The notes under the pieces: generated by a model | The model's database searches: none | Seen by the model: the letters and a program-made list of their open reading frames with translations, nothing else | What the model was told of the DNA's origin: nothing | Origin: Tagaea sp. | Lineage (GTDB): Bacteria > Pseudomonadota > Alphaproteobacteria > CACIAM-22H2 | DNA: 64,000 nucleotides | Assembly: GCA_965279565.1 (NCBI GenBank) | Contig: OZ257249.1 | Location: 2,256,496 to 2,320,495, forward strand | Direction: 5' to 3' | Shown: in pieces, positions 1-64,000 of the stretch | Position numbering within the stretch: position 1 is the first letter of the stretch | How the letters are laid out: the number at the start of each line of letters is the position of its first letter | Position numbers and translations under genes: made by a program

Positions 1-1
1 G

Positions 2-502
2 GACGCGCAGTGCGGCCCCTACGAGCCCTGGCCGATCGCCGCCCAGAACCTCGCGCGCTATCGCCAGCGCTATCCGCAGGGCCAGACGGCCTTCACGCTG
101 GGGGCCTTCGTCCACGAGGACCGTACCGAGGCCCGCCGGCTCGCCGGTCCCGGCCTCGCCTGGGCCTACCGCCACATCCTCGACGGATCGGGGCCTGTCC
201 TGAAGGCGCAGATCGAGACGAACGAGGCGCTCGCCGCGTTCCGCTGGATGGTGCCGCTGATCGACCGGCCGGTCTCGCTGCCGGCCCTCGAAGCGCTCGG
301 GCTCGCGATCGTCGGCACACCCGACGATCTCGTTCGCCATCTCGAGAAGCTCGCCGCCGCCGGCCTCACGCGCGTTTCGCTGACGCTGGGGGCGGGCGAC
401 GTGGCGCGCGACGCCCTGCTCGCGTCGTGCGAACTGATCGGTGCCAAGGTCCTGCCGCGCATCGCCGAGCCGCGCGTGGTGACCGAGAAGCTGCTCGCCT
501 GA
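2..502 (+). CDS. LLM-class (luciferase-like) flavin-dependent oxidoreductase; 5' end lies outside the window
   Basis: In-frame translation from nt 2 reads ...DAQCGPYEPWPIAAQNLARYRQRYPQGQTAFTLGAFVHEDRTEARRLAG...LGLAIVGTPDDLVRHLEKLAAAGLTRVSL, typical of the C-terminus of a bacterial luciferase-like monooxygenase. GC3-rich codons. Stop TGA at 500-502. Confidence 0.6.
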   Translation, partial: DAQCGPYEPWPIAAQNLARYRQRYPQGQTAFTLGAFVHEDRTEARRLAGPGLAWAYRHILDGSGPVLKAQIETNEALAAFRWMVPLIDRPVSLPALEALGLAIVGTPDDLVRHLEKLAAAGLTRVSLTLGAGDVARDALLASCELIGAKVLPRIAEPRVVTEKLLA

Positions 503-614
503 GCTTCAAGCGGTTGTTCCGGCTGGAAAATCCGTAATTTTCGGGCGCTTGATCCAGATCAAGGATTCCTTCATCCGGATGCACGATGCTGGCAATCGTC
601 GAAGGAGCCCCCCG

Positions 615-803
615 ATGAGTTGCCCCCGCACCTGCCTCAACGACGAGACCGGCACCGAGAAATCGGCGTGCAATACGTCGTGCTCGAAGGTCGAGCGCAT
701 GATCCACGATATCCTGCGGCCGAACGCGGTTTCCGTCGGCCTCATCGCCGCGCAGGCGCAGATGCTGGCGTCCCTCGGGTCGCCGGCAATGCCGCGCCTG
801 TAG
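615..803 (+). CDS. Small Cys-rich hypothetical protein, 62 aa (MSCPRTCLNDETGTEKSACNTSCSKVERMIHD...)
   Basis: ATG at 615 is preceded by GAAGGAG at 601-607 with 7-nt spacing. GC3 codon bias is strong over the whole ORF. Two CxxxC motifs, Cys3/Cys7 and Cys20/Cys24. I recognise no homolog. Confidence 0.35.
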   Translation: MSCPRTCLNDETGTEKSACNTSCSKVERMIHDILRPNAVSVGLIAAQAQMLASLGSPAMPRL

Positions 804-887
804 CCTTCCCGAGCCCCGCCGCGTTGACGGCGGGCAGGCCGGGCTGGCAGTCTCCGCCGGACAAGAAATCGCAACGGGGAGATTCCG

Positions 888-1910
888 ATGATCGGTCCAT
901 TCGCGCGGCTCGGCGCCGCCGCCATTCTGGCATTCGCCGCACTTCCCGCGTCCGCGCAGGCACCCGTACCGGTCAAGTTCGCGCTCGACTGGGCGCTGCA
1001 GGGCAACCATGCCGTCTTCTCGATGGCCGTCGACAAGGGCCACTTCACGCGCGAAGGGCTCGCGGTCTCGATGGATCGCGGCTTCGGGTCGGGCGACACG
1101 GTCACCAAGGTCGCCTCGGGTGCCTACGACATCGGCTATGCCGACCTCAACACCGTCATCCCGTTCAATGCCAACCCGGCGAACGCGAACAAGATCACCG
1201 GCGTGCTGCTGGTGATGGACCAGTCTCTGGCTGCCGTGATCCTGCGCAAGGGAACGGTCGCGAACCCCAAGGGTCTCGAAGGCAAGAAGCTGGCCGCACC
1301 CGAGGCCGACGCCGGCCGCATGCTGTTCCCGGCCTTCGCGAAGGCCCAGGGCATCGATGCGGGCAAGATCGTCTGGCAGACCGTCACGCCGCAGCTGCGC
1401 GAGACGCTGCTGGTCCAGAAGCAGGTCGACGGCGTGACCGGCTTCATCTCGACCAGCGTTTTCAACATCAAGATGGCCGGCGTGCCCACGTCGGACCTGA
1501 TGGTCTACCGCTACAACGAATACGGCGTGGACCTGCTGGGCTCGGCGCTGATCGTCAGCCAGTCTTTCGCCGAGAAGAACCCGGAACTGGTGCGCAAGTT
1601 CGTGCGCGCGTCGATCGCCGGTATTCGCGACGCGCTCGCCGATCCGAAGGCCGGCATGGCCCAGCTCAAGCAGCGCGACCCGCTGTTCAACGAGGCGATC
1701 GAGCTCGAACGCTTCGAGATGGTCCGCGACCTGACGATGCTGACCGACAACGTGAAACGCAACGGCCTGTCGTCGGTTCCCGCCGACCGCCTGGCGAAGT
1801 CGGTCGATACGGTGGCGCAGGCCTACAATCTGGGTGGCAAGGTCAATCCGCAGGACGTCTATACCGACAAGTTCCTGCCGCCGGTCGCCGAGCGGCGTGT
1901 GGTCCGCTAG
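888..1910 (+). CDS. ABC transporter substrate-binding protein, NMT1/THI5-like (SsuA/TauA-type sulfonate/nitrate family), with signal peptide
   Basis: N-terminal signal peptide MIGPFARLGAAAILAFAALPASAQA. Family-typical body (FALDWALQGNHAVFSMAVDKGHF...). GGGGAGA RBS before the ATG at 888. Confidence 0.8.
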   Translation: MIGPFARLGAAAILAFAALPASAQAPVPVKFALDWALQGNHAVFSMAVDKGHFTREGLAVSMDRGFGSGDTVTKVASGAYDIGYADLNTVIPFNANPANANKITGVLLVMDQSLAAVILRKGTVANPKGLEGKKLAAPEADAGRMLFPAFAKAQGIDAGKIVWQTVTPQLRETLLVQKQVDGVTGFISTSVFNIKMAGVPTSDLMVYRYNEYGVDLLGSALIVSQSFAEKNPELVRKFVRASIAGIRDALADPKAGMAQLKQRDPLFNEAIELERFEMVRDLTMLTDNVKRNGLSSVPADRLAKSVDTVAQAYNLGGKVNPQDVYTDKFLPPVAERRVVR

Positions 1911-2302
1911 CCGGCTGCCGCGAACCACGCGGCGATCGAGCGCTTGTAACCCTCGGGCATGGCGAGCTCGGCGATCTCGCCGGGCGCGAACAGCCCGAGG
2001 GCCTTGTGCTCGTGGCTGAGGCGCGGGATCGCACCTGCGAGCGGCGCGCAGGCATAGGTGACGATCAGCACCTCGCCCGCACCCTTTATGTCGTAGAGCC
2101 AGCTGTCGAGGATGCGCATCACGCGCACCGCAAGGCCGAGCTCCTCGTCGATCTCGCGCACGCAGGCGGCGACGGGATCCTCGCCTGCCTCCAGCCGTCC
2201 GCCGGGCAGTTCCCACTCGTCGCGTTCGTTGCGCAGCAGACAGAATTTCCCGTCGATCGCGACCACGCCCTTGACCGAGACGGGGAAGCGGGGCGGGCTC
2301 AT
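1907..2302 (-). CDS. NUDIX hydrolase
   Basis: NUDIX box GGRLEAGEDPVAACVREIDEELG. The ATG at 2302 overlaps the stop of the upstream YeeE gene in an ATGA overlap. Confidence 0.75.
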   Translation of the reverse strand: MSPPRFPVSVKGVVAIDGKFCLLRNERDEWELPGGRLEAGEDPVAACVREIDEELGLAVRVMRILDSWLYDIKGAGEVLIVTYACAPLAGAIPRLSHEHKALGLFAPGEIAELAMPEGYKRSIAAWFAAAG

Positions 2303-3399
2303 GCGCGCGCGACGAGCGCCTTCAGGGCACCGGCAAGCGTGCCTTCCTCGAGATAGCGCAGCCCGAAGAGGCCGCCCGCGAGGATCGACACGAGCGCGAT
2401 CAGCGAACCCGCCGCCAGCGTCGACATGCCGGTGATCCCCTGGCCGATCGTGCAGCCCAGCGCCATCACGCCGCCGGTCCCCATCAGGGCGGCACCTGCG
2501 AGGTGGCGCAGCATGTCGTTCGCGTCGGTGAAGCTTTCCACGCGGAACTCGTCCGACGCCTTCGCGGCACCGAACGCGCCCACGATCACGCCCAGCACGG
2601 CCGCGATACCGAAGCCGATCTTCGAGCCGGTCCATGTCATCGCGTAGACCAGCGCTTCGCCGATGGGTGCCACGAACGTGAAGGAAGCGACCTGCGTGGG
2701 CTCGAAATCGTCGTCGCCGACGATGCCGGTGATCGCCCAGCCGGCCGTGACCAGCAGGCCGACGACGATGCCGGCCGCGATATCGCGCGGGCTCGCGCGG
2801 AACGCGGCATCCTTGAAGCAGTAGAAGGCGAGTGCGAGGACGGCCGCCGCGGCGAGGGCCGCCCGCGCGAGGCCGGGCGCGATTCCGGCCTTCGCGGCGA
2901 ACTCGGGCAGGCCCTGCGTGGCCATGCCGAGCTTGCGCAGATCGGAAGCGAACGGCTCGATCGCCGCCACGCGCAGGGCACCGGTCAGGCCGCGCAGCGT
3001 CATGTAGGCGAAGAGGCCGAGGATCAGGAACACGAAGAGGCTTTTGAGATTGCCCGCCCCCAGCCGCACGAGCGTGCGGTTGCCGCAGCCGCCGGCGAGC
3101 GTCATGCCGAAGCCGAACATCAGCCCGCCGACGATGGCGCCCAGCCAGCCCAGCGTCGGGGCGAGATAGATCGACTTGCCGAGATCGACGAGGCCCGCCG
3201 CTTGCAGCGTCTGGCTGCCGGCGATTGCCACGGCGATGGCGAGCAGCCATGCCCGCATCCGGTTGTAGCTGCCGAGAAACACGATGTCGGACAGCGCGCC
3301 CATCGTGCAGAAATTCGTGCGCTGGGCGACGGCGCCGAAGACGATGCCGGCGGCGAACGCCCACAGCGCCACGGTCTGGTGGATGGCGAGTTCCTGCAT
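2299..3399 (-). CDS. YeeE/YedE family sulfur-compound (thiosulfate) transporter
   Basis: Two repeated GxGxxxGGC(x)N/IG motifs (LAGGCGNRTLV; MALGCTIGQGITG) in a polytopic membrane protein. Start chosen at MQELAIHQ (ATG 3399). Confidence 0.8.
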   Translation of the reverse strand: MQELAIHQTVALWAFAAGIVFGAVAQRTNFCTMGALSDIVFLGSYNRMRAWLLAIAVAIAGSQTLQAAGLVDLGKSIYLAPTLGWLGAIVGGLMFGFGMTLAGGCGNRTLVRLGAGNLKSLFVFLILGLFAYMTLRGLTGALRVAAIEPFASDLRKLGMATQGLPEFAAKAGIAPGLARAALAAAAVLALAFYCFKDAAFRASPRDIAAGIVVGLLVTAGWAITGIVGDDDFEPTQVASFTFVAPIGEALVYAMTWTGSKIGFGIAAVLGVIVGAFGAAKASDEFRVESFTDANDMLRHLAGAALMGTGGVMALGCTIGQGITGMSTLAAGSLIALVSILAGGLFGLRYLEEGTLAGALKALVARA

Positions 3400-3472
3400 G
3401 GCAGGAATGTACCGCTTGCCCGGATTGCGCGACAACCCGTAAGGTTCGCCACCATTGGATGGGAAGCCCGCG

Positions 3473-3700
3473 ATGAGCGTCACGACCCTCGACGTCAAGG
3501 GACTGAACTGCCCGCTGCCGGTGCTGCGCGCCAAGAAGGCGATGGGCGGCGTTCCGGCCGGCGGCACGCTGCGCGTGCTGGCGACCGATCCGGGTGCCGT
3601 GCGCGATTTCGAAGCGTTCGTGCGCGCGACCGACGCGACGATGCTGAGTTCGACCGAAGCCGACGGCGTGTTCGTCTTCGAGATCCGCAAGGCCGGATAG
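3473..3700 (+). CDS. TusA-like sulfurtransferase (SirA/YedF/YeeD family)
   Basis: MSVTTLDVKGLNCPLPVLRAKKAM, containing the CPxP motif. GGGAAG RBS before the ATG at 3473. An alternative start at 3455 lacks an RBS. Divergent from the YeeE gene. Confidence 0.7.
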   Translation: MSVTTLDVKGLNCPLPVLRAKKAMGGVPAGGTLRVLATDPGAVRDFEAFVRATDATMLSSTEADGVFVFEIRKAG

Positions 3701-3711
3701 GCCTTCCTCCG

Positions 3712-4620
3712 ATGACCGAACAAGGTGCCCGCAAGGAAGGCCTCTGGCTGCTGTTCCTGCTCGCCGTCTTCTGGGGTGCCAACTGGCCGGCGATGAAGGT
3801 CGCGGTCGTCGAGCTGGCGCCGTGGACCTTCCGCGTCGTGTGCGTCTATATCGGGGCGGCGGGCCTGTTCGCGATCGCGGCGATGCGTGGCATCCCGCTG
3901 GGCCTGCCGCGCGGACGCGAGTTCGTCTTCGCGGGTACGGCGATCCTCAACGTCGCGATCTGGCAGGTCACATCGGCCTACGGGCTGCAGCTGATGTCGG
4001 CCGGGCGCGCGGTGCTTGTCGCCTTCACGATGCCGCTATGGGCGGCGGTGTTCGGCGCCATTTTCGTGCGCGAAAAGTTCACGCCGCGCAAGTCGCTCGC
4101 CCTGCTGTTCGGTCTTGCCGGCCTCTTCCTGCTGGCGCTGCCGGCGGGTGGCGCGCTCGTCGACTCGCTCGCCGGCCTTGGCCTGATGCTGTCGGCGGCA
4201 ATCGCGTGGGGTGCCGGCACCGTGGCGCTGAAGGCGCAGCGCTTCGCGATGTCGGCGGTGTCGCTGACGGCCTGGCAGCTCGCCATCGCCGGGGTGCCGC
4301 TGATCGCCGGCATGGTCCAGTTCGAGGTGTTCGGGCCGCCGGGTTCGATCCTGCTGACGGGCGGCTTCACGGCGATCGGCTTCGCCGGCGCCGCCTATGC
4401 GGCGACGGTACCGATGATCTTCTGCCACTGGGCCTGGTTCCGTACGCTGGAAATCCTGCCCGCGTCGGTCGCGTCGATCGGCACGCTGGCGGTTCCCGTC
4501 GTCGGCGTGCTGTCGTCGGCGCTGCTGCTGGGCGAGGCGCTCGGCTGGGCGGAACTGCTGGCGATGGTCTGCGTCGTCGCGGCACTGGCGCTCGCACTGC
4601 TGGCACCGGCGAAAACCTAG
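3712..4620 (+). CDS. EamA/DMT family transporter
   Basis: Ten predicted TM helices with two EamA repeats (LLFLLAVFWGANWPAMKV...). Start at MTEQGARKEG. Confidence 0.75.
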   Translation: MTEQGARKEGLWLLFLLAVFWGANWPAMKVAVVELAPWTFRVVCVYIGAAGLFAIAAMRGIPLGLPRGREFVFAGTAILNVAIWQVTSAYGLQLMSAGRAVLVAFTMPLWAAVFGAIFVREKFTPRKSLALLFGLAGLFLLALPAGGALVDSLAGLGLMLSAAIAWGAGTVALKAQRFAMSAVSLTAWQLAIAGVPLIAGMVQFEVFGPPGSILLTGGFTAIGFAGAAYAATVPMIFCHWAWFRTLEILPASVASIGTLAVPVVGVLSSALLLGEALGWAELLAMVCVVAALALALLAPAKT

Positions 4621-5255
4621 TCGGCCGCGAGCTTGTCCTTCGGCGCCTCTGCGACGGCGCGCGCGGCGGCCTTCTTCGACTGCCGACGATGCACGAAATA
4701 GACGATCGACCCCGAGACCGCGAACACGCCGAGCATGATGTAGAGGAAATTGTTCGCGATATCGCCCATCGCCGCCTCGAGCGCGTGGCCGAACATGTAG
4801 CCGAAGCCCGCGAACGACAGCGCCCAGACGAACGCCGCGATGAAGTTCAGCACCGCGAAGCGCAGCGGATGCACGCGCGCCATGCCCATCGCGAACGAGG
4901 CGAAGTTGCGCACGCCGTAGATGAAGCGGAACGACAGGATGAACCACGTGTCGTAGCGCTTGAGCATCTCGAGCGCGCCGTCCACGCCGCCGCGCCAGTG
5001 CGGGCGCTTCTCGAGGATGCGCGTGCCGTAGCGCCGCCCCAGCCAGAACCACATCTGGTCGCCCGAGAAGCTGCCGAACCACGCCACCAGCAGCAGGCTC
5101 CAGAAATGCAGCGTGCCCTGCTGGGCGGCGGCACCCGCGAAGATCACGAAGGTCTCGCCCTCGAAGAACGTCCACAGGAACATGACGGCGTAGACGAGGG
5201 TGCCGTATTCAGCGACCAGACGCTGGATGTCGTTCGAAAATTCCAAGAAACCCAT
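4617..5255 (-). CDS. DedA/SNARE-associated family membrane protein
   Basis: DedA hallmarks: FEGETFVIFAGAAA, WFWLGRRYG. Confidence 0.8.
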   Translation of the reverse strand: MGFLEFSNDIQRLVAEYGTLVYAVMFLWTFFEGETFVIFAGAAAQQGTLHFWSLLLVAWFGSFSGDQMWFWLGRRYGTRILEKRPHWRGGVDGALEMLKRYDTWFILSFRFIYGVRNFASFAMGMARVHPLRFAVLNFIAAFVWALSFAGFGYMFGHALEAAMGDIANNFLYIMLGVFAVSGSIVYFVHRRQSKKAAARAVAEAPKDKLAAD

Positions 5256-5341
5256 CCCGCCCGGATTGTGGTATCGTGATCGCAGTCCTAAATCGGTCGC
5301 GACGTTACCACGTTCCCGGACCGGCGGAAGGGGTTCCGGCC

Positions 5342-5602
5342 ATGACGTTTTGGAGATCGACGATGATGCTGCGCGCAGCTTTCGCGGTTCTGGCGCTGGC
5401 GTTCGGTGCCGTACCGGCCCTTGCCGAGGACCCGCGCCCGAACAGTTCGCCCCCCAAGGTCAACAAGGACGCCGACAACATCAACGCGTCCAATCCGCGC
5501 GTGTTCCATGCCGGCCCGGGCAAGCCGCTGCAGGGCACGGTCTGGACGCCGCCGTCGGCGGCGGCTGCTGCGAAAAAGGACGACAAGGGCGCCGCCAAGT
5601 AG
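5342..5602 (+). CDS. Hypothetical small secreted protein
   Basis: Signal peptide MTFWRSTMMLRAAFAVLALAFGAVPALA. GGAAGGGG RBS. Low-complexity Ala/Lys tail. Confidence 0.4.
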   Translation: MTFWRSTMMLRAAFAVLALAFGAVPALAEDPRPNSSPPKVNKDADNINASNPRVFHAGPGKPLQGTVWTPPSAAAAAKKDDKGAAK

Positions 5603-5614
5603 GCGGCCGCCGCG

Positions 5615-6010
5615 TCAGGGGGCCGGCTTGGCCGTGATCTCGGTGCACTCGGTCGCGCCACCGAGCGTGCGGATGCAGCGATAGCGCGCATTCGGATCAG
5701 GTTTCGCCGGCTGCTCGCCATTGAACCGTTCGATCTGGTCGCAGACGAGCGCGCGGTCGCCGGTCATGTACATGCCTTCGCAGCGCCCGGGCAGGAAATT
5801 CGGGCCGAGCAGGATAGCGGCGCCGTAGATGCCGGTGCCGACATGGCGCGTGTACGGATCGGTGAAGGTCTTGATCTTGGTCGGAACGTCGCTGAACGGC
5901 GGGCTACCCTGCATGTCGGGCAGGTGGCTCGGGTCCGAGCAGGCGGCGAGCCCCATGCCCAGAAGGAGCACGGCGGCGGCGGTCCGGAGGCGGGGAGATA
6001 TCCTGAACAT
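5615..6010 (-). CDS. Hypothetical lipoprotein
   Basis: Lipobox LLLGMGLAAC after an ATG start at 6010. A TTG at 6058 would give a longer form. An AT-rich promoter-like stretch lies at 6011-6061. Confidence 0.45.
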   Translation of the reverse strand: MFRISPRLRTAAAVLLLGMGLAACSDPSHLPDMQGSPPFSDVPTKIKTFTDPYTRHVGTGIYGAAILLGPNFLPGRCEGMYMTGDRALVCDQIERFNGEQPAKPDPNARYRCIRTLGGATECTEITAKPAP

Positions 6011-6061
6011 ATCTAAAATTTGAACCAAATTAATTAAGAAATCGTGAATCGGCCGCAAGAT

Positions 6062-6841
6062 TCAGCCGTTCGCCTTGTAGAGCGCCAACTCATGGAAAAA
6101 GCTGTCGAAAGCGGCCTCGGGTGTCAGGCCGGTCGCGGCCTCGAAGCGCGTGGCGGCCTCGGGCGACAGTTTCCGGACCGGGGCGAACAGGTTGTCGAAC
6201 ACGGTCAGGAAGTCCGCCTTCGTGAACTGGGCGATCTCGAGCCCGTCGCCGATCTGCACGTACTTGTTGGGGGCGAGGCTGATCGACGTCTGCTTGTGCT
6301 GCATGATCCGGAAGAGCCATTCGCGGCGCGTGTCGAAGCGCTTGAAGGCGCGCGCGATCTTGACGAGCACCTGCCAGAAGATCGCCTGCGCGCGCGGGTC
6401 GGCATAGAACTCGTCCCAGCCGAATGCGGCGCCCATGCGCTCGCGCAGTTCGTCCACCACGACGTTGCACTGCGCGTTCCATTCGTCCTCCTCGTCGCCG
6501 ACGAGCGAATGAATGAAAAAGAAGAAGTTGTGCAGCATGCCGCGGTCGAGCTGCTGGGACTGGAAGAAGTCCGACAGCGGATGGACCATGAGGCGGCCGA
6601 ACGAGTTCGTCCGCCGGTTGACCTGCTGGGCGTCGACGATCGTGCTGACGATCTGCGAGAAGACCGCGCGGTAGAAATTGTCCATCTCGCCGGACACCTT
6701 CATCGCCTCGGCGATGCGCGAAACTTCCTCGGCGCCGATATTGCCGCCGCGAAGCTCGACCTCCGCCTCCACCGTCTTGACGAAGGCGTCGAGCATCGTG
6801 ACGACGGCATGCCGGATCTGGAGCGGGCCTTTTGCGAACAT
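6062..6841 (-). CDS. Hypothetical protein, 259 aa; fold not recognised (possibly an iron-containing redox / haem-oxygenase-like helical protein)
   Basis: Good GC3 bias. Start MFAKGPLQ at 6841. Acidic patch DEEDEW. Divergent from the epimerase gene. Confidence 0.5.
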   Translation of the reverse strand: MFAKGPLQIRHAVVTMLDAFVKTVEAEVELRGGNIGAEEVSRIAEAMKVSGEMDNFYRAVFSQIVSTIVDAQQVNRRTNSFGRLMVHPLSDFFQSQQLDRGMLHNFFFFIHSLVGDEEDEWNAQCNVVVDELRERMGAAFGWDEFYADPRAQAIFWQVLVKIARAFKRFDTRREWLFRIMQHKQTSISLAPNKYVQIGDGLEIAQFTKADFLTVFDNLFAPVRKLSPEAATRFEAATGLTPEAAFDSFFHELALYKANG

Positions 6842-6965
6842 GGCGGGCGCGACTGTAGCTGGTGCCGGGCCGGTTGGGAATCCTTCCGGCGCCGCAATCT
6901 TGGCGGTGGTGCTAATCTTGCGGCCGGCTGCTAGGCTCGCCGGAACCAAGGAAGAGGAATCGGGG

Positions 6966-7931
6966 TTGTCGAACGACGCGTCGCTCTATGCCGGCAAGAC
7001 GATCCTGGTGACGGGTGCGACCGGCCTCTATGGCCGCACGCTGGTGCCGCGGCTGATCGCGCTGGGGGCGCGCGTGCGCACCGTTTCGACCCGGCCGGCA
7101 CCCGCGGATTTTCCCGGCGGAGTCGAGCATCTGGCCGGCGACCTGACCGACCGGCATTTTGCCGACCGGGCCGCCGCGGGTGCCGACGGGATGTTCCATC
7201 TCGCCGGGCGGCGCGGCTCGATCGCCATCCAGATCGCGCGCGCGGCGACGATGCTGGGCGAGAACACGCTAATCTGCATGAACATGCTGGAAGCCGCGCG
7301 CCGCGCGAAGATCGCGCGCATCGTCTATGCCAGCACCGTCTCGGTCTATCCGCCGATGGAGGTCTATCGCGAGGACCTGACCTGGTCGGCCAACCCGCAT
7401 CCGGCCAACGAATACGTCGCGTGGGCCAAGCGGATCGTCGAGAAACTGATCGAGGCGTACCGGATCGAGTACGGCATGGCGAACATCGCCGTCGTACGGC
7501 CGGTCAACACGTTCGGGCCCCACGACGACTTCGATCCGAAAACCGCACTGGTGGTGCCCGCGCTCATCTCGCGCGTGCTGTCGGGCGAGAATCCGCTGAC
7601 GGTCTGGGGCGACGGCACCGCCGTGCGCGACTTCCTCTATGTCGAGGACGCGGTCGACGGGCTGCTTGCGGCCTACGAGCGCGGGCTGGGGGCAGGGCCG
7701 GTCAATCTCGGCAGCGGGCGCGGCTTCGCGGTGCGCGAGGTCGTCGCGAGCGTGCTGGCCCATTCGGGCCTGTCGCCGGAGGTGCGCTGGGACGCGAGCA
7801 AGCCGGCGGGCGAGGCGCGCAAGGTCGCCGACACGACGCGCGCGCGCGAGATCCTCGGCTTCGCGCCGCGCGTGGGCCTCGACGAAGGGATCCGGCGCAC
7901 GATCGCGTGGTATCGCGCGGCCCGGAAATAG
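6966..7931 (+). CDS. NAD-dependent epimerase/dehydratase family protein (SDR, GDP-sugar epimerase/reductase-like)
   Basis: GKTILVTGATGLYG Rossmann motif; YxxxK (YVAWAK). TTG start at 6966 after AAGGAAGAGG. GTG at 6906/6909 is an alternative. Confidence 0.75.
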   Translation: MSNDASLYAGKTILVTGATGLYGRTLVPRLIALGARVRTVSTRPAPADFPGGVEHLAGDLTDRHFADRAAAGADGMFHLAGRRGSIAIQIARAATMLGENTLICMNMLEAARRAKIARIVYASTVSVYPPMEVYREDLTWSANPHPANEYVAWAKRIVEKLIEAYRIEYGMANIAVVRPVNTFGPHDDFDPKTALVVPALISRVLSGENPLTVWGDGTAVRDFLYVEDAVDGLLAAYERGLGAGPVNLGSGRGFAVREVVASVLAHSGLSPEVRWDASKPAGEARKVADTTRAREILGFAPRVGLDEGIRRTIAWYRAARK

Positions 7932-7946
7932 TCCGGTCGCGGGCGT

Positions 7947-8432
7947 TCAGCCCAGCGACACGCAGCACAGCAGGATGTCGGGCCGGTCGCCGTCGTCGGA
8001 CAGCGGCAGCACGATGCGGCGCGCGTAGCGGAAATCGCGGTTGGGGTAGGCGAGCGGCATGTCGAGCGTCATCGGCGTACCGGTTCGCTCGGCGGCATCC
8101 AGCCATTCGACGATGGGGCCGACCCGCTCGGGCGACAGCACGTCGTCGAGGAAGCGGTGCGTGACGTCGGCGCCGATCGCGTTGACCAGCTCGGTACCGA
8201 CCAGCCGGTAGCGGTAGCGCGGCCGCGCGGTCTCGGGCGCGCGCACGATGTCGTGCAGGATCAGGTAGGGCAGGATGCAGCGGTCGATCTCGACCATGTC
8301 GATGTCGCGGCGCGATGGCATCGCGCGCCCGGCGCATTTCGAGTGCCAGTAGGCATGGATCTTCTCGAGCATTGGCTCGCGCCCGCCGAAGGGTACCTGC
8401 CCGGGCGGGACTGCATCGATATGGCCGTTCAT
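7947..8432 (-). CDS. PAS-domain protein (PAS_5/PF07310-like small sensor)
   Basis: ~160 aa with conserved RYRYRLVGTEL and RIVLPLSDDGDRPDILL signatures. GGAGA RBS before the ATG at 8432. Confidence 0.55.
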   Translation of the reverse strand: MNGHIDAVPPGQVPFGGREPMLEKIHAYWHSKCAGRAMPSRRDIDMVEIDRCILPYLILHDIVRAPETARPRYRYRLVGTELVNAIGADVTHRFLDDVLSPERVGPIVEWLDAAERTGTPMTLDMPLAYPNRDFRYARRIVLPLSDDGDRPDILLCCVSLG

Positions 8433-8632
8433 CCGGGGGAATTCTCCAAGGGTCGTCGCGAGCCCCGGAGATAAGGTTCTGCATCGCATATTGCAATGCA
8501 GCATCGTATGGAAATCCATATACTTTCGGCTATTCCGGATTGCCGCGGCGCCAAAAACCATAGGTAAAACATAGGTAGCCTAGGCGGCGCCTTCCGGCCT
8601 GCGCGTCTGCCATGCGCGACGCATATGGCCGA

Positions 8633-8707
8633 TGGTGCCGGGTGAGGGGATTGAACCCCCGACCTTCGGTTTACAAAACCGCTGCTCTACCGCTGAGCTA
8701 ACCCGGC
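8633..8707 (-). tRNA. tRNA-Thr (anticodon UGU)
   Basis: Reverse complement reads GCCGGGTTAGCTCAGCGGTAGAGCAGCGGTTTTGTAAACCGAAGGTCGGGGGTTCAATCCCCTCACCCGGCACCA. 7-bp acceptor stem, D arm GCTC/GAGC, anticodon loop TTTGTAA, T loop TTCAATC, encoded CCA. Confidence 0.85.
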
Positions 8708-8764
8708 AGCGCGCGGGAAGATATCATCGATTTCGGGACGCGGAAGCCCCGATTTGGCGCGCGA

Positions 8765-9904
8765 TCAGCCGTAGAGATATCCGACCGGCTTGCCTTCGGT
8801 CCGGAGCGGGCGCGTCTCCGTGCGGGTGATGATCCGGCCGCCCAGCGCGTCGATCTCGTCGCGCTGTGCCGGCGTCCACCGGCGCAGGTTTTCCATGCCC
8901 TTGAGCAGGCCGAGGCGCAGGACCTGCGTGTTCTCGCCGATGCCGACGAGCTCGACCGAGTTGCGGCCGGCGGTCACGCAGTCGCCGGTCGCGAGTTCGA
9001 AGCGCTTGCCCGCGGCGTCCTTGAATTCCGCGGAGCCGCGGATGACGCGGTGGATGACGACCTCCGCCTTCGCGAAGGCGGAGATGTCCGCAGGGCCCGC
9101 CGCACTCTTCGGCAGCAGCGGCTGGCCGCGCGGGTCGGTCGCCAGGATGTGGCCGGTCACCAGATGGCCGCTCGGGGTCTCGATCCCCAGATCGCGCACG
9201 AAGACGGGCACGTCGGCACGGAGCGTCGCGGCCGGCAGCGGCCTGTAGAGTGCTTCCAGCGACAGCGGATCCTGCAGCCAGAAATCCGCGTCGGCCGGCC
9301 GGTCGTGCAGCGGGTGGCGCCAGGCAAGGCGCGGCGTATCGGCCTCGTCCACGCGGTCGCGGCGGACGATCGTCGGATTCGGAAACGTCGTCGGGTCGGT
9401 GATGAAGGCTTCGAGGAACTTGCCCGAGTAGCCGAGCGAAATCGGATCGGGCACGACCGTCTGCGGCGTCTTCAGGTTGTCGTCGGTGGGCAGGCCGGAC
9501 CACGTGTAGAAGAGCTGGCGATGCACGATGGCGCTCTGCAGCATCGCGGCACCGGGGCCGACGTAAAAGAACCGCCCGTCGTAATCGAACGTGAACATGC
9601 CCGACGTGACGAGCACGAGCTGGAAGCCGCCCGGCGGCAGATGGAGATGGAAGTCGGTCGGGCCGGTGTCCTGCCGGTGGATCGGCAGGTTCGTCGCGAC
9701 CTCGTGCAGCAGGAACGTCTCGTTGTTCGCCTGGAAGCCCTTTTCGGCGCGGTTGTAGAGGGCCTGCGGGCGATAGGTCGCCGTGTATTCGGCATCCTTG
9801 TCGCGATCGATGGCGACGAAATCCTGCCGGTTCAGGCGGATCGGATCGCCGCCGGGTCGCGCGAGGCCGGAAAGACTGAAATCGACCGCAGCATGCACGT
9901 TCAT
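8765..9904 (-). CDS. Hypothetical protein, probable (bi)cupin
   Basis: 379 aa. The C-terminal region GSAEFKDAAGKRFELATGDCVTAGRNSVELVGIG is a cupin-like beta-barrel. GGAGAA RBS before ATG 9904. Confidence 0.6.
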   Translation of the reverse strand: MNVHAAVDFSLSGLARPGGDPIRLNRQDFVAIDRDKDAEYTATYRPQALYNRAEKGFQANNETFLLHEVATNLPIHRQDTGPTDFHLHLPPGGFQLVLVTSGMFTFDYDGRFFYVGPGAAMLQSAIVHRQLFYTWSGLPTDDNLKTPQTVVPDPISLGYSGKFLEAFITDPTTFPNPTIVRRDRVDEADTPRLAWRHPLHDRPADADFWLQDPLSLEALYRPLPAATLRADVPVFVRDLGIETPSGHLVTGHILATDPRGQPLLPKSAAGPADISAFAKAEVVIHRVIRGSAEFKDAAGKRFELATGDCVTAGRNSVELVGIGENTQVLRLGLLKGMENLRRWTPAQRDEIDALGGRIITRTETRPLRTEGKPVGYLYG

Positions 9905-9933
9905 GGCATTCTCCGTCCGTCCGGGATTTGATT

Positions 9934-9950
9934 TATTGTGCGACGCACAA
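9934..9950. promoter_or_regulatory. 17-bp element TATTGTGCGACGCACAA containing a perfect 7-1-7 palindrome (TTGTGCG-A-CGCACAA), copy 1. It lies 30-46 bp upstream of the cupin gene start.
   Basis: Exact inverted repeat read directly. An identical copy lies 124 bp away. Confidence 0.5.
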
Positions 9951-10057
9951 ATTCCGGATGCAACGTCAAATAATGTGCAGTATTCGGCGTGTTTGCCTTA
10001 TTTTTAAGGCTTCAATGCAAATGTCGTCGTTCAACCGAAATGTACGCTTTTTGAGCA

Positions 10058-10074
10058 TATTGTGCGACGCACAA
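10058..10074. promoter_or_regulatory. Identical 17-bp palindromic element TATTGTGCGACGCACAA, copy 2, 42 bp downstream of the phaZ stop
   Basis: Exact repeat of the 9934-9950 element. Confidence 0.5.
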
Positions 10075-10115
10075 GCCGAAGATCGGCGCGACGTGCCTGA
10101 TTTTTGGAAGGCCGG

Positions 10116-11327
10116 CTATTCGTTGGCCAGAATCGTGTTCCGCACCAGCGGGTAGATCTGTCCGGCCCAGCGCTTCCCGGCGAACACGCCGTAATGGCCC
10201 ACGCCGGCCTGCATATAGTGTTTCTTGCGATAGGGACGCACGCTCGCGCACAGGTCGTGTGCCGCCAGCGTCTGCCCGATCGCGCAGATGTCGTCGCGCT
10301 CGCCCTCGACCGTGAACAGCGCGGTGCGGCGGATCGCCTTGGTGTCGACCTTGCGCCCGCGCCACTCGAGCTCGCCCTTCGCCAACTGGTATTTCTGGAA
10401 CACCCGCTCGATCGTCTCGAGATAGAACTCGGCCGTCATGTCGAGCACGGCGAAGTACTCGTCGTAGAAGGCCTTGATCGTGCTGGCCTGCTCGTTGTCG
10501 CCCTTGGCGAGCGCGCGCAGCAGGTCGCCCTGCGCCTTGATGTGGCGCTCGGCATTCATGCTCATGAAGGCCGTGAGCTGCAGGAATCCCGGATAGACGC
10601 GCCGCATGGCGCCGGGATAGCGCAGCGGCACGCGGCTGATCAGGTTGTTCTCGAACCAGCTCATCGGCCGGCCCGTGGCGAGCTTGTTCACCTTGGTCGG
10701 ATTGACGCGGCAGTCGACCGGCCCCGCCATCAGGGTAAGGCTGAGCGGCTGGGCCGGATTGTCGTCCTCCGCCATCAGTGCTGCGGCGGCCAGCACCTGC
10801 ACGCAGGGTTGGCAGACCGCGACGACATGCGAGCCCGGCCCCATCTTCTCGAGGAAGCGCACGAGGTGCTCGACATATTCGTCGAAGCCGAAGCGGCCGT
10901 TCCAGATGCCGACGTCGCGCGCGTTGTGCCAGTCGGTGATGTGGACGTCGTGGTCGGGCAGCAGCACGCGGACCGTGTCGCGCAGCAGGGTGGCGAAGTG
11001 CCCCGACAGGGGCACAACCAGCAGCACCTTGGGCTGCACGGGCGCACCTTCCTTGACGAAGCGCAGCAGCGTGGCGAAGGGTGTTGCCGCCACCACTTCT
11101 TCGGTGACCGGCACCGTCTCGTTGCCGCACACGACTTCGTCGATGCCGAAGGATGGCCGGCGGTGGCTGAACGCCGCCCGGGTCATCATCTCGCACAGCG
11201 CGCTGACCGCCCGCCACCGGTCGACGCTCGCGTCGCCGCCCAGCAGGAACCCCCTGCCGGCAGCCGCCGCCCAGACACGCATCGGGAGCATGACGTCGGC
11301 GGAAGATTGATAGAGGGCGTACAACAT
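10116..11327 (-). CDS. phaZ: Intracellular polyhydroxyalkanoate (PHB) depolymerase
   Basis: 403 aa starting MLYALYQ. Family-typical ...ETVPVTEEVVAATPFATLLRFVKEG... and the C-terminal HYGVFAG. ATG at 11327. Confidence 0.85.
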   Translation of the reverse strand: MLYALYQSSADVMLPMRVWAAAAGRGFLLGGDASVDRWRAVSALCEMMTRAAFSHRRPSFGIDEVVCGNETVPVTEEVVAATPFATLLRFVKEGAPVQPKVLLVVPLSGHFATLLRDTVRVLLPDHDVHITDWHNARDVGIWNGRFGFDEYVEHLVRFLEKMGPGSHVVAVCQPCVQVLAAAALMAEDDNPAQPLSLTLMAGPVDCRVNPTKVNKLATGRPMSWFENNLISRVPLRYPGAMRRVYPGFLQLTAFMSMNAERHIKAQGDLLRALAKGDNEQASTIKAFYDEYFAVLDMTAEFYLETIERVFQKYQLAKGELEWRGRKVDTKAIRRTALFTVEGERDDICAIGQTLAAHDLCASVRPYRKKHYMQAGVGHYGVFAGKRWAGQIYPLVRNTILANE

Positions 11328-11366
11328 TTGCGGCGACAGGCTCGGAATTTGCATTTCCCGGCGGGC

Positions 11367-12023
11367 ATGGCCGAAGCTTCTCTCACAGTCAGTAGCAAGA
11401 ACTATTCCTCTTGGTCTTTGCGCGGCTGGCTGCTGTGCAAGATGGCCGGACTGGATTTCGAGGAGAAATTGGCGCCGCTGGATGATCCGGCGACCCGCGC
11501 CGAGCTCCTGCACCTGTCCCCGTCCTTCCTGGTGCCCTGCCTGGAGCACGGGCCGGTCAAGGTCTGGGACACGCTTGCGATCGCGGAATACCTGCACGAG
11601 CTGAAGCCCAAGGCCGGCCTGTGGCCGACCGACCCGGTCGCCCGGCCGCATTGCCGCGCGGTCTGCGGCGAGATGCATTCGGGCTTCGCGAATCTCCGCT
11701 CGGCCCTGCCGATGAACCTCAAGGTCCGGCACGAACGGTTCAAGATCTGGGCAGGTGCCCAGGCCGACATCGACCGCGTCACCGCGATCTGGCGCGACTG
11801 CCTGCAGCGCTATGGTGGCCCGTACCTGTTCGGCAAGAAGCCGACCGTCGCCGACGCGATGTATGCGCCGGTTTGCACGCGCTTCGCCACCTACGACGTG
11901 CAGCTCGATCCGGCGTCGGCCGCCTATCGCGACCTGATGCTGAAATTCCCGCCGCTGGTCGAATGGACCGCGGCCGCGAAGGACGAACCCGACGACGTCG
12001 AGGAACTGGACGTCGAGTTCTAG
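11367..12023 (+). CDS. Glutathione S-transferase family protein
   Basis: 218 aa. N-terminal thioredoxin-like GST fold (SSKNYSSWSLRGWLLCKMAGLDFEE) and a C-terminal helical domain. Divergent from phaZ with only 39 bp between start codons. Confidence 0.8.
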   Translation: MAEASLTVSSKNYSSWSLRGWLLCKMAGLDFEEKLAPLDDPATRAELLHLSPSFLVPCLEHGPVKVWDTLAIAEYLHELKPKAGLWPTDPVARPHCRAVCGEMHSGFANLRSALPMNLKVRHERFKIWAGAQADIDRVTAIWRDCLQRYGGPYLFGKKPTVADAMYAPVCTRFATYDVQLDPASAAYRDLMLKFPPLVEWTAAAKDEPDDVEELDVEF

Positions 12024-12757
12024 CGGGTCCAGGCACCCGCACCGCCGCCGTCGGCCGCCTGCAGCAGCGTGACGTTCAGGGCCGTGCGGACGGCGAAGCC
12101 GTAGCGTTCGTAGAGCGCGATCGCGCCGGCGTTGTCGGCATAGACATGCAGGAACTGCCGGTCGCCGCGCGCGGCGATCCAGCGCATCATCTCGGCGAAC
12201 AGGATCTGCGCGTGGCCCTTGCCGCGATGGTCGGGATGCACGCACACGGCGCTGATCTCGGTGAAGCCGTCGAAGCGCATGCGTTCGCCCGCCATCGCCG
12301 CGAGCCTTCCGCCTTCGCGAATGCCGATATAGCGGCCAAGCTCATGCGTGCGCGCGAAGAACGGGCCGGGCTTGGTCAGCGCCGTCAGTTCCACCATCTC
12401 GGGCGCGTCGGCGGCACCCAGCGTCAGGAACGGCGCCGTCGGGGCCGGCGGCATGTCGCCGATCGCGACCATCTGCAGGACCTGCGCGGTGAACTTGACC
12501 GCGAGCCCGTCGACCGGCGGCGGCATGCGCGTCGCCGGCGTCAGCACCGCAGCCGGGCTTTCGCTTGCCAGCGCGCGCAGCTCGCCGAGCGCCTCCGGGC
12601 TTTCGTCGCGCAGTGCTGCGAAGGGCGCGATGGCGGGCAGATAGCGAAGTGTTCGCGGTCCGCCCTGCGCCAAATGGCGGTGGTTCGTCGCCAGCGACGC
12701 CAGGATGGGGCTGTCGAGTGCGGCGGTTTCGCTTTCGGTCAGTCTGAAATCGGGCAT
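12020..12757 (-). CDS. GNAT family N-acetyltransferase
   Basis: C-terminal GNAT motifs (VCVHPDHRGKGHAQILF...YERYGF). Start MPDFRLTE at 12757. 4-bp convergent overlap with the GST gene. Confidence 0.7.
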   Translation of the reverse strand: MPDFRLTESETAALDSPILASLATNHRHLAQGGPRTLRYLPAIAPFAALRDESPEALGELRALASESPAAVLTPATRMPPPVDGLAVKFTAQVLQMVAIGDMPPAPTAPFLTLGAADAPEMVELTALTKPGPFFARTHELGRYIGIREGGRLAAMAGERMRFDGFTEISAVCVHPDHRGKGHAQILFAEMMRWIAARGDRQFLHVYADNAGAIALYERYGFAVRTALNVTLLQAADGGGAGAWTR

Positions 12758-12898
12758 GGCGGGCAAATTATTTGCGCGCGCGCGCGGCCGCAAGCCCGAC
12801 CTGCGGCAATGCGGGCCGCCCCAATGTCGCCCCGTTGATACGTTCGGCGCGCACCGGGGAGCCCGCCCAGGGCCTCCCGGTGCCACCGTCCGGCGCCG

Positions 12899-13705
12899 TC
12901 AGGTGGCCCGCATGGTGTGCGCTTGCCCCGCGAGAACGGTGTCGTCGGCCGGTACCTGCCGGCGGCGGCGTCCCAGCAGCGGTTTCGTCACGTCGGCGAA
13001 CGCGGCTTCGCGCGCCTCGGCGAGCAGTTCCCGGCGCGGCATCGTCGCGAGCAGGAATTCGTTGTCGTCGCGGTAGACCGCAAGCTCGTTGCGCCGGAAG
13101 CCGTACCAGTCGAAGCCGTGGATGCGGAACGTCGAACGCTCGACGATCGAGACGGTCGCCTTGTAGCGCCAGTGCGTGGCGACGAAGAAGAGCGAGGCGC
13201 GCACGATCGCCCGGTAGATCAGCGGATCGCCCGAGACGTTCATCCCGCCGCCCATCCACGCGATGTGGTCGGACCCCAGTTCGCTCGCCGACGGTGCCGT
13301 CACCTCGCAGCGCCGCCCTTCGCGGCGCATCTCCGAAGCCCGTTCGCCGTACCAGAAGGAAAGATCTTCCATCTCCTCCTTCAGCGTGCGTTCGAGCCAG
13401 ATGCGCCTTGCGCCGACCATCGCGGTGGGCCGGTTCTCGCCGTGACGCGTCGCGATGAAGGCGACGAAGTCGGCCGGCCCGACATCGGGGTGGTAGGCCG
13501 TGTCCTGCACCGGCGGCATGCGGATCGCGGTACGCTTCTCGTCGGGCAGGCTTTCCCAGAAGCTCCGGATGTCCGACATGTCGCGGGAGACCGAGACGCG
13601 ATAGCCGAGAGCCTCGAAGCTCCCGTTGATGCGGGCCCAGCTGCGGAACGCGAATTTGCGTTCGCAGGCGGATTTTTCCGGTTCGAAGGCGTCGATGAAT
13701 TCCAT
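12899..13705 (-). CDS. Hypothetical protein, 268 aa (possibly FemAB/GNAT-like Acetyltransf_6 fold; uncertain)
   Basis: Coding-like composition and GC3 bias. No motif recognised with certainty. Confidence 0.5.
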   Translation of the reverse strand: MEFIDAFEPEKSACERKFAFRSWARINGSFEALGYRVSVSRDMSDIRSFWESLPDEKRTAIRMPPVQDTAYHPDVGPADFVAFIATRHGENRPTAMVGARRIWLERTLKEEMEDLSFWYGERASEMRREGRRCEVTAPSASELGSDHIAWMGGGMNVSGDPLIYRAIVRASLFFVATHWRYKATVSIVERSTFRIHGFDWYGFRRNELAVYRDDNEFLLATMPRRELLAEAREAAFADVTKPLLGRRRRQVPADDTVLAGQAHTMRAT

Positions 13706-13897
13706 TTGGCCGTCCTTTCCGTTTGGAGGGGCGGCAAACGGCCGTCGGAGAGCTACATCATGGCCGGGACGGGCGGCGCGCCATTCGGTCCCGGGGGCAT
13801 GCGGCCGCTGCCGACGAATCAGTGCGCGACCTGGCGCTTCAATAGCGAGGCTTCCGCAGGGCAGTTCTGATGGCTGTGGAAAACGCGCCGCCGCGCG

Positions 13898-15001
13898 TCA
13901 GTTCAGGTTCGGCGAGACCGAATCCTTGAGGATCTTCGACGTCGTGAGCACGAAGTGCCGGCCGTCGAGGCGGAACGGCATGGCGAGGCGTTCGTAGAGC
14001 GTCTTGCGGAAGCCGAAATCGACGCCGATGCGCGAGACGGTCGGACGCTCGTCGCGCGACGCCTTCACGATGTGCCGGTCGACCATGGCGGAATACTGGA
14101 TGTGGTTCGTGCGGTCGAGCACGCGCATGCCGATCTCGGACTGGGTGGGCGCGTTGAATTTCGAGCCGATGTGGTAGCAGAAGGCTTCGCCCGAGCGCAC
14201 GGAGAAGAGCGAGCTTTCGCCGTCGCTCAGCATGCGCACCAGATGCGACAGCGGATCGTCGAAGAAGCGCGATTCCAGCACGCGGCGCAGGTTCGCGTCG
14301 GCATCGCCGACCGCGACCTCCTCGTCGACCCAGCCGGCGGGCGTGCGCCGCGAGGCGCGGATGCGCCGTTCGACGATGCGCCGCGCATCGGAGAGCGATT
14401 CCAGGACCGGCGCTTCGTCCTCGACATGGATCCGCACGCGGTCGTAGGGCATCGTCTCGAGCACGGCGAGCGCCTTGACGCAGGCCCGCGCGTCGACATG
14501 CGTGCGGTCGAAGGCGAGATAGCCGAAGCCGTCGCGCTCGCCCACGGCGATCCAGCCGTAGCCGCGGCACACATAGCCGATCGCGTTGCCGCGGTCGCCG
14601 GCCGGGATGCCGGCCACGCGCCGCGCCGTCGTCGCGAAATCGTCGACGACCGGAACGCACGTGCCGTCGTCGAGGCACCAGACCGGGCGGAACGGTTCGG
14701 GCTGGCGCACGCCGTTGGCGACCAGATCGCGCAGGTCGCCGATCTGCGCGCGGATCTCCTGCAGTTCGGGCGAGGACTTGGCCGTCGTGAGGCCGGGGAG
14801 GATTTCCTGAAGGAACTCGTCGGCATCGGGCAGCGTGCGCGCGACCTTGTAGACGAGCTCGATGTCGAGCTTGCGGGTCTCGCCCGATTTCAGTCGCTCG
14901 ACCGAAATGGCGCTGCAGCCGCCGATCCGCGCGATCGCCTTAAGCGAAATGTGCCGCCGGGCCGCCGCCTGAAAGAACAGATCGCTGATTCTGGAGCGCA
15001 T
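13898..15001 (-). CDS. Hypothetical regulator: N-terminal XRE-type HTH domain followed by a ~280-aa uncharacterised C-terminal domain
   Basis: HTH segment ISLKAIARIGGCSAISVERLKSGETRKLDIELVYKVARTL. The remainder is not recognised. Confidence 0.55.
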   Translation of the reverse strand: MRSRISDLFFQAAARRHISLKAIARIGGCSAISVERLKSGETRKLDIELVYKVARTLPDADEFLQEILPGLTTAKSSPELQEIRAQIGDLRDLVANGVRQPEPFRPVWCLDDGTCVPVVDDFATTARRVAGIPAGDRGNAIGYVCRGYGWIAVGERDGFGYLAFDRTHVDARACVKALAVLETMPYDRVRIHVEDEAPVLESLSDARRIVERRIRASRRTPAGWVDEEVAVGDADANLRRVLESRFFDDPLSHLVRMLSDGESSLFSVRSGEAFCYHIGSKFNAPTQSEIGMRVLDRTNHIQYSAMVDRHIVKASRDERPTVSRIGVDFGFRKTLYERLAMPFRLDGRHFVLTTSKILKDSVSPNLN

Positions 15002-15091
15002 TTTCCGGACTTCGCTCTCTTTATTGCAGGAGCTAACGAAGCCTACGACAAAATCGACGGGATCGCCATAGAGCAGGCATCCCGCGCATGT

Positions 15092-15535
15092 TCAGCGCGG
15101 CGGAATGCCGGGGGCGCCGGCAAGGCCGGCTGCCTGAATTCCGGTCAGCGCGCAGGCCTCGTCGCGGTCGCCGGTGTCGCCGGAGATGCCGACCGCGCCG
15201 ACGAGGCTGCCGTCGCCGGCCAGGATCAGCACGCCGCCGGGCGACGGGATCGTCCGGCCGGCGCTTGCGGCGGAAATCGCGGTCAGGAAGGCCGGCGATT
15301 TGGCCGCGCGGTCGGCCAGTTCGCGGGTCCCGAACCCCATGCCGAGGGCGCCCCACGCCTTCCCGTAGGCGATTTCGAACCGCAGGATGCCCGACCCGTC
15401 CTCGCGCATCGCCGTCACGACATGACCGCCGGCATCGAGGACGACGACCGTCAGCGGGGCCAGTGCGAGGCGCCTGCCTTCCTGGAGGGCAACGGTGGCG
15501 ATCTTGGAGGCAGCGGACAGCGTCAGGTTCGGCAT
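15092..15535 (-). CDS. GlcG/HbpS-family heme-binding protein (DUF336)
   Basis: MPNLTLSAASKIATVALQEGRRLALAPLTVVVLDAGGHVV...GISGDTGDRDEACA is a typical GlcG signature. Confidence 0.7.
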   Translation of the reverse strand: MPNLTLSAASKIATVALQEGRRLALAPLTVVVLDAGGHVVTAMREDGSGILRFEIAYGKAWGALGMGFGTRELADRAAKSPAFLTAISAASAGRTIPSPGGVLILAGDGSLVGAVGISGDTGDRDEACALTGIQAAGLAGAPGIPPR

Positions 15536-15709
15536 GCGGGCGGTCTCCGGGGCGTTGGGATGGATGTAGTACTCTGTGAATAAACGATATTTCTGGAAAC
15601 CGGGCGCGGCGCGGGCTACGGATTGCATCTGCGGATACCGGCGTTCGCGCGGTGCCCGAGTGGGCCCCGTGCAAACACTATCAGTGTGGCATATGGTTTC
15701 ACGCGCGGA

Positions 15710-15727
15710 TTGTCATACAATTGGAAC
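15710..15727. promoter_or_regulatory. Pho-box-like element TTGTCAT-ACAA-TTGGAAC (7-4-7 direct repeats), ~100 bp upstream of the ABC substrate-binding-protein gene
   Basis: The architecture matches the PhoB box (two 7-bp repeats 11 bp apart). The second repeat is degenerate. Confidence 0.3.
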
Positions 15728-15824
15728 AGATCGGACATAAAGCGGCGTCAGGTTCCGGAATATGAGCAAGGCGCCCGAACGATCCAATCACGAACGAACC
15801 CACCCAAATGAGGCGAGGCAGAAA

Positions 15825-16865
15825 ATGAACAGGAACGTAGTGAAGAGCGGCACGGCGATGGCGCTGGCCATCGCGGCGATGTCGCTGGTGGCCGCCGGCG
15901 CGGACGCGCAGCAGCGCACGCGCATCACGGTCTATACGGCCATCGAGAACGAACAGCTTCAGCCCTTCAAGGACGCCTTCGAGAAGGCGACCCCCGATGT
16001 CGAGATCGCCTGGGTGCGCGACTCCACGGGCACGCTGACCGCCCGCTTCCTCGCCGAGAAGGACAATCCCCGCGCCGACGCGATCTGGGGCCTGGCCGTC
16101 ACGTCGCTGCTTGCGTTCGAACAGCAGGGCCTGCTCGCGGACTACAAGCCCAAGGAATATGACCGCCTCAAGCCCGGCTTCCGCGACGCTGCCGCACCGT
16201 TCACGTGGCACGGCATCGACGCCTTCGCCGCGGCCGTCTGCTTCAACACGGCGGTCGCCAAGGCGGCCAACCTGCCGACGCCGAAGACCTGGGCCGACCT
16301 CCTCAACCCGGCCTTCAAGGGCAAGATCGTGATGCCGAACCCGGCCTCTTCGGGCACGGGCTATCTGACGGTCGCCGCCTGGCAGCAGATCATGGGCGAC
16401 GGTCCGTCGTGGGCCTACATGGACAAGCTGCACGACAATGTCGGCGTCTACACGCATTCGGGCTCTGCCCCGTGCGTGCAGGCCGCGCGCGGCGAGTTCG
16501 CGATCGGCATCAGCTTCGACATGCGCGCCGCTTCGGAAAAGACGAAGGGTGCGCCGCTCGACATTGTCGTCCCGACGGACGGCGTGGGCTGGGAAATGGA
16601 AGGTTCGGCCATCGTCAAGGCGACGAAGAATCTTGCCGCCGCCCAGAAGCTGATCGATTTCTCGGCCTCGGTTCCGGCCAACGAAATCTACGCCAAGTAC
16701 TACAACATCGTTGGCCACACGGCCGTGAAGGGCAACGCGCCGAACTATCCGGCCGAGACCGAAGCCCGGCTGATCAAGGCGGACTTCGCCAAGATCGCCG
16801 CCGACCGGTCGAAGACCCTCGCCGAGTGGACGAAGCGCTACGACGGCAAGTCGGCCCCGAAGTAA
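15825..16865 (+). CDS. ABC transporter periplasmic substrate-binding protein, Fe(3+)/2-aminoethylphosphonate (PhnS-like) family
   Basis: Signal peptide MNRNVVKSGTAMALAIAAMSLVAAGADA. Family-typical NPASSGTGYLTVAAW. First gene of a four-gene operon. Confidence 0.8.
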   Translation: MNRNVVKSGTAMALAIAAMSLVAAGADAQQRTRITVYTAIENEQLQPFKDAFEKATPDVEIAWVRDSTGTLTARFLAEKDNPRADAIWGLAVTSLLAFEQQGLLADYKPKEYDRLKPGFRDAAAPFTWHGIDAFAAAVCFNTAVAKAANLPTPKTWADLLNPAFKGKIVMPNPASSGTGYLTVAAWQQIMGDGPSWAYMDKLHDNVGVYTHSGSAPCVQAARGEFAIGISFDMRAASEKTKGAPLDIVVPTDGVGWEMEGSAIVKATKNLAAAQKLIDFSASVPANEIYAKYYNIVGHTAVKGNAPNYPAETEARLIKADFAKIAADRSKTLAEWTKRYDGKSAPK

Positions 16866-16937
16866 GATACCAACTCTCCGGGAACCGGAATCCCCCCGCG
16901 CCACCCGGCGCGGGGGTACCGGTCTAGTGCCTGAAAC

Positions 16938-18008
16938 ATGTCCGATTCCGCCTATCTCGTCGTCGACAAGGTCACCAAGAGCTTCGGCCAGTTCCAGGCC
17001 GTCCGCGAAGCGAGCTTCACCGTAAAGCGGGGCGAGTTCGTCTGCTTCCTCGGCCCGTCGGGCTGCGGCAAGACCACGCTGCTGCGCATGATCGCCGGGC
17101 TCGAGACCATGACCGGCGGCCGCGTCGTCCAGGACGGCCGCGACATCTCGTGGCTGCCGCCCTCGCAACGCGATTTCGGGATCGTCTTCCAGTCCTACGC
17201 GCTGTTCCCGAACCTGACCGTGTTCGACAACGTCGCCTACGGCCTGCGTGGCCGCGGCAAGAGCGCTGCCGAGATCGCCGGGCGCGTCGACGAGCTGCTG
17301 ACGCTTGTCGGGCTTCCGGGCGAAGCGAAGAAATATCCCTCCCAGATTTCCGGCGGCCAGCAGCAGCGCGTGGCGCTGGCTCGCGCGCTCGCCATCTCGC
17401 CGGGCCTGCTGCTGCTCGACGAGCCGCTCTCCGCACTCGACGCGCGCGTGCGCGTCTATCTGCGCCACGAGATACGCGAACTGCAGCGCCGCCTCGGCGT
17501 GACGACGATCATGGTCACCCACGATCAGGAAGAAGCGCTGACGATGGCCGACCGCATCGCCGTGATGAATTCCGGCCAGGTCGAGCAGTTCGACTCGCCG
17601 GCGGCCGTCTATGCGGTCCCGTCGACGCCGTTCGTCGCCGACTTCGTCGGCACCACCAACATCCTGCGCGCCAAGCTCGCGTCGCCGGGACGCATCGTTT
17701 CGGGCGGGGTCGAGATCGAGACGCCGACGCCGCCCGAGCTGTTCCCGGGTGCGGACCTGCGCGTCTGCGTGCGGCCGGAGGACGTCATGGTCCGCGGCGT
17801 TGGCGAGAACACGCCCAACCGCGTCGACGTGACGGTCGAGGAACTCGTCTTCATGGGATCCTTCAGCCGCGCGAAGCTCGCGGGGCCGAAGGGCATGTCG
17901 ATCAGCGCCGATTTCTCCGCCAATCTCCTGCGCGACCACGCGCTGGCCACCGGCTCGCGCATCAAGGTCGCGCTGCCGGCAGACCGGCTTCGCGTCTTCC
18001 CGGGCTGA
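16938..18008 (+). CDS. ABC transporter ATP-binding protein with C-terminal TOBE domain (PhnT/FbpC-like)
   Basis: Walker A GPSGCGKTT, signature LSGGQQQRVALARAL, Walker B LLLDEPLSALD. C-terminal transport-associated OB fold. Confidence 0.85.
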   Translation: MSDSAYLVVDKVTKSFGQFQAVREASFTVKRGEFVCFLGPSGCGKTTLLRMIAGLETMTGGRVVQDGRDISWLPPSQRDFGIVFQSYALFPNLTVFDNVAYGLRGRGKSAAEIAGRVDELLTLVGLPGEAKKYPSQISGGQQQRVALARALAISPGLLLLDEPLSALDARVRVYLRHEIRELQRRLGVTTIMVTHDQEEALTMADRIAVMNSGQVEQFDSPAAVYAVPSTPFVADFVGTTNILRAKLASPGRIVSGGVEIETPTPPELFPGADLRVCVRPEDVMVRGVGENTPNRVDVTVEELVFMGSFSRAKLAGPKGMSISADFSANLLRDHALATGSRIKVALPADRLRVFPG

Positions 18009-18016
18009 GAACCGTC

Positions 18017-19684
18017 TTGCGCACCAGTCTCGACAGGGACGCGATAAGCCAGCGGGCTGCCCTGCTGTTCGCGGGCGCGATCCTGCTCGTGATCCTCGTC
18101 CTGCCGCTCGCCACGCTGTTCGAGAAGAGCTTCCAGAACCGCGACGGCGCCTTCGTCGGGCTCGACAATTTCGTGCGCTATTTCGCCACGCCGTCGCTGG
18201 TCGTGTCGCTGTGGAACACGCTGTGGGTCTCGCTGCTGGCCACATGCATCGTGGTGCCGCTGGCCTTCGTCTATGCCTACGCGATCCGGCGCACGACGAT
18301 GCCCGGCAGGCACGTGTTCCGCGCCCTTGGCCTCGTGCCGATCCTGGCACCCTCGCTGCTGCCGGCGATCGCGCTCATCTACCTGTTCGGCAACCAGGGC
18401 ATCGCGCGCTTCATGCTGATGGGCGAGAGCGTCTATGGCCCGATCGGCATCGTCATCGCGCAGGTCTTCTTCTGCTTCCCGCACGCCTTCCTGATCCTGT
18501 CGACCGCACTCGCCATCGCCGACCGGCGCCACTACGAGGCGGCCGAGGTGCTGGGTGCCGGCTCGCTTCGCGTCTTCCTGACCGTCACGCTGCCGGGCGT
18601 GAAGTACGGCATCGTCAGCGCGTTCTTCGTCGTCTTCACGATGGTGGCGACCGATTTCGGCATCCCGAAGGTGATCGGCGGCCGCTTCAACGTGCTGTCG
18701 ACCGACGTCTACAAGCAGGTCATCGGCCAGCAGAATTTCGAGATGGGTGCCGTCGTCGGCATGGTGCTGCTGATCCCGGCCGTGCTCGCCTTCATCGCGG
18801 ATCGCTGGGTCGCGCGCCGCCAGGTCGCCCTGCTCAGTGCGCGCGCCGTCCCCTTCGAGCCGCAGAAGCACACGCTGCGCGATGCGCTGCTGTTCGCCTT
18901 CTGCGCGCTGATCGCCGTGTGCATCCTCGTCGTGCTCGGGATCTGCATCTGGGCAAGCCTCATCACCTACTGGCCCTATAACCTGTCGCTGTCGATGCGC
19001 AACTACGCCTTCGCGAACGCCGACGCGTCGGGCTGGGGCTCGTATTTCAACTCGCTGACGATGTCGGTGCTGGTCGCGACGATCGGCACGGTCGTGATCG
19101 CCTTCGGCGCCTGGCTCGTCGACAAGACGCGCGGGGCGGAGTTCCTGCGCGGCGTGGTGCACCTGCTGGCGATGATCCCGCTCGCGGTACCCGGCCTCGT
19201 CCTCGGCCTTGCCTACATCTTCTTCTTCAATTCGCCGAAGAACCCGCTCGTCTTCATGTACGGGACGATCGGCCTGCTGACGCTCAACACGATCGCGCAC
19301 TTCTATACGGTGGCGCACCTGACGACGCTGCAGGCCCTCAAGCAGCTCGATCCGGAGTTCGAGAGCGTGTCGGCTTCGCTGAAGATATCGGTCTGGCGCA
19401 CGGCATGGCAGGTCACGCTGCCGGTGACCTCGCCGGCCCTGCTCGACGTGTGGTTCTACATGTTCGTCAACGCGATGACGACCGTGTCGGCCGTGGTCTT
19501 CCTCTATGGCCCCTTCACGAAGCTCGCGTCGGTCTCGATCATCAACATGGACGAAGCCGGCTTCACCGCCGCCGCCGCCGCCATGGGCTGCACGATCATC
19601 GCGACGTCGGCCGCGGCCAAGATCCTCCATTCACTGCTTGCCGAGTGGCTCGCCCGGCGCACGCAGGCCTGGCGCTCGCGGTGA
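18017..19684 (+). CDS. ABC transporter permease with two fused transmembrane domains (PhnU/FbpB-like)
   Basis: Two EAA-loop-containing TMDs, ~555 aa. TTG start at 18017, 9 nt after the ATPase stop. The start codon is uncertain. Confidence 0.75.
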   Translation: MRTSLDRDAISQRAALLFAGAILLVILVLPLATLFEKSFQNRDGAFVGLDNFVRYFATPSLVVSLWNTLWVSLLATCIVVPLAFVYAYAIRRTTMPGRHVFRALGLVPILAPSLLPAIALIYLFGNQGIARFMLMGESVYGPIGIVIAQVFFCFPHAFLILSTALAIADRRHYEAAEVLGAGSLRVFLTVTLPGVKYGIVSAFFVVFTMVATDFGIPKVIGGRFNVLSTDVYKQVIGQQNFEMGAVVGMVLLIPAVLAFIADRWVARRQVALLSARAVPFEPQKHTLRDALLFAFCALIAVCILVVLGICIWASLITYWPYNLSLSMRNYAFANADASGWGSYFNSLTMSVLVATIGTVVIAFGAWLVDKTRGAEFLRGVVHLLAMIPLAVPGLVLGLAYIFFFNSPKNPLVFMYGTIGLLTLNTIAHFYTVAHLTTLQALKQLDPEFESVSASLKISVWRTAWQVTLPVTSPALLDVWFYMFVNAMTTVSAVVFLYGPFTKLASVSIINMDEAGFTAAAAAMGCTIIATSAAAKILHSLLAEWLARRTQAWRSR

Positions 19685-20376
19685 GCGCGCTGCCCGCGCA
19701 TGTCCGGGCGGTGCTGTTCGACAAGGACGGCACGCTCGTCGATTTCGACCGCACCTGGTCGGGCACGATGAAGGTCGGCGCACGCGACTTCGCCGACGGC
19801 AACGAGGCGCTCGCCGTGCGCCTGTGCGAGGCGGTGGGCTGGGACGAGGCGGCCGGCACCTTCGCCGCCGACGCGTTCTTCGCCAACAATCCGAATGCCG
19901 CCATCGCACGGCGCTGGCGCGAGCTGCGCGGGCTGCCGTTCTCCGACGGCGACGCGACCCGCCTCGACGCGCTGTTCGCGCGCGCGATTCTCGCGAACGT
20001 GACGCCGCTGGGCGATCTGGCGGGGACGGTGGCGCGTCTCGGTGCGCGCGGGCTCGTGCTCGGCGTGGCGACGAACGACAGCCGGGAATCGGCGGTCGAG
20101 CAGCTTGCTGCCCTCGGCGTGGGCGACGCGTTCGTCTTCGTGACCGGCTATGACGGGCCGAGCAAGCCGAAGCCCGATCCGTCCGCCGTGTTCGATTTCG
20201 CGCGGCTCGCGGGCGTGGCGCCGTCCGAAGTGGCGGTCGTCGGCGATTCGCTCAACGACCTGCATCTGGCGGGTGCTTCGGGTGCCTATTCGATCGCTGT
20301 CGCGCGCGATCCGGCACATCGGGCGCAGCTCGCCCGGCTTGCCGACATCGCCATCGAAGGAATCGAAGGGCTCTAG
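19681..20376 (+). CDS. HAD-superfamily hydrolase (subfamily IA)
   Basis: Motif I VLFDKDGTLVDFD, motif II GVATND, motif III KPKPDP, motif IV VGDSLNDL. GTG start overlaps the permease stop (GTGA). Confidence 0.7.
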   Translation: MSALPAHVRAVLFDKDGTLVDFDRTWSGTMKVGARDFADGNEALAVRLCEAVGWDEAAGTFAADAFFANNPNAAIARRWRELRGLPFSDGDATRLDALFARAILANVTPLGDLAGTVARLGARGLVLGVATNDSRESAVEQLAALGVGDAFVFVTGYDGPSKPKPDPSAVFDFARLAGVAPSEVAVVGDSLNDLHLAGASGAYSIAVARDPAHRAQLARLADIAIEGIEGL

Positions 20377-22796
20377 GCGAGGATCTTCGCGCGCTTGGGA
20401 TCGACCGCCGAACCGTCGATCCGTTTGGCCGGCCAGCGCTTCGTGAAGGCCTCGATCTCGTAATCCGCGTGGCCGGCCGCGTCGGTCGGAACGTAGCCGA
20501 ACCCGATCGCCTTGCCGATCGTATGGCCCCAGCCCGCCGACGACGTGACGCCGACGACCTTGCCGCCCAGCACGATCGATTCGCCGCCATAGAGCTGCAC
20601 GGGCGCATCGACGGTCAGCGTGATCAGCTTGCGCCGTGGCCCTTCGGCCTTCGCCTTTTCCAGTGCCGCGCGGCCGACGAAGTCGGACTTCTTGGCGAGT
20701 GCCACCGCGAAGCCGAGGCCCGCCTCGTAGGGCGTGTAGTCCGGCGTGATGTCGGCACCCCAGTAGAGATAGCGCTTTTCCAGCCGCAGCGAGTCGATGG
20801 CGCGGTAGCCGGCATCGGCCAGCCCGTGCGCCTTGCCCGCCTCGGCGAGCAGTTCGTAGACGTGCTGCGCGTACTCGACCGGCATGTGCAGCTCCCAGCC
20901 GAGCTCGCCCACATAGGTCACGCGCATCGCCAGCACGGGCGCGAAGCCGATGCGGATTTCCTTCGCCGTCATGTACGGGAACGCGGCGTTCGACACGTCG
21001 CCGTCGGCGACCGCCGACAGGATGTCGCGCGAACGCGGGCCCGCGAGGTTGATCGTCGCGCGTCCGGACGTGACGTCGGCGACGTGGACCGAGCCGTCCT
21101 TCGGCAGGTGGCCGCGGATCCACGCGATGTCGCGCACGCCGAAGGCACTGCCTGTGACCATGTAGAAGCGGTCCTCGTCGAGCCGGACGAAGGTCAGGTC
21201 GGCCTCGATGCCGCCGCGCGCGTTGCACAGCTGCGTGTAGATCAGGCTGCCCGCCGGCTTGTCGACGTCGTTGGCCGCGATGCGTTGCAGGGCGGCGAAC
21301 GTGCCGGAGCCAGTGAACTCGAATTTCGAGAACGAGCTCTGGTCGATCACGACCGCGCGTTCGCGCGCGGCCTTGCACTCGCCCGCCACGTGCTGGAACC
21401 AGTTGGGCCGCGATTCGAACGAGGGCTTGTCCACGGGTTCAACGCCGGCGGGAGCGAACCAGTTCGGCCGTTCCCAGCCGAAGCGCGAACCGAAGACCGC
21501 GCGCTTTTCCTTGAGCGCGCCATAGAGCGGGCTGCGCCGGCCGCCGCGGGCACTTTCCAGCTCCTCGATCGGATAGTGGATCTGGTAGTAGCGCCAGTAG
21601 CTGTCGACGCTGCGCTCGGCGAGATACTTGGCCGACATGTGGTGTGCGCCGAAGCGGCGCACGTCGAAGGCCCACAGATCCATCGACGGTTCGCCCGCGA
21701 CGATCCATTCGGCCATCGCCTTGCCGGCACCGCCGGACGCCGCGATGCCCGACGTGAAGCCGCACGCCACGTAGAAGTTTTCGCGCTCCGGGGCGAGCCC
21801 CATGATCGGCTCGCCGTCGGGCGAGATCGGGATCGGGCCGTTGATGACCGTGCGGATGCCGATCTCGTTGAGGATCGGCAGGCGCTCGGCCGCCGGCAGC
21901 AGGAAGGCCTCGAGCCGGTCCTGGTTGGGCGGGAACAGTTCGCGCCCGAAATCGAACGGCATGCCCTTGGCGCCGAAGGTCGGCGTGCCCTGTTCCCAGC
22001 CGCCGATGGCCAGCGCCCCCGGCTCGGGCTTCAGGTAGAAGATCTTGTCGGGGTCGCGCAGCGTCGGCAGGCCCTTGGGGATGTCGTTGCGCTTCTCGGT
22101 GATCAGGTACTGGTGCTCGACCGCACCTGCGGGCACGCGCACGCCGGCCATCGCGGCCACGTCGCGTGCCCAGATGCCGGCGGCATTGACGACGATCTCG
22201 CACGCGATGTCGCCCTTGTCGGTGCGCACGCCCGTGATGCGGCGCTCCTTCGTCTCGAAGCCCTTCACGAGGATGCCTTCGACGAACTTCACGCCGTTCT
22301 TGCGCGCACCCTTGGCGTAGGCGTGCGTCAGGCTCGACGGATCGACCGACCCGTCATTCGGCACGAAGACGGCGCCGACGACGTCGTCGAGCGAGATCAG
22401 CGGGAACTTCTCCTGCGCTTCCTTCGGCGACAGCGTGTGCAGCTCGAAATCGAAGCTGCGCGCGGTCGTCGCCATACGCTTGAGCTCGCTCCAGCGCTCC
22501 TGCGAGGAAGCGAGGCGCAGGCTGCCGACCGGCTTCCATTCCACCGCCTGGCCCGTCTCTTCCTCGAGCTTCGCGTAAAGCTGGGCCGAGTACTGCATGA
22601 GCCGCGTGAGATTGCGCTTCGAGCGCAGCTGGCCCACGAGGCCGGCGGCATGCCAGGTCGAACCGTGGGTGAGGGCGGCCTTCTCGAGGACGACGACGTC
22701 GCGTTCGCCGAGTTTTGCCAGGTGATACGCGATGGAGCAACCGACCGCCCCACCACCGATGACCACGATTCGCGCGTGGCCGGGAAGGTCAGCCAC
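20373..22796 (-). CDS. Dimethylglycine/sarcosine dehydrogenase family FAD-dependent oxidoreductase with C-terminal aminomethyltransferase (GcvT-like) domain
   Basis: N-terminal IVVIGGGAVGCSIAYHLAKLG FAD motif. 807 aa with a folate-binding GcvT-like C-terminus. Confidence 0.85.
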   Translation of the reverse strand: MADLPGHARIVVIGGGAVGCSIAYHLAKLGERDVVVLEKAALTHGSTWHAAGLVGQLRSKRNLTRLMQYSAQLYAKLEEETGQAVEWKPVGSLRLASSQERWSELKRMATTARSFDFELHTLSPKEAQEKFPLISLDDVVGAVFVPNDGSVDPSSLTHAYAKGARKNGVKFVEGILVKGFETKERRITGVRTDKGDIACEIVVNAAGIWARDVAAMAGVRVPAGAVEHQYLITEKRNDIPKGLPTLRDPDKIFYLKPEPGALAIGGWEQGTPTFGAKGMPFDFGRELFPPNQDRLEAFLLPAAERLPILNEIGIRTVINGPIPISPDGEPIMGLAPERENFYVACGFTSGIAASGGAGKAMAEWIVAGEPSMDLWAFDVRRFGAHHMSAKYLAERSVDSYWRYYQIHYPIEELESARGGRRSPLYGALKEKRAVFGSRFGWERPNWFAPAGVEPVDKPSFESRPNWFQHVAGECKAARERAVVIDQSSFSKFEFTGSGTFAALQRIAANDVDKPAGSLIYTQLCNARGGIEADLTFVRLDEDRFYMVTGSAFGVRDIAWIRGHLPKDGSVHVADVTSGRATINLAGPRSRDILSAVADGDVSNAAFPYMTAKEIRIGFAPVLAMRVTYVGELGWELHMPVEYAQHVYELLAEAGKAHGLADAGYRAIDSLRLEKRYLYWGADITPDYTPYEAGLGFAVALAKKSDFVGRAALEKAKAEGPRRKLITLTVDAPVQLYGGESIVLGGKVVGVTSSAGWGHTIGKAIGFGYVPTDAAGHADYEIEAFTKRWPAKRIDGSAVDPKRAKILA

Positions 22797-24033
22797 GCAG
22801 TTCTCCGATGTACCAGTCGTCGAAATGGGTCACGTTGCGCTCGCGCAGGGTGGAGTAGGGGCCGGGCAGGTAGCCGGGCGAGCTGACGCCCGCCTGCTGG
22901 TCCTCGCAGATCTTCCAGTCCTGCCGGTTCGTGATGTCCCAGATCGGCAGCAGCTTGTCGAGCGTGTAATCCTTGCCCTCGACGGCCGTGGCGTCGACCA
23001 GCCAGTAGCCACGCACATGCGTCTCGCCCGGGCCGATCGGCGTCAGGCGCGCGGCGGCCGCGAAGTCGCAGTTCGTGTGCTGCCAGAAATTCGGGAACAC
23101 GGTCGTGCGCAGCGTGCCGCTGTCGGGCTCCTTGATGTCGCCCATCAGCTTCGACACCATCTGGCCATCCATGCTCTGCGTGACGAAGCCTTCGCGCACC
23201 GGCGTGCGGTGGCAGCGCCAGTTGACGCCGGTCATGTTCGAGCTGGCGTCGCCGGTGTCGAGACCGAGTGCCGCGAAGCGCACGTTCGCCTTCTCGATGA
23301 TCGCTTCCATGCCAGGCAGCAGCGTCGGATCGACGATGGCGTTGTCGCGCTGCACGTCGTAGGCGGCGGTGTTGTATTCCTTGTGGTTGGCCGGGCAGTG
23401 GTAGCACTCGCGGTTGTTCTGGAAGACGACCTTCCAGTTGGCCTTCACCACGTATTCGATCTTATGCGCGATCTTCGCGCGGTCGATCGCGTGCGGCTTC
23501 ATCTTGCGCCGGATCGTGTCGGCGGCATCCGTGAAGTCCGGCGGATTGTCGGTCAGCGAGAAGAACAGCAGGCCGCCCGCGTCGATCAGCTTCACCGGGC
23601 GCAGGCCGAGTTCCGAACGGTCGACGCCGAATTCCTTGCGGGGATCGAACATCAGGCTGCCGTCAAGCCTGTAGGTCCATTTGTGGTAGGGGCACGCCAG
23701 CACGCTGCTGTGGCCGTGCTCGGTGAGGCAGACCTTGGAGCCGCGATGGCGGCATACATTGTGGAAGGCGCGGATGACGCCGTCCTGGCCGCGCACGACG
23801 ACGATCTCCGCACCCGCGACCGCATAGGTCATGTGGTCGCCGGGCTTCGCCACCTCGAAACCGTATCCGATGAACAGCCAGTGCCGGTGATGGATGCGCG
23901 CGACGTCGGCCGCGAACAGCGCGTCGTCGACATAGAATTCCCGCGTCAGGGACCGGCCGGAGACATGTCGGGCGACCGCCCCTGCGGCCACGGGCGCCAG
24001 TGCGCCCGGTGAATCGCGACCCGATCCGTCCAT
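22789..24033 (-). CDS. Rieske (2Fe-2S) aromatic-ring-hydroxylating oxygenase alpha subunit, glycine-betaine demethylase (GbcA)/CntA-like
   Basis: Rieske motif CRHRG...CPYHKW. A mononuclear-iron site candidate lies in NNRECYHCPANH. 8-bp overlap with the downstream dimethylglycine dehydrogenase gene. Confidence 0.8.
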   Translation of the reverse strand: MDGSGRDSPGALAPVAAGAVARHVSGRSLTREFYVDDALFAADVARIHHRHWLFIGYGFEVAKPGDHMTYAVAGAEIVVVRGQDGVIRAFHNVCRHRGSKVCLTEHGHSSVLACPYHKWTYRLDGSLMFDPRKEFGVDRSELGLRPVKLIDAGGLLFFSLTDNPPDFTDAADTIRRKMKPHAIDRAKIAHKIEYVVKANWKVVFQNNRECYHCPANHKEYNTAAYDVQRDNAIVDPTLLPGMEAIIEKANVRFAALGLDTGDASSNMTGVNWRCHRTPVREGFVTQSMDGQMVSKLMGDIKEPDSGTLRTTVFPNFWQHTNCDFAAAARLTPIGPGETHVRGYWLVDATAVEGKDYTLDKLLPIWDITNRQDWKICEDQQAGVSSPGYLPGPYSTLRERNVTHFDDWYIGELRG

Positions 24034-24115
24034 CTCGGTCCCCTCTCGAATGTTACAGTTACGTTACCACAGGCAAGTGGCCGCGCAACATACGCAGACA
24101 CAATATATGGCGAAT

Positions 24116-24138
24116 GCGACGGTCCTGCCGTCGCTTTT
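24116..24138. terminator. Putative intrinsic terminator hairpin GCGACGG-TCCTG-CCGTCGC followed by TTTT
   Basis: 7-bp GC-rich stem and a T-run, immediately abutting the stop of the minus-strand ORF 24138-24539. Orientation relative to that gene is not ideal. Confidence 0.3.
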
Positions 24139-24539
24139 CAGCCGACGCGGAAATGCAGGTTTCCGCCAAGCGTCCGGACAAGCGCACGCGGCACGGCGGC
24201 GACCGGAACGTCGTGGAGATAGGCAAGCCTGCCGTCGGCGATGTCGAGGTCGTAGCGCCCCGGCGCGACCGTGCGACGCGCGCGGAGCAGCACGCCGAAG
24301 CGCGCCGGGCCTTCGCCGGGAGCCGCGAAGATCCGCACGCCGAGATAGAGGACCGCGACGATGCGGACCTTGAGCCGCCGTCCGGCGGCGTCGACGAGGC
24401 AAGCCGTCTCGCCGCAGGCTTGCGCGAATTCGAACACCGACGGGACCTTGCCGGCCGGAATCCAGGGTTTCGTGCGCATGCCGGCAAGTGCGCGTCCGTC
24501 GAGCACGACGGGCGACGGACGGCGCAGCCGCCGCTTCAT
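24138..24539 (-). CDS. Hypothetical protein (133 aa; weak PilZ-like RxxxR N-terminus)
   Basis: ORF with GC3 bias. N-terminal RRLRR. Confidence 0.4.
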   Translation of the reverse strand: MKRRLRRPSPVVLDGRALAGMRTKPWIPAGKVPSVFEFAQACGETACLVDAAGRRLKVRIVAVLYLGVRIFAAPGEGPARFGVLLRARRTVAPGRYDLDIADGRLAYLHDVPVAAVPRALVRTLGGNLHFRVG

Positions 24540-24613
24540 GGCGGATGGAATCCGGAACCGGGGAACACAACGGAAGCTATATGCGATTAAAAAAGAAAAT
24601 CAACTTTAAATAA

Positions 24614-26311
24614 CTATCCGCGCGACGCGCCCGGCCGCGCGCGGGTAACCATCCACGAAAGTATCGCGACCGGCAGCAGGCCGACCGCGACGATCGCGAC
24701 CGCACCGGTCGAGGCCTGCGCCAGCCTTTCGTCGGACGCGAGCTGGTAGACGCGCACGGCCAGCGTGTCGAGGCCGAAGGGCCGCACGATCAGCGTCGCG
24801 GGCAGTTCCTTCAGCACGTCGACGAACACGACCGTCGCGGCCGTCAGGACCGAGCCCCACATGATCGGCGCATGGACACCCGCGAGGATCCGCGTCGGGC
24901 CGGCGCCGAGGCTGAGGGCGGCTTCGTCCATCGAGCGCGTGATCTTGCCCATGCCGGCCTCGACCGGCCCGAAGCCGACGGCCATGAAGCGCACGGCATA
25001 GGCGTAGAGCAGGGCGACGAGCGATCCCGACAGGACCAGTCCGGTCGACACGCCGAAGGTCGCGCGCATGAACCCGTCGAGCGCGTTGTCGAAGGCCGCG
25101 AGCGGGATCAGCACGCCGACGGCGATCACCGAGCCGGGGATCGCGTAGCCGATCGTCGCGAGGCGCACGGCCGCACGCACGAGCCGGTCGCGCGTCAGGC
25201 GCTGGGCATAGGCGAGGCCGACGGCGATCGCGACCGTCGTCGCGGCCGCGGCGGCGGCCAGGACGAACGAGTTGCCCGCATATTCGAGAAACCGCCTGCC
25301 GAAGAGCGGATCGCCGGCCGTGGCGCTCATGTGGACGAGGATCGCGGCGGGCACGACGAAGCCGAGCAGTACGGGCAGCGCGCACAGCGTTCCGGCGGCG
25401 AGGGCGGCGAAGCCGCGCAGCTCGAGCGGCGCGATCGGCCGGTAGCGCCGCGACGTGTGGTGATAGCGCGCCTCGCCGCGCGAGTGGCGTTCGAGCCAGA
25501 TCAGCAGCAGCACGAAGCCGAGCAGCGCCGTCGCGAGCTGGGCCGCCGCAACGCGGTTGCCCATGCCGAACCAGGTCCGGTAGATCGCGGTCGTGAACGT
25601 GTCGACGCCGAAATACTGCACGGTGCCGAAATCGGCGAGCGCTTCCATCAGCGCCAGCGCCACACCCGCCGCGACCGCCGGACGCGCGAGCGGCAGCGCC
25701 ACGCGCCAGAACGCGCCCCATGCGCCGCGGCCGAGCATGCGGCTTGCCTCCAGCACGCAGACCGACTGTTCGAGGAACGCCGCGCGCGCGAGCAGGTAGA
25801 CGTACGGGTAGAACACGAGCACCAGCATCGTGATCGCGCCGCCGAGCGACTGGATGTCGGGGAACCAGTAATCCGCGCGCGTCCAGCCGAACGTCGTTCG
25901 AAGTGCGGTCTGCAGCGGGCCGGCGAACTGCAGGAAGTCGGTATAGGCGTAGCCGATGATGTAGGCCGGCATCGCCATCGGCATCAGGAGCCCGATCTCG
26001 AGCGCCCTGCTGCCGGCGAACCGGCACATCGTGACGAACCACGCGCACGCCACGCCGAGCACGAGCGTGCCCGTCCCGACGCCGAGCAGCAGCAGGGCCG
26101 TGTTGGCGAGGATGCCGGGAAGCGTCGTCGACCACAGATGCGCCCATGCGTCGCGCGCGGGCAGCAGCAGGTTGAAGGCGACGGCGGCGAGCGGCAGCAG
26201 CACCGCGATTGCCGCGGCGAGGGCGAGATACGCGACCGCCGGCAGGCGGCGCGCGGCGCGCATCGGCAGGAGCGGGTGCGGGGAAGAAGCGGGTGCGAGC
26301 GTGTCGGTCAC
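24614..26311 (-). CDS. Iron(III)/thiamine-type ABC transporter permease with two fused TMDs (FbpB/SfuB-like)
   Basis: 565 aa with duplicated ABC-permease EAA regions. No cognate substrate-binding or ATPase gene is adjacent. Confidence 0.8.
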   Translation of the reverse strand: MTDTLAPASSPHPLLPMRAARRLPAVAYLALAAAIAVLLPLAAVAFNLLLPARDAWAHLWSTTLPGILANTALLLLGVGTGTLVLGVACAWFVTMCRFAGSRALEIGLLMPMAMPAYIIGYAYTDFLQFAGPLQTALRTTFGWTRADYWFPDIQSLGGAITMLVLVFYPYVYLLARAAFLEQSVCVLEASRMLGRGAWGAFWRVALPLARPAVAAGVALALMEALADFGTVQYFGVDTFTTAIYRTWFGMGNRVAAAQLATALLGFVLLLIWLERHSRGEARYHHTSRRYRPIAPLELRGFAALAAGTLCALPVLLGFVVPAAILVHMSATAGDPLFGRRFLEYAGNSFVLAAAAAATTVAIAVGLAYAQRLTRDRLVRAAVRLATIGYAIPGSVIAVGVLIPLAAFDNALDGFMRATFGVSTGLVLSGSLVALLYAYAVRFMAVGFGPVEAGMGKITRSMDEAALSLGAGPTRILAGVHAPIMWGSVLTAATVVFVDVLKELPATLIVRPFGLDTLAVRVYQLASDERLAQASTGAVAIVAVGLLPVAILSWMVTRARPGASRG

Positions 26312-26377
26312 GTGCGGCGGCCAAGGATAAGAACAATTCTCAACCTAGGTCGGATCGCGGGCGAGCGCAAATGCACG

Positions 26378-26797
26378 TCACACGAGGCTGGACGCGAATT
26401 TCAGGTTCTCGAGAACGCGCAGGGCGAGCTGCGATCCGACATAGACGAGAAACGCGTCCGCCATCGCCTTGGCGTAGGCCGGATCGACCGGCACGTCGAG
26501 ACGTGCGAGGTCGCCGAGACCGCGCCAGATTCCGCGCGCCGCCGGCTCGACCGTCACCGAGATCGTCGGCGGCGGTGTCTCGACCGGCGAACCGTGCTGC
26601 CGGCGGGACTGCACCCAGACTTCGGAAATGCGCGTGCGCGCGGCACCGTAGATGCCGCTCCAGTAGAACGCCTTGCGCTCGGCATCGGGGAGCTGGCTTT
26701 CGAGGGCACGCGGCAGCCAGGCGTCGTAGAGCAGCGTCGCCACGAGATAGCGCCGCTCCCTGAATTCGCCCTGATCGGCATAGCTGCCCGGATACAT
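26378..26797 (-). CDS. Hypothetical protein (139 aa)
   Basis: ATG at 26797 (MYPGSYADQG). An AT-rich promoter-like stretch lies upstream at 26800-26878. Confidence 0.4.
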   Translation of the reverse strand: MYPGSYADQGEFRERRYLVATLLYDAWLPRALESQLPDAERKAFYWSGIYGAARTRISEVWVQSRRQHGSPVETPPPTISVTVEPAARGIWRGLGDLARLDVPVDPAYAKAMADAFLVYVGSQLALRVLENLKFASSLV

Positions 26798-26878
26798 GAT
26801 TCCCACCAAAACAAAATGTAATTTATTAAAATACAAGATAAATACGAAGTCAATGCCCGCGATAACAGCGCAAGGCCG

Positions 26879-27076
26879 TTACTTCGGATCAGGACGGAAG
26901 CGGGCCGGGTTCAGCAGGACCGGGCAGGCGACGACGCGCACGATTTCAGGGTCATAGAGTGCGCGGAGCCGGGCATGCGGAACCGTGTAGCCGTCCTGCA
27001 GAACGGCCTCGACGACCCAGCCATAAAGTTCGTGACTGACGAAACGCTGCCCCGGACGGATCGATTCGACATCCAT
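26879..27076 (-). CDS. Hypothetical small protein (65 aa)
   Basis: Short ORF with acceptable GC3 bias. Confidence 0.3.
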   Translation of the reverse strand: MDVESIRPGQRFVSHELYGWVVEAVLQDGYTVPHARLRALYDPEIVRVVACPVLLNPARFRPDPK

Positions 27077-27149
27077 GCCGCAAATACTACGCCATGTCAG
27101 TAGCTTGCGCCAAGTGGCGGCAAATTCGCCGGAGACCTATGATCGCCGG

Positions 27150-27599
27150 ATGCGTCTTTGCGCCATCCTCGCCGCCTGCTTCGTGTTCGCCGCGCCGCCG
27201 GTCGTGGCGCAGGAACCTGCGCGCACGAACGACCGGCACCTGAACCGGAAGTTCGATGCGGTCGGGCCGACGCCGGCGGTGCTGCCGCCGGTCCGCGAGG
27301 CGCCACGCGAACGCCCGGTCTATCTGCGCACGTCGAAGCCGCTTTCCGAGATCGCAGAGCTGGACCAGAAGGCGTCGGCGGCGTGCCGCGTCCACGATTT
27401 CGGACAGTTCGAGCAGCATCGCGGGCGGGCATTGATCGCGGGGCGCACCTACGGCGCGGCCGCTTCGGGCAGCGACCTTCTGGCCGACCATCCCAAGCTG
27501 GCGGCGCGTCCGCCGGCGGTCTACGTCTTCGAGCATCAGGGGATGACCGCCTGCCGCGTCTGGCGCGTCAAGCCGGCGGCGTTGCGGGCGGCGAACTAG
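27150..27599 (+). CDS. Hypothetical secreted protein
   Basis: Signal peptide MRLCAILAACFVFAAPPVVAQ. Confidence 0.45.
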   Translation: MRLCAILAACFVFAAPPVVAQEPARTNDRHLNRKFDAVGPTPAVLPPVREAPRERPVYLRTSKPLSEIAELDQKASAACRVHDFGQFEQHRGRALIAGRTYGAAASGSDLLADHPKLAARPPAVYVFEHQGMTACRVWRVKPAALRAAN

Positions 27600-27898
27600 C
27601 CTTCGGCGGGCGGGGCCGGCGGCTTGGCCTGGAGATCGCCGAAGATCTTGGTGATGACGTCCTCGAGGCTCTTCTTTTCCTCGTCCTTCAGCTTCACGCC
27701 CTCGTCGATGAAATCGACGTTCGACGAGATCTGCCGGATCGCGGCGGCGAGGTAGATGTCCATGATCTCGCGGATCGCGTGGAACGCCTTGCAGTTCACC
27801 GAATCCATGCGCGAGTCGAAGATCGCCGTGATCGTTCCGCACCGGTTGAGGGTGTTCTGCAGCTCCAGTCGGCGCTTTTCGTCCATTCCGTCGGCCAT
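27596..27898 (-). CDS. Hypothetical cytoplasmic protein (100 aa)
   Basis: Helical and charged (KLKDEEKKSLEDVITKIFGDL). 4-bp overlap with the upstream plus-strand ORF stop. Confidence 0.45.
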   Translation of the reverse strand: MADGMDEKRRLELQNTLNRCGTITAIFDSRMDSVNCKAFHAIREIMDIYLAAAIRQISSNVDFIDEGVKLKDEEKKSLEDVITKIFGDLQAKPPAPPAEG

Positions 27899-27936
27899 GG
27901 AGCCTATTTAGGCGCGCTTTCGGCGGGTGGCAACTG

Positions 27937-29148
27937 TTAACCGGTCCGTGCGGCGTCGGCGCGCATGGCGCGCACAGCCATGGCGTGCAGCAGGACCGAG
28001 GCGATCCCGCACAGCATCATCGCCACGGCGAGCGGGCGCATCGTGCCGTCCTGCAGGTGCCCGATGACGAACGTGGCGAGTGCCCCCAGCGACATCTGGA
28101 AGCAACCGAGCAGGCCCGAGGCGGAGCCCGCCAGCCGCGGATTCACGCTGACCGCGCCCGCGATCAGGTTGGGCTGCGACAGGCCGTGGCAGAAGCCGAT
28201 CACGAAGATCGGCACGAAAAGCGCCCAGACCTGGAGCTCGAAGAAGAACGCCCAGACGAGGCCGAAGACCAGGCCCGGGAAGGTCAGCGCGTTTCCCAGC
28301 CGCGCCATCCGGTCGAGCCCGATGCGCTGCGAATAGCGGCCGGTCGCGTAGTTCCCGAACAGGTAGCCGAGCGCGCAGCCGGCGAACCAGAAGCCGTATT
28401 CGGACGGCGGCCGGCCGAGCACGCTTACCATCAGATAGGGGGCCGCCACGAGGAAGCAGAAGAACGACATCGTGTTGCACGTCATCGCCAGCGTGTAGCC
28501 GAGGAAGGCGCGGCTGCGCACCAGCGACGTCCAGCCGCGCACGAGCTGGCCCATCTCGACGTTGGCGATGCGGTTGTGGTTGGTCTCCGGGCAGCGCAGG
28601 GCCGCCGCGACCGTGACGGCCGCCACGAAGACGAGGATCACGGCGAAGCTCGCCCGCCACGAGAAATGCTCGTCGAGCAGGCCGCCGATCGACGGGGCGA
28701 CCATCGGCATCAGCGACATGCCCATCGTGACGTAGGCGATCTCGCTCGCCGCCCGGTCGCGCGAGTGCAGGTCGCGCACGATCGCGCGGGCGAGCACCAG
28801 GCCCGCGCACGATCCGAAGGCCTGCGCGAAGCGCCCGGCAAGCAGCCCTTCCATCGAGGTCGCGAACAGGCAGGCGAGGCTGCCCGCAAGGCCGAGGGTC
28901 AGGCCGACGAGCAGGACCGGCCGCCGGCCGTAGCTGTCGGAAAACGGCCCGTAGACGAGCTGGCCGACGGCCACGCCGACCAGAAACAGCGTCAAGGCGA
29001 GCTGGGCAGTGCCATAGCTCGACTCGAACGCTTCCGCCAGGCGCGGTAGCGAGGGAATGAAGACGTTCAGCGCGAACGGCCCGCAACTGCTGATGCCGAC
29101 AAGCAGCCAGAGGGGCGGGCGCGCGATCAGGGGCGAGTCTTTCTGCAC
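27937..29148 (-). CDS. MFS transporter, Bcr/CflA drug-resistance efflux subfamily
   Basis: 12 TM helices with the conserved GPFSDSYGRRPVLL motif A. Divergent from the large transglutaminase gene. Confidence 0.8.
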   Translation of the reverse strand: MQKDSPLIARPPLWLLVGISSCGPFALNVFIPSLPRLAEAFESSYGTAQLALTLFLVGVAVGQLVYGPFSDSYGRRPVLLVGLTLGLAGSLACLFATSMEGLLAGRFAQAFGSCAGLVLARAIVRDLHSRDRAASEIAYVTMGMSLMPMVAPSIGGLLDEHFSWRASFAVILVFVAAVTVAAALRCPETNHNRIANVEMGQLVRGWTSLVRSRAFLGYTLAMTCNTMSFFCFLVAAPYLMVSVLGRPPSEYGFWFAGCALGYLFGNYATGRYSQRIGLDRMARLGNALTFPGLVFGLVWAFFFELQVWALFVPIFVIGFCHGLSQPNLIAGAVSVNPRLAGSASGLLGCFQMSLGALATFVIGHLQDGTMRPLAVAMMLCGIASVLLHAMAVRAMRADAARTG

Positions 29149-29296
29149 GGTTGGCGCAATCTAGCGGGCTGGCGCGACCATTGCACTGTAGTTGCACGCG
29201 CCTTGCAGGCAGGGCGGGTACACTTGCAACGCATGGCGATCCGGCGCACCTTGCGCCGCATCGCTCCCCCTTCTTTTGGGAACAGTCGGCACGACC

Positions 29297-32200
29297 ATGA
29301 CCCTGCACGTGGCATTGCACCACCGGACGGCCTACCGCTACGACCGGCTGATCAATCTCGGGCCCCAGATCGTCCGGCTGCGCCCGGCCCCGCATTCGCG
29401 CACGCCCGTCCTGTCCTATTCGCTGACGATCGAGCCGAAGCCCAATTTTCTGAACTGGCAGCAGGACCCGCAGGGCAACTGGCTGGCCCGTCTCGTGTTC
29501 CCCGAGAAGACCGACCATTTCACGGTCGATGTCGATCTCGTCGCCGACATGGCGATCGTCAATCCGTTCGACTTCTTCCTCGAGCCCTATGCCGAGAAGT
29601 TCCCGTTCAAGTACGAGGACGGATTGCTGGAAGACCTCGCCCCGTTCATGAAGCCGGAGAAGGCCGGCCCGCTGCTCGCCAAGTGGCTGGCCCAGGTACC
29701 CAAGGAAGCCGAACGCACGATCGACTTCCTCGTCGGCCTCAACCAGCGCCTGCAGAAAGACATCGGCTACATCATCCGTCTCGAACCGGGCGTGCAGACC
29801 TTCGAGCAGACGCTGTCGCTGGGCAAGGGTTCGTGCCGCGACACGGGCTGGCTGCTCGTCCAGATCCTGCGCCATCTCGGGTTTGCCGCACGCTTCGTGT
29901 CGGGCTACCTGATCCAGCTCGTCGCCGACCAGAAGGCGCTCGACGGACCGTCGGGCACCGAGATCGATTTCACCGACCTTCACGCGTGGACGGAAGTGTA
30001 CATGCCGGGTGCCGGCTGGATCGGGCTCGATCCTACGTCGGGCCTGATGACGGGCGAAGGGCACATCCCGCTCGCCGCCACGCCGGCCCCGTCGTCGGCC
30101 GCCCCGGTCGAAGGGCTGATCGAGAAGTGCGAGGTCGAGTTCCATCACGAAATGAAGGTCATGCGCGTGGCCGAGAGTGCCCGCGTCACCAAGCCCTATA
30201 CGGAAGAGACGTGGGCGAAGATCGAAGCACTCGGCCACACGGTCGACGGTCATCTTGCCAAGGGCGACGTGCGCCTGACGATGGGCGGCGAGCCGACCTT
30301 CGTGTCGATCGACGACATGGACGGGCCGGAATGGAATACGGCCGCCCTCGGACCGACCAAGCGCCGGCTCGCGGGCAACCTGCTGAAGCGCCTGCAGCGC
30401 CTGTGGTCGCCCGGTGCCCTGCTGCATTACGGACAAGGCAAGTGGTATCCGGGCGAACAGCTGCCGCGCTGGGCGCTGGGCTGCTTCTGGCGAAAGGACG
30501 GCGAACCGATCTGGCGCGATCCCGCGCTGATCGCGGACGACACGCTCAAGTCCAACGTCAACTACGAGCATGCCGAACGCTTCGCGCACCGGCTGTGCGA
30601 ACGCCTCGGCATTCCCGAGCAGTTCGCGCACCGCGCCTATGAGGACGCCTGGTATTACCTGTGGCGCGAGCAGCGCCTGCCGGTGAATGTCGATCCGCTG
30701 AAATCGAACCTGAAGGACCCCGAGGAGCGCGCGCGCCTTTCGCGCATCTTCGAGAAGGGCCTCGACGAGCCGGTCGGCGTGATGCTGCCGATCCATCGCG
30801 GCTGGCAGGGCGGGGCGCGCAAATGGACCAGCGGCTTCTGGTTCGTGCGCCCGCAGCACATGTTCCTCATCCCCGGCGATTCGCCGATGGGCTACCGCCT
30901 GCCGCTCGACAGCGTGCCGTGGGTGGCACCGGCCGACTATCCCTATCACTGGGAGCGTGATCCGTTCGAGGATCTGCCGCCGCTGCCCGCGCGCGACAAG
31001 CGCGAACGCTCGCTCGCCGTGTCGGGCAACGCGCCGCGTACCGGCTTCGCCCATCAGGGCGGCATGGGAACGGGGCCGGACGGCCGCCCGTTGGCGCCCG
31101 ACCGCAAGATGCTCGACGAGCTGCGCCGGCGCGAGCGCAACTCGATCAAGCCGCAGAGCTCGGCCTCGTGGGTCGTGCGCACGGCCATGTGCATCGAGCC
31201 GCGCGACGGGCTGCTGCACGTCTTCATGCCGCCCTGTCCGACGGCGGAGGACTATCTCGACCTCATCGCCAGCATCGAGGACACGGCCGCCGATCTCGGC
31301 CAGCCGGTGCTGATCGAGGGCTACGCCCCGCCGTCCGATCCGCGCATCGAGAGCTTCTCGGTCACGCCCGATCCCGGCGTGATCGAGGTAAACGTGCATC
31401 CCGCGAAATCGTGGAGCGAGATCGTCGACCGCACGACCGTGCTCTACGAGGAAGCGCGCCAGACGCGTCTGGGTTCCGAGAAGTTCATGGTCGACGGCCG
31501 CCATGTCGGCACCGGCGGGGGCAACCATTTCGTGCTCGGCGGCTCGACACCCGCGGACTCGCCGTGGCTGCGCCGGCCCGACCTGCTCGGCTCGATGCTG
31601 CGCTTCTGGCACAACCATCCGAGCCTTTCCTATCTGTTCTCGGGCCTGTTCATCGGGCCGACCTCGCAGCATCCGCGCGTCGACGAGGCGCGCGAGGACC
31701 AGGTGCACGAGCTGGAGCTGGCGCTTTCCCAGCTTCCCGCGAAGGACACGGCCGGCATCGCGCCGTGGCTCGTCGACCGGGTCCTGCGCAACGTGCTGGT
31801 CGATCTCACCGGCAACACGCACCGCACCGAGTTCTGCGTCGACAAGCTGTTCTCGCCCGACCATTCGGGCGGGCGGCGCGGGCTCGTGGAACTGCGCGCC
31901 TTCGAGATGCCGCCGCATGCGCGCATGAGCCTCGTCCAGCAGCTGCTGCTGCGCAGCCTCGTGTCGCATTTCTGGGAAGAGCCCTACACGCACCGTCTCG
32001 TGCGCTGGGGCAACCGCGTCCACGACCGCTTCATGCTGCCGCACTTCGTGCGCGAGGACCTGACCGACGTGCTCGAGACGATGCGCGACGCGGGCTACGG
32101 ATTCGAGGATTCGTGGTTCGATCCGCACCACGAGTTCCGCTTCCCCAAGCTCGGCTCGGTCGCCTATCGCGGCGTCGACATCGAGCTTCGCCACGCGCTC

Positions 32201-32680
32201 GAGCCCTGGCACGTGCTGGGCGAGGAGGCGGGGGCGGGAGGTACCGTGCGCTATGTCGACAGTTCGCTCGAACGCCTGCAGGTGCGCGTGCGCAACCTCG
32301 TCGATTCGCGCCACACGATCCTGTGCAACGGCGTGGCCGTTCCGCTGCATCCGACCGGCACGGCCGGCGAATACGTCGCGGGCGTGCGTTTCCGCGCGTG
32401 GAACCCGTCCTCGGCGCTGCACCCCACCGTCGGCGTGCATGCCCCGCTGGTGTTCGACCTGCACGACGGCTGGACCGGCCGTTCGGTCGGCGGCTGCACC
32501 TATCACGTCGCGCATCCCGGCGGGCGCAACTACGACAAGTTCCCGGTCAACGCGAACGAGGCCGAGGCGCGCCGGCGCGCGCGCTTCTTCGACATCGGTC
32601 ATACGCCGGGCCGCATGACGCCGCGTATTCCCGTCCCGAACCCCGATTTTCCGCTGACCCTTGACCTGCGCCGTGGCTAG
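29297..32680 (+). CDS. Large transglutaminase-like family protein (N-terminal Tgl cysteine-protease core plus DUF2126-type C-terminal extension), 1127 aa
   Basis: Catalytic triad intact: GKGSCRDTGW, DLHAWTEVYMPG, WIGLDPTSG. Conserved DUF2126-like C-terminal region. Confidence 0.85.
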   Translation: MTLHVALHHRTAYRYDRLINLGPQIVRLRPAPHSRTPVLSYSLTIEPKPNFLNWQQDPQGNWLARLVFPEKTDHFTVDVDLVADMAIVNPFDFFLEPYAEKFPFKYEDGLLEDLAPFMKPEKAGPLLAKWLAQVPKEAERTIDFLVGLNQRLQKDIGYIIRLEPGVQTFEQTLSLGKGSCRDTGWLLVQILRHLGFAARFVSGYLIQLVADQKALDGPSGTEIDFTDLHAWTEVYMPGAGWIGLDPTSGLMTGEGHIPLAATPAPSSAAPVEGLIEKCEVEFHHEMKVMRVAESARVTKPYTEETWAKIEALGHTVDGHLAKGDVRLTMGGEPTFVSIDDMDGPEWNTAALGPTKRRLAGNLLKRLQRLWSPGALLHYGQGKWYPGEQLPRWALGCFWRKDGEPIWRDPALIADDTLKSNVNYEHAERFAHRLCERLGIPEQFAHRAYEDAWYYLWREQRLPVNVDPLKSNLKDPEERARLSRIFEKGLDEPVGVMLPIHRGWQGGARKWTSGFWFVRPQHMFLIPGDSPMGYRLPLDSVPWVAPADYPYHWERDPFEDLPPLPARDKRERSLAVSGNAPRTGFAHQGGMGTGPDGRPLAPDRKMLDELRRRERNSIKPQSSASWVVRTAMCIEPRDGLLHVFMPPCPTAEDYLDLIASIEDTAADLGQPVLIEGYAPPSDPRIESFSVTPDPGVIEVNVHPAKSWSEIVDRTTVLYEEARQTRLGSEKFMVDGRHVGTGGGNHFVLGGSTPADSPWLRRPDLLGSMLRFWHNHPSLSYLFSGLFIGPTSQHPRVDEAREDQVHELELALSQLPAKDTAGIAPWLVDRVLRNVLVDLTGNTHRTEFCVDKLFSPDHSGGRRGLVELRAFEMPPHARMSLVQQLLLRSLVSHFWEEPYTHRLVRWGNRVHDRFMLPHFVREDLTDVLETMRDAGYGFEDSWFDPHHEFRFPKLGSVAYRGVDIELRHALEPWHVLGEEAGAGGTVRYVDSSLERLQVRVRNLVDSRHTILCNGVAVPLHPTGTAGEYVAGVRFRAWNPSSALHPTVGVHAPLVFDLHDGWTGRSVGGCTYHVAHPGGRNYDKFPVNANEAEARRRARFFDIGHTPGRMTPRIPVPNPDFPLTLDLRRG

Positions 32681-32721
32681 CCTTCAAGCTTCGCGATTGC
32701 CCTGACCAGCCCGAGGAGTCG

Positions 32722-35274
32722 ATGGAGGAAGCGCGCCTGACCGCTGCTGCCGGTGCCGAGCCGGCGGCCGACAAGCCGCCGCCCTTCGACGAGATGGTCA
32801 CGGGGGCGGGGCAGATCCGTCCGCACTGGCAGCCTTTGATGGGGGCGCTGCGCACGCTGCCTTCGGGCGCGCTGGCCGAGCGCATGGACCGCGCGCGCCG
32901 CCAATACGACGAGAACGGCGTCACCTACAACGTCTTCGCCGAGACGCGCGGGCCGCAGCGGCCCTGGCAGTTCGACCTGCTGCCGCTGCCGATCCCGGCC
33001 GAGGAATGGGCGGGGATCGAATCGGCCCTCGTCAAGCGCGCCACGCTGCTCGACAAGATCCTCGCCGACATCTACGGCCCGCAGAGCCTGATCCGCGACC
33101 GGCTGCTGCCGCCGGCCCTCGTCCACACCAATCCCGCCTTCCTGCGCCCGTGCCACGGCGTGACGCCCGCCAACGGCGCGCCGTTCCTGCATTTCTATGC
33201 GGCCGACATCGCGCGCGGGCTCGACGGGCGCTGGCGCGTGTGCGCCGACCGCGTCAACGCGCCGTCGGGGGCAGGCTACGCGCTGGAGAACCGCAACGTG
33301 CTGATGCGCACGCTGCCCGAGCTGTTCCAGGCCTCGACCGTGCGCCGCCTCGGGCCGTTCTTCGAGCTGTGGCAGGCGGCCCTTGCGCAGCTTGCACCCA
33401 AGCATCGCGAGAATCCGCGCATCGTGCTGCTCACGCCCGGCCCCTACAGCGAGACCTATTTCGAGCATGTCTATCTCGCACGCCAGCTCGGCCTGACGCT
33501 GGCCGAGGGTGCGGATCTCACCGTGCGCGACGCCAAGGTGTTCCTGAAGACGCTCGGCGGCCTGCAGCAGGTCGACGTGATCCTGCGCCGGCTCGACGAC
33601 GACTACTGCGATCCGGTCGAGCTGCGCCCGGAATCGGCGATCGGCGTGGCAGGGCTGGTCGATGCCGTGCGCGCGGGCAGCGTCACGCTCGCCAACGCGC
33701 TGGGGGCCGGCGTGGTCGAAACGCCGGCGATCCTGCCGTTCCTGCCGGGCCTCGCGCAGCGCCTGCTGGGCGAGGATCTCGGCATGCCGTCGATCGAGAC
33801 CTGGTGGCTCGGCCAACGCGCCGTGTTCGACCAGGTGGTCGAGCGCATCGAGGACTACGTCTTCCGCCCGTGCTTCGCCGGCGACGGGTTCGAGCCGGCG
33901 GTCGTCGGCTCCGACGTCGAGCCGGGCAAGCGCAAGGCCTTCATCGAACGCCTGCGCGCGCGCCCGCACCGCTACGTGGCGCAGGCGCGCATGCACAAGT
34001 CGGCGATGCCGGTCTGGTCGGCGAACGGCCTGATCCCGCGCCCGCTGATGGTGCGCTGCTTCCTGGTGCGCCACGAAGGCACCTACGTGCCGATGCCCGG
34101 CGGCATGACGCGCGTATCGGCCGACGACACCGGCGTCGACATCTCGATGCAGCGCGGTGGTGCGGCCAAGGACACGTGGGTGATCGAGCGCGAGCTTGCC
34201 CCCGTCGTCGTGGGCACGCGTTCGCAGGCGGCGCGCGAGCCGCTGCGCCGCTCGGCGGGCGAACTGCAGAGCCGCGTGGCCGACAATCTCTTCTGGCTCG
34301 GCCGCTATGCCGAGCGGCTGGACAATGCCGCGCGCCTGATGCGCGCGAGCCTGATGCGCGTTCCCGCCGGCGGGGCGTCGGCGCGCGAACTGGCCGAGTT
34401 CCAGGCGCTCGCGCGCATGCTGGGCGAACGCGGCCTCGTCGAGCGCACGATGGGCGGGTTGCCCGATGGCCGCTCGATGATGGAAGCGCTGGGCCACGCC
34501 TGCGGTTCCGACCAGGGCATTTCGCACCTGTTCCAGGCGATCCAGCGCATCGCACCCACCGTGCGCGACCGCCTGTCGGCCGACATGTGGAACGTCGTCA
34601 ACGACCTGCTGCGCGACGCACGCCTGCGCCTGGAAGGCCAGCCGGGCGATGCCGACCGCCTGCTCGAAGGTATGGACCACACGATCGGCGTGTGCGCCGC
34701 CTTCCACGGCATGGCGTCGGAGAACATGACGCGCGGCTCGGGCTGGCGCTTCCTCGATCTCGGCCGGCGCCTCGAACGTGCGGCGCACGGCGCTTCGGTC
34801 GTGCGCGACGTGTTCGCCGCGTCGGGCCACGGGTCGGAGCCGTGGCTGCGCCTGCTGCTGGAGCTCTGCGACAGCTCGATCACCTACCGCACGCGCTACA
34901 TGGCGGCGGTGCAGCCGGCCCCCGTGCTCGACCTGCTGCTGTGCGACGACACGAACCCGCGCTCGGTCGCCTTCCAGCTCCAGCTCGTCGCCGAGCATCT
35001 CGACCGGCTCGCGCGCCGCGACGTACGCCCGCTCTCGCAGCCCGAGCAGAAGATCGCGCGCGCGGCCCTGACGGCCGTCGAACTGTTCGATGTCGAGCGC
35101 GTCGGTTCGACGATCGACCGCGACGCGATGGGGCTGCTCGACGACCTGGTTGGCGGCATGCAGGGCCGGCTCGCCGACCTGTCGGAGGCGATCACGCGCG
35201 CCTATTTCAGCCATGTCGAGACGGTCCAGTCGATCGGCTACGAGGTGGCGCCCGCCCGCGAGGACGGCGCATGA
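32722..35274 (+). CDS. Circularly permuted ATP-grasp type 2 domain fused to an alpha-E domain (COG2307/COG2308-like amidoligase)
   Basis: 850 aa. ATP-grasp-like N-terminal half and helical alpha-E C-terminal half (NLFWLGRYAERLDNAARLMRA...). Confidence 0.85.
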   Translation: MEEARLTAAAGAEPAADKPPPFDEMVTGAGQIRPHWQPLMGALRTLPSGALAERMDRARRQYDENGVTYNVFAETRGPQRPWQFDLLPLPIPAEEWAGIESALVKRATLLDKILADIYGPQSLIRDRLLPPALVHTNPAFLRPCHGVTPANGAPFLHFYAADIARGLDGRWRVCADRVNAPSGAGYALENRNVLMRTLPELFQASTVRRLGPFFELWQAALAQLAPKHRENPRIVLLTPGPYSETYFEHVYLARQLGLTLAEGADLTVRDAKVFLKTLGGLQQVDVILRRLDDDYCDPVELRPESAIGVAGLVDAVRAGSVTLANALGAGVVETPAILPFLPGLAQRLLGEDLGMPSIETWWLGQRAVFDQVVERIEDYVFRPCFAGDGFEPAVVGSDVEPGKRKAFIERLRARPHRYVAQARMHKSAMPVWSANGLIPRPLMVRCFLVRHEGTYVPMPGGMTRVSADDTGVDISMQRGGAAKDTWVIERELAPVVVGTRSQAAREPLRRSAGELQSRVADNLFWLGRYAERLDNAARLMRASLMRVPAGGASARELAEFQALARMLGERGLVERTMGGLPDGRSMMEALGHACGSDQGISHLFQAIQRIAPTVRDRLSADMWNVVNDLLRDARLRLEGQPGDADRLLEGMDHTIGVCAAFHGMASENMTRGSGWRFLDLGRRLERAAHGASVVRDVFAASGHGSEPWLRLLLELCDSSITYRTRYMAAVQPAPVLDLLLCDDTNPRSVAFQLQLVAEHLDRLARRDVRPLSQPEQKIARAALTAVELFDVERVGSTIDRDAMGLLDDLVGGMQGRLADLSEAITRAYFSHVETVQSIGYEVAPAREDGA

Positions 35275-36173
35275 TCTACGACGTCGTCCATCGCACGACC
35301 TACCGCTATGCCGAGCCGGTCGATCTTTCCTATCACGTGATGCGCCTCAGCCCTCGCGCACTGACCCACCAGCGCGTGCTGCGCACCGCCGTGATCGCGA
35401 CACCGGCCCCCGTGCGCGTGCACGACACGACCGACTATTTCGGCAACGTCTCGACCTACATGTCGCTCGAGGAGCCGCACGCCGAACTCGTCGTCGACGC
35501 GCGCTGTGCGGTCGACGTGCAGTTCCCGGCACCGCCCGATTCCGCATCGACCCCGCCGTGGGAACAGGTGCGCGATTCCCTCGACGGCGGCGGCCTGCCG
35601 ACCGAGACGCTGGCGGTCGAGTTCGTGCGCGAATCCCCGCTTGTCGCGGTCGACGACGCGGTGCGCGAGTTCGCGGCCCCGTCCTTTGCGCCCGGCCGTC
35701 CGGTGCTGGCCTGCTTCCTCGACCTCAACCGGCGGATCAAGGCGGAGTTCACGTTCGACCCGCGCGCCACCGGTGTCGCCACCGCCGTGCGCGAGGTCAT
35801 GCAGCTGCGCCGCGGCGTGTGCCAGGATTTCGCGCACGTGATGATCGCGAGCATCCGCGCGATGGGCCTCGCCGCGCGCTACGTGTCGGGCTACATCCGC
35901 ACCCACGCGCCGGCCGGCCAGCCACGCCGCATCGGCGCCGACGCGAGCCATGCGTGGGTCGGCGTCTTCGTGCCGGGTGCGGGCTGGATCGATCTCGACC
36001 CGACGAACGATCTGGTCGTCCACGACGAACACGTCGTTCTCGGCTGGGGCCGCGACTATGGCGACATCGCGCCGATCCGCGGCGTCATCCTCGGCGGCGG
36101 GACGCACCGGCTGGACGTGTCGGTCGACCTGCGCCCGCTCGACGTCTCATACGCGTCGGAACAGGACGGATAG
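35271..36173 (+). CDS. Transglutaminase-like cysteine protease family protein (bact_TGnt N-domain plus Tgl core)
   Basis: MIYDVVHRTTYRYAEPV N-domain. Triad RRGVCQDFAHV, SHAWVGVFVPGAGWIDLDPTN. ATGA coupling with the upstream ATP-grasp gene. Confidence 0.85.
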   Translation: MIYDVVHRTTYRYAEPVDLSYHVMRLSPRALTHQRVLRTAVIATPAPVRVHDTTDYFGNVSTYMSLEEPHAELVVDARCAVDVQFPAPPDSASTPPWEQVRDSLDGGGLPTETLAVEFVRESPLVAVDDAVREFAAPSFAPGRPVLACFLDLNRRIKAEFTFDPRATGVATAVREVMQLRRGVCQDFAHVMIASIRAMGLAARYVSGYIRTHAPAGQPRRIGADASHAWVGVFVPGAGWIDLDPTNDLVVHDEHVVLGWGRDYGDIAPIRGVILGGGTHRLDVSVDLRPLDVSYASEQDG

Positions 36174-36746
36174 GTTGTTGGCCGGCATCGCGACGACCGT
36201 CGGCGACGCGAACCCTTCCGCCGCCGCGATCACGTCGGCGAGATCGCGCACACCCCATGCCGGATCGCGTGCGCGCAGGCTTTCGTCGAACGAAGCGTTC
36301 GACGGTGCGGTGTGCGCGCCGTCGCGCATGAAGGGCCCGTACAGGTAGAGAAGCCCGCCGGGCGCGAGCAGCCGGGCGGCACCGCGCATCAGGCCGAGGC
36401 ACGCGGCCCAGGGTGCGATGTGGATCATGTTGATGCACAGCACCGCGTCGGCCGTGGCGAGCGGCCAGATTTCCGCCGTCGCGTCGAGGGCCAGCGGGGG
36501 CAGCAGGTTCGGCCCGCCGTCGGACGCGATCCACGCGGCGATCGAGGCGCGGTTGGCGGGATCTGGGTCGCTCGGCTGCCAGACAAGCGTGGGGAAGGCG
36601 GCGGCGAACGCAAGCGCATGCTCGCCGGAGCCCGAGGCGATCTCCAGTGCGGTCCCGCTTGCGGGCAGGCGCTCGCGCAGGACGTCGAGGATCGGTTCGC
36701 GGTTGCGCGCGACGGCGGGGGCCTGGCGGCGCGCGTCGCCGGTCAT
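36147..36746 (-). CDS. DUF938-family class I SAM-dependent methyltransferase-like protein
   Basis: 199 aa from MTGDARRQAPAVARNREPILDVL. 27-bp convergent overlap with the 3' end of the transglutaminase gene. Confidence 0.6.
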   Translation of the reverse strand: MTGDARRQAPAVARNREPILDVLRERLPASGTALEIASGSGEHALAFAAAFPTLVWQPSDPDPANRASIAAWIASDGGPNLLPPLALDATAEIWPLATADAVLCINMIHIAPWAACLGLMRGAARLLAPGGLLYLYGPFMRDGAHTAPSNASFDESLRARDPAWGVRDLADVIAAAEGFASPTVVAMPANNLSVLFRRV

Positions 36747-38116
36747 GCCAGCAGCTTTCGCGCGGTCTTCGCGAAATCGCTGGCGGCTTGCTCGGCGTGC
36801 CGGTGATGGCCCTCGCGCACGACCCATTGGCCGCCGACAACCACGTCGCGCACCGGGTTCGAGTTTCCGCAGAACAGCCACGCGTCGACCAGCGTGTCGG
36901 GTGCTCGGGCGACCAGGGCAGGATGCTCGTCGTCGAGCACGACGAAGTCGGCGCGGTAGCCGGGCGTCAGGGCACCCGTCTTCCGTCCGGCCGCCTGCGC
37001 GCCGCCGGCACGCGCACGTTCGAACAGGAACGCGCCGGTGGAATCGCCTTCGGGCCGGTGCGTCACGTTGCGGCCGAGATGGATGAGGCGCTGGCCGTAG
37101 TCGAGCCAGCGCAGTTCCTCGACCGGGCTCGTCGACACGTTGGAATCCGTGCCGACGCCGAAGATGCCGCCGGCCTTCAGGAAGTCGCCGAACGGGAAAA
37201 GCCCGTCGCCCAGATTGGCTTCCGTCGCCGGGCAGATGCCGACGACGGCGCTACGCTTCGCCATCGCATCGACCTCGGCCGGCGTGACGTGCGTGGCATG
37301 GACGAGGCACCAGCGCCGGTCGACCGGCGCATTGGCCAGCAGCCAGTCGACCGGCGTCTTGCCCGACCAGACCTTGCAGTCGGCAACTTCCTTGGGCTGT
37401 TCGGCGATGTGGATGTGGATGGGCGCATCGGCATCGAGCCGGTCGAGCATCGCGAGTGCTGCCTTCAGCGCCGGCGGCGTGACCGCGCGCAGCGAATGCG
37501 GAGCGATCCCCACGCGCACCTGCGGATCGCCGCGATGGCGGCGCACGAGCCGCTCGACGAGATCAGCGTAGGAATCGTCGTCGAGCACGAAGCGCTTCTG
37601 CCCGTCGTTGGGGGCCGTCCCGCCGAAGCCGCTCGTCTGGTAGAGGACGGGCAGCAGCGTCAGGCCGATGCCCGATGCGGCCGACGCCGCGACGATCCGG
37701 TCGGAAAGCTCGGTCGGCACGTCGTAGCGCTCGCCGTCGGGATCGTTGTGCACGTAGTGGAACTCGCACACGCTGGTGAAGCCATGGCGCACGAGTTCGA
37801 CATAGAGCTGCGTGGCGACCGCCTCGACGTCGCGAGGGTGCAGGCGCCGGATGAAGCGGTACATGATGTCGCGCCAGGACCAGAAATTGTCACCCTGCGG
37901 GCCCGCGCGCTCGCCCAGTCCCGCCATCGCGCGCTGGAAAGCATGGCTGTGCAGGTCGGCGAGGCCAGGCAGGACGGGACCCGCGAGCCTCTCAGCACCG
38001 ACGGCATCCGCACCGGCAACGACCGAGACGAGATCGCCGCGCGCGTCGACCGCGAAGCGCACGTCGCGTGTCCAGCCGGTCGGCAGCAGGGCAAGGGAGG
38101 CGAAAAAATCTGGCAT
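36743..38116 (-). CDS. hutF: Formimidoylglutamate deiminase (amidohydrolase superfamily)
   Basis: 457 aa. Metal-binding HSHAFQRAM near the N-terminus; the overall amidohydrolase layout matches HutF. Confidence 0.8.
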   Translation of the reverse strand: MPDFFASLALLPTGWTRDVRFAVDARGDLVSVVAGADAVGAERLAGPVLPGLADLHSHAFQRAMAGLGERAGPQGDNFWSWRDIMYRFIRRLHPRDVEAVATQLYVELVRHGFTSVCEFHYVHNDPDGERYDVPTELSDRIVAASAASGIGLTLLPVLYQTSGFGGTAPNDGQKRFVLDDDSYADLVERLVRRHRGDPQVRVGIAPHSLRAVTPPALKAALAMLDRLDADAPIHIHIAEQPKEVADCKVWSGKTPVDWLLANAPVDRRWCLVHATHVTPAEVDAMAKRSAVVGICPATEANLGDGLFPFGDFLKAGGIFGVGTDSNVSTSPVEELRWLDYGQRLIHLGRNVTHRPEGDSTGAFLFERARAGGAQAAGRKTGALTPGYRADFVVLDDEHPALVARAPDTLVDAWLFCGNSNPVRDVVVGGQWVVREGHHRHAEQAASDFAKTARKLLA

Positions 38117-38179
38117 GGCACTGGAATCCCCGAACGAAGCGCCTATTCTTGGGGCGGACGCGGCCGGAAAGGAAGCTTC

Positions 38180-38983
38180 TTGAAACCGATCTACGAACTC
38201 GCACCGGGCACGACCCCGCTGCTGATCAGCGTGCCGCATGCCGGCACCTACGTGCCCGACGCCATCGCCGCACGCCTCACCCCCGAAGCGCTGGCGATGC
38301 CCGATACCGACTGGCACGTCGAGAAGCTCTATTCGTTCGCCGCCGAGCTGGGTGCGGGCCTGATCGTCGCCACGCATTCGCGCTATGCGGTCGATCTCAA
38401 TCGCGATCCGTCGGGCACGCCGCTCTATCCGGGGCGGGACAATACCGAACTGGTGCCGCTGGGCACGTTCGCGAGCCAGCCGGTCTACCGCAAGGGTCAG
38501 GAACCGGACAAGGCGGAGGAGGCCGAGCGCGTCGCGCGTTTCTGGCGCCCCTACCACGCGGCACTTGCCGGCGAACTCGACGCGATCGTCGCGCGCCACG
38601 GCATTGCCGTGCTGTGGGACGGACATTCGATCCCGGCCGAGGTGCCGCGTCTGTTCGAGGGACGCCTGCCCGACCTCAATCTCGGCTCCGCGGCGGGAGT
38701 TTCGGCCGATCCGGACCTGCGCGACTGTGCAAGTGCGGCCCTCGACGGGCCGGGCATGAGCCTCGTCGTCGACGGGCGGTTCAAGGGTGGCTACATCACG
38801 CGGCTCTATGGCCGGCCGGCCGCGAAGGTGCATGCGCTCCAGCTCGAGAAGGCGATGGCCGCGTACATGGACGAGGCACCACCCTACCGGTGGGACGCCG
38901 CGCGGGCCGCTCCGATGGTGGCACGCCTTCGCCGCACGATGGGTGCGGTCACAGCCTGGGCCGTTTCGCGCGCGAAGGCCTGA
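38180..38983 (+). CDS. hutG: N-formylglutamate amidohydrolase (HutG family)
   Basis: LLISVPHAGTYVP...HSRYAVDLNRD...VLWDGHSIPAE signatures. TTG start at 38180 after GGAAAGGAAG. Confidence 0.75.
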   Translation: MKPIYELAPGTTPLLISVPHAGTYVPDAIAARLTPEALAMPDTDWHVEKLYSFAAELGAGLIVATHSRYAVDLNRDPSGTPLYPGRDNTELVPLGTFASQPVYRKGQEPDKAEEAERVARFWRPYHAALAGELDAIVARHGIAVLWDGHSIPAEVPRLFEGRLPDLNLGSAAGVSADPDLRDCASAALDGPGMSLVVDGRFKGGYITRLYGRPAAKVHALQLEKAMAAYMDEAPPYRWDAARAAPMVARLRRTMGAVTAWAVSRAKA

Positions 38984-38987
38984 GGAA

Positions 38988-41360
38988 TCAGACGCGCAGC
39001 GTGCGCGTGGGCGGCAGCGTGACGGTCACGGTCGTGCCGCGGTCGACGGCACTTTCGATCGCGAGCTTTCCGCCGTGCAGCTCGACGAGCTTCCTGGAAA
39101 GCGGCAGGCCCAGCCCCGTTCCCTCGAAGCGGCGCGACAGCGCGTTGTCGACCTGCGAGAAGGGCTCGAGGGCGCGCGGGATGTCTTCCGCCTTCATTCC
39201 GATGCCGGTGTCGCGCACCGCGAAGCGCGCGCCGCCGTCCGGTGCCAGATCGACCTCGACCGTCACACGCCCGCCCGGCGGAGTGAACTTGACCGCGTTC
39301 GCCAGCAGGTTGATCAGCACCTGCTTCAGGCGGCGCGCGTCGGCGTCGATCTTCGGCAGGTCCGGGGCGACGCGCGTTTCGACGCGGACCTGGCCGGCAT
39401 GCGCGCGCGGATCGATCAGGCGCACGCTCGCCGCGGCGATCTCGCCCAGATCGACCGGCCGTTCGTCCAGTTCGGCGTTGCCCGATTCGGCCTTCGCGAT
39501 GTCGAGGATGTCGCCGATCACGTTCAGCAGGTGCGTGCCGCTGGCGTGGATGTCGCGCGCGTAGTCGGCGTAGCGCTGCTCGCCGACGGGGCCGAACATC
39601 TCGCGGAAGATGATCTCGGAAAAGCCGATCACGGCGTTGAGCGGTGTGCGCAGCTCGTGGCTCATGTGGGCGAGGAAGTCCGACTTCGAGCGGTTCGCGG
39701 TCTCCGCCGCCTCCTTGGCCTCGCGCAGCGCGTCCTCGAAGCGCCGACGCTCGGTCAGGTCGACGAACAGCGTCACCCATCCGCCGTCGCGCAGCAGCGT
39801 GCGCTGCGCGCGGATATAGCGTCCGTTGGGGCGCCAGCCCTCGCTCGTCGAGCCCTGCGTGCGGTTCACGTGGAGCCGCCGCGCGACTTCCCCCGGAATG
39901 TCGGCGCACGGTCCGAAATCGCCGCGCCGGAGCTGGAACTCGATCGATTCCGCGAACGGCGCGCCGATGCGCAGCATAGCCGGTTCGATGCCGATGATGC
40001 CGACCGCGCGTTCGTTCCACATCGCGAGGCAGGCGTCCCGGTCGTAGACGAGGATGCCTTCGTCGATGCTCTCGAACACCCGCGTCAGGATCTGCGACTG
40101 CTGCTCGATCTGCCGCTGGCGCTGGCGCAACTGCGTGACGTCGGTGCCGATCAGCGCGATGCCGCCTTCGGGCGTGCGCTGCTCGAGAATCTGGATGATC
40201 TTGCCGTTCGAGAAGTTCACGTCGATCGCGTCGCCGGGTGAATGGTGCCGCGCGATGCGCCAGCGACGCCAGTCCTCCGGCGAGACGCCTTCGGTGTCGA
40301 CGAGGCCGCGTGCGAGCAGGCCGTCGATGATGTCGGCGAACGTCGAGCCGGGGCCGAGTTCCGCGGCCTGGGCGGCGGACGCCGAGAAAGCGCGGTTGCG
40401 GAAGGTCAGCACGTCGTTCGCGTCGAAGATGGCCAGCGACGCGCCGAGCCCGTCGAGCGCCTGGTAGAGCTGGCGTTCGGCCGCGCGCGCGCGGTCTGCT
40501 GCCGCGACCTCGCTCGTCACATCGCCGGCCGTACCGCGATAGCCGCGGAAGCGTCCCTCGGAATCGAAGATGGGCCGGCCGGAGAACGACACCGTGCGCG
40601 ACTTCCGGTCGGCGCAGGTCTGGCGCAGACGGAAATCGCGGAAGGGCTTGTGGGCCTCCATCAGCGCGCGCTGGGCGGCAAGTTCGGCCTCGCCGACCGA
40701 GCAGCCCGGAAGCTCGTCCAGGCGCAATCCGATGTCGCCGGTGGCGCCGTCGGGCGCATGCGTGCCGAACGGCTTCGAGAAATAGGTGAAGCGCAGGTCG
40801 GAATCCTGTTCCCACAGCCAGTCCGATGTCGCGGCGGCGAAATCGAGGAGACGTTCCTGTGCGAGCTCCAGCTCGTGCGACTTTTCCGCCAGCTCGGATT
40901 CGCGCTGGATGACGTCGGTCACGATCCGGGCCGTACCGCGATAGCCGGTGAAGCCGCCGTACCTGTCGAAGACGGGCCGGCCGGAGATGGCGAACCACAC
41001 GCGCGTGCCCGCGGTATTGCGCCGGCTGACGACGAGATCGCGGAACGGGTGCCGCTCGGCGATGTCCGCCTTGTGGCGCGCCCAGACGAGCTCGTCGGTT
41101 CCTTCGGGGCAGGCATCCAGCCGCGTCTTGCCGAGGAATTCCTCGGGTCGGAAACCGGCGGCCGCGAAGCCGGGCGTGAAGGCGATGAAGCGGTACTGGG
41201 CGTCGCGCTCCCAGAACCAGTCGGCGTTCGCCTCGGCGAAGTCGCGCAGGTGATCGAGATTCGCCCGGAGTGCAGCGTTGCGGCGGTCGAACCACCACCA
41301 CGCGCCGCCGATACCGCAAGCGAGACCGGCCGCCAGCCACCCGAGGAATTCGAGGGACAT
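38988..41360 (-). CDS. Membrane-anchored multi-PAS sensor histidine kinase
   Basis: N-terminal TM segment, at least three PAS repeats, H-box HMSHELRTPLNAVIGFSE and HATPase_c (N, G1, G2 boxes). No REC domain. Confidence 0.85.
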   Translation of the reverse strand: MSLEFLGWLAAGLACGIGGAWWWFDRRNAALRANLDHLRDFAEANADWFWERDAQYRFIAFTPGFAAAGFRPEEFLGKTRLDACPEGTDELVWARHKADIAERHPFRDLVVSRRNTAGTRVWFAISGRPVFDRYGGFTGYRGTARIVTDVIQRESELAEKSHELELAQERLLDFAAATSDWLWEQDSDLRFTYFSKPFGTHAPDGATGDIGLRLDELPGCSVGEAELAAQRALMEAHKPFRDFRLRQTCADRKSRTVSFSGRPIFDSEGRFRGYRGTAGDVTSEVAAADRARAAERQLYQALDGLGASLAIFDANDVLTFRNRAFSASAAQAAELGPGSTFADIIDGLLARGLVDTEGVSPEDWRRWRIARHHSPGDAIDVNFSNGKIIQILEQRTPEGGIALIGTDVTQLRQRQRQIEQQSQILTRVFESIDEGILVYDRDACLAMWNERAVGIIGIEPAMLRIGAPFAESIEFQLRRGDFGPCADIPGEVARRLHVNRTQGSTSEGWRPNGRYIRAQRTLLRDGGWVTLFVDLTERRRFEDALREAKEAAETANRSKSDFLAHMSHELRTPLNAVIGFSEIIFREMFGPVGEQRYADYARDIHASGTHLLNVIGDILDIAKAESGNAELDERPVDLGEIAAASVRLIDPRAHAGQVRVETRVAPDLPKIDADARRLKQVLINLLANAVKFTPPGGRVTVEVDLAPDGGARFAVRDTGIGMKAEDIPRALEPFSQVDNALSRRFEGTGLGLPLSRKLVELHGGKLAIESAVDRGTTVTVTLPPTRTLRV

Positions 41361-41378
41361 GCGATCGGCCCCTTCGGC

Positions 41379-41888
41379 TCAGTAGCGCACGAGGCTCTCG
41401 AACGGGACCGGCAGGCGCTTGCGGCCTTCGAGGAACTCGAGCTCGATGATGCAGGCGGCGGCGCGCACGTCGGCCCCCGTCTTCTGCAACAGGGAAATGG
41501 CCGCGTTCAGCGTGCCGCCGGTGGCGAGCACGTCGTCGAGGACGACCACGCGCGTGCCGGGCTTCACGGCGTTTTCCTGGATCTCGATCGTATCCTCGCC
41601 GTATTCGAGGGCGTAGGTGTGCGGGATGGTCTTGCCGGGCAGCTTGCCGCGCTTGCGCACCATCATGAAGCCGCAGCCCATGTGAAGTGCGAGGGGTGCC
41701 GTCACGAGAAAGCCGCGGCTTTCGATGCCGGCGAGCAGGGCAGGCTTGTGCGGGGCGACCACGGCCGCGAGCCGCTCGATCGCCGCCTTCCAGGCGCCGG
41801 AATCGGCCAGCAGCGGCGAGATGTCCCGGAACAGGATGCCGGGCTTCGGGAAGTCGGTGACGTCCCGGATGTATTTCTTGAGATCCAT
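41379..41888 (-). CDS. apt: Adenine phosphoribosyltransferase
   Basis: 169 aa. PRPP-binding motif [13 protein letters not shown]. Full-length match to Apt. Confidence 0.9.
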
Positions 41889-41929
41889 ACGTATTCCCTG
41901 CGCGAGCGGCGACCGTTTTTGTTTAGGGG

Positions 41930-43039
41930 TCAGCCCGGGTCCCGTCCACTCGAATTTCGCGCGGTACCGGGCCGTCCGATCGCGACGGCCTTGACGATGG
42001 CGTAAACGGGCACGCCGACGGCCAGATCCAGGTCGGCGACGGCGGCGCGGGTCAGTCGCGCGCGCAGGCGGGTATTGCCTATCGCGACGGCAATTTCCGC
42101 GTAGGCGCCTGGCTCCGGTTCCAGCGCCACGACATGCCCTGGCAGGATATTGCGCGCCGAAATGCCGTCCGGGCGCTGCGTGGCCAGCAGCACGTCGCGC
42201 GCGCGGATATGGACCCGCACCGGCGTGCCGGGGGGCGCCTCGACCGCCGGAACGGCCAGCGTGCCACCGTCAAAATCGAGGCGGCTGAGCGAAAAAGCGG
42301 CATCGTGACCGGCGACGCGCGCGTCCAATGCGGTCCCCGCCTCGAAGCGGCCAGCGAGCGGATGGAGGTCGACGCGCGCCGTGATCTCGCCGACCGGGCC
42401 GCAGGCGGCGATGCGCCCGGCATCGACCAGCGCCAGCGTGTCGGCCAGCCGCACGACCTCGTCCATGACGTGGCTTACATAGACGATCGGGATATCGAGC
42501 TCGCGGCGCAGCCGGTCGAGATAGGGCAGCAGCTCGGCCTTGCGCGCGGCGTCGAGCGAGGCGAGCGGCTCGTCCATCAGCAGCAGGCGCGGCTGGGCGA
42601 GCAGGGCCCGGCCGATCGCCGCGCGCTGGCGCTCGCCGCCCGACAGGTTCGCCGGCCGCCGGCCGAGCAGCCCGCCGATGCCCAGCAGCCCGACGACCGC
42701 GTCGAACGCGATCGGCTTCGCCTGCGGCCCGGCGCGCCGCAGCCCGTAGCGCAGGTTGCCCTCGACCGTCAGGTGCGGGAACAGGCGCGCGTCCTGGAAC
42801 ACGTAGCCGATGCGCCGGCGCTCCGGCGGCACGTCGATGCCGGCCGCCCTGTCGAACAGGATGGTCCCGGCGACCGCGATGCGCCCGTCGGACGGGCGCA
42901 CGAGGCCGGCGATCGCACGCACGATCGACGTCTTGCCCGCCCCCGACCGGCCGAACAGCGCAAGTGCGCCGGCCGGTGCCGCGAGGCGCACGTCGAGGGC
43001 GAAGGTGCCCAGCTTCATCCGGAAATCGAGTTCGAGCAT
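41930..43039 (-). CDS. modC: Molybdate ABC transporter ATP-binding protein with TOBE domain
   Basis: Walker [26 protein letters not shown]-terminal Mop/TOBE domain. Abuts modB. Confidence 0.85.
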
Positions 43040-43732
43040 CTAGCGGCCCAGCATGCGCTGCACGCGCCGCGCGAGAATCTCGGACAGGATCAGCCCCGCG
43101 AGCGCCAGGCCTACCGAGACGAGCGCGAGGCGGCCGGCGGCGGTGTCGCCGCCTGGTGTCTGCGTCGCCGCGTAGATCGCCAGCGGCAGGGTCTGCGTCT
43201 CGCCCGGCACGTTGGACGCGAAGGTGATGACGGCGCCGAACTCGCCGAGGCTGGCGGCGAAGGCGATCACGCCGCCCGCGAGGATGCCCGGCAGCATCAG
43301 CGGCAGCGAGACCGTGAAGAACCGGTCGAACGCACCGGCCCCCAGCGTGCGCGCCGCCTCGTCGAGGCCGGGATCGAGCGCTTCGACCGACAGGCGCACC
43401 GCGCGCACCATCAGCGGGAAGACCATCACGGCGGTGGCGAGCGCGGCTCCGCCGGCCGTGAAGACGAGGCGGATGCCGAACGTCTGGTCGAGCCAGGATC
43501 CCAGCGGCCCGCGCACGCCGAACAGCAGCAGCAGGCCGTAGCCGACGACGACCGGAGGAAGTACGAGCGGCAGATGGACGAGCCCGTCGAAGAACGCCTT
43601 GCCGGGAAAGCGGACGCGCGCGAGGCACCACGCGACGAGGATCGCCGGCGGCAGCGCGAATCCGACGGCGACCAGCGCGATGCGCAGGCTGAGGCCGATG
43701 GCGGCAAGCTCGACGTCGCTGAATGCAGGCAT
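43040..43732 (-). CDS. modB: Molybdate ABC transporter permease
   Basis: 230 aa permease with an EAA loop. Gene order modA-modB-modC. Confidence 0.85.
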   Translation of the reverse strand: MPAFSDVELAAIGLSLRIALVAVGFALPPAILVAWCLARVRFPGKAFFDGLVHLPLVLPPVVVGYGLLLLFGVRGPLGSWLDQTFGIRLVFTAGGAALATAVMVFPLMVRAVRLSVEALDPGLDEAARTLGAGAFDRFFTVSLPLMLPGILAGGVIAFAASLGEFGAVITFASNVPGETQTLPLAIYAATQTPGGDTAAGRLALVSVGLALAGLILSEILARRVQRMLGR

Positions 43733-43734
43733 GC

Positions 43735-44478
43735 CTATTCGACCGCGAAGCCGTGGCGGCGGAATATCGCCATCGCCGTCGGGGACTGCAACCCGGCGAG
43801 GAAGGCGCGCGCGGCCGGCCCGTCGCGTCCCGCGACGATCGCGAAGGGATAGCCGATCGCGGCGTGGCTTTCGGCGGGGAACTTGGCTGCGACCCAGACG
43901 CGCGGATTTCCCGCGGCATCCGTGGCGTAGACGACGCCGAAAGGCGCTTCGCCCCGCTCCACGAGTGCCAGTGCCGCGCGCACCGAGGCGGCGCGCGCCA
44001 GACGCGGCTCGACGGCGGCCCAGACACCGAGCCATTCGAAGGCGCTTCGTGCATAGCGTCCGACCGGCACATGCGCCGGGTCCCCGGTCGCCAGACGCTC
44101 GCGCCCGAGAAGAGAACCGAAATCCATGCCGCGCGAAAGCGCCACGTCGCGCGGCCGATCCGCCGGCACGACAAGAACCAGTCGGTTGGAGAGGATCGAC
44201 ACGCGGCTGCCCGGCACGAGCTTGCCGCGCACCGCGAGATAGTCGGCCCATTCCTCGTCGGCCGACGCGAAAATGTCGGCCGGCGCGCCGTTCTCGATCT
44301 GGCGCGCGAGGATCGATGAAGCCGCGAATGAAAACCTGGCGGGTAGTGGAAGTTTTGCCGAGATCTCTTCCAGAGCATCGGTCAGGGATGCCGCCGCATA
44401 GACGAGGGGCGCCTGAGCTACTGCCGGCGTCGCGATGCAGAATGCGGCGACGACAAGCGCACGGGCAAGGCGGTGCAT
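43735..44478 (-). CDS. modA: Molybdate ABC transporter substrate-binding protein
   Basis: Signal peptide, then VYAAASLTDALEEIS...ARQIENGAPADIFASAD, which is a canonical ModA sequence. Confidence 0.85.
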   Translation of the reverse strand: MHRLARALVVAAFCIATPAVAQAPLVYAAASLTDALEEISAKLPLPARFSFAASSILARQIENGAPADIFASADEEWADYLAVRGKLVPGSRVSILSNRLVLVVPADRPRDVALSRGMDFGSLLGRERLATGDPAHVPVGRYARSAFEWLGVWAAVEPRLARAASVRAALALVERGEAPFGVVYATDAAGNPRVWVAAKFPAESHAAIGYPFAIVAGRDGPAARAFLAGLQSPTAMAIFRRHGFAVE

Positions 44479-44488
44479 GGAATTCCCT

Positions 44489-44512
44489 CGTTATATCCGT
44501 CCGGACATAACG
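44489..44512. promoter_or_regulatory. ModE-type operator CGTTATAT-N8-ACATAACG, 11-34 bp upstream of modA
   Basis: The dyad matches the TCGnTATATA-N6-TATATAnCGA ModE consensus with few mismatches. Confidence 0.45.
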
Positions 44513-44546
44513 CCATGCGACCGCGGCCCTGTCAATCGCGGCGGGA

Positions 44547-44933
44547 TCAACCCGGCGCGTACTGCGCGATACCGTTGCCGAACGACCAGTCGACCGGGTC
44601 GTTCTCGGTCAGCACGATCAGCACGTCCTCGGGGCGCACACCGGCGTCGCGCGAAAGGTTGCGCACGATGGCCGCGTAGAGCGAGCGTTTCAGGTCTTCG
44701 CTGCGTCCGCGCCGGAGCCAGACCTGGACCGACAGGAACCCGCCGCTGCGTGCGATACCCAGATAGCCGGGATCGGCGATCAGTCCGCCCGGCGGGTGTT
44801 CGGCGACGATCTGGAAGCGGTCGTCGGCCGGGATCCTGATGGCTTCCACGAGGGCGGCGTGCACGCCGTCGGCGACGGCGCAGCGCGTGGCCTGCGGCAT
44901 GGCTTGGGGAACGTCGATGCGCACGAGCGGCAT
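44547..44933 (-). CDS. Tautomerase-family protein (4-oxalocrotonate tautomerase-like, PF14552)
   Basis: N-terminal MPLVRIDV (Pro1 catalytic position), 128 aa. Confidence 0.65.
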   Translation of the reverse strand: MPLVRIDVPQAMPQATRCAVADGVHAALVEAIRIPADDRFQIVAEHPPGGLIADPGYLGIARSGGFLSVQVWLRRGRSEDLKRSLYAAIVRNLSRDAGVRPEDVLIVLTENDPVDWSFGNGIAQYAPG

Positions 44934-45018
44934 GTCTCTCTCCTTGTTTAGGGCGAGAGACTGCGCGCGCGCGAACGACCTGCCAAACGAGATTACCTAT
45001 CCGCGTTGTGAGGGAAGC

Positions 45019-46407
45019 TCACGCCGGCTTGCCGGCCTTCTCGCCGATGTCCCAGTAGAGGCCGGCCATCAGCCGCAGCCCTTCGCGCGCGACTGCCGGC
45101 AGGATGTGCTCGTTGGGCGCGTGCTGCGAGCAGGACGGGTAGGAATGCGGGACCCACACGGTCGGCAGGCCCAGCACGTCGCTGAAGATGTCGTTGGGCA
45201 GCGAACCGCCGAGATTGGGCAGGACCGCGGGCTTCGCGTTCGTCGTGCGCTTCAGGCTGTCGACCGCGAAATTGACCCACGGATGCTCGGGATCGAGGCG
45301 CGTGGCATGGAAGACCTCTTCGCGCGTGGTCGACAGCTTCACCATCGGGAAGCCGTGCCGGTCGAGATGCTTGCGCAGGGCGGGCAGGATGTTCGCCGGA
45401 TCGATGCCGACGACGAAGCGCAGCTGGCAGCGCGCCCATGCCTTGGGCGGGATCGCGTTGACCGGATTGTCCGGATTGCCGGTGCGATAGGCGAGCACCT
45501 CGAACGAGCACCAGCCGAAGACGCGCTCGGACGGCGTCAGGCCGGGCTCGCCCCAGCCCGGTTCGATTTGCGGGCCGTCGGCACCGCCGTCGACCTCGCA
45601 GTCGGCGAGTGCGCGGCGCACGCTTGCGGGAAGCTCCGCCGGCACCCATTCGGGCAGCCGGATCTGGCCGGTCGGGCCCGCGATGCAGGCAAGCGCGTGG
45701 GCAAGCTGCAGGCCCGGGTTCGAGATGAGCCCGCCCCAGTTGCCGGAATGGTGGCCGCCCGGCCGCGCGTCGATCTCGAGATCGAAATTGAACGCGCCGC
45801 GCGAACCCAGGAACAGCGTGGGCCGGTCGGCGGACAGGCGTGGCCCGTCCGACGCGATCAGCACGTCGGCCTTGAACAGCTCCTTGTTGGCCTCGCACAC
45901 CTCGCGAAGGCCGGGCGAGCCGGTCTCCTCGCCCATCTCGATCAGGTACTTGGCGTTGAAGCCGAGCTTGCCGCGCGTCTTCAGAACGGCGGCGAGGGCG
46001 CCGATATTGATCGAATGCTGGCCCTTGTTGTCGGCCGTCCCGCGCCCGTACCAGCGGTCGCCGTCCTCGGACAGCGTCCAGGGCGACAGCCCCTCGCGCC
46101 ATTGCGGTTCCAGCCCGCGGATCACGTCGCCGTGGCCGTAGCCGAACACGGTCGTCGCCTTAGGGTCCTCGATGCGCTCGGCGATCAGGAACGGGCCCTT
46201 GGCGCGCGGATGGTGGAGGATGCGGCACGTGAAGCCGAGCTTCTCGAGCGTGGGCACCATCTCGCCGGTCAGGTATTGCGCAAGCTCCGGACCGCGGTCG
46301 GGATTCTGGCTCTCGGTCTTGATCGCCACGCGGCGCGCGAGATCGGCCTTGTAGCCGCCCTCGTCGAAATAGCGCTCGGCATTGGCGATGGCGGTCTCGC
46401 GGCTCAT
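45019..46407 (-). CDS. M20 family metallopeptidase (dipeptidase-like)
   Basis: M20 motifs GHGDVIRG, GRGTADNKGQ. Start [14 protein letters not shown] with GGAAGGA RBS. Last gene of the peptide ABC operon. Confidence 0.8.
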   Translation of the reverse strand: MSRETAIANAERYFDEGGYKADLARRVAIKTESQNPDRGPELAQYLTGEMVPTLEKLGFTCRILHHPRAKGPFLIAERIEDPKATTVFGYGHGDVIRGLEPQWREGLSPWTLSEDGDRWYGRGTADNKGQHSINIGALAAVLKTRGKLGFNAKYLIEMGEETGSPGLREVCEANKELFKADVLIASDGPRLSADRPTLFLGSRGAFNFDLEIDARPGGHHSGNWGGLISNPGLQLAHALACIAGPTGQIRLPEWVPAELPASVRRALADCEVDGGADGPQIEPGWGEPGLTPSERVFGWCSFEVLAYRTGNPDNPVNAIPPKAWARCQLRFVVGIDPANILPALRKHLDRHGFPMVKLSTTREEVFHATRLDPEHPWVNFAVDSLKRTTNAKPAVLPNLGGSLPNDIFSDVLGLPTVWVPHSYPSCSQHAPNEHILPAVAREGLRLMAGLYWDIGEKAGKPA

Positions 46408-47378
46408 TCGAAGTCCTTCCGGTAGATGGGCGCATAGGCGTGGCAGGCGACCTGGGCCGGCCCGTCGGCGACTGCGGCCGGCACGGTCGTCTTGCAGACC
46501 GGGCGCGCATAGAGGCAGCGCGGATTGAAGCCGCATCCGGGCGGCGGGTCCAGCGGATTGGGAAAGGCGAGGCCGAGACCGTTGTCGGGTACGCCCTTGC
46601 CCGGCTCGGGCGTGAGCACCGAGGCGAGCAGCGCCTGGCTGTAGGGATGGCGGGCACTGGCGAAGATCTCGGCCGTGGCCGCAAGCTCGACGACGCGCCC
46701 CAGATACATGACCGCGACGCGCGTGGCGATGTGCTCGACGACCGCCAGATTGTGGCTGATGAACACGTAGGTGAGGCCGAATTCCTGCCGCAGATCCATC
46801 AGCAGGTTCAGGATCTGGCTCTGCACCGACACGTCGAGCGCGGAGGTCGGCTCGTCGCACACGACGATCTCGGGCCGCATGACCAGCGCACGCGCGATCG
46901 CCACGCGTTGGCGTTGGCCGCCGGAAAGCTGGCCCGGATAGCTGTCGGCAAAGCGCGCGGGCAGGCCGACGCGCTCGAGCATGTCGATCGCGCGCTTGCG
47001 GCGATAGGCGCCGTCACCCATGTCGTGCACGGCCAGCGGCAACGCCACGATCGACGCGATGCGCTTGCGCGGATTGAGCGAGCCGTAGGGGTCCTGGAAT
47101 ACCGGCTGCACGCGCGCGGCGAGCTTGCGCCGGCCGAGTGCGGCAAGATCGACCCCGTCGAGCGCGATGCGCCCCGCACTGGGCGGCAGCAGGCCCAACA
47201 GCATGCGCGCGAGCGTGGACTTGCCGCAGCCGGATTCGCCCACGATGCCCAGCACCTCGCCCTTCTCCAGCGTCAGGTCGACGCCGTCGACGGCGTGGAG
47301 CGTGCGCGCCTTCGCGAACAGCCCGCGCGAGACCGAGAAGGTCCGCCGCACGCCGGCGATTTCCATCAGCGCGCTCAT
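46404..47378 (-). CDS. Oligopeptide/dipeptide ABC transporter ATP-binding protein (DppF/OppF-type)
   Basis: [25 protein letters not shown]-terminal oligopeptide-ABC Cys-rich tail. Confidence 0.85.
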
Positions 47379-48340
47379 GCGGCCCCCTGCACGCAGGCCC
47401 AGCCGTGATCGCCATCCAGACGGTGCGGCGGCTCGGCAGTGCAGGCCGGCTCGGCCAGCGCGCAGCGGTCGCGGAACGCGCAGCCCGTCACGGTGCCGAT
47501 CAGGGCGGGAATGGTGCCGGGGATCGAGCCAAGCCGTTCGCCGGGCAGCGTGCGGCCGGGGACGGGGATGCATTCCATCAGCGCGCGCGTATAGGGATGC
47601 TGCGGGGCGGCGAACAGCTCCTCCGTTCGCGCATGCTCGACGACGGCACCCGCGTACATGACCGCGACGCGGTCGGCGACGCGCGCGACCACGCCCAGAT
47701 CGTGCGTGATCAGCACCAGCGCCATGCCGAACTCGCGCTGCAGGTCCTTCAGCAGCAGCAGGATCTGCGCCTGAATCGTCACGTCGAGGGCCGTCGTCGG
47801 CTCGTCGGCGACGATCAGGGCGGGGCCGCACATCAGCGCCATCGCGATCATCACGCGCTGGCGCAGGCCGCCGGAAAGCTGGTGCGGATACTGGCCGAGC
47901 CGGTCCCCGGCCGACGCGATGCCGACCTTGCCGAGCAGGAACACCGCGCGTTCGCGCGCCTCGGCCGCCGTCGATCCCTTGTGGCGGCGATGGACCTCCA
48001 TCAGCTGGTTGCCGATCGTGTAGGAGGGGTTCAGCGCGGTCATCGGCTCCTGGAAGATCATCGACATGTGCGCGCCGCGCAGGTCGTTGACCGCCTTGCG
48101 GCCGACCCCGGCCAGATCGATACCGGCGAATTCGAGCCGGCGTGCGCCGCGCGTCGCGGCCTTCGGCAGCAGGCCCATCAGGGCAAGCGCGGTCATCGAC
48201 TTGCCGCAGCCGGATTCGCCGACCAGGCACAGCGTCTCGCCCTTCTCGACCTCGAACGACACGTCGCGCACCGCGTGCAGCGTGCCGGCAGGGACCGCGA
48301 TGTCGACCGTCAGCCCTTCGACCGCGAGAAGCGCGCTCAT
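47375..48340 (-). CDS. Oligopeptide/dipeptide ABC transporter ATP-binding protein (DppD/OppD-type)
   Basis: [25 protein letters not shown]. 4-bp overlap with the downstream ATPase gene. Confidence 0.85.
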
Positions 48341-49230
48341 GCGCGGCCCTCCGGGGCGGCCACGTCGCGAATGCCGTCGCCGACCAGATTGATCGAGAGC
48401 AGCAGCAGGCCCAGGGCCGTTCCCGGGATCGCGATCATCCAGAAGCTGAAGAACATGTAGGCCTTCGCCTCGGAGATCATCAGGCCCCAGCTCGGCAGCG
48501 GCGGCTGCACGCCGAGGCCGAGGAAGGAGAGGGCCGCCTCCAGAAGGATGGCGCTCGCCATCTCCAGCGTGGCGACGACGACGAGCTGCGGCAGGACGTT
48601 GGGCACGATCTCGCCCAGCACGATGCGCGTGGTCCCCGCACCCGCCGCGCGCGCGGCGGCGACATAGTCCTGGCTGCGCGCCTGCTGGGTGGCCGCGCGC
48701 ATGACGACGGCGAAGCGGTCCCATTTGAGCAGGCCGAGCACGAGGATGACCACGCCCAGCGATCCGCCGACGAGGGCCACGACCGCAAGAGCCACGAGCA
48801 CGACCGGCATGGCGAGGCGCGTCGTCACGAGGAAGCTGACCGCCATGTCGGTCTTGCCGCCGAAGTAACCCGCCAGCAGACCCATCGTGCTGCCGATCAG
48901 GCCCGAGACGAGCATGACCGAGAAGCCGATCAGCAGCGAGACGCGCGCCCCGTAGATCGTGCGGGAGAGATAGTCGCGCCCGAGATTGTCGGTGCCCAGC
49001 GGATGCAGCCACGTGCCGCGCTCGTGCCAGATCGGCGGGACGAGGCGCGCGGACAGGTCCTGGAAGTAGGGATCGTGCGGCGCGAGCCACGGGGCGAGCA
49101 GCGCGCAGGCGAAGGCGAGGGCAAGCAGGAAGGCGCCGAACAGCAGCCCTGCATGGCCGAGGATCCGCCGGCGCAGAATCTCGCCGTGCGTCGGCGTCGC
49201 GAACTCGGCGATGGCGGGGATGTCGGCCAT
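48337..49230 (-). CDS. Peptide ABC transporter permease (DppC/OppC-type)
   Basis: Binding-protein-dependent transport permease. N-terminal OppC-like domain. Confidence 0.85.
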   Translation of the reverse strand: MADIPAIAEFATPTHGEILRRRILGHAGLLFGAFLLALAFACALLAPWLAPHDPYFQDLSARLVPPIWHERGTWLHPLGTDNLGRDYLSRTIYGARVSLLIGFSVMLVSGLIGSTMGLLAGYFGGKTDMAVSFLVTTRLAMPVVLVALAVVALVGGSLGVVILVLGLLKWDRFAVVMRAATQQARSQDYVAAARAAGAGTTRIVLGEIVPNVLPQLVVVATLEMASAILLEAALSFLGLGVQPPLPSWGLMISEAKAYMFFSFWMIAIPGTALGLLLLSINLVGDGIRDVAAPEGRA

Positions 49231-49231
49231 G

Positions 49232-50149
49232 TCAGGCGACCCTGAGACGCGGATCGAGCCACGCGTTGACGATGTCCGCCGCCAGCGTGAGCAGGATGTA
49301 GACGACCGACAACAGCAGCACGACGGCCTGCGTGGTCGGGAAGTCCTTGTAGGTGATGCTCTGGTAGGCGAGATAGCCGAGCCCGTCGAGCGCGAAGATC
49401 GTCTCGATCACGATCGAACCGCCGAGCAGGAAGCCGAGCTGTACGGCCGCCAGCGCCACGACCGGGATCATCGCGTTGCGCAGCGCGTGCTTCATCACGA
49501 CGCTGGCGGGCGACAGGCCGTTGGCGCGCGCCGTGCGTACATAGTCGGCCGCCAGCGTCTCGATCATGCCGGCACGGATCAGGCGCATGAAGGCGGGGGC
49601 GGCGTAATAGCCCAGTGCGATCGTCGGCATGACGAAATGCTGCCACGTGCCGGAGCCCGACACCGGCAGCCAGCGCAGCGTGATCGAGAAGAGCAGGATC
49701 AGGCAGAGCGCGAAAAAGAAGTTCGGCAGCGCCTGCCCGACGACCGACACCGCAAGGCACAGCCGGTCGACCCAGCTGTTCGGGAACAGGGCCGCGAGCA
49801 CGCCCAGCGGGAACGACACGACGAGCGCGAAGGCCAGCGACAGCACGCCGAGGACCAGCGTGGTCGGCAGCTTGTCGGCGACGAGATCGACGACGCTGGT
49901 CTTGAAATAGAGCGACTTGCCGAAATCGCCCCGCAGCGTCTGGCCCAGCCACTCTGCGTACTGGACGAGAAGCGGCCGGTCGAGCCCGTAGGTCTGCCGG
50001 ACCAGCTCGATGTCGGCCGAGCGCGCGCCCTCGCCGGCGATGGCGAGGGCGACGTCGCCCGACAGGCGAAGCAGCACGAAGCTGATCGCCGAGACCGCGA
50101 AGGCCACCGCAACCGCGACGAGAAGCCGCCGTGCGGCGAAGCCGAGCAT
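49232..50149 (-). CDS. Peptide ABC transporter permease (DppB/OppB-type)
   Basis: MLGFAARRLLVAVAVAF... typical DppB with an EAA loop. Confidence 0.85.
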   Translation of the reverse strand: MLGFAARRLLVAVAVAFAVSAISFVLLRLSGDVALAIAGEGARSADIELVRQTYGLDRPLLVQYAEWLGQTLRGDFGKSLYFKTSVVDLVADKLPTTLVLGVLSLAFALVVSFPLGVLAALFPNSWVDRLCLAVSVVGQALPNFFFALCLILLFSITLRWLPVSGSGTWQHFVMPTIALGYYAAPAFMRLIRAGMIETLAADYVRTARANGLSPASVVMKHALRNAMIPVVALAAVQLGFLLGGSIVIETIFALDGLGYLAYQSITYKDFPTTQAVVLLLSVVYILLTLAADIVNAWLDPRLRVA

Positions 50150-50161
50150 CGCGCCTTGCCG

Positions 50162-51679
50162 TTACTTCCAGCGGGTCTCCCAGAAGCGCGGGATCTCGTC
50201 CGGGTAAGGCTTGAAGGCGAGGTCCTTCGAGTAGACGTAGAAGGTCGTCAGCGAATAGAGCGGGACCGCATAGGCCTTCGCGGCGATCATCGCCAGCGCG
50301 TCGCGGTAGGCGACCTTGCGCGCGTCCGGATCGACCGAGTTGTCGCCCTTGGCCAGCAGGTCGCGCACGTCCGGGTCGCGAGTCACGTCGTCGTCTTCGA
50401 ACTTGTAGTAGACGGGCGTGCTGGCCGACACGTCGTTGACCGAGAACGAGCCCCAGGTCTGGTGCGCGAAGCCGGCCGTGCTCGCGCGCATCTGCTCGCG
50501 GAACGCGGCGTACTGCATGAAGCGCAGGTTGGCGCGGATGCCGACGGCACGCAGGTAGCCGATCATCGCCTCGGCCTGGTTGCGTTCGCGATACGAGTAG
50601 AGATCGACGTCGAAGCCGTTGGGGAATCCGGCTTCCGCGAGCAGGGCCTTGGCCTTGGCCGGATCGTAGGCGTAGACCTGCGCCCCCTGGTCGGTACAGC
50701 CGAACTGGCTCGGGAAGCAGATCGTGTTGAGCACGCGCGCCCCTTCGCCGACGAGGTTCTTGACCATCGCCGCACGGTCGATCGCGTGGTTGATCGCCAT
50801 GCGCACGCGCGGGTCGCGGAACTGCGGCACCGGCGACTTCTCGGTCGAGGCCATCTGCAGGAAGACGATGCGCATCGTCTCGCCGCTCTCCACCGTCAGC
50901 GTCGGCACCGCCTTCATCGGCGCCGCCTGGTCGGGGGCGACGTTCATGATGAATTCGAGGCCGCCCGAAAGCATCTCGGCGACCTGCGTCTGGCGGTCGG
51001 GGATGAAGCGGATGTCGACCTTGTCGATGGTCGGCTGCGGCTTCGGGCTGTCCTTGAAATAGTCGGGGTTGCGCTCGAGGCGCAGCTGCTTGCCCTGCGC
51101 GTGCTCGACGACGCGATAGGGGCCGGTGCCGACCGGCTTCTCGTTCATGCCCTGCGGGCCGACCTTGGCATAGTACTCGTTCGCGTGCATCGCGATCGGG
51201 CCGGCCAGATACTCGATCGCCGCCGGGAAGGTGCGCTTCAGCAGGATGCGGACCTTGTGCTTCGAGACCTTCTCGGCCTTGTCGATCCAGTTGACGTTCT
51301 GCTGCGTGGTCGACTTGTTGGCCGGGTTCGACACGAAGTTAAGCGTGTAGACCACGTCGTCGGCGTCGAACTCCTCGCCGTTGTGGAACTTGACGCCGGT
51401 GCGCAGGTCCAGTTCCAGCGTCTTGGGGTCGATCCAGCGCCAGGCGGTGGCGAGCTGGCCCTTGTATTCGTTGGTCTTCGGGTCGCGGTAGATCAGCGTG
51501 TCCCACACGTGGTGGGCGATGATCACGCCGATGCGCACGTTGTTGAAATAGGGGTCGACGTTCTCCGGCACCTGGTCGTAGGCGAAGCGGATCGTGTTGT
51601 CGCGCTTGGCGGCATCCGCCGGAGCGGCAAGGGCGGCGACCGCGAGGGCGGCAGCGCAGAGAACGCGGAAATTCGGCAT
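50162..51679 (-). CDS. ABC transporter substrate-binding protein, family 5 (peptide/nickel/opine)
   Basis: Signal peptide MPNFRVLCAAALAVAALAAPADA. 505 aa. Strong AAGGAGG RBS before ATG 51679. Confidence 0.85.
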   Translation of the reverse strand: MPNFRVLCAAALAVAALAAPADAAKRDNTIRFAYDQVPENVDPYFNNVRIGVIIAHHVWDTLIYRDPKTNEYKGQLATAWRWIDPKTLELDLRTGVKFHNGEEFDADDVVYTLNFVSNPANKSTTQQNVNWIDKAEKVSKHKVRILLKRTFPAAIEYLAGPIAMHANEYYAKVGPQGMNEKPVGTGPYRVVEHAQGKQLRLERNPDYFKDSPKPQPTIDKVDIRFIPDRQTQVAEMLSGGLEFIMNVAPDQAAPMKAVPTLTVESGETMRIVFLQMASTEKSPVPQFRDPRVRMAINHAIDRAAMVKNLVGEGARVLNTICFPSQFGCTDQGAQVYAYDPAKAKALLAEAGFPNGFDVDLYSYRERNQAEAMIGYLRAVGIRANLRFMQYAAFREQMRASTAGFAHQTWGSFSVNDVSASTPVYYKFEDDDVTRDPDVRDLLAKGDNSVDPDARKVAYRDALAMIAAKAYAVPLYSLTTFYVYSKDLAFKPYPDEIPRFWETRWK

Positions 51680-51747
51680 CGATGGACCTCCTTGGGGGAT
51701 GGCCCGATGGTGCGGGCCGCACCCCCGGCGAGTCAAGCGATCCGGGC

Positions 51748-53085
51748 CTAGACGGCGACGGAATGCCGGGCTTCGCCGCCGTCGAGGTAGGAATCGAAGG
51801 CCGAAGCGACGATCCGCGCGAAACTGCGCGCGTATGGCGGAATTTCGATCCGCGTGCCCTCGCGCGTGCACAATCCTTCGGCGGCGAACCGGTCGATGCG
51901 CGCCAGCGCGTCGGGGAAGCGGGTCTCGGGCGCCAGCGCGTCGAGATCGACAGACATGTCGCACATCAGGCGCACGATGATCTCGCGGCGGACGCGGTCC
52001 TCGGCGGTCAGTGCGGTACCGCGCGCGACCGGCAGGGCCTTGCCCTCGACCGCGGCACGCCATTCGTCGAGCCGCGTGTGGTTCTGCGCGTAGCCTTCGC
52101 GGAACGCGGCGATGGCCGACGGCCCGAAGGCCAGCAGTGTTTCCGACCGGTCGGTCGTGTAGCCCTGGAAGTTGCGCGCCAGCCGCCCTTCGCTTGCGGC
52201 CACCGCAAGCTCGTCGTCGGCACGCGCGAAATGGTCGATGCCGATGCGCCGGTAGCCGTGCTCGGCGAGGCGTGCGTGCGCGCGCGACATCAGCTTCATG
52301 CGCGCCTCGATTCCGGGCAGGCCGTGCGGCTCCAGCAGTTTCTGGTGCGGCTTCATCCACGGCACGTGCGCGTAGCCGAACAGCGCCACGCGGCTCGCTC
52401 CCAGGTCGGCGACCTTGTCGACCGTCGCGACGATGCTCGTCTCGGTCTGGTGCGGCAGGCCGTAGAGCAGGTCGACGCCGAACTCCGGCAGGCCGGCCGC
52501 GCGCAGGTCGGCGAGACGCGCTTCGACCAGCTCCACGGGCTGGATGCGGTTGATCGCGGCCTGCACGGCCGGGTCGAAATCCTGGATGCCGAGATTGACG
52601 CGCGTGACGCCGGAAGCGACCAGCGTCCACGCCATCTTCGCGTCGAGCACGCGCGGATCGAGCTCGACGTCGAAGCGCGTGTCGACGCCGATCTCGAACA
52701 TCTCGTGCAGTGCGTCGGTCACGCGCGCGAAATCGGCCGGCGACAGCGCGTTGGGCGTGCCGCCGCCGAAATGGATCTGGCCGGCCGGCAGGCGATGGCG
52801 CAGCACCTTGCGCGCATGGCCGAGCTCGCGCAGCAGCGTCTCGGTGAAATTGTGCACGCTCGCGTATTTCGACGCGATCGTCGTGTTGCAGCCGCAGTAC
52901 CAGCAGAGCTGCGCGCAGAACGGCACGTGGACATAGACCGACACGGGCCTGTCGGCCGGGATGTCGGCGTACCATTGCGCGACCTGCGCCGGGCCGACCG
53001 CCTTGGTGAAGTGCGGGGCCGTCGGATAGCTCGTGTAGCGGGGGACCCGCGCCTCGGCGCGGTTGAGGGTTTCCTGCGTCAGCAT
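51748..53085 (-). CDS. hemN: Oxygen-independent coproporphyrinogen III oxidase (radical SAM)
   Basis: RYTSYPTAPHF N-terminal motif. Radical-SAM CxxxCxxC (CAQLCWYCGC). 445 aa. Confidence 0.85.
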   Translation of the reverse strand: MLTQETLNRAEARVPRYTSYPTAPHFTKAVGPAQVAQWYADIPADRPVSVYVHVPFCAQLCWYCGCNTTIASKYASVHNFTETLLRELGHARKVLRHRLPAGQIHFGGGTPNALSPADFARVTDALHEMFEIGVDTRFDVELDPRVLDAKMAWTLVASGVTRVNLGIQDFDPAVQAAINRIQPVELVEARLADLRAAGLPEFGVDLLYGLPHQTETSIVATVDKVADLGASRVALFGYAHVPWMKPHQKLLEPHGLPGIEARMKLMSRAHARLAEHGYRRIGIDHFARADDELAVAASEGRLARNFQGYTTDRSETLLAFGPSAIAAFREGYAQNHTRLDEWRAAVEGKALPVARGTALTAEDRVRREIIVRLMCDMSVDLDALAPETRFPDALARIDRFAAEGLCTREGTRIEIPPYARSFARIVASAFDSYLDGGEARHSVAV

Positions 53086-53119
53086 GGGGCGAACATGCGC
53101 CCGCCCGCCGGCCTGCGCG

Positions 53120-53133
53120 CTGATCTAGGTCAA
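53120..53133. promoter_or_regulatory. FNR/FixK-type anaerobox cTGAT-CTAG-GTCAA upstream of hemN
   Basis: Matches TTGAT-N4-ATCAA at 8 of 10 positions, 35-48 bp upstream of the hemN ATG. hemN is a classical FNR/FixK target. Confidence 0.4.
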
Positions 53134-53137
53134 TCGG

Positions 53138-53995
53138 TCAGCCGGCCAGCGCGCATTCGACGAATGCGCGCAGCAGCGGCTGTTCGCGCCGCTCGGCAAG
53201 GCAGCAGGCATATTCGGCGACCTCGAGCGTGGCGTCGGCGAATGGCAGGGCGGCGAAGCGCGGGTCGGGGCCCAGCTCGTTCTCGAACACAATGCCGGTG
53301 CCGAAGCCGGCGGCGACCGCCTCGCGCACGCCCTCGCGCGTGGCGATCTCGACGATGCGCGCCGGTGCGAGGCCCGCCTGAGCGATGGCCGCCTCGAAGC
53401 GCTCGCGCGTCGCCGAACCGCGTTCGCGCAGGACCAGCCGCTGGCCCGCGACCTCCGCCAGCGTGGGCAGGCGGCGCTTGCGCGCGGAATGCGACGGCAC
53501 GAAGGCGACGAGCCGGTCGCTGCGCAGGCGCGTGACCGACAGGCGCGGATCGGCGACGGCGCGGGCCATGATCCCGATATCCGCCTCGTAGGCGAGCAGG
53601 CTGCGTACCACCTCGTCGGAATTGCCGATGGCAAGCGCGAAATCGAGGCCGGGCACGCGCTTTTCGAGTGCCCCCAGCACGGCGAGCGCGTGCGCCGGCC
53701 CGTCGGCCGCCACGCTGAGGAAGGCGCGCGAGGGCGCGTCGGTGCCGGCGACGACGGCTTTCGCTTCCTCGGCGAGTTCGAAGAGCCGGTCCGCGACGTC
53801 GAGCAGGCGGCGGCCGAGGCGGGTCAGCCGCACCTGCCGGCCGCGCCGGTCGAACAGCGCCACGCCATAGGTGCGCTCCAGCGCCTTCACCTGCGCCGAC
53901 AGCGTGGGCTGGCTGACGCGCGCGGCACCCGCGGCCCTGCTGAAGCCGCCGGCACGCGCGACGAGGCGAAAGGCGCGGAGCTGGACGAGGTTCAT
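53138..53995 (-). CDS. LysR-family transcriptional regulator
   Basis: N-terminal HTH LVQLRAFRLVARAGGFSRAAGAARVSQPTLSAQVKALE. Divergent from phnW. Confidence 0.8.
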   Translation of the reverse strand: MNLVQLRAFRLVARAGGFSRAAGAARVSQPTLSAQVKALERTYGVALFDRRGRQVRLTRLGRRLLDVADRLFELAEEAKAVVAGTDAPSRAFLSVAADGPAHALAVLGALEKRVPGLDFALAIGNSDEVVRSLLAYEADIGIMARAVADPRLSVTRLRSDRLVAFVPSHSARKRRLPTLAEVAGQRLVLRERGSATRERFEAAIAQAGLAPARIVEIATREGVREAVAAGFGTGIVFENELGPDPRFAALPFADATLEVAEYACCLAERREQPLLRAFVECALAG

Positions 53996-54097
53996 CTATA
54001 GATAAATCCGATTTGAAACATAGCCATTATGTATTGGACCTATGGATAGGGCAAGGGCGATGCTTGGCGATCCTTTCCAGAACGAGGAACGCCCGAG

Positions 54098-57947
<3,850 letters not shown>

Positions 57948-57978
57948 CGGATCGGGCTTCCCACGCGCGGGTGCCGGG

Positions 57979-57996
57979 CTGTAACCTTTCCGTAAC
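57979..57996. promoter_or_regulatory. Pho box CTGTAAC-CTTT-CCGTAAC upstream of phoX
   Basis: Two 7-bp direct repeats with a 4-bp spacer (11-bp periodicity), 20 bp upstream of the phoX ATG. Confidence 0.45.
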
Positions 57997-58015
57997 AAAA
58001 GACGGGGAGGGGCCC

Positions 58016-59956
58016 ATGCACGATCCTGAGAACGATTTCGAACCGGAAGACTTCGGCGTCGAACGCCCGATGGCGACGACGTTTTCGGCCATCGCCGAAT
58101 CGCGGCTTTCGCGCCGCGCGGCACTGCTCGGTGCCGCCGCCGCCGGTGCGCTCGCGGCTGTACCCGCCGCAGCCCAACGGCGCGGATCGAGCCTGACCTT
58201 CAAGGACGCGCCCGTCGTCTATGACGACAAGTCGCGCGTCGCCGAGGGCTATCGCGAGCAGGTCGTCGTGCGCTGGGGCGACGCGCTGTTCGCCGACGCG
58301 CCCGCCTTCGACCCGCAGCGCCAGACCGGTGCGGGGCAGGAGCGCCAGTTCGGCTACAACTGCGACTTCACGGCCTTCATGCCGCTGCCGCTGGGCTCGA
58401 AGAGCTCGACGCACGGCCTGCTCTGCGTCAACCACGAGTACTGCAACAGCAACCTGATGTTCCCGGGCGTGAACGCGCGCGGCAACATCAACAAGGAGCA
58501 GTGCGAGATCGAGATGTCGGCGCACGGCCTGTCCGTGGTCGAGGTGAAGAAGGAAGGCGATTCCTGGAAGATCGTCCAGGGCCGCTACAACCGCCGCCTC
58601 TCGATGTCGGGCATGGCGTTCCGCGTGGCGGGGCCCGCGGCCGGCCATCCGCGCCTGCGCACCAAGGAGGATCCGACCGGCACGCTCGTCATCGGCACGC
58701 TCAACAACTGTGCTGGCGGAACCACGCCGTGGGGCACGGTCCTGACGGGCGAGGAGAACTTCAACGGCTATTTCGGCGGCGACGCGTCCAAGACGCCCGA
58801 AGCGCGCAACCACCGGCGCTACGGCGTGCAGGCCTTCAACGGCGCGCCGTGGTCGAACCATTTCGAGCGCTTCCAGGTCGAGAAGTCGTGGAACGAACCC
58901 AACCGCTTCGGCTGGGTGTGCGAGTACGACCCCTATGATCCGAACTCGTCGCCGGTGAAGCGCACGGCATTGGGCCGCTTCAAGCACGAGGGTGCCACCT
59001 GCGTGGTCTGCCCGGACGGGCGCGTGGCCGTCTATTCGGGCGACGACGAACGCTTCGAATATGTCTACCGCTTCGTCACGGCCGGGAAGTTCGATCCGAA
59101 GAACCGCGCGGCCAACCGCCACCTGCTCGACGACGGCGTCCTGTCGGTCGCCAGGTTCGAGGCGGACGGCACGATGCGCTGGCTGCCGCTGGTCTTCGGG
59201 CAGGGGCCGCTCACGGCGGCGAACGGCTTCGAAAGCCAGGCCGACGTGCTGATCGAGGCGCGCCGCGCGGCCGATCTGCTCGGCGCCACGCCGATGGACC
59301 GGCCGGAAGACGTCGAGACGAACCCGGTCACGGGGTGCACCTATATCGCGTGTACCTACAACGAGCGTCGCGCGGCGGCCGATGCGGCGGACGCGCGCAC
59401 GCGCGTGAACGCGGCCAACCCGCGCGTCGACAACCGCACGGGCCAGATCGTCGAGCTGATCCCGCCGGGCGGGCGGGGTGCCAAGGCCGACCACGCCGCC
59501 GGCGTCTTCCGCTGGGAGCTCTTCATCCTCGGCGGCGATCCGGCCGATCCGAAGTCGGGGGCGAAATACGGTCCGGACGTGTCGGCCGAAGGTTGGCTCG
59601 CGGCACCCGACAATATCGGCTTCGATCCCAGGGGCCGCATCTGGATCTCGACCGACGGGATGCCTACGCAGGCCAACCCGCCGCGTCCCGACGGCGCCTT
59701 CGGTGCCGACACCGAGGGACCCGGCCGCGCGGTCACCAAGCGTCTCTACGCCGCACCGTCGGGCGCGGAAGTGTGCAGTCCGTGCTTCACACCGGACGGG
59801 CGCACCGTGTTCCTCGCCATCCAGCATCCAGGCGAGGCGCGCGGCTCCACGTTCGACACCCCATCCTCGCGCTGGCCGGATTTCCGGCCGGGCATTCCGC
59901 CGCGTCCGTCGATCGTGGCGGTCGAACGCATCGACGGCAAGGAGGTCGGCACATGA
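58016..59956 (+). CDS. phoX: PhoX-family alkaline phosphatase (DUF839 beta-propeller), Tat-exported
   Basis: Tat signal [22 protein letters not shown]. Conserved [50 protein letters not shown]. Confidence 0.85.
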
Positions 59957-60378
59957 GCATCCTGCAGGAATTCAAGGATTTCGCGTCGCGCGGCAACGTC
60001 GTCGACCTCGCGGTCGGCGTCATCATCGGGGCAGCGTTCACGGCGATCGTCTCGTCGCTGGTCAACGACGTGTTGATGCCGCCGCTGGGCGTGCTGATCG
60101 GCGGGGTCGATTTCTCGAACTACTTCGTCGTGCTGTCGACCACCGCCGCGGGCCCGTTCCCCAGCATCGACGCGGCGCAGAAGGCGGGCGTGGCCACGCT
60201 CAACTACGGGCTGTTCATCAACGCCTGCATCAAGTTCGTCATCGTCGCGTTCGCCGTGTTCATCCTGGTCAAGCAGGTGAACCGGCTGAAGAAGCCCGAT
60301 GCGCCCAAGGCTCCGTCCGGGCCGCCGCGCAGCGAAGTGCTGCTCGAGGAAATCCGCGACGCGCTGAAGGCGAAATAG
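59953..60378 (+). CDS. mscL: Large-conductance mechanosensitive channel
   Basis: [44 protein letters not shown] is canonical MscL. The ATG overlaps the phoX stop (ATGA). Confidence 0.9.
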
Positions 60379-60382
60379 CCCT

Positions 60383-61552
60383 TCAGGCGAAAGCGGTCCC
60401 GTGCGAAAGCGCGGGGATGCCGAGATGGCGGGCGAGCGACTGGCCGATATCCGCGAAGCTTTCGCGGATACCCAGATCGCGCCCGCCGATCCCGGGGCCG
60501 AACCAGATCACGGGCACGTGCTCGCGCGTGTGGTCGCTGCCCTTCCAGGTCGGATCGCAGCCATGGTCGGCCGTCAGCACCGCCACGTCGCCGGGGCGCA
60601 GCGCCGCGCGCACGTCCGGCAGCCGCACGTCGAACGCTTCGAGTGCGGCGGCATAGCCGGCCGCGTCGCGCCGATGCCCGAACAACGTGTCGAAATCGAC
60701 GAAGTTGGTCATCGTCAGGCTGCCGTCGGGCGCATCGGCGATTGCCTCCAGCGTGCGGTCCATCAGGGCCGCGTTGCCGTCGGCCTTCACCTCGCGCTTC
60801 GTGCCGTGATGCGCGTAGATGTCGCCGATCTTGCCGATCGCGATGGTCTCGCGGTCGGCCGCGACCAGCCTGTCGAACAGCGTGGGTTCGGGCGGCGAGA
60901 TCGCGTAGTCCTTCCGGTTGCCGGTGCGTTTGAACGCACCCGGCGCTTCACCGACGAAGGGCCGCGCGATCACGCGGCCGATGTTGTACGGGCGCACCAG
61001 CTCGAATGCTACCTTGCAGACGTCGAGCAGCCGGTCGAGCCCGAAATGCGTTTCGTGCGCCGCGATCTGGAACACGCTGTCGGCCGACGTGTAGACGATG
61101 GGCTTGCCGGTCGCGATGTGTTCGGTACCCAGCTCGTCGAGGATCTGCGTACCCGAAGCGTGCCGGTTGCCGAGCACGCCGGGCAGGCCGCAACGCTTCG
61201 CGAGCGCGTCGGTCAGCTCGGCCGGGAAGCAAGGGACGGTCTCGGGGAAATAGCCCCAGTCGAACGTGACCGGCACGCCGGCCATTTCCCAGTGGCCCGA
61301 CGGCGTGTCCTTGCCGCGCGAAAGCTCGCGCGCGGCACCGTGCCACGCCTCGGGGGCGGGGCCGGAATAGGGCAGGCCCGTCGCCGTCGCGTGCGCGGCG
61401 TCCAGGCCGAGGCGCACGAGGTTGGGCACCTTGGGCGCATGGCGCTTCCGGATGCTGCCCCAGGTGTCGGCACCCGTGTCGCCGAAGCGCGCGGCGTCCG
61501 GCGTGGCACCGATGCCGAATGAATCCATCACGAGGACGAAGGCGCGGGCCAT
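60383..61552 (-). CDS. deoB: Phosphopentomutase
   Basis: [30 protein letters not shown] is a canonical DeoB N-terminus. 389 aa. Confidence 0.85.
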
Positions 61553-61554
61553 GC

Positions 61555-62871
61555 TCAGGCTCCAAATGTCTCGCGCACGACCGGCGACGGGGCCGGGGGT
61601 GCTTCGCCGATAGTATATGCCTTCCGCAGCGTCGCGGCGGCACGTTCGGCGCCCGCCTCGTCGCGCGCGTGCATGATCGCGAGCGGCCGATCCGGGCCGA
61701 CCTGCGCACCCAGCAGGGCAAGGCGCTCGAAACCGACGGCCGGATCGATGGCGGCGGCCGGATCGGTGCGCCCGCCGCCAAGCTCCAGCACCGCCACGCC
61801 GACCGCGCGCGTGGCGACCGACACGACGGTTCCGGGCCGTGCCGGTGCGACCGCGCGCACGATGGGGGCTTTCGCGAGATAGGCGTCGGGCCGCTCGATC
61901 AGGTCGGCGGGCCCGCCGAGTGCCGCGACCATCCGCGCAAAGCGTTCGGCGGCAGCGCCCGAGGCGAGGGCGGCATCGAGCCTGGCACCTGCCGTGCCGC
62001 GCGGCGCGATGCCCGACAGGTCCAGCATCTCGATCGCAAGGGCGCGCGTGCAGTCGTGCAGCCGCGCCTCGCGTGTACCCGTCAGGTAGGCGATGGCCTC
62101 GCGCACTTCCAGCGCGTTGCCGGCGGTCGTCCCGAGCGGGCTGTCCATGTCGGTCAGCAGGGCGCGCGTCTTCAGGCCCGCACCGTTCGCCACGTCGACG
62201 ATGGACTGCGCCAGTTCGCGCGCGCGGCCGAACTCGGCCATGAACGCGCCGGAGCCGAATTTGACGTCCATCACGAGCGCGTCGAGCCCGGCGGCGAGCT
62301 TCTTCGACAGAATCGACGCGGTGATCAGGCCGATGGATTCGACCGTCGCCGTCACGTCGCGGATCGCGTAGAGCCGCTTGTCGGCCGGGGCGAGATTCGC
62401 GGTCTGGCCGATGATCGCGCAGCCGACCTCGCGCACCGTGCTGCGGAAACGCGCATTGTCCGGTTTCGCGTCGTAGCCCGGGATGCTTTCGAGCTTGTCG
62501 AGCGTGCCGCCGGTGTGGCCGAGCCCGCGGCCCGAGATCATCGGCACGAAGCCGCCGCACGCGGCAACCCAGGGGGCGAGCATCAGGCTGACCTTGTCGC
62601 CCACACCACCGGTCGAATGCTTGTCGACGACGGGGCCGGGCAGGTTCTCGGACTTCCACGACAGCACGTCGCCCGAACGCGTCATCGAGCGCGTCAGCGC
62701 GATGCATTCGCCGCGATCGATGCCGCGCAGGAACAGCGCCATCGCGAGTGCGCCCACCTGCGCGTCGGCAAGCCCCTTGCCGTCGGCAATGCCAGCAACC
62801 AGCGCCTCGATCTCGGAATCTTCGAGGCGCTTGCCGTCGCGTTTCCGGCGGATGAGTTCCTGCGGCAGCAT
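61555..62871 (-). CDS. deoA: Thymidine/pyrimidine-nucleoside phosphorylase
   Basis: 438 aa from [16 protein letters not shown]. Glycosyl-transferase family 3 signature [11 protein letters not shown]. Confidence 0.85.
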
Positions 62872-62875
62872 GGCG

Positions 62876-63637
62876 TCAGTAACCCGGCTTGCCGGCCTCG
62901 GCCGGGCGGCCTTCGAGGGCGGCCAGCAACGCGTCGAGCAGGCCCGACGCGCCGAAGCGGAACGTGTCGGGCCGCGGCCACGAAGCACCCCGGATGCGGT
63001 CGGCGATTTCCAGATAGGCGCGCGCGTCGGCAAGCGTGCGCACGCCGCCCGATATCTTCACGCCGATCTCGCGCGGCGCCTTGCGCGCGGCTTCCAGCAG
63101 CACGCGCGCGGCTTCGGGCGTTGCCCCCGTCGCGATTTTCCCGGTCGACGTCTTCAGCATGTCGCCGCCCGCGTCGATCGCTTCGGCGCACGCGGCATTG
63201 AGCCGCGCCATGTCCGTGAAATGGCCGCTTTCGAGGATCACCTTGACCGGAACCTTCGGCCCGCAGATCGCCTTGGCCGCCGCGACCATCGTGGCTGCCT
63301 TGACCTTCTCGCCGCGCAGCCATTCGACATAGGGAAAGACCAGGTCGATCTCGTCCGCCCCGTCGGCCAGCGCCTTGCGCACCGCGAGCAGCACGTCGGG
63401 CCGCGGCTCGCTGCCCGAGGGGAAATTGACGACCGTCGCCACGCGCACCTTCGTGCCGGCGAGCGCCGTCTTCGCCTGCGCCACGAAGCGCGGCCACAGG
63501 CACACGGCCGCGACCGGCCCGAACGGCGTGACCGCCCGCGCACAGAGCGCAGCGGTCGATGCCACGTCGTCGGCATCGTTGAGGCTGGTGAGGTCGAGCA
63601 GCGGCAGGGCGCGGCGCGCGAGATCTGTGTCGGTCAT
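62876..63637 (-). CDS. deoC: Deoxyribose-phosphate aldolase
   Basis: DLTSLNDADD, VATVVNFPSG and the Schiff-base lysine region KTSTGK. 253 aa. Confidence 0.85.
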   Translation of the reverse strand: MTDTDLARRALPLLDLTSLNDADDVASTAALCARAVTPFGPVAAVCLWPRFVAQAKTALAGTKVRVATVVNFPSGSEPRPDVLLAVRKALADGADEIDLVFPYVEWLRGEKVKAATMVAAAKAICGPKVPVKVILESGHFTDMARLNAACAEAIDAGGDMLKTSTGKIATGATPEAARVLLEAARKAPREIGVKISGGVRTLADARAYLEIADRIRGASWPRPDTFRFGASGLLDALLAALEGRPAEAGKPGY

Positions 63638-64000
63638 GCCTTTGCGATCTCCGGAAGGGCGGCCTCGAGCAGGGCCGCGAGGTTCTTGCCGATGCGCGCG
63701 GCGATCGCCTGCGTGTGGTCGTGCGACAAATGCTGGCCTTCGCGCATGCCCGCGACGAGATTGGTGACGGCACTGATCGCCGCAACGCGCAGGCCGCAGT
63801 GGCGCGCCACCATCACCTCGGGTGCGGTCGACATGCCGACGAGATCGGCCCCGAGCGTGCGAAGTGCGCGGATCTCGGCCGGTGTCTCGAAGTTCGGTCC
63901 CAGATACCAGGCATAGACGCCCTCGGGCAGGTCGATGCCGAGCGGGGCGGCGGCCTTGCGCAGCACCGTGCGGAACGCCGGGTCGTAGGCGTCGGTCATC
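63634..64000 (-). CDS. Purine-nucleoside phosphorylase (PNP/MTAP family 1), C-terminal portion only; 5' end beyond the window
   Basis: VGMSTAPEVMVARHCGLRVAAISAVTNLVAGM is the PNP family motif. 4-bp overlap with the deoC start. Confidence 0.75.
   Translation of the reverse strand, partial: MTDAYDPAFRTVLRKAAAPLGIDLPEGVYAWYLGPNFETPAEIRALRTLGADLVGMSTAPEVMVARHCGLRVAAISAVTNLVAGMREGQHLSHDHTQAIAARIGKNLAALLEAALPEIAKA

Follow-up and report, generated by a model that had tools for sequence, protein, structure and literature searches.

Organization of the locus

The three genes considered here, A, B and C, occupy positions 29297-36173 on the plus strand of the window, the whole 64-kb stretch of DNA that was analysed, and their open reading frames and translations agree with these coordinates. 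The genes and the domains they encode are as follows.

29297..32680, plus strand: gene A, 1127 aa; Bact_transglu_N, Transglut_core and DUF2126
29312-29545, plus strand: Bact_transglu_N of A (Pfam, 2e-25)
29708-30034, plus strand: Transglut_core of A (Pfam, 2e-15); triad C180/H229/D245
30122-32671, plus strand: DUF2126 of A (PF09899, E=0, 1347 bits, profile positions 1-826 of 826)
32722..35274, plus strand: gene B, 850 aa; circularly permuted ATP-grasp fused to Alpha-E; GAGGAG ribosome-binding site
32983-34119, plus strand: circularly permuted ATP-grasp of B (CP_ATPgrasp_2, 1e-139; CP_ATPgrasp_1, 3e-97)
34264-35208, plus strand: Alpha-E helical domain of B (Pfam, 1e-68)
35271..36173, plus strand: gene C, 300 aa; stand-alone transglutaminase-like thiol enzyme
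35277-35513, plus strand: Bact_transglu_N of C (Pfam, 9e-24)
35724-36002, plus strand: Transglut_core of C (Pfam, 1e-19); triad C184/H227/D243

The Pfam searches recovered every domain (CP_ATPgrasp_2, Alpha-E, Transglut_core, Bact_transglu_N and DUF2126) that an earlier interpretation of this DNA, hereafter the sequence-only reading, had assigned to the three proteins. The arrangement that it described, with three co-directional, tightly packed genes of which the last two are coupled, is likewise seen directly, as the stop codon of B and the start codon of C overlap in an ATGA (GGCGCATGATC). Neither a sigma-70-like promoter nor a terminator-like site was found within the operon, the window contains one A-B-C set only, and no PADLOC model of anti-phage defence matched A, B or C.

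Domain architecture and catalytic residues

Gene A encodes a member of the large Tgl-DUF2126 family (Rv2566 type), bearing N-terminal Bact_transglu_N and Transglut_core domains with their triad together with a full-length C-terminal DUF2126. DUF2126 returns 3157 cluster representatives at E<=1e-30, clustering at 50% identity leaves gene A with over 3000 representatives, and A shares 58-66% identity with orthologues of other phyla. Gene C is a paralogue of the A N-terminus (26% identity). The motifs read earlier as complete catalytic triads, GSCRD/HAWTEV/GLDPT in A and GVCQD/HAWVGV/DLDPT in C, are present in both proteins, and their triad residues are invariant across 46 homologues of A and 69 homologues of C.

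[quoted passage not shown] Confidence in the AF2 models is moderate (pLDDT 65 and 74), and a Foldseek search matched the Tgl domain alone. Invariant acidic, basic and His residues of A fall on predicted strands (E634/R636, E674, D692/E697/N699, H744 and E865/R867/E870) and appear, by inspection, compatible with a GS-type site; ligase activity is predicted. In B, residues 18-489 match PDB 3n6x at 2.8e-81. Given the GS-fold ligase of A, the system is thus one of two ligases and two thiol enzymes.

Conserved synteny and gene neighbourhood

With its ATP-grasp and Alpha-E domains and a co-directional transglutaminase-like neighbour, the locus belongs to the circularly permuted ATP-grasp/Alpha-E/transglutaminase system (Iyer 2009). 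The order A-B-C, with B always fused, was found in all 67 diverse loci that offered enough sequence, in keeping with the conserved operon supposed in the sequence-only reading. These loci span at least five phyla (Proteobacteria, Acidobacteriota, Verrucomicrobiota, Planctomycetota and Bacteroidota), and most belong to bacteria living free in soil and water. A-B-C is an unexceptional representative of a three-gene operon type found very widely in bacteria, the Rv2566/Rv2567 type, which Iyer, Burroughs and Aravind predicted from bioinformatics in 2008-2009; the kind of system is real and already known, and this copy has no new architecture.

The synteny also bears on a reading of C as a secreted broad-specificity protease or virulence factor, the role claimed for the putative homologue Rv2569c of Mycobacterium tuberculosis, with the ligases as unrelated neighbours. 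AEBSF and PMSF, both serine-protease inhibitors, block the activity reported for Rv2569c, but E-64 and N-ethylmaleimide do not, a pattern at odds with an enzyme of the Cys-His-Asp fold. Together with the translational coupling of C to B and its syntenic position in the A-B-C order (67/67 loci), this leaves such an explanation scarcely credible.

The sole recurrent neighbours of A-B-C are a paralogous ATP-grasp and Alpha-E set, whose unfused genes adjoin the operon at 26 of 80 loci, and occasionally an extra Tgl. No transporter, tag gene or secretion gene is conserved beside the operon, nor is any linked catabolic enzyme or transporter for an amine, and no small ORF or protease family is conserved near it in the 80 loci. 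In the present window the operon is flanked upstream by an MFS gene of the Bcr/CflA type (TIGR00710, 2e-83; 27937-29148, minus strand) and downstream by the following gene.

36147-36881, minus strand: ORF of the DUF938 gene (2e-71), convergent, with a 27-nt overlap with the 3' end of C

The DUF938 match falls in this ORF and not in 36085-36840.

The sequence-only reading implied that a peptide or metabolite made by A-B-C is exported by the MFS pump, with the DUF938 protein possibly modifying it. Its account of the layout is accurate: the MFS gene and A have a 148-bp intergenic region in common, a position kept in the five closest relatives, and the convergent overlap of DUF938 with C occurs here and in two of those five, L083 and L084. 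As conserved partners, however, the two genes do not hold up. An MFS homologue is found in none of 80 more distant loci (E<1e-8), among which no transporter family recurs, L082 and L085 retain A-B-C without DUF938, and the sigma-54 motif described below is directed at A only. Being conserved only among close relatives, the MFS and DUF938 genes are therefore bystanders outside the system, and an export pathway of this kind is very improbable.

A predicted sigma-54 promoter

Two features lie in the region between the MFS gene and A.

29170..29185, plus strand: predicted sigma-54 (-24/-12) promoter TGGCGCGACCATTGCA, with GG at 29171-72 and GC at 29183-84
29236..29264, plus strand: leader inverted repeat, 13-nt arms, 3-nt loop, 92% complementary

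The promoter motif fits TGGCACG-N4-TTGCW at 11/12 positions and sits 126 nt upstream of A, so that a correctly placed -24 GG / -12 GC element precedes the first gene, as in members of the sigma-54/Ntr regulon. Transcription would then start near 29195-29197, leaving roughly 100 nt of leader. A search of 28900-29400 returned no sigma-70-like promoter, and neither an activator gene nor rpoN is present in the 64-kb window. Any NtrC site at this locus would need to fall within the MFS coding region.

The motif might be a chance match, and the operon a constitutive housekeeping one with no special nitrogen link in this organism. The 52 of 80 orthologous loci in which A is not immediately preceded by a strong motif would accord with this, although several carry one farther upstream, before a paralogous set; so would the failure to find an activator site, as TGCACC-N5-GGTGCA, an enteric-type NtrC consensus that may not be this lineage's, has no match at 9/12 or better in 28900-29300. 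Yet TGGCGCGACCATTGCA is the best motif of both window strands and the sole match of at least 11/12 on either (128 kb counting both), and both its intergenic position and its orientation are right. Among the 80 orthologous loci, 28 have the motif upstream of A where about 1.75 would be expected, and matches of at least 11/12 occur 17 times, against 0.35 expected, an enrichment of 16- to 49-fold, with 28 matches on the plus strand of these upstream regions and 8 on the minus strand. It is kept in 4/5 of the closest relatives, in a region whose alignment has 66% mean column identity, and in the close relative L085 the -24 GG is displaced by one base. A Burkholderia six-gene array is likewise preceded by a single 11/12 motif.

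Experimental work also argues against chance. The BCAM1233-1236 cluster of B. cenocepacia, which includes an A orthologue, is NtrC/sigma-54 dependent under nitrogen starvation, with a log2FC of -6.0 for the 'large transglutaminase-like protein' (PMC5491218), and the paralogous PP_2685-88 operon of P. putida is induced by nitrogen limitation in an NtrB/C-dependent manner (PMC7801951, PMC3325844). A fortuitous motif is accordingly considered improbable. The three genes appear to be transcribed as one unit from the predicted sigma-54 promoter, which would most probably make them part of the nitrogen-limitation (Ntr) response. That promoter and the published NtrC/nitrogen-starvation control, which covers the A orthologue of Burkholderia and related operons of both Burkholderia and P. 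putida, had no place in the sequence-only reading, and constitute a phenotype-level lead (PMC5491218, PMC7801951).

The inverted repeat of the leader, whose core GGCGCA-N3-TGCGCC is kept in 5/6 close relatives, might serve as an operator or fold into a hairpin; the energy of folding gives no significant signal (z = -1.0), and Rfam has no match to it.

Relationship to characterized and predicted systems

Homologues are presumably present in M. tuberculosis, Pseudomonas and Burkholderia, and Rv2567 is taken to have the same fused architecture as B. The counterparts in M. tuberculosis are Rv2566, a large Tgl with a carboxylate-amine ligase, and Rv2567, a circularly permuted ATP-grasp with Alpha-E, an orthology based on architecture and on the published description. 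Both systems are without a Pup-like small ORF nearby, whereas the locus analysed here is from a proteobacterium and carries a predicted sigma-54 promoter, a type of promoter lacking in actinobacteria.

The Anbu operon, such as PP_2685-2688 of P. putida (circularly permuted ATP-grasp, Alpha-E, transglutaminase-like protein and Anbu), draws on the same three domain families, is also a predicted peptide-ligase/peptidase system, and is NtrC-induced under nitrogen limitation. The two types differ in that ATP-grasp and Alpha-E are fused here (67/67 loci) and separate in the Anbu type, and the ATP-grasp domains of the paralogous set share only 33-36% identity with the fused B type. The Anbu gene is absent from the window and from related loci, which places the operon outside the Anbu subtype, and the 1127-aa protein is an addition that supplies a second ligase, one whose fold is different.

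Unlike the glutathione enzymes (GshA with its GCL fold and the ATP-grasp GshB, GshAB, and glutathionylspermidine synthetase/amidase), the operon proteins have no Pfam match to GSP_synth, GCS or GSH synthetase, and the thiol domain is transglutaminase-like where that of glutathionylspermidine synthetase/amidase is CHAP. In contrast to pupylation, which employs the GS/GCL-fold proteins PafA and Dop, the operon has no linked tag gene, proteasome or AAA unfoldase and is not pupylation-like in this sense; Iyer (2008) likewise found no small tag-protein gene linked to the family. Likeness to pupylation and to tubulin tyrosination/glutamylation, with its TTL/TTLL ATP-grasp ligases and vasohibin-type transglutaminase-like peptidases, is at the level of fold only (~8-10% identity).

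Proposed function

The link to ATP-dependent peptide ligation and processing drawn in the sequence-only reading stands as a published prediction (PMC3495828, PMC5666114, PMC2588565), and a peptide-tag writer/eraser has also been put forward as a prediction (PMC3495828). Its statement that no substrate or product is established agrees with the literature, in which no published substrate, product, activity or mechanism was found for A or B homologues, and in which the sole assay found is one where GABA-trehalose was not made by Rv2567 or Rv2411c.

We infer the chemistry, substrate class and physiological role of the operon as follows, and tentatively favour, with a probability of roughly 0.4, an Ntr-controlled A-B-C machine in which two ligases and two thiol enzymes act as writer and eraser on peptides or proteins, with MFS and DUF938 uninvolved. 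The operon would be a self-contained cytoplasmic machine that both makes and breaks amide bonds, using two unlike ATP-dependent carboxylate-amine ligases, the GS/GCL-fold domain of A and the circularly permuted ATP-grasp of B, the latter fused to Alpha-E as a putative adaptor or regulatory domain, and two papain-fold transglutaminase-like Cys-His-Asp enzymes, the A N-terminus and C. Each ligase would activate a carboxylate as an acyl-phosphate, that of A probably a glutamate-type γ-carboxylate, by analogy with GS, GCL, GmaS and PafA, and that of B perhaps a peptide or amino-acid carboxylate. Once the activated carboxylate is joined to an amine, endogenous peptides or proteins would carry an amino acid or a short peptide as a tag, and the transglutaminase-like domains would remove or transfer these tags via a thioester intermediate, in a cycle that may remodel or recycle cell nitrogen in starvation.

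The same architecture and Ntr control could instead serve small molecules, with nitrogen scavenged or stored as a low-molecular-weight conjugate. Here A would γ-glutamylate an amine, like PuuA, GmaS and naphthylamine-GS, or start a γ-glutamyl peptide, like GshA; B would add a second residue or amine, like GshB or glutathionylspermidine synthetase; and the Tgl enzymes would be amidases or transpeptidases, like PuuD, Gsp amidase and phytochelatin synthase. The closest structural matches of the A ligase are indeed small-molecule enzymes, but A carries an extra Ig-like β-sandwich, a fold typical for macromolecule binding, and the characterised transglutaminase-core enzymes of Bact_transglu_N architecture have proteins as their substrates (TgpA, 6g49). 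Anbu, a proteasome homologue encoded in paralogous operons, points to peptides (PMC5666114), and both a GSP_synth match and a conserved amine transporter or catabolic enzyme beside the operon are lacking. Small-molecule conjugation is regarded as possible and somewhat doubtful.

The writer/eraser on peptides or proteins favoured above could take the form of a nitrogen-starvation-induced protein tagging and de-tagging machine without a genetically encoded tag, a proposal that we hold to be rather unlikely. In this scheme cytoplasmic proteins would receive a glutamyl-type mark, an amino acid or an oligopeptide, assembled by the GS-fold ligase of A together with the ATP-grasp of B; both transglutaminase-like enzymes would erase or transfer the mark, and marked proteins would be sent to turnover or reprogrammed, releasing nitrogen. 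If true, this would represent a widespread bacterial counterpart to pupylation and to tubulin glutamylation/tyrosination.

With several thousand known family members, the operon is among the most widespread and best conserved of bacterial 'known unknowns'. The GS-fold ligase in A and the sigma-54 promoter in many lineages make its function easier to test: the condition to look for is nitrogen limitation, and the chemistry to look for is acyl-phosphate-mediated, probably γ-glutamyl-type amide formation and its thiol-dependent reversal.

Gene structure and domain composition

The operon at 29297-36173 is real and was correctly located by the sequence-only reading; it is an unremarkable copy of a system that is known and widespread but uncharacterised. 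It encodes two ligases of unlike folds, one GS-type and one ATP-grasp, together with two paralogous transglutaminase-like (Tgl) thiol enzymes and an Alpha-E domain. The ORF listing and the translations agree on three co-directional genes, designated A, B and C:

29297-32680, + strand: gene A, 1127 aa
32722-35274, + strand: gene B, 850 aa
35271-36173, + strand: gene C, 300 aa

Protein A comprises Bact_transglu_N, Transglut_core and DUF2126 domains (Pfam). The last of these, at the C-terminus, had been described as an extension; the domain is complete (E=0, 826 of 826 profile positions), but it represents a second ligase, with a GS-type fold. Residues of about 560-625 (window about 30975-31170) form a low-complexity Pro/Arg/Gly-rich linker that is poorly conserved, is modelled with very low confidence and divides DUF2126 into two conserved halves; HMMER matches to A mostly consist of the two stretches flanking it. 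Comparison of A with solved structures, using both the single sequence and a 46-sequence profile, returned the Tgl domain only, with no match for DUF2126; its two halves had no GS or GCS match, not even a weak one, in relaxed Pfam scans.

The ATP-grasp and Alpha-E assignments of the fused protein B are both recovered by Pfam (CP_ATPgrasp_2, 1e-139; CP_ATPgrasp_1, 3e-97; Alpha-E, 1e-68), and no solved relative of the Alpha-E part was found. Protein C carries Bact_transglu_N and Transglut_core domains (Pfam). The Cys-His-Asp motifs noticed earlier are present in both Tgl proteins, and the triads are invariant, as C180/H229/D245 across 46 homologues of A and as C184/H227/D243 across 69 homologues of C. 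The proposed coupling of B and C is borne out by their ATGA overlap. B, whose start lies 41 nt beyond the stop of A, is preceded by a GAGGAG ribosome-binding site. Neither a sigma-70-like promoter nor a terminator-like site was detected inside the A-B-C unit.

Conservation and recurrent partners

Matches to gene A come from more than 8000 clusters at 90% identity and, at E<=1e-30, from the representatives of 3157 clusters at 50% identity; the best protein match, 95% identical, derives from a MAG. A sample of 80 loci (L001-L080), out of more than 600 genome loci, spans the Alpha-, Beta-, Gamma- and Deltaproteobacteria, Acidobacteriota, Verrucomicrobiota, Planctomycetota and Bacteroidota. The expected synteny of the gene triad holds throughout: the order A, B, C on one strand, with B as the fused ATP-grasp and Alpha-E protein, is found in each of the 67 loci whose downstream sequence is long enough. 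Within A, the median identity to the window protein over the 80 loci is 66% in the Tgl part and 58% in DUF2126; the ATP-grasp and Alpha-E parts of B stand at 47% and 33%, and C at 44%. Between phyla, A (58-66% over 1100 aa) is far better conserved than B (33-47%) or C (44%). Such conservation, unusual for an uncharacterised protein, suggests a substrate or complex under tight constraint.

When all flanking ORFs of the 80 loci were clustered, a sole recurrent partner emerged, a paralogous and unfused pair of CP ATP-grasp (~500 aa) and Alpha-E (~330 aa) proteins in 26 loci, at times accompanied by another small Tgl. The pair is 33-36% identical to B and adjoins A-B-C co-directionally or divergently; loci in which it lies upstream of A include L002, L003, L005, L021, L022, L042, L071, L076-L078 and L086. 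No second set of this kind occurs within the 64-kb window. All other neighbours in the 80 loci are lineage-specific (ComEC, YgiQ, azurin, RidA, LOG and DnaB). A role of A-B-C in defence was considered and rejected, PADLOC having returned no match.

Flanking genes in the window

The Bcr/CflA-type MFS gene (27937-29148, minus strand) diverges from A and had been noted beside the system, as had the convergent DUF938 gene overlapping the 3' end of C. Both were rejected as parts of it for want of synteny: an MFS homologue occurs in none of the 80 loci, its position being kept in the five closest relatives only, and the DUF938 gene is found in just two of those five. Judged by gene neighbourhood, both are neighbours and not parts of the system. 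The surroundings also include the following features:

36147-36881, - strand: DUF938 ORF, convergent to C
27075-27599, + strand: DUF8265 gene, between the MFS gene and an ABC permease
27596-27898, - strand: 100-aa ORF with no Pfam match, also between the MFS gene and the ABC permease
20373-24033, - strand: dimethylglycine/sarcosine-dehydrogenase-like protein (DAO + GCV_T) and adjoining Rieske ring-hydroxylating oxygenase alpha subunit

The DUF938 gene itself is real, but its ORF is the one at 36147-36881 and not 36085-36840. Its domain begins at residue 52 of the 244-aa ORF, and the HutF-like amidohydrolase domains begin at about residue 244 of the 696-aa ORF at 36743-38833 (minus strand). The real starts of both genes probably lie further downstream, both ORFs being longer than the likely genes, and the overlap between the two is probably only apparent. 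Each of the five close relatives (L081-L085) also has the DUF8265 gene and the 100-aa ORF. The pair at 20373-24033 looks like a module for the catabolism of glycine betaine or N-methyl compounds, another nitrogen-related neighbour of A-B-C.

A predicted sigma-54 promoter and its probable link to nitrogen limitation

The 148-bp region between the MFS gene and A contains no sigma-70-like promoter. It does contain TGGCGCGACCATTGCA at 29170-29185, which matches 11 of 12 positions of the sigma-54 consensus TGGCACG-N4-TTGCW, a score that no other site in the window reaches on either strand. When the 350 nt upstream of A were searched with this consensus in the 80 loci, 28 loci had a motif of at least 10/12 (about 1.75 expected); motifs of at least 11/12 numbered 17 (0.35 expected). 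On the other strand, these upstream regions gave 8 matches, many of them oriented towards a paralogous ATP-grasp operon that is transcribed divergently; in loci whose paralogous set precedes A on A's own strand, it is this set that has the motif in front.

The -24/-12 element is kept in four of the five closest relatives, in two of which (L083 and L084) it lies about 22 nt further downstream. The window bears a second, degenerate -24/-12-like element lacking the GG, TTGCACGCGCCTTGCA, at 29193-29208; at the aligned position L083 and L084 have the intact motifs TGGCGTGCGGCTTGCA and TGGCGCAGCGCTTGCA, and their upstream motif is absent. From these alignments, the promoter seems to have moved about 22 nt within this clade of close relatives. 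The search for an enteric-type NtrC site was negative, and the window has neither an rpoN gene nor an activator gene.

The leader that separates A from the sigma-54 motif includes an inverted repeat with 13-nt arms (29236-29264), whose core GGCGCA-N3-TGCGCC is kept in five of six close relatives. Conservation of the core as sequence, and not by covariation, suggests protein binding and speaks against an RNA hairpin. An RNA element is not claimed for the leader, which has no Rfam match and no significant fold energy.

In Burkholderia multivorans, a six-gene array in the order grasp2, alphaE2, an unmatched gap, A, B and C is preceded by a single 11/12 sigma-54 motif. This arrangement agrees with B. 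cenocepacia H111, in which BCAM1233-1236 are among the genes most strongly dependent on NtrC and sigma-54 under nitrogen starvation (log2FC -6 to -9.4; PMC5491218). Nitrogen limitation likewise induces the paralogous Anbu operon of P. putida (PP_2685-2688), under the control of NtrB/C (PMC7801951; PMC3325844), and a Bradyrhizobium CP_ATPgrasp_1 gene has been listed with a predicted RpoN site.

Proposed function

Ligases of the GS/GCL/PafA type convert a glutamate gamma-carboxylate to an acyl-phosphate, which is then joined to ammonia, an amine or a lysine, and ATP-grasp ligases carry out the same chemistry on amino-acid or peptide carboxylates. The Cys-His-Asp enzymes of transglutaminase fold cleave or transfer amide bonds via a thioester. 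With the folds, triads, synteny and promoter motif of A-B-C established by observation, its products would be expected, when nitrogen is limiting, to make and reverse amide linkages, probably of the glutamyl type, on an endogenous cytoplasmic substrate. Peptide or protein substrates are favoured, given the published prediction of a peptide tag writer/eraser (PMC3495828), the action on proteins of Tgl enzymes of Bact_transglu_N architecture, the proteasome homologue Anbu carried by paralogous operons and the Ig-like domain in A.

Prediction of this type of system dates from 2008-2009, and work on Anbu also discusses it (PMC5666114). Literature searches turned up neither a biochemical characterisation of A or B nor an established function of the system, and the absence of a published function for close orthologues, as first supposed, stands. 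The sole assay found concerns the B homologues Rv2567 and Rv2411c, which do not make GABA-trehalose and appear only as negative controls. A 2024 paper reported that the Tgl-like Rv2569c is a serine protease cleaving E-cadherin, inhibited by AEBSF and PMSF and insensitive to E-64 and NEM (PMC11081392). This inhibitor profile conflicts with the Cys-His-Asp fold, and a serine protease would leave the conservation of the operon in free-living bacteria unexplained; the activity may come from a contaminant.

For this system, the present analysis confirms a second ligase at the fold level, removes the MFS and DUF938 genes from it, and adds a cross-phylum link to sigma-54 and nitrogen limitation that provides a condition under which to seek its function.
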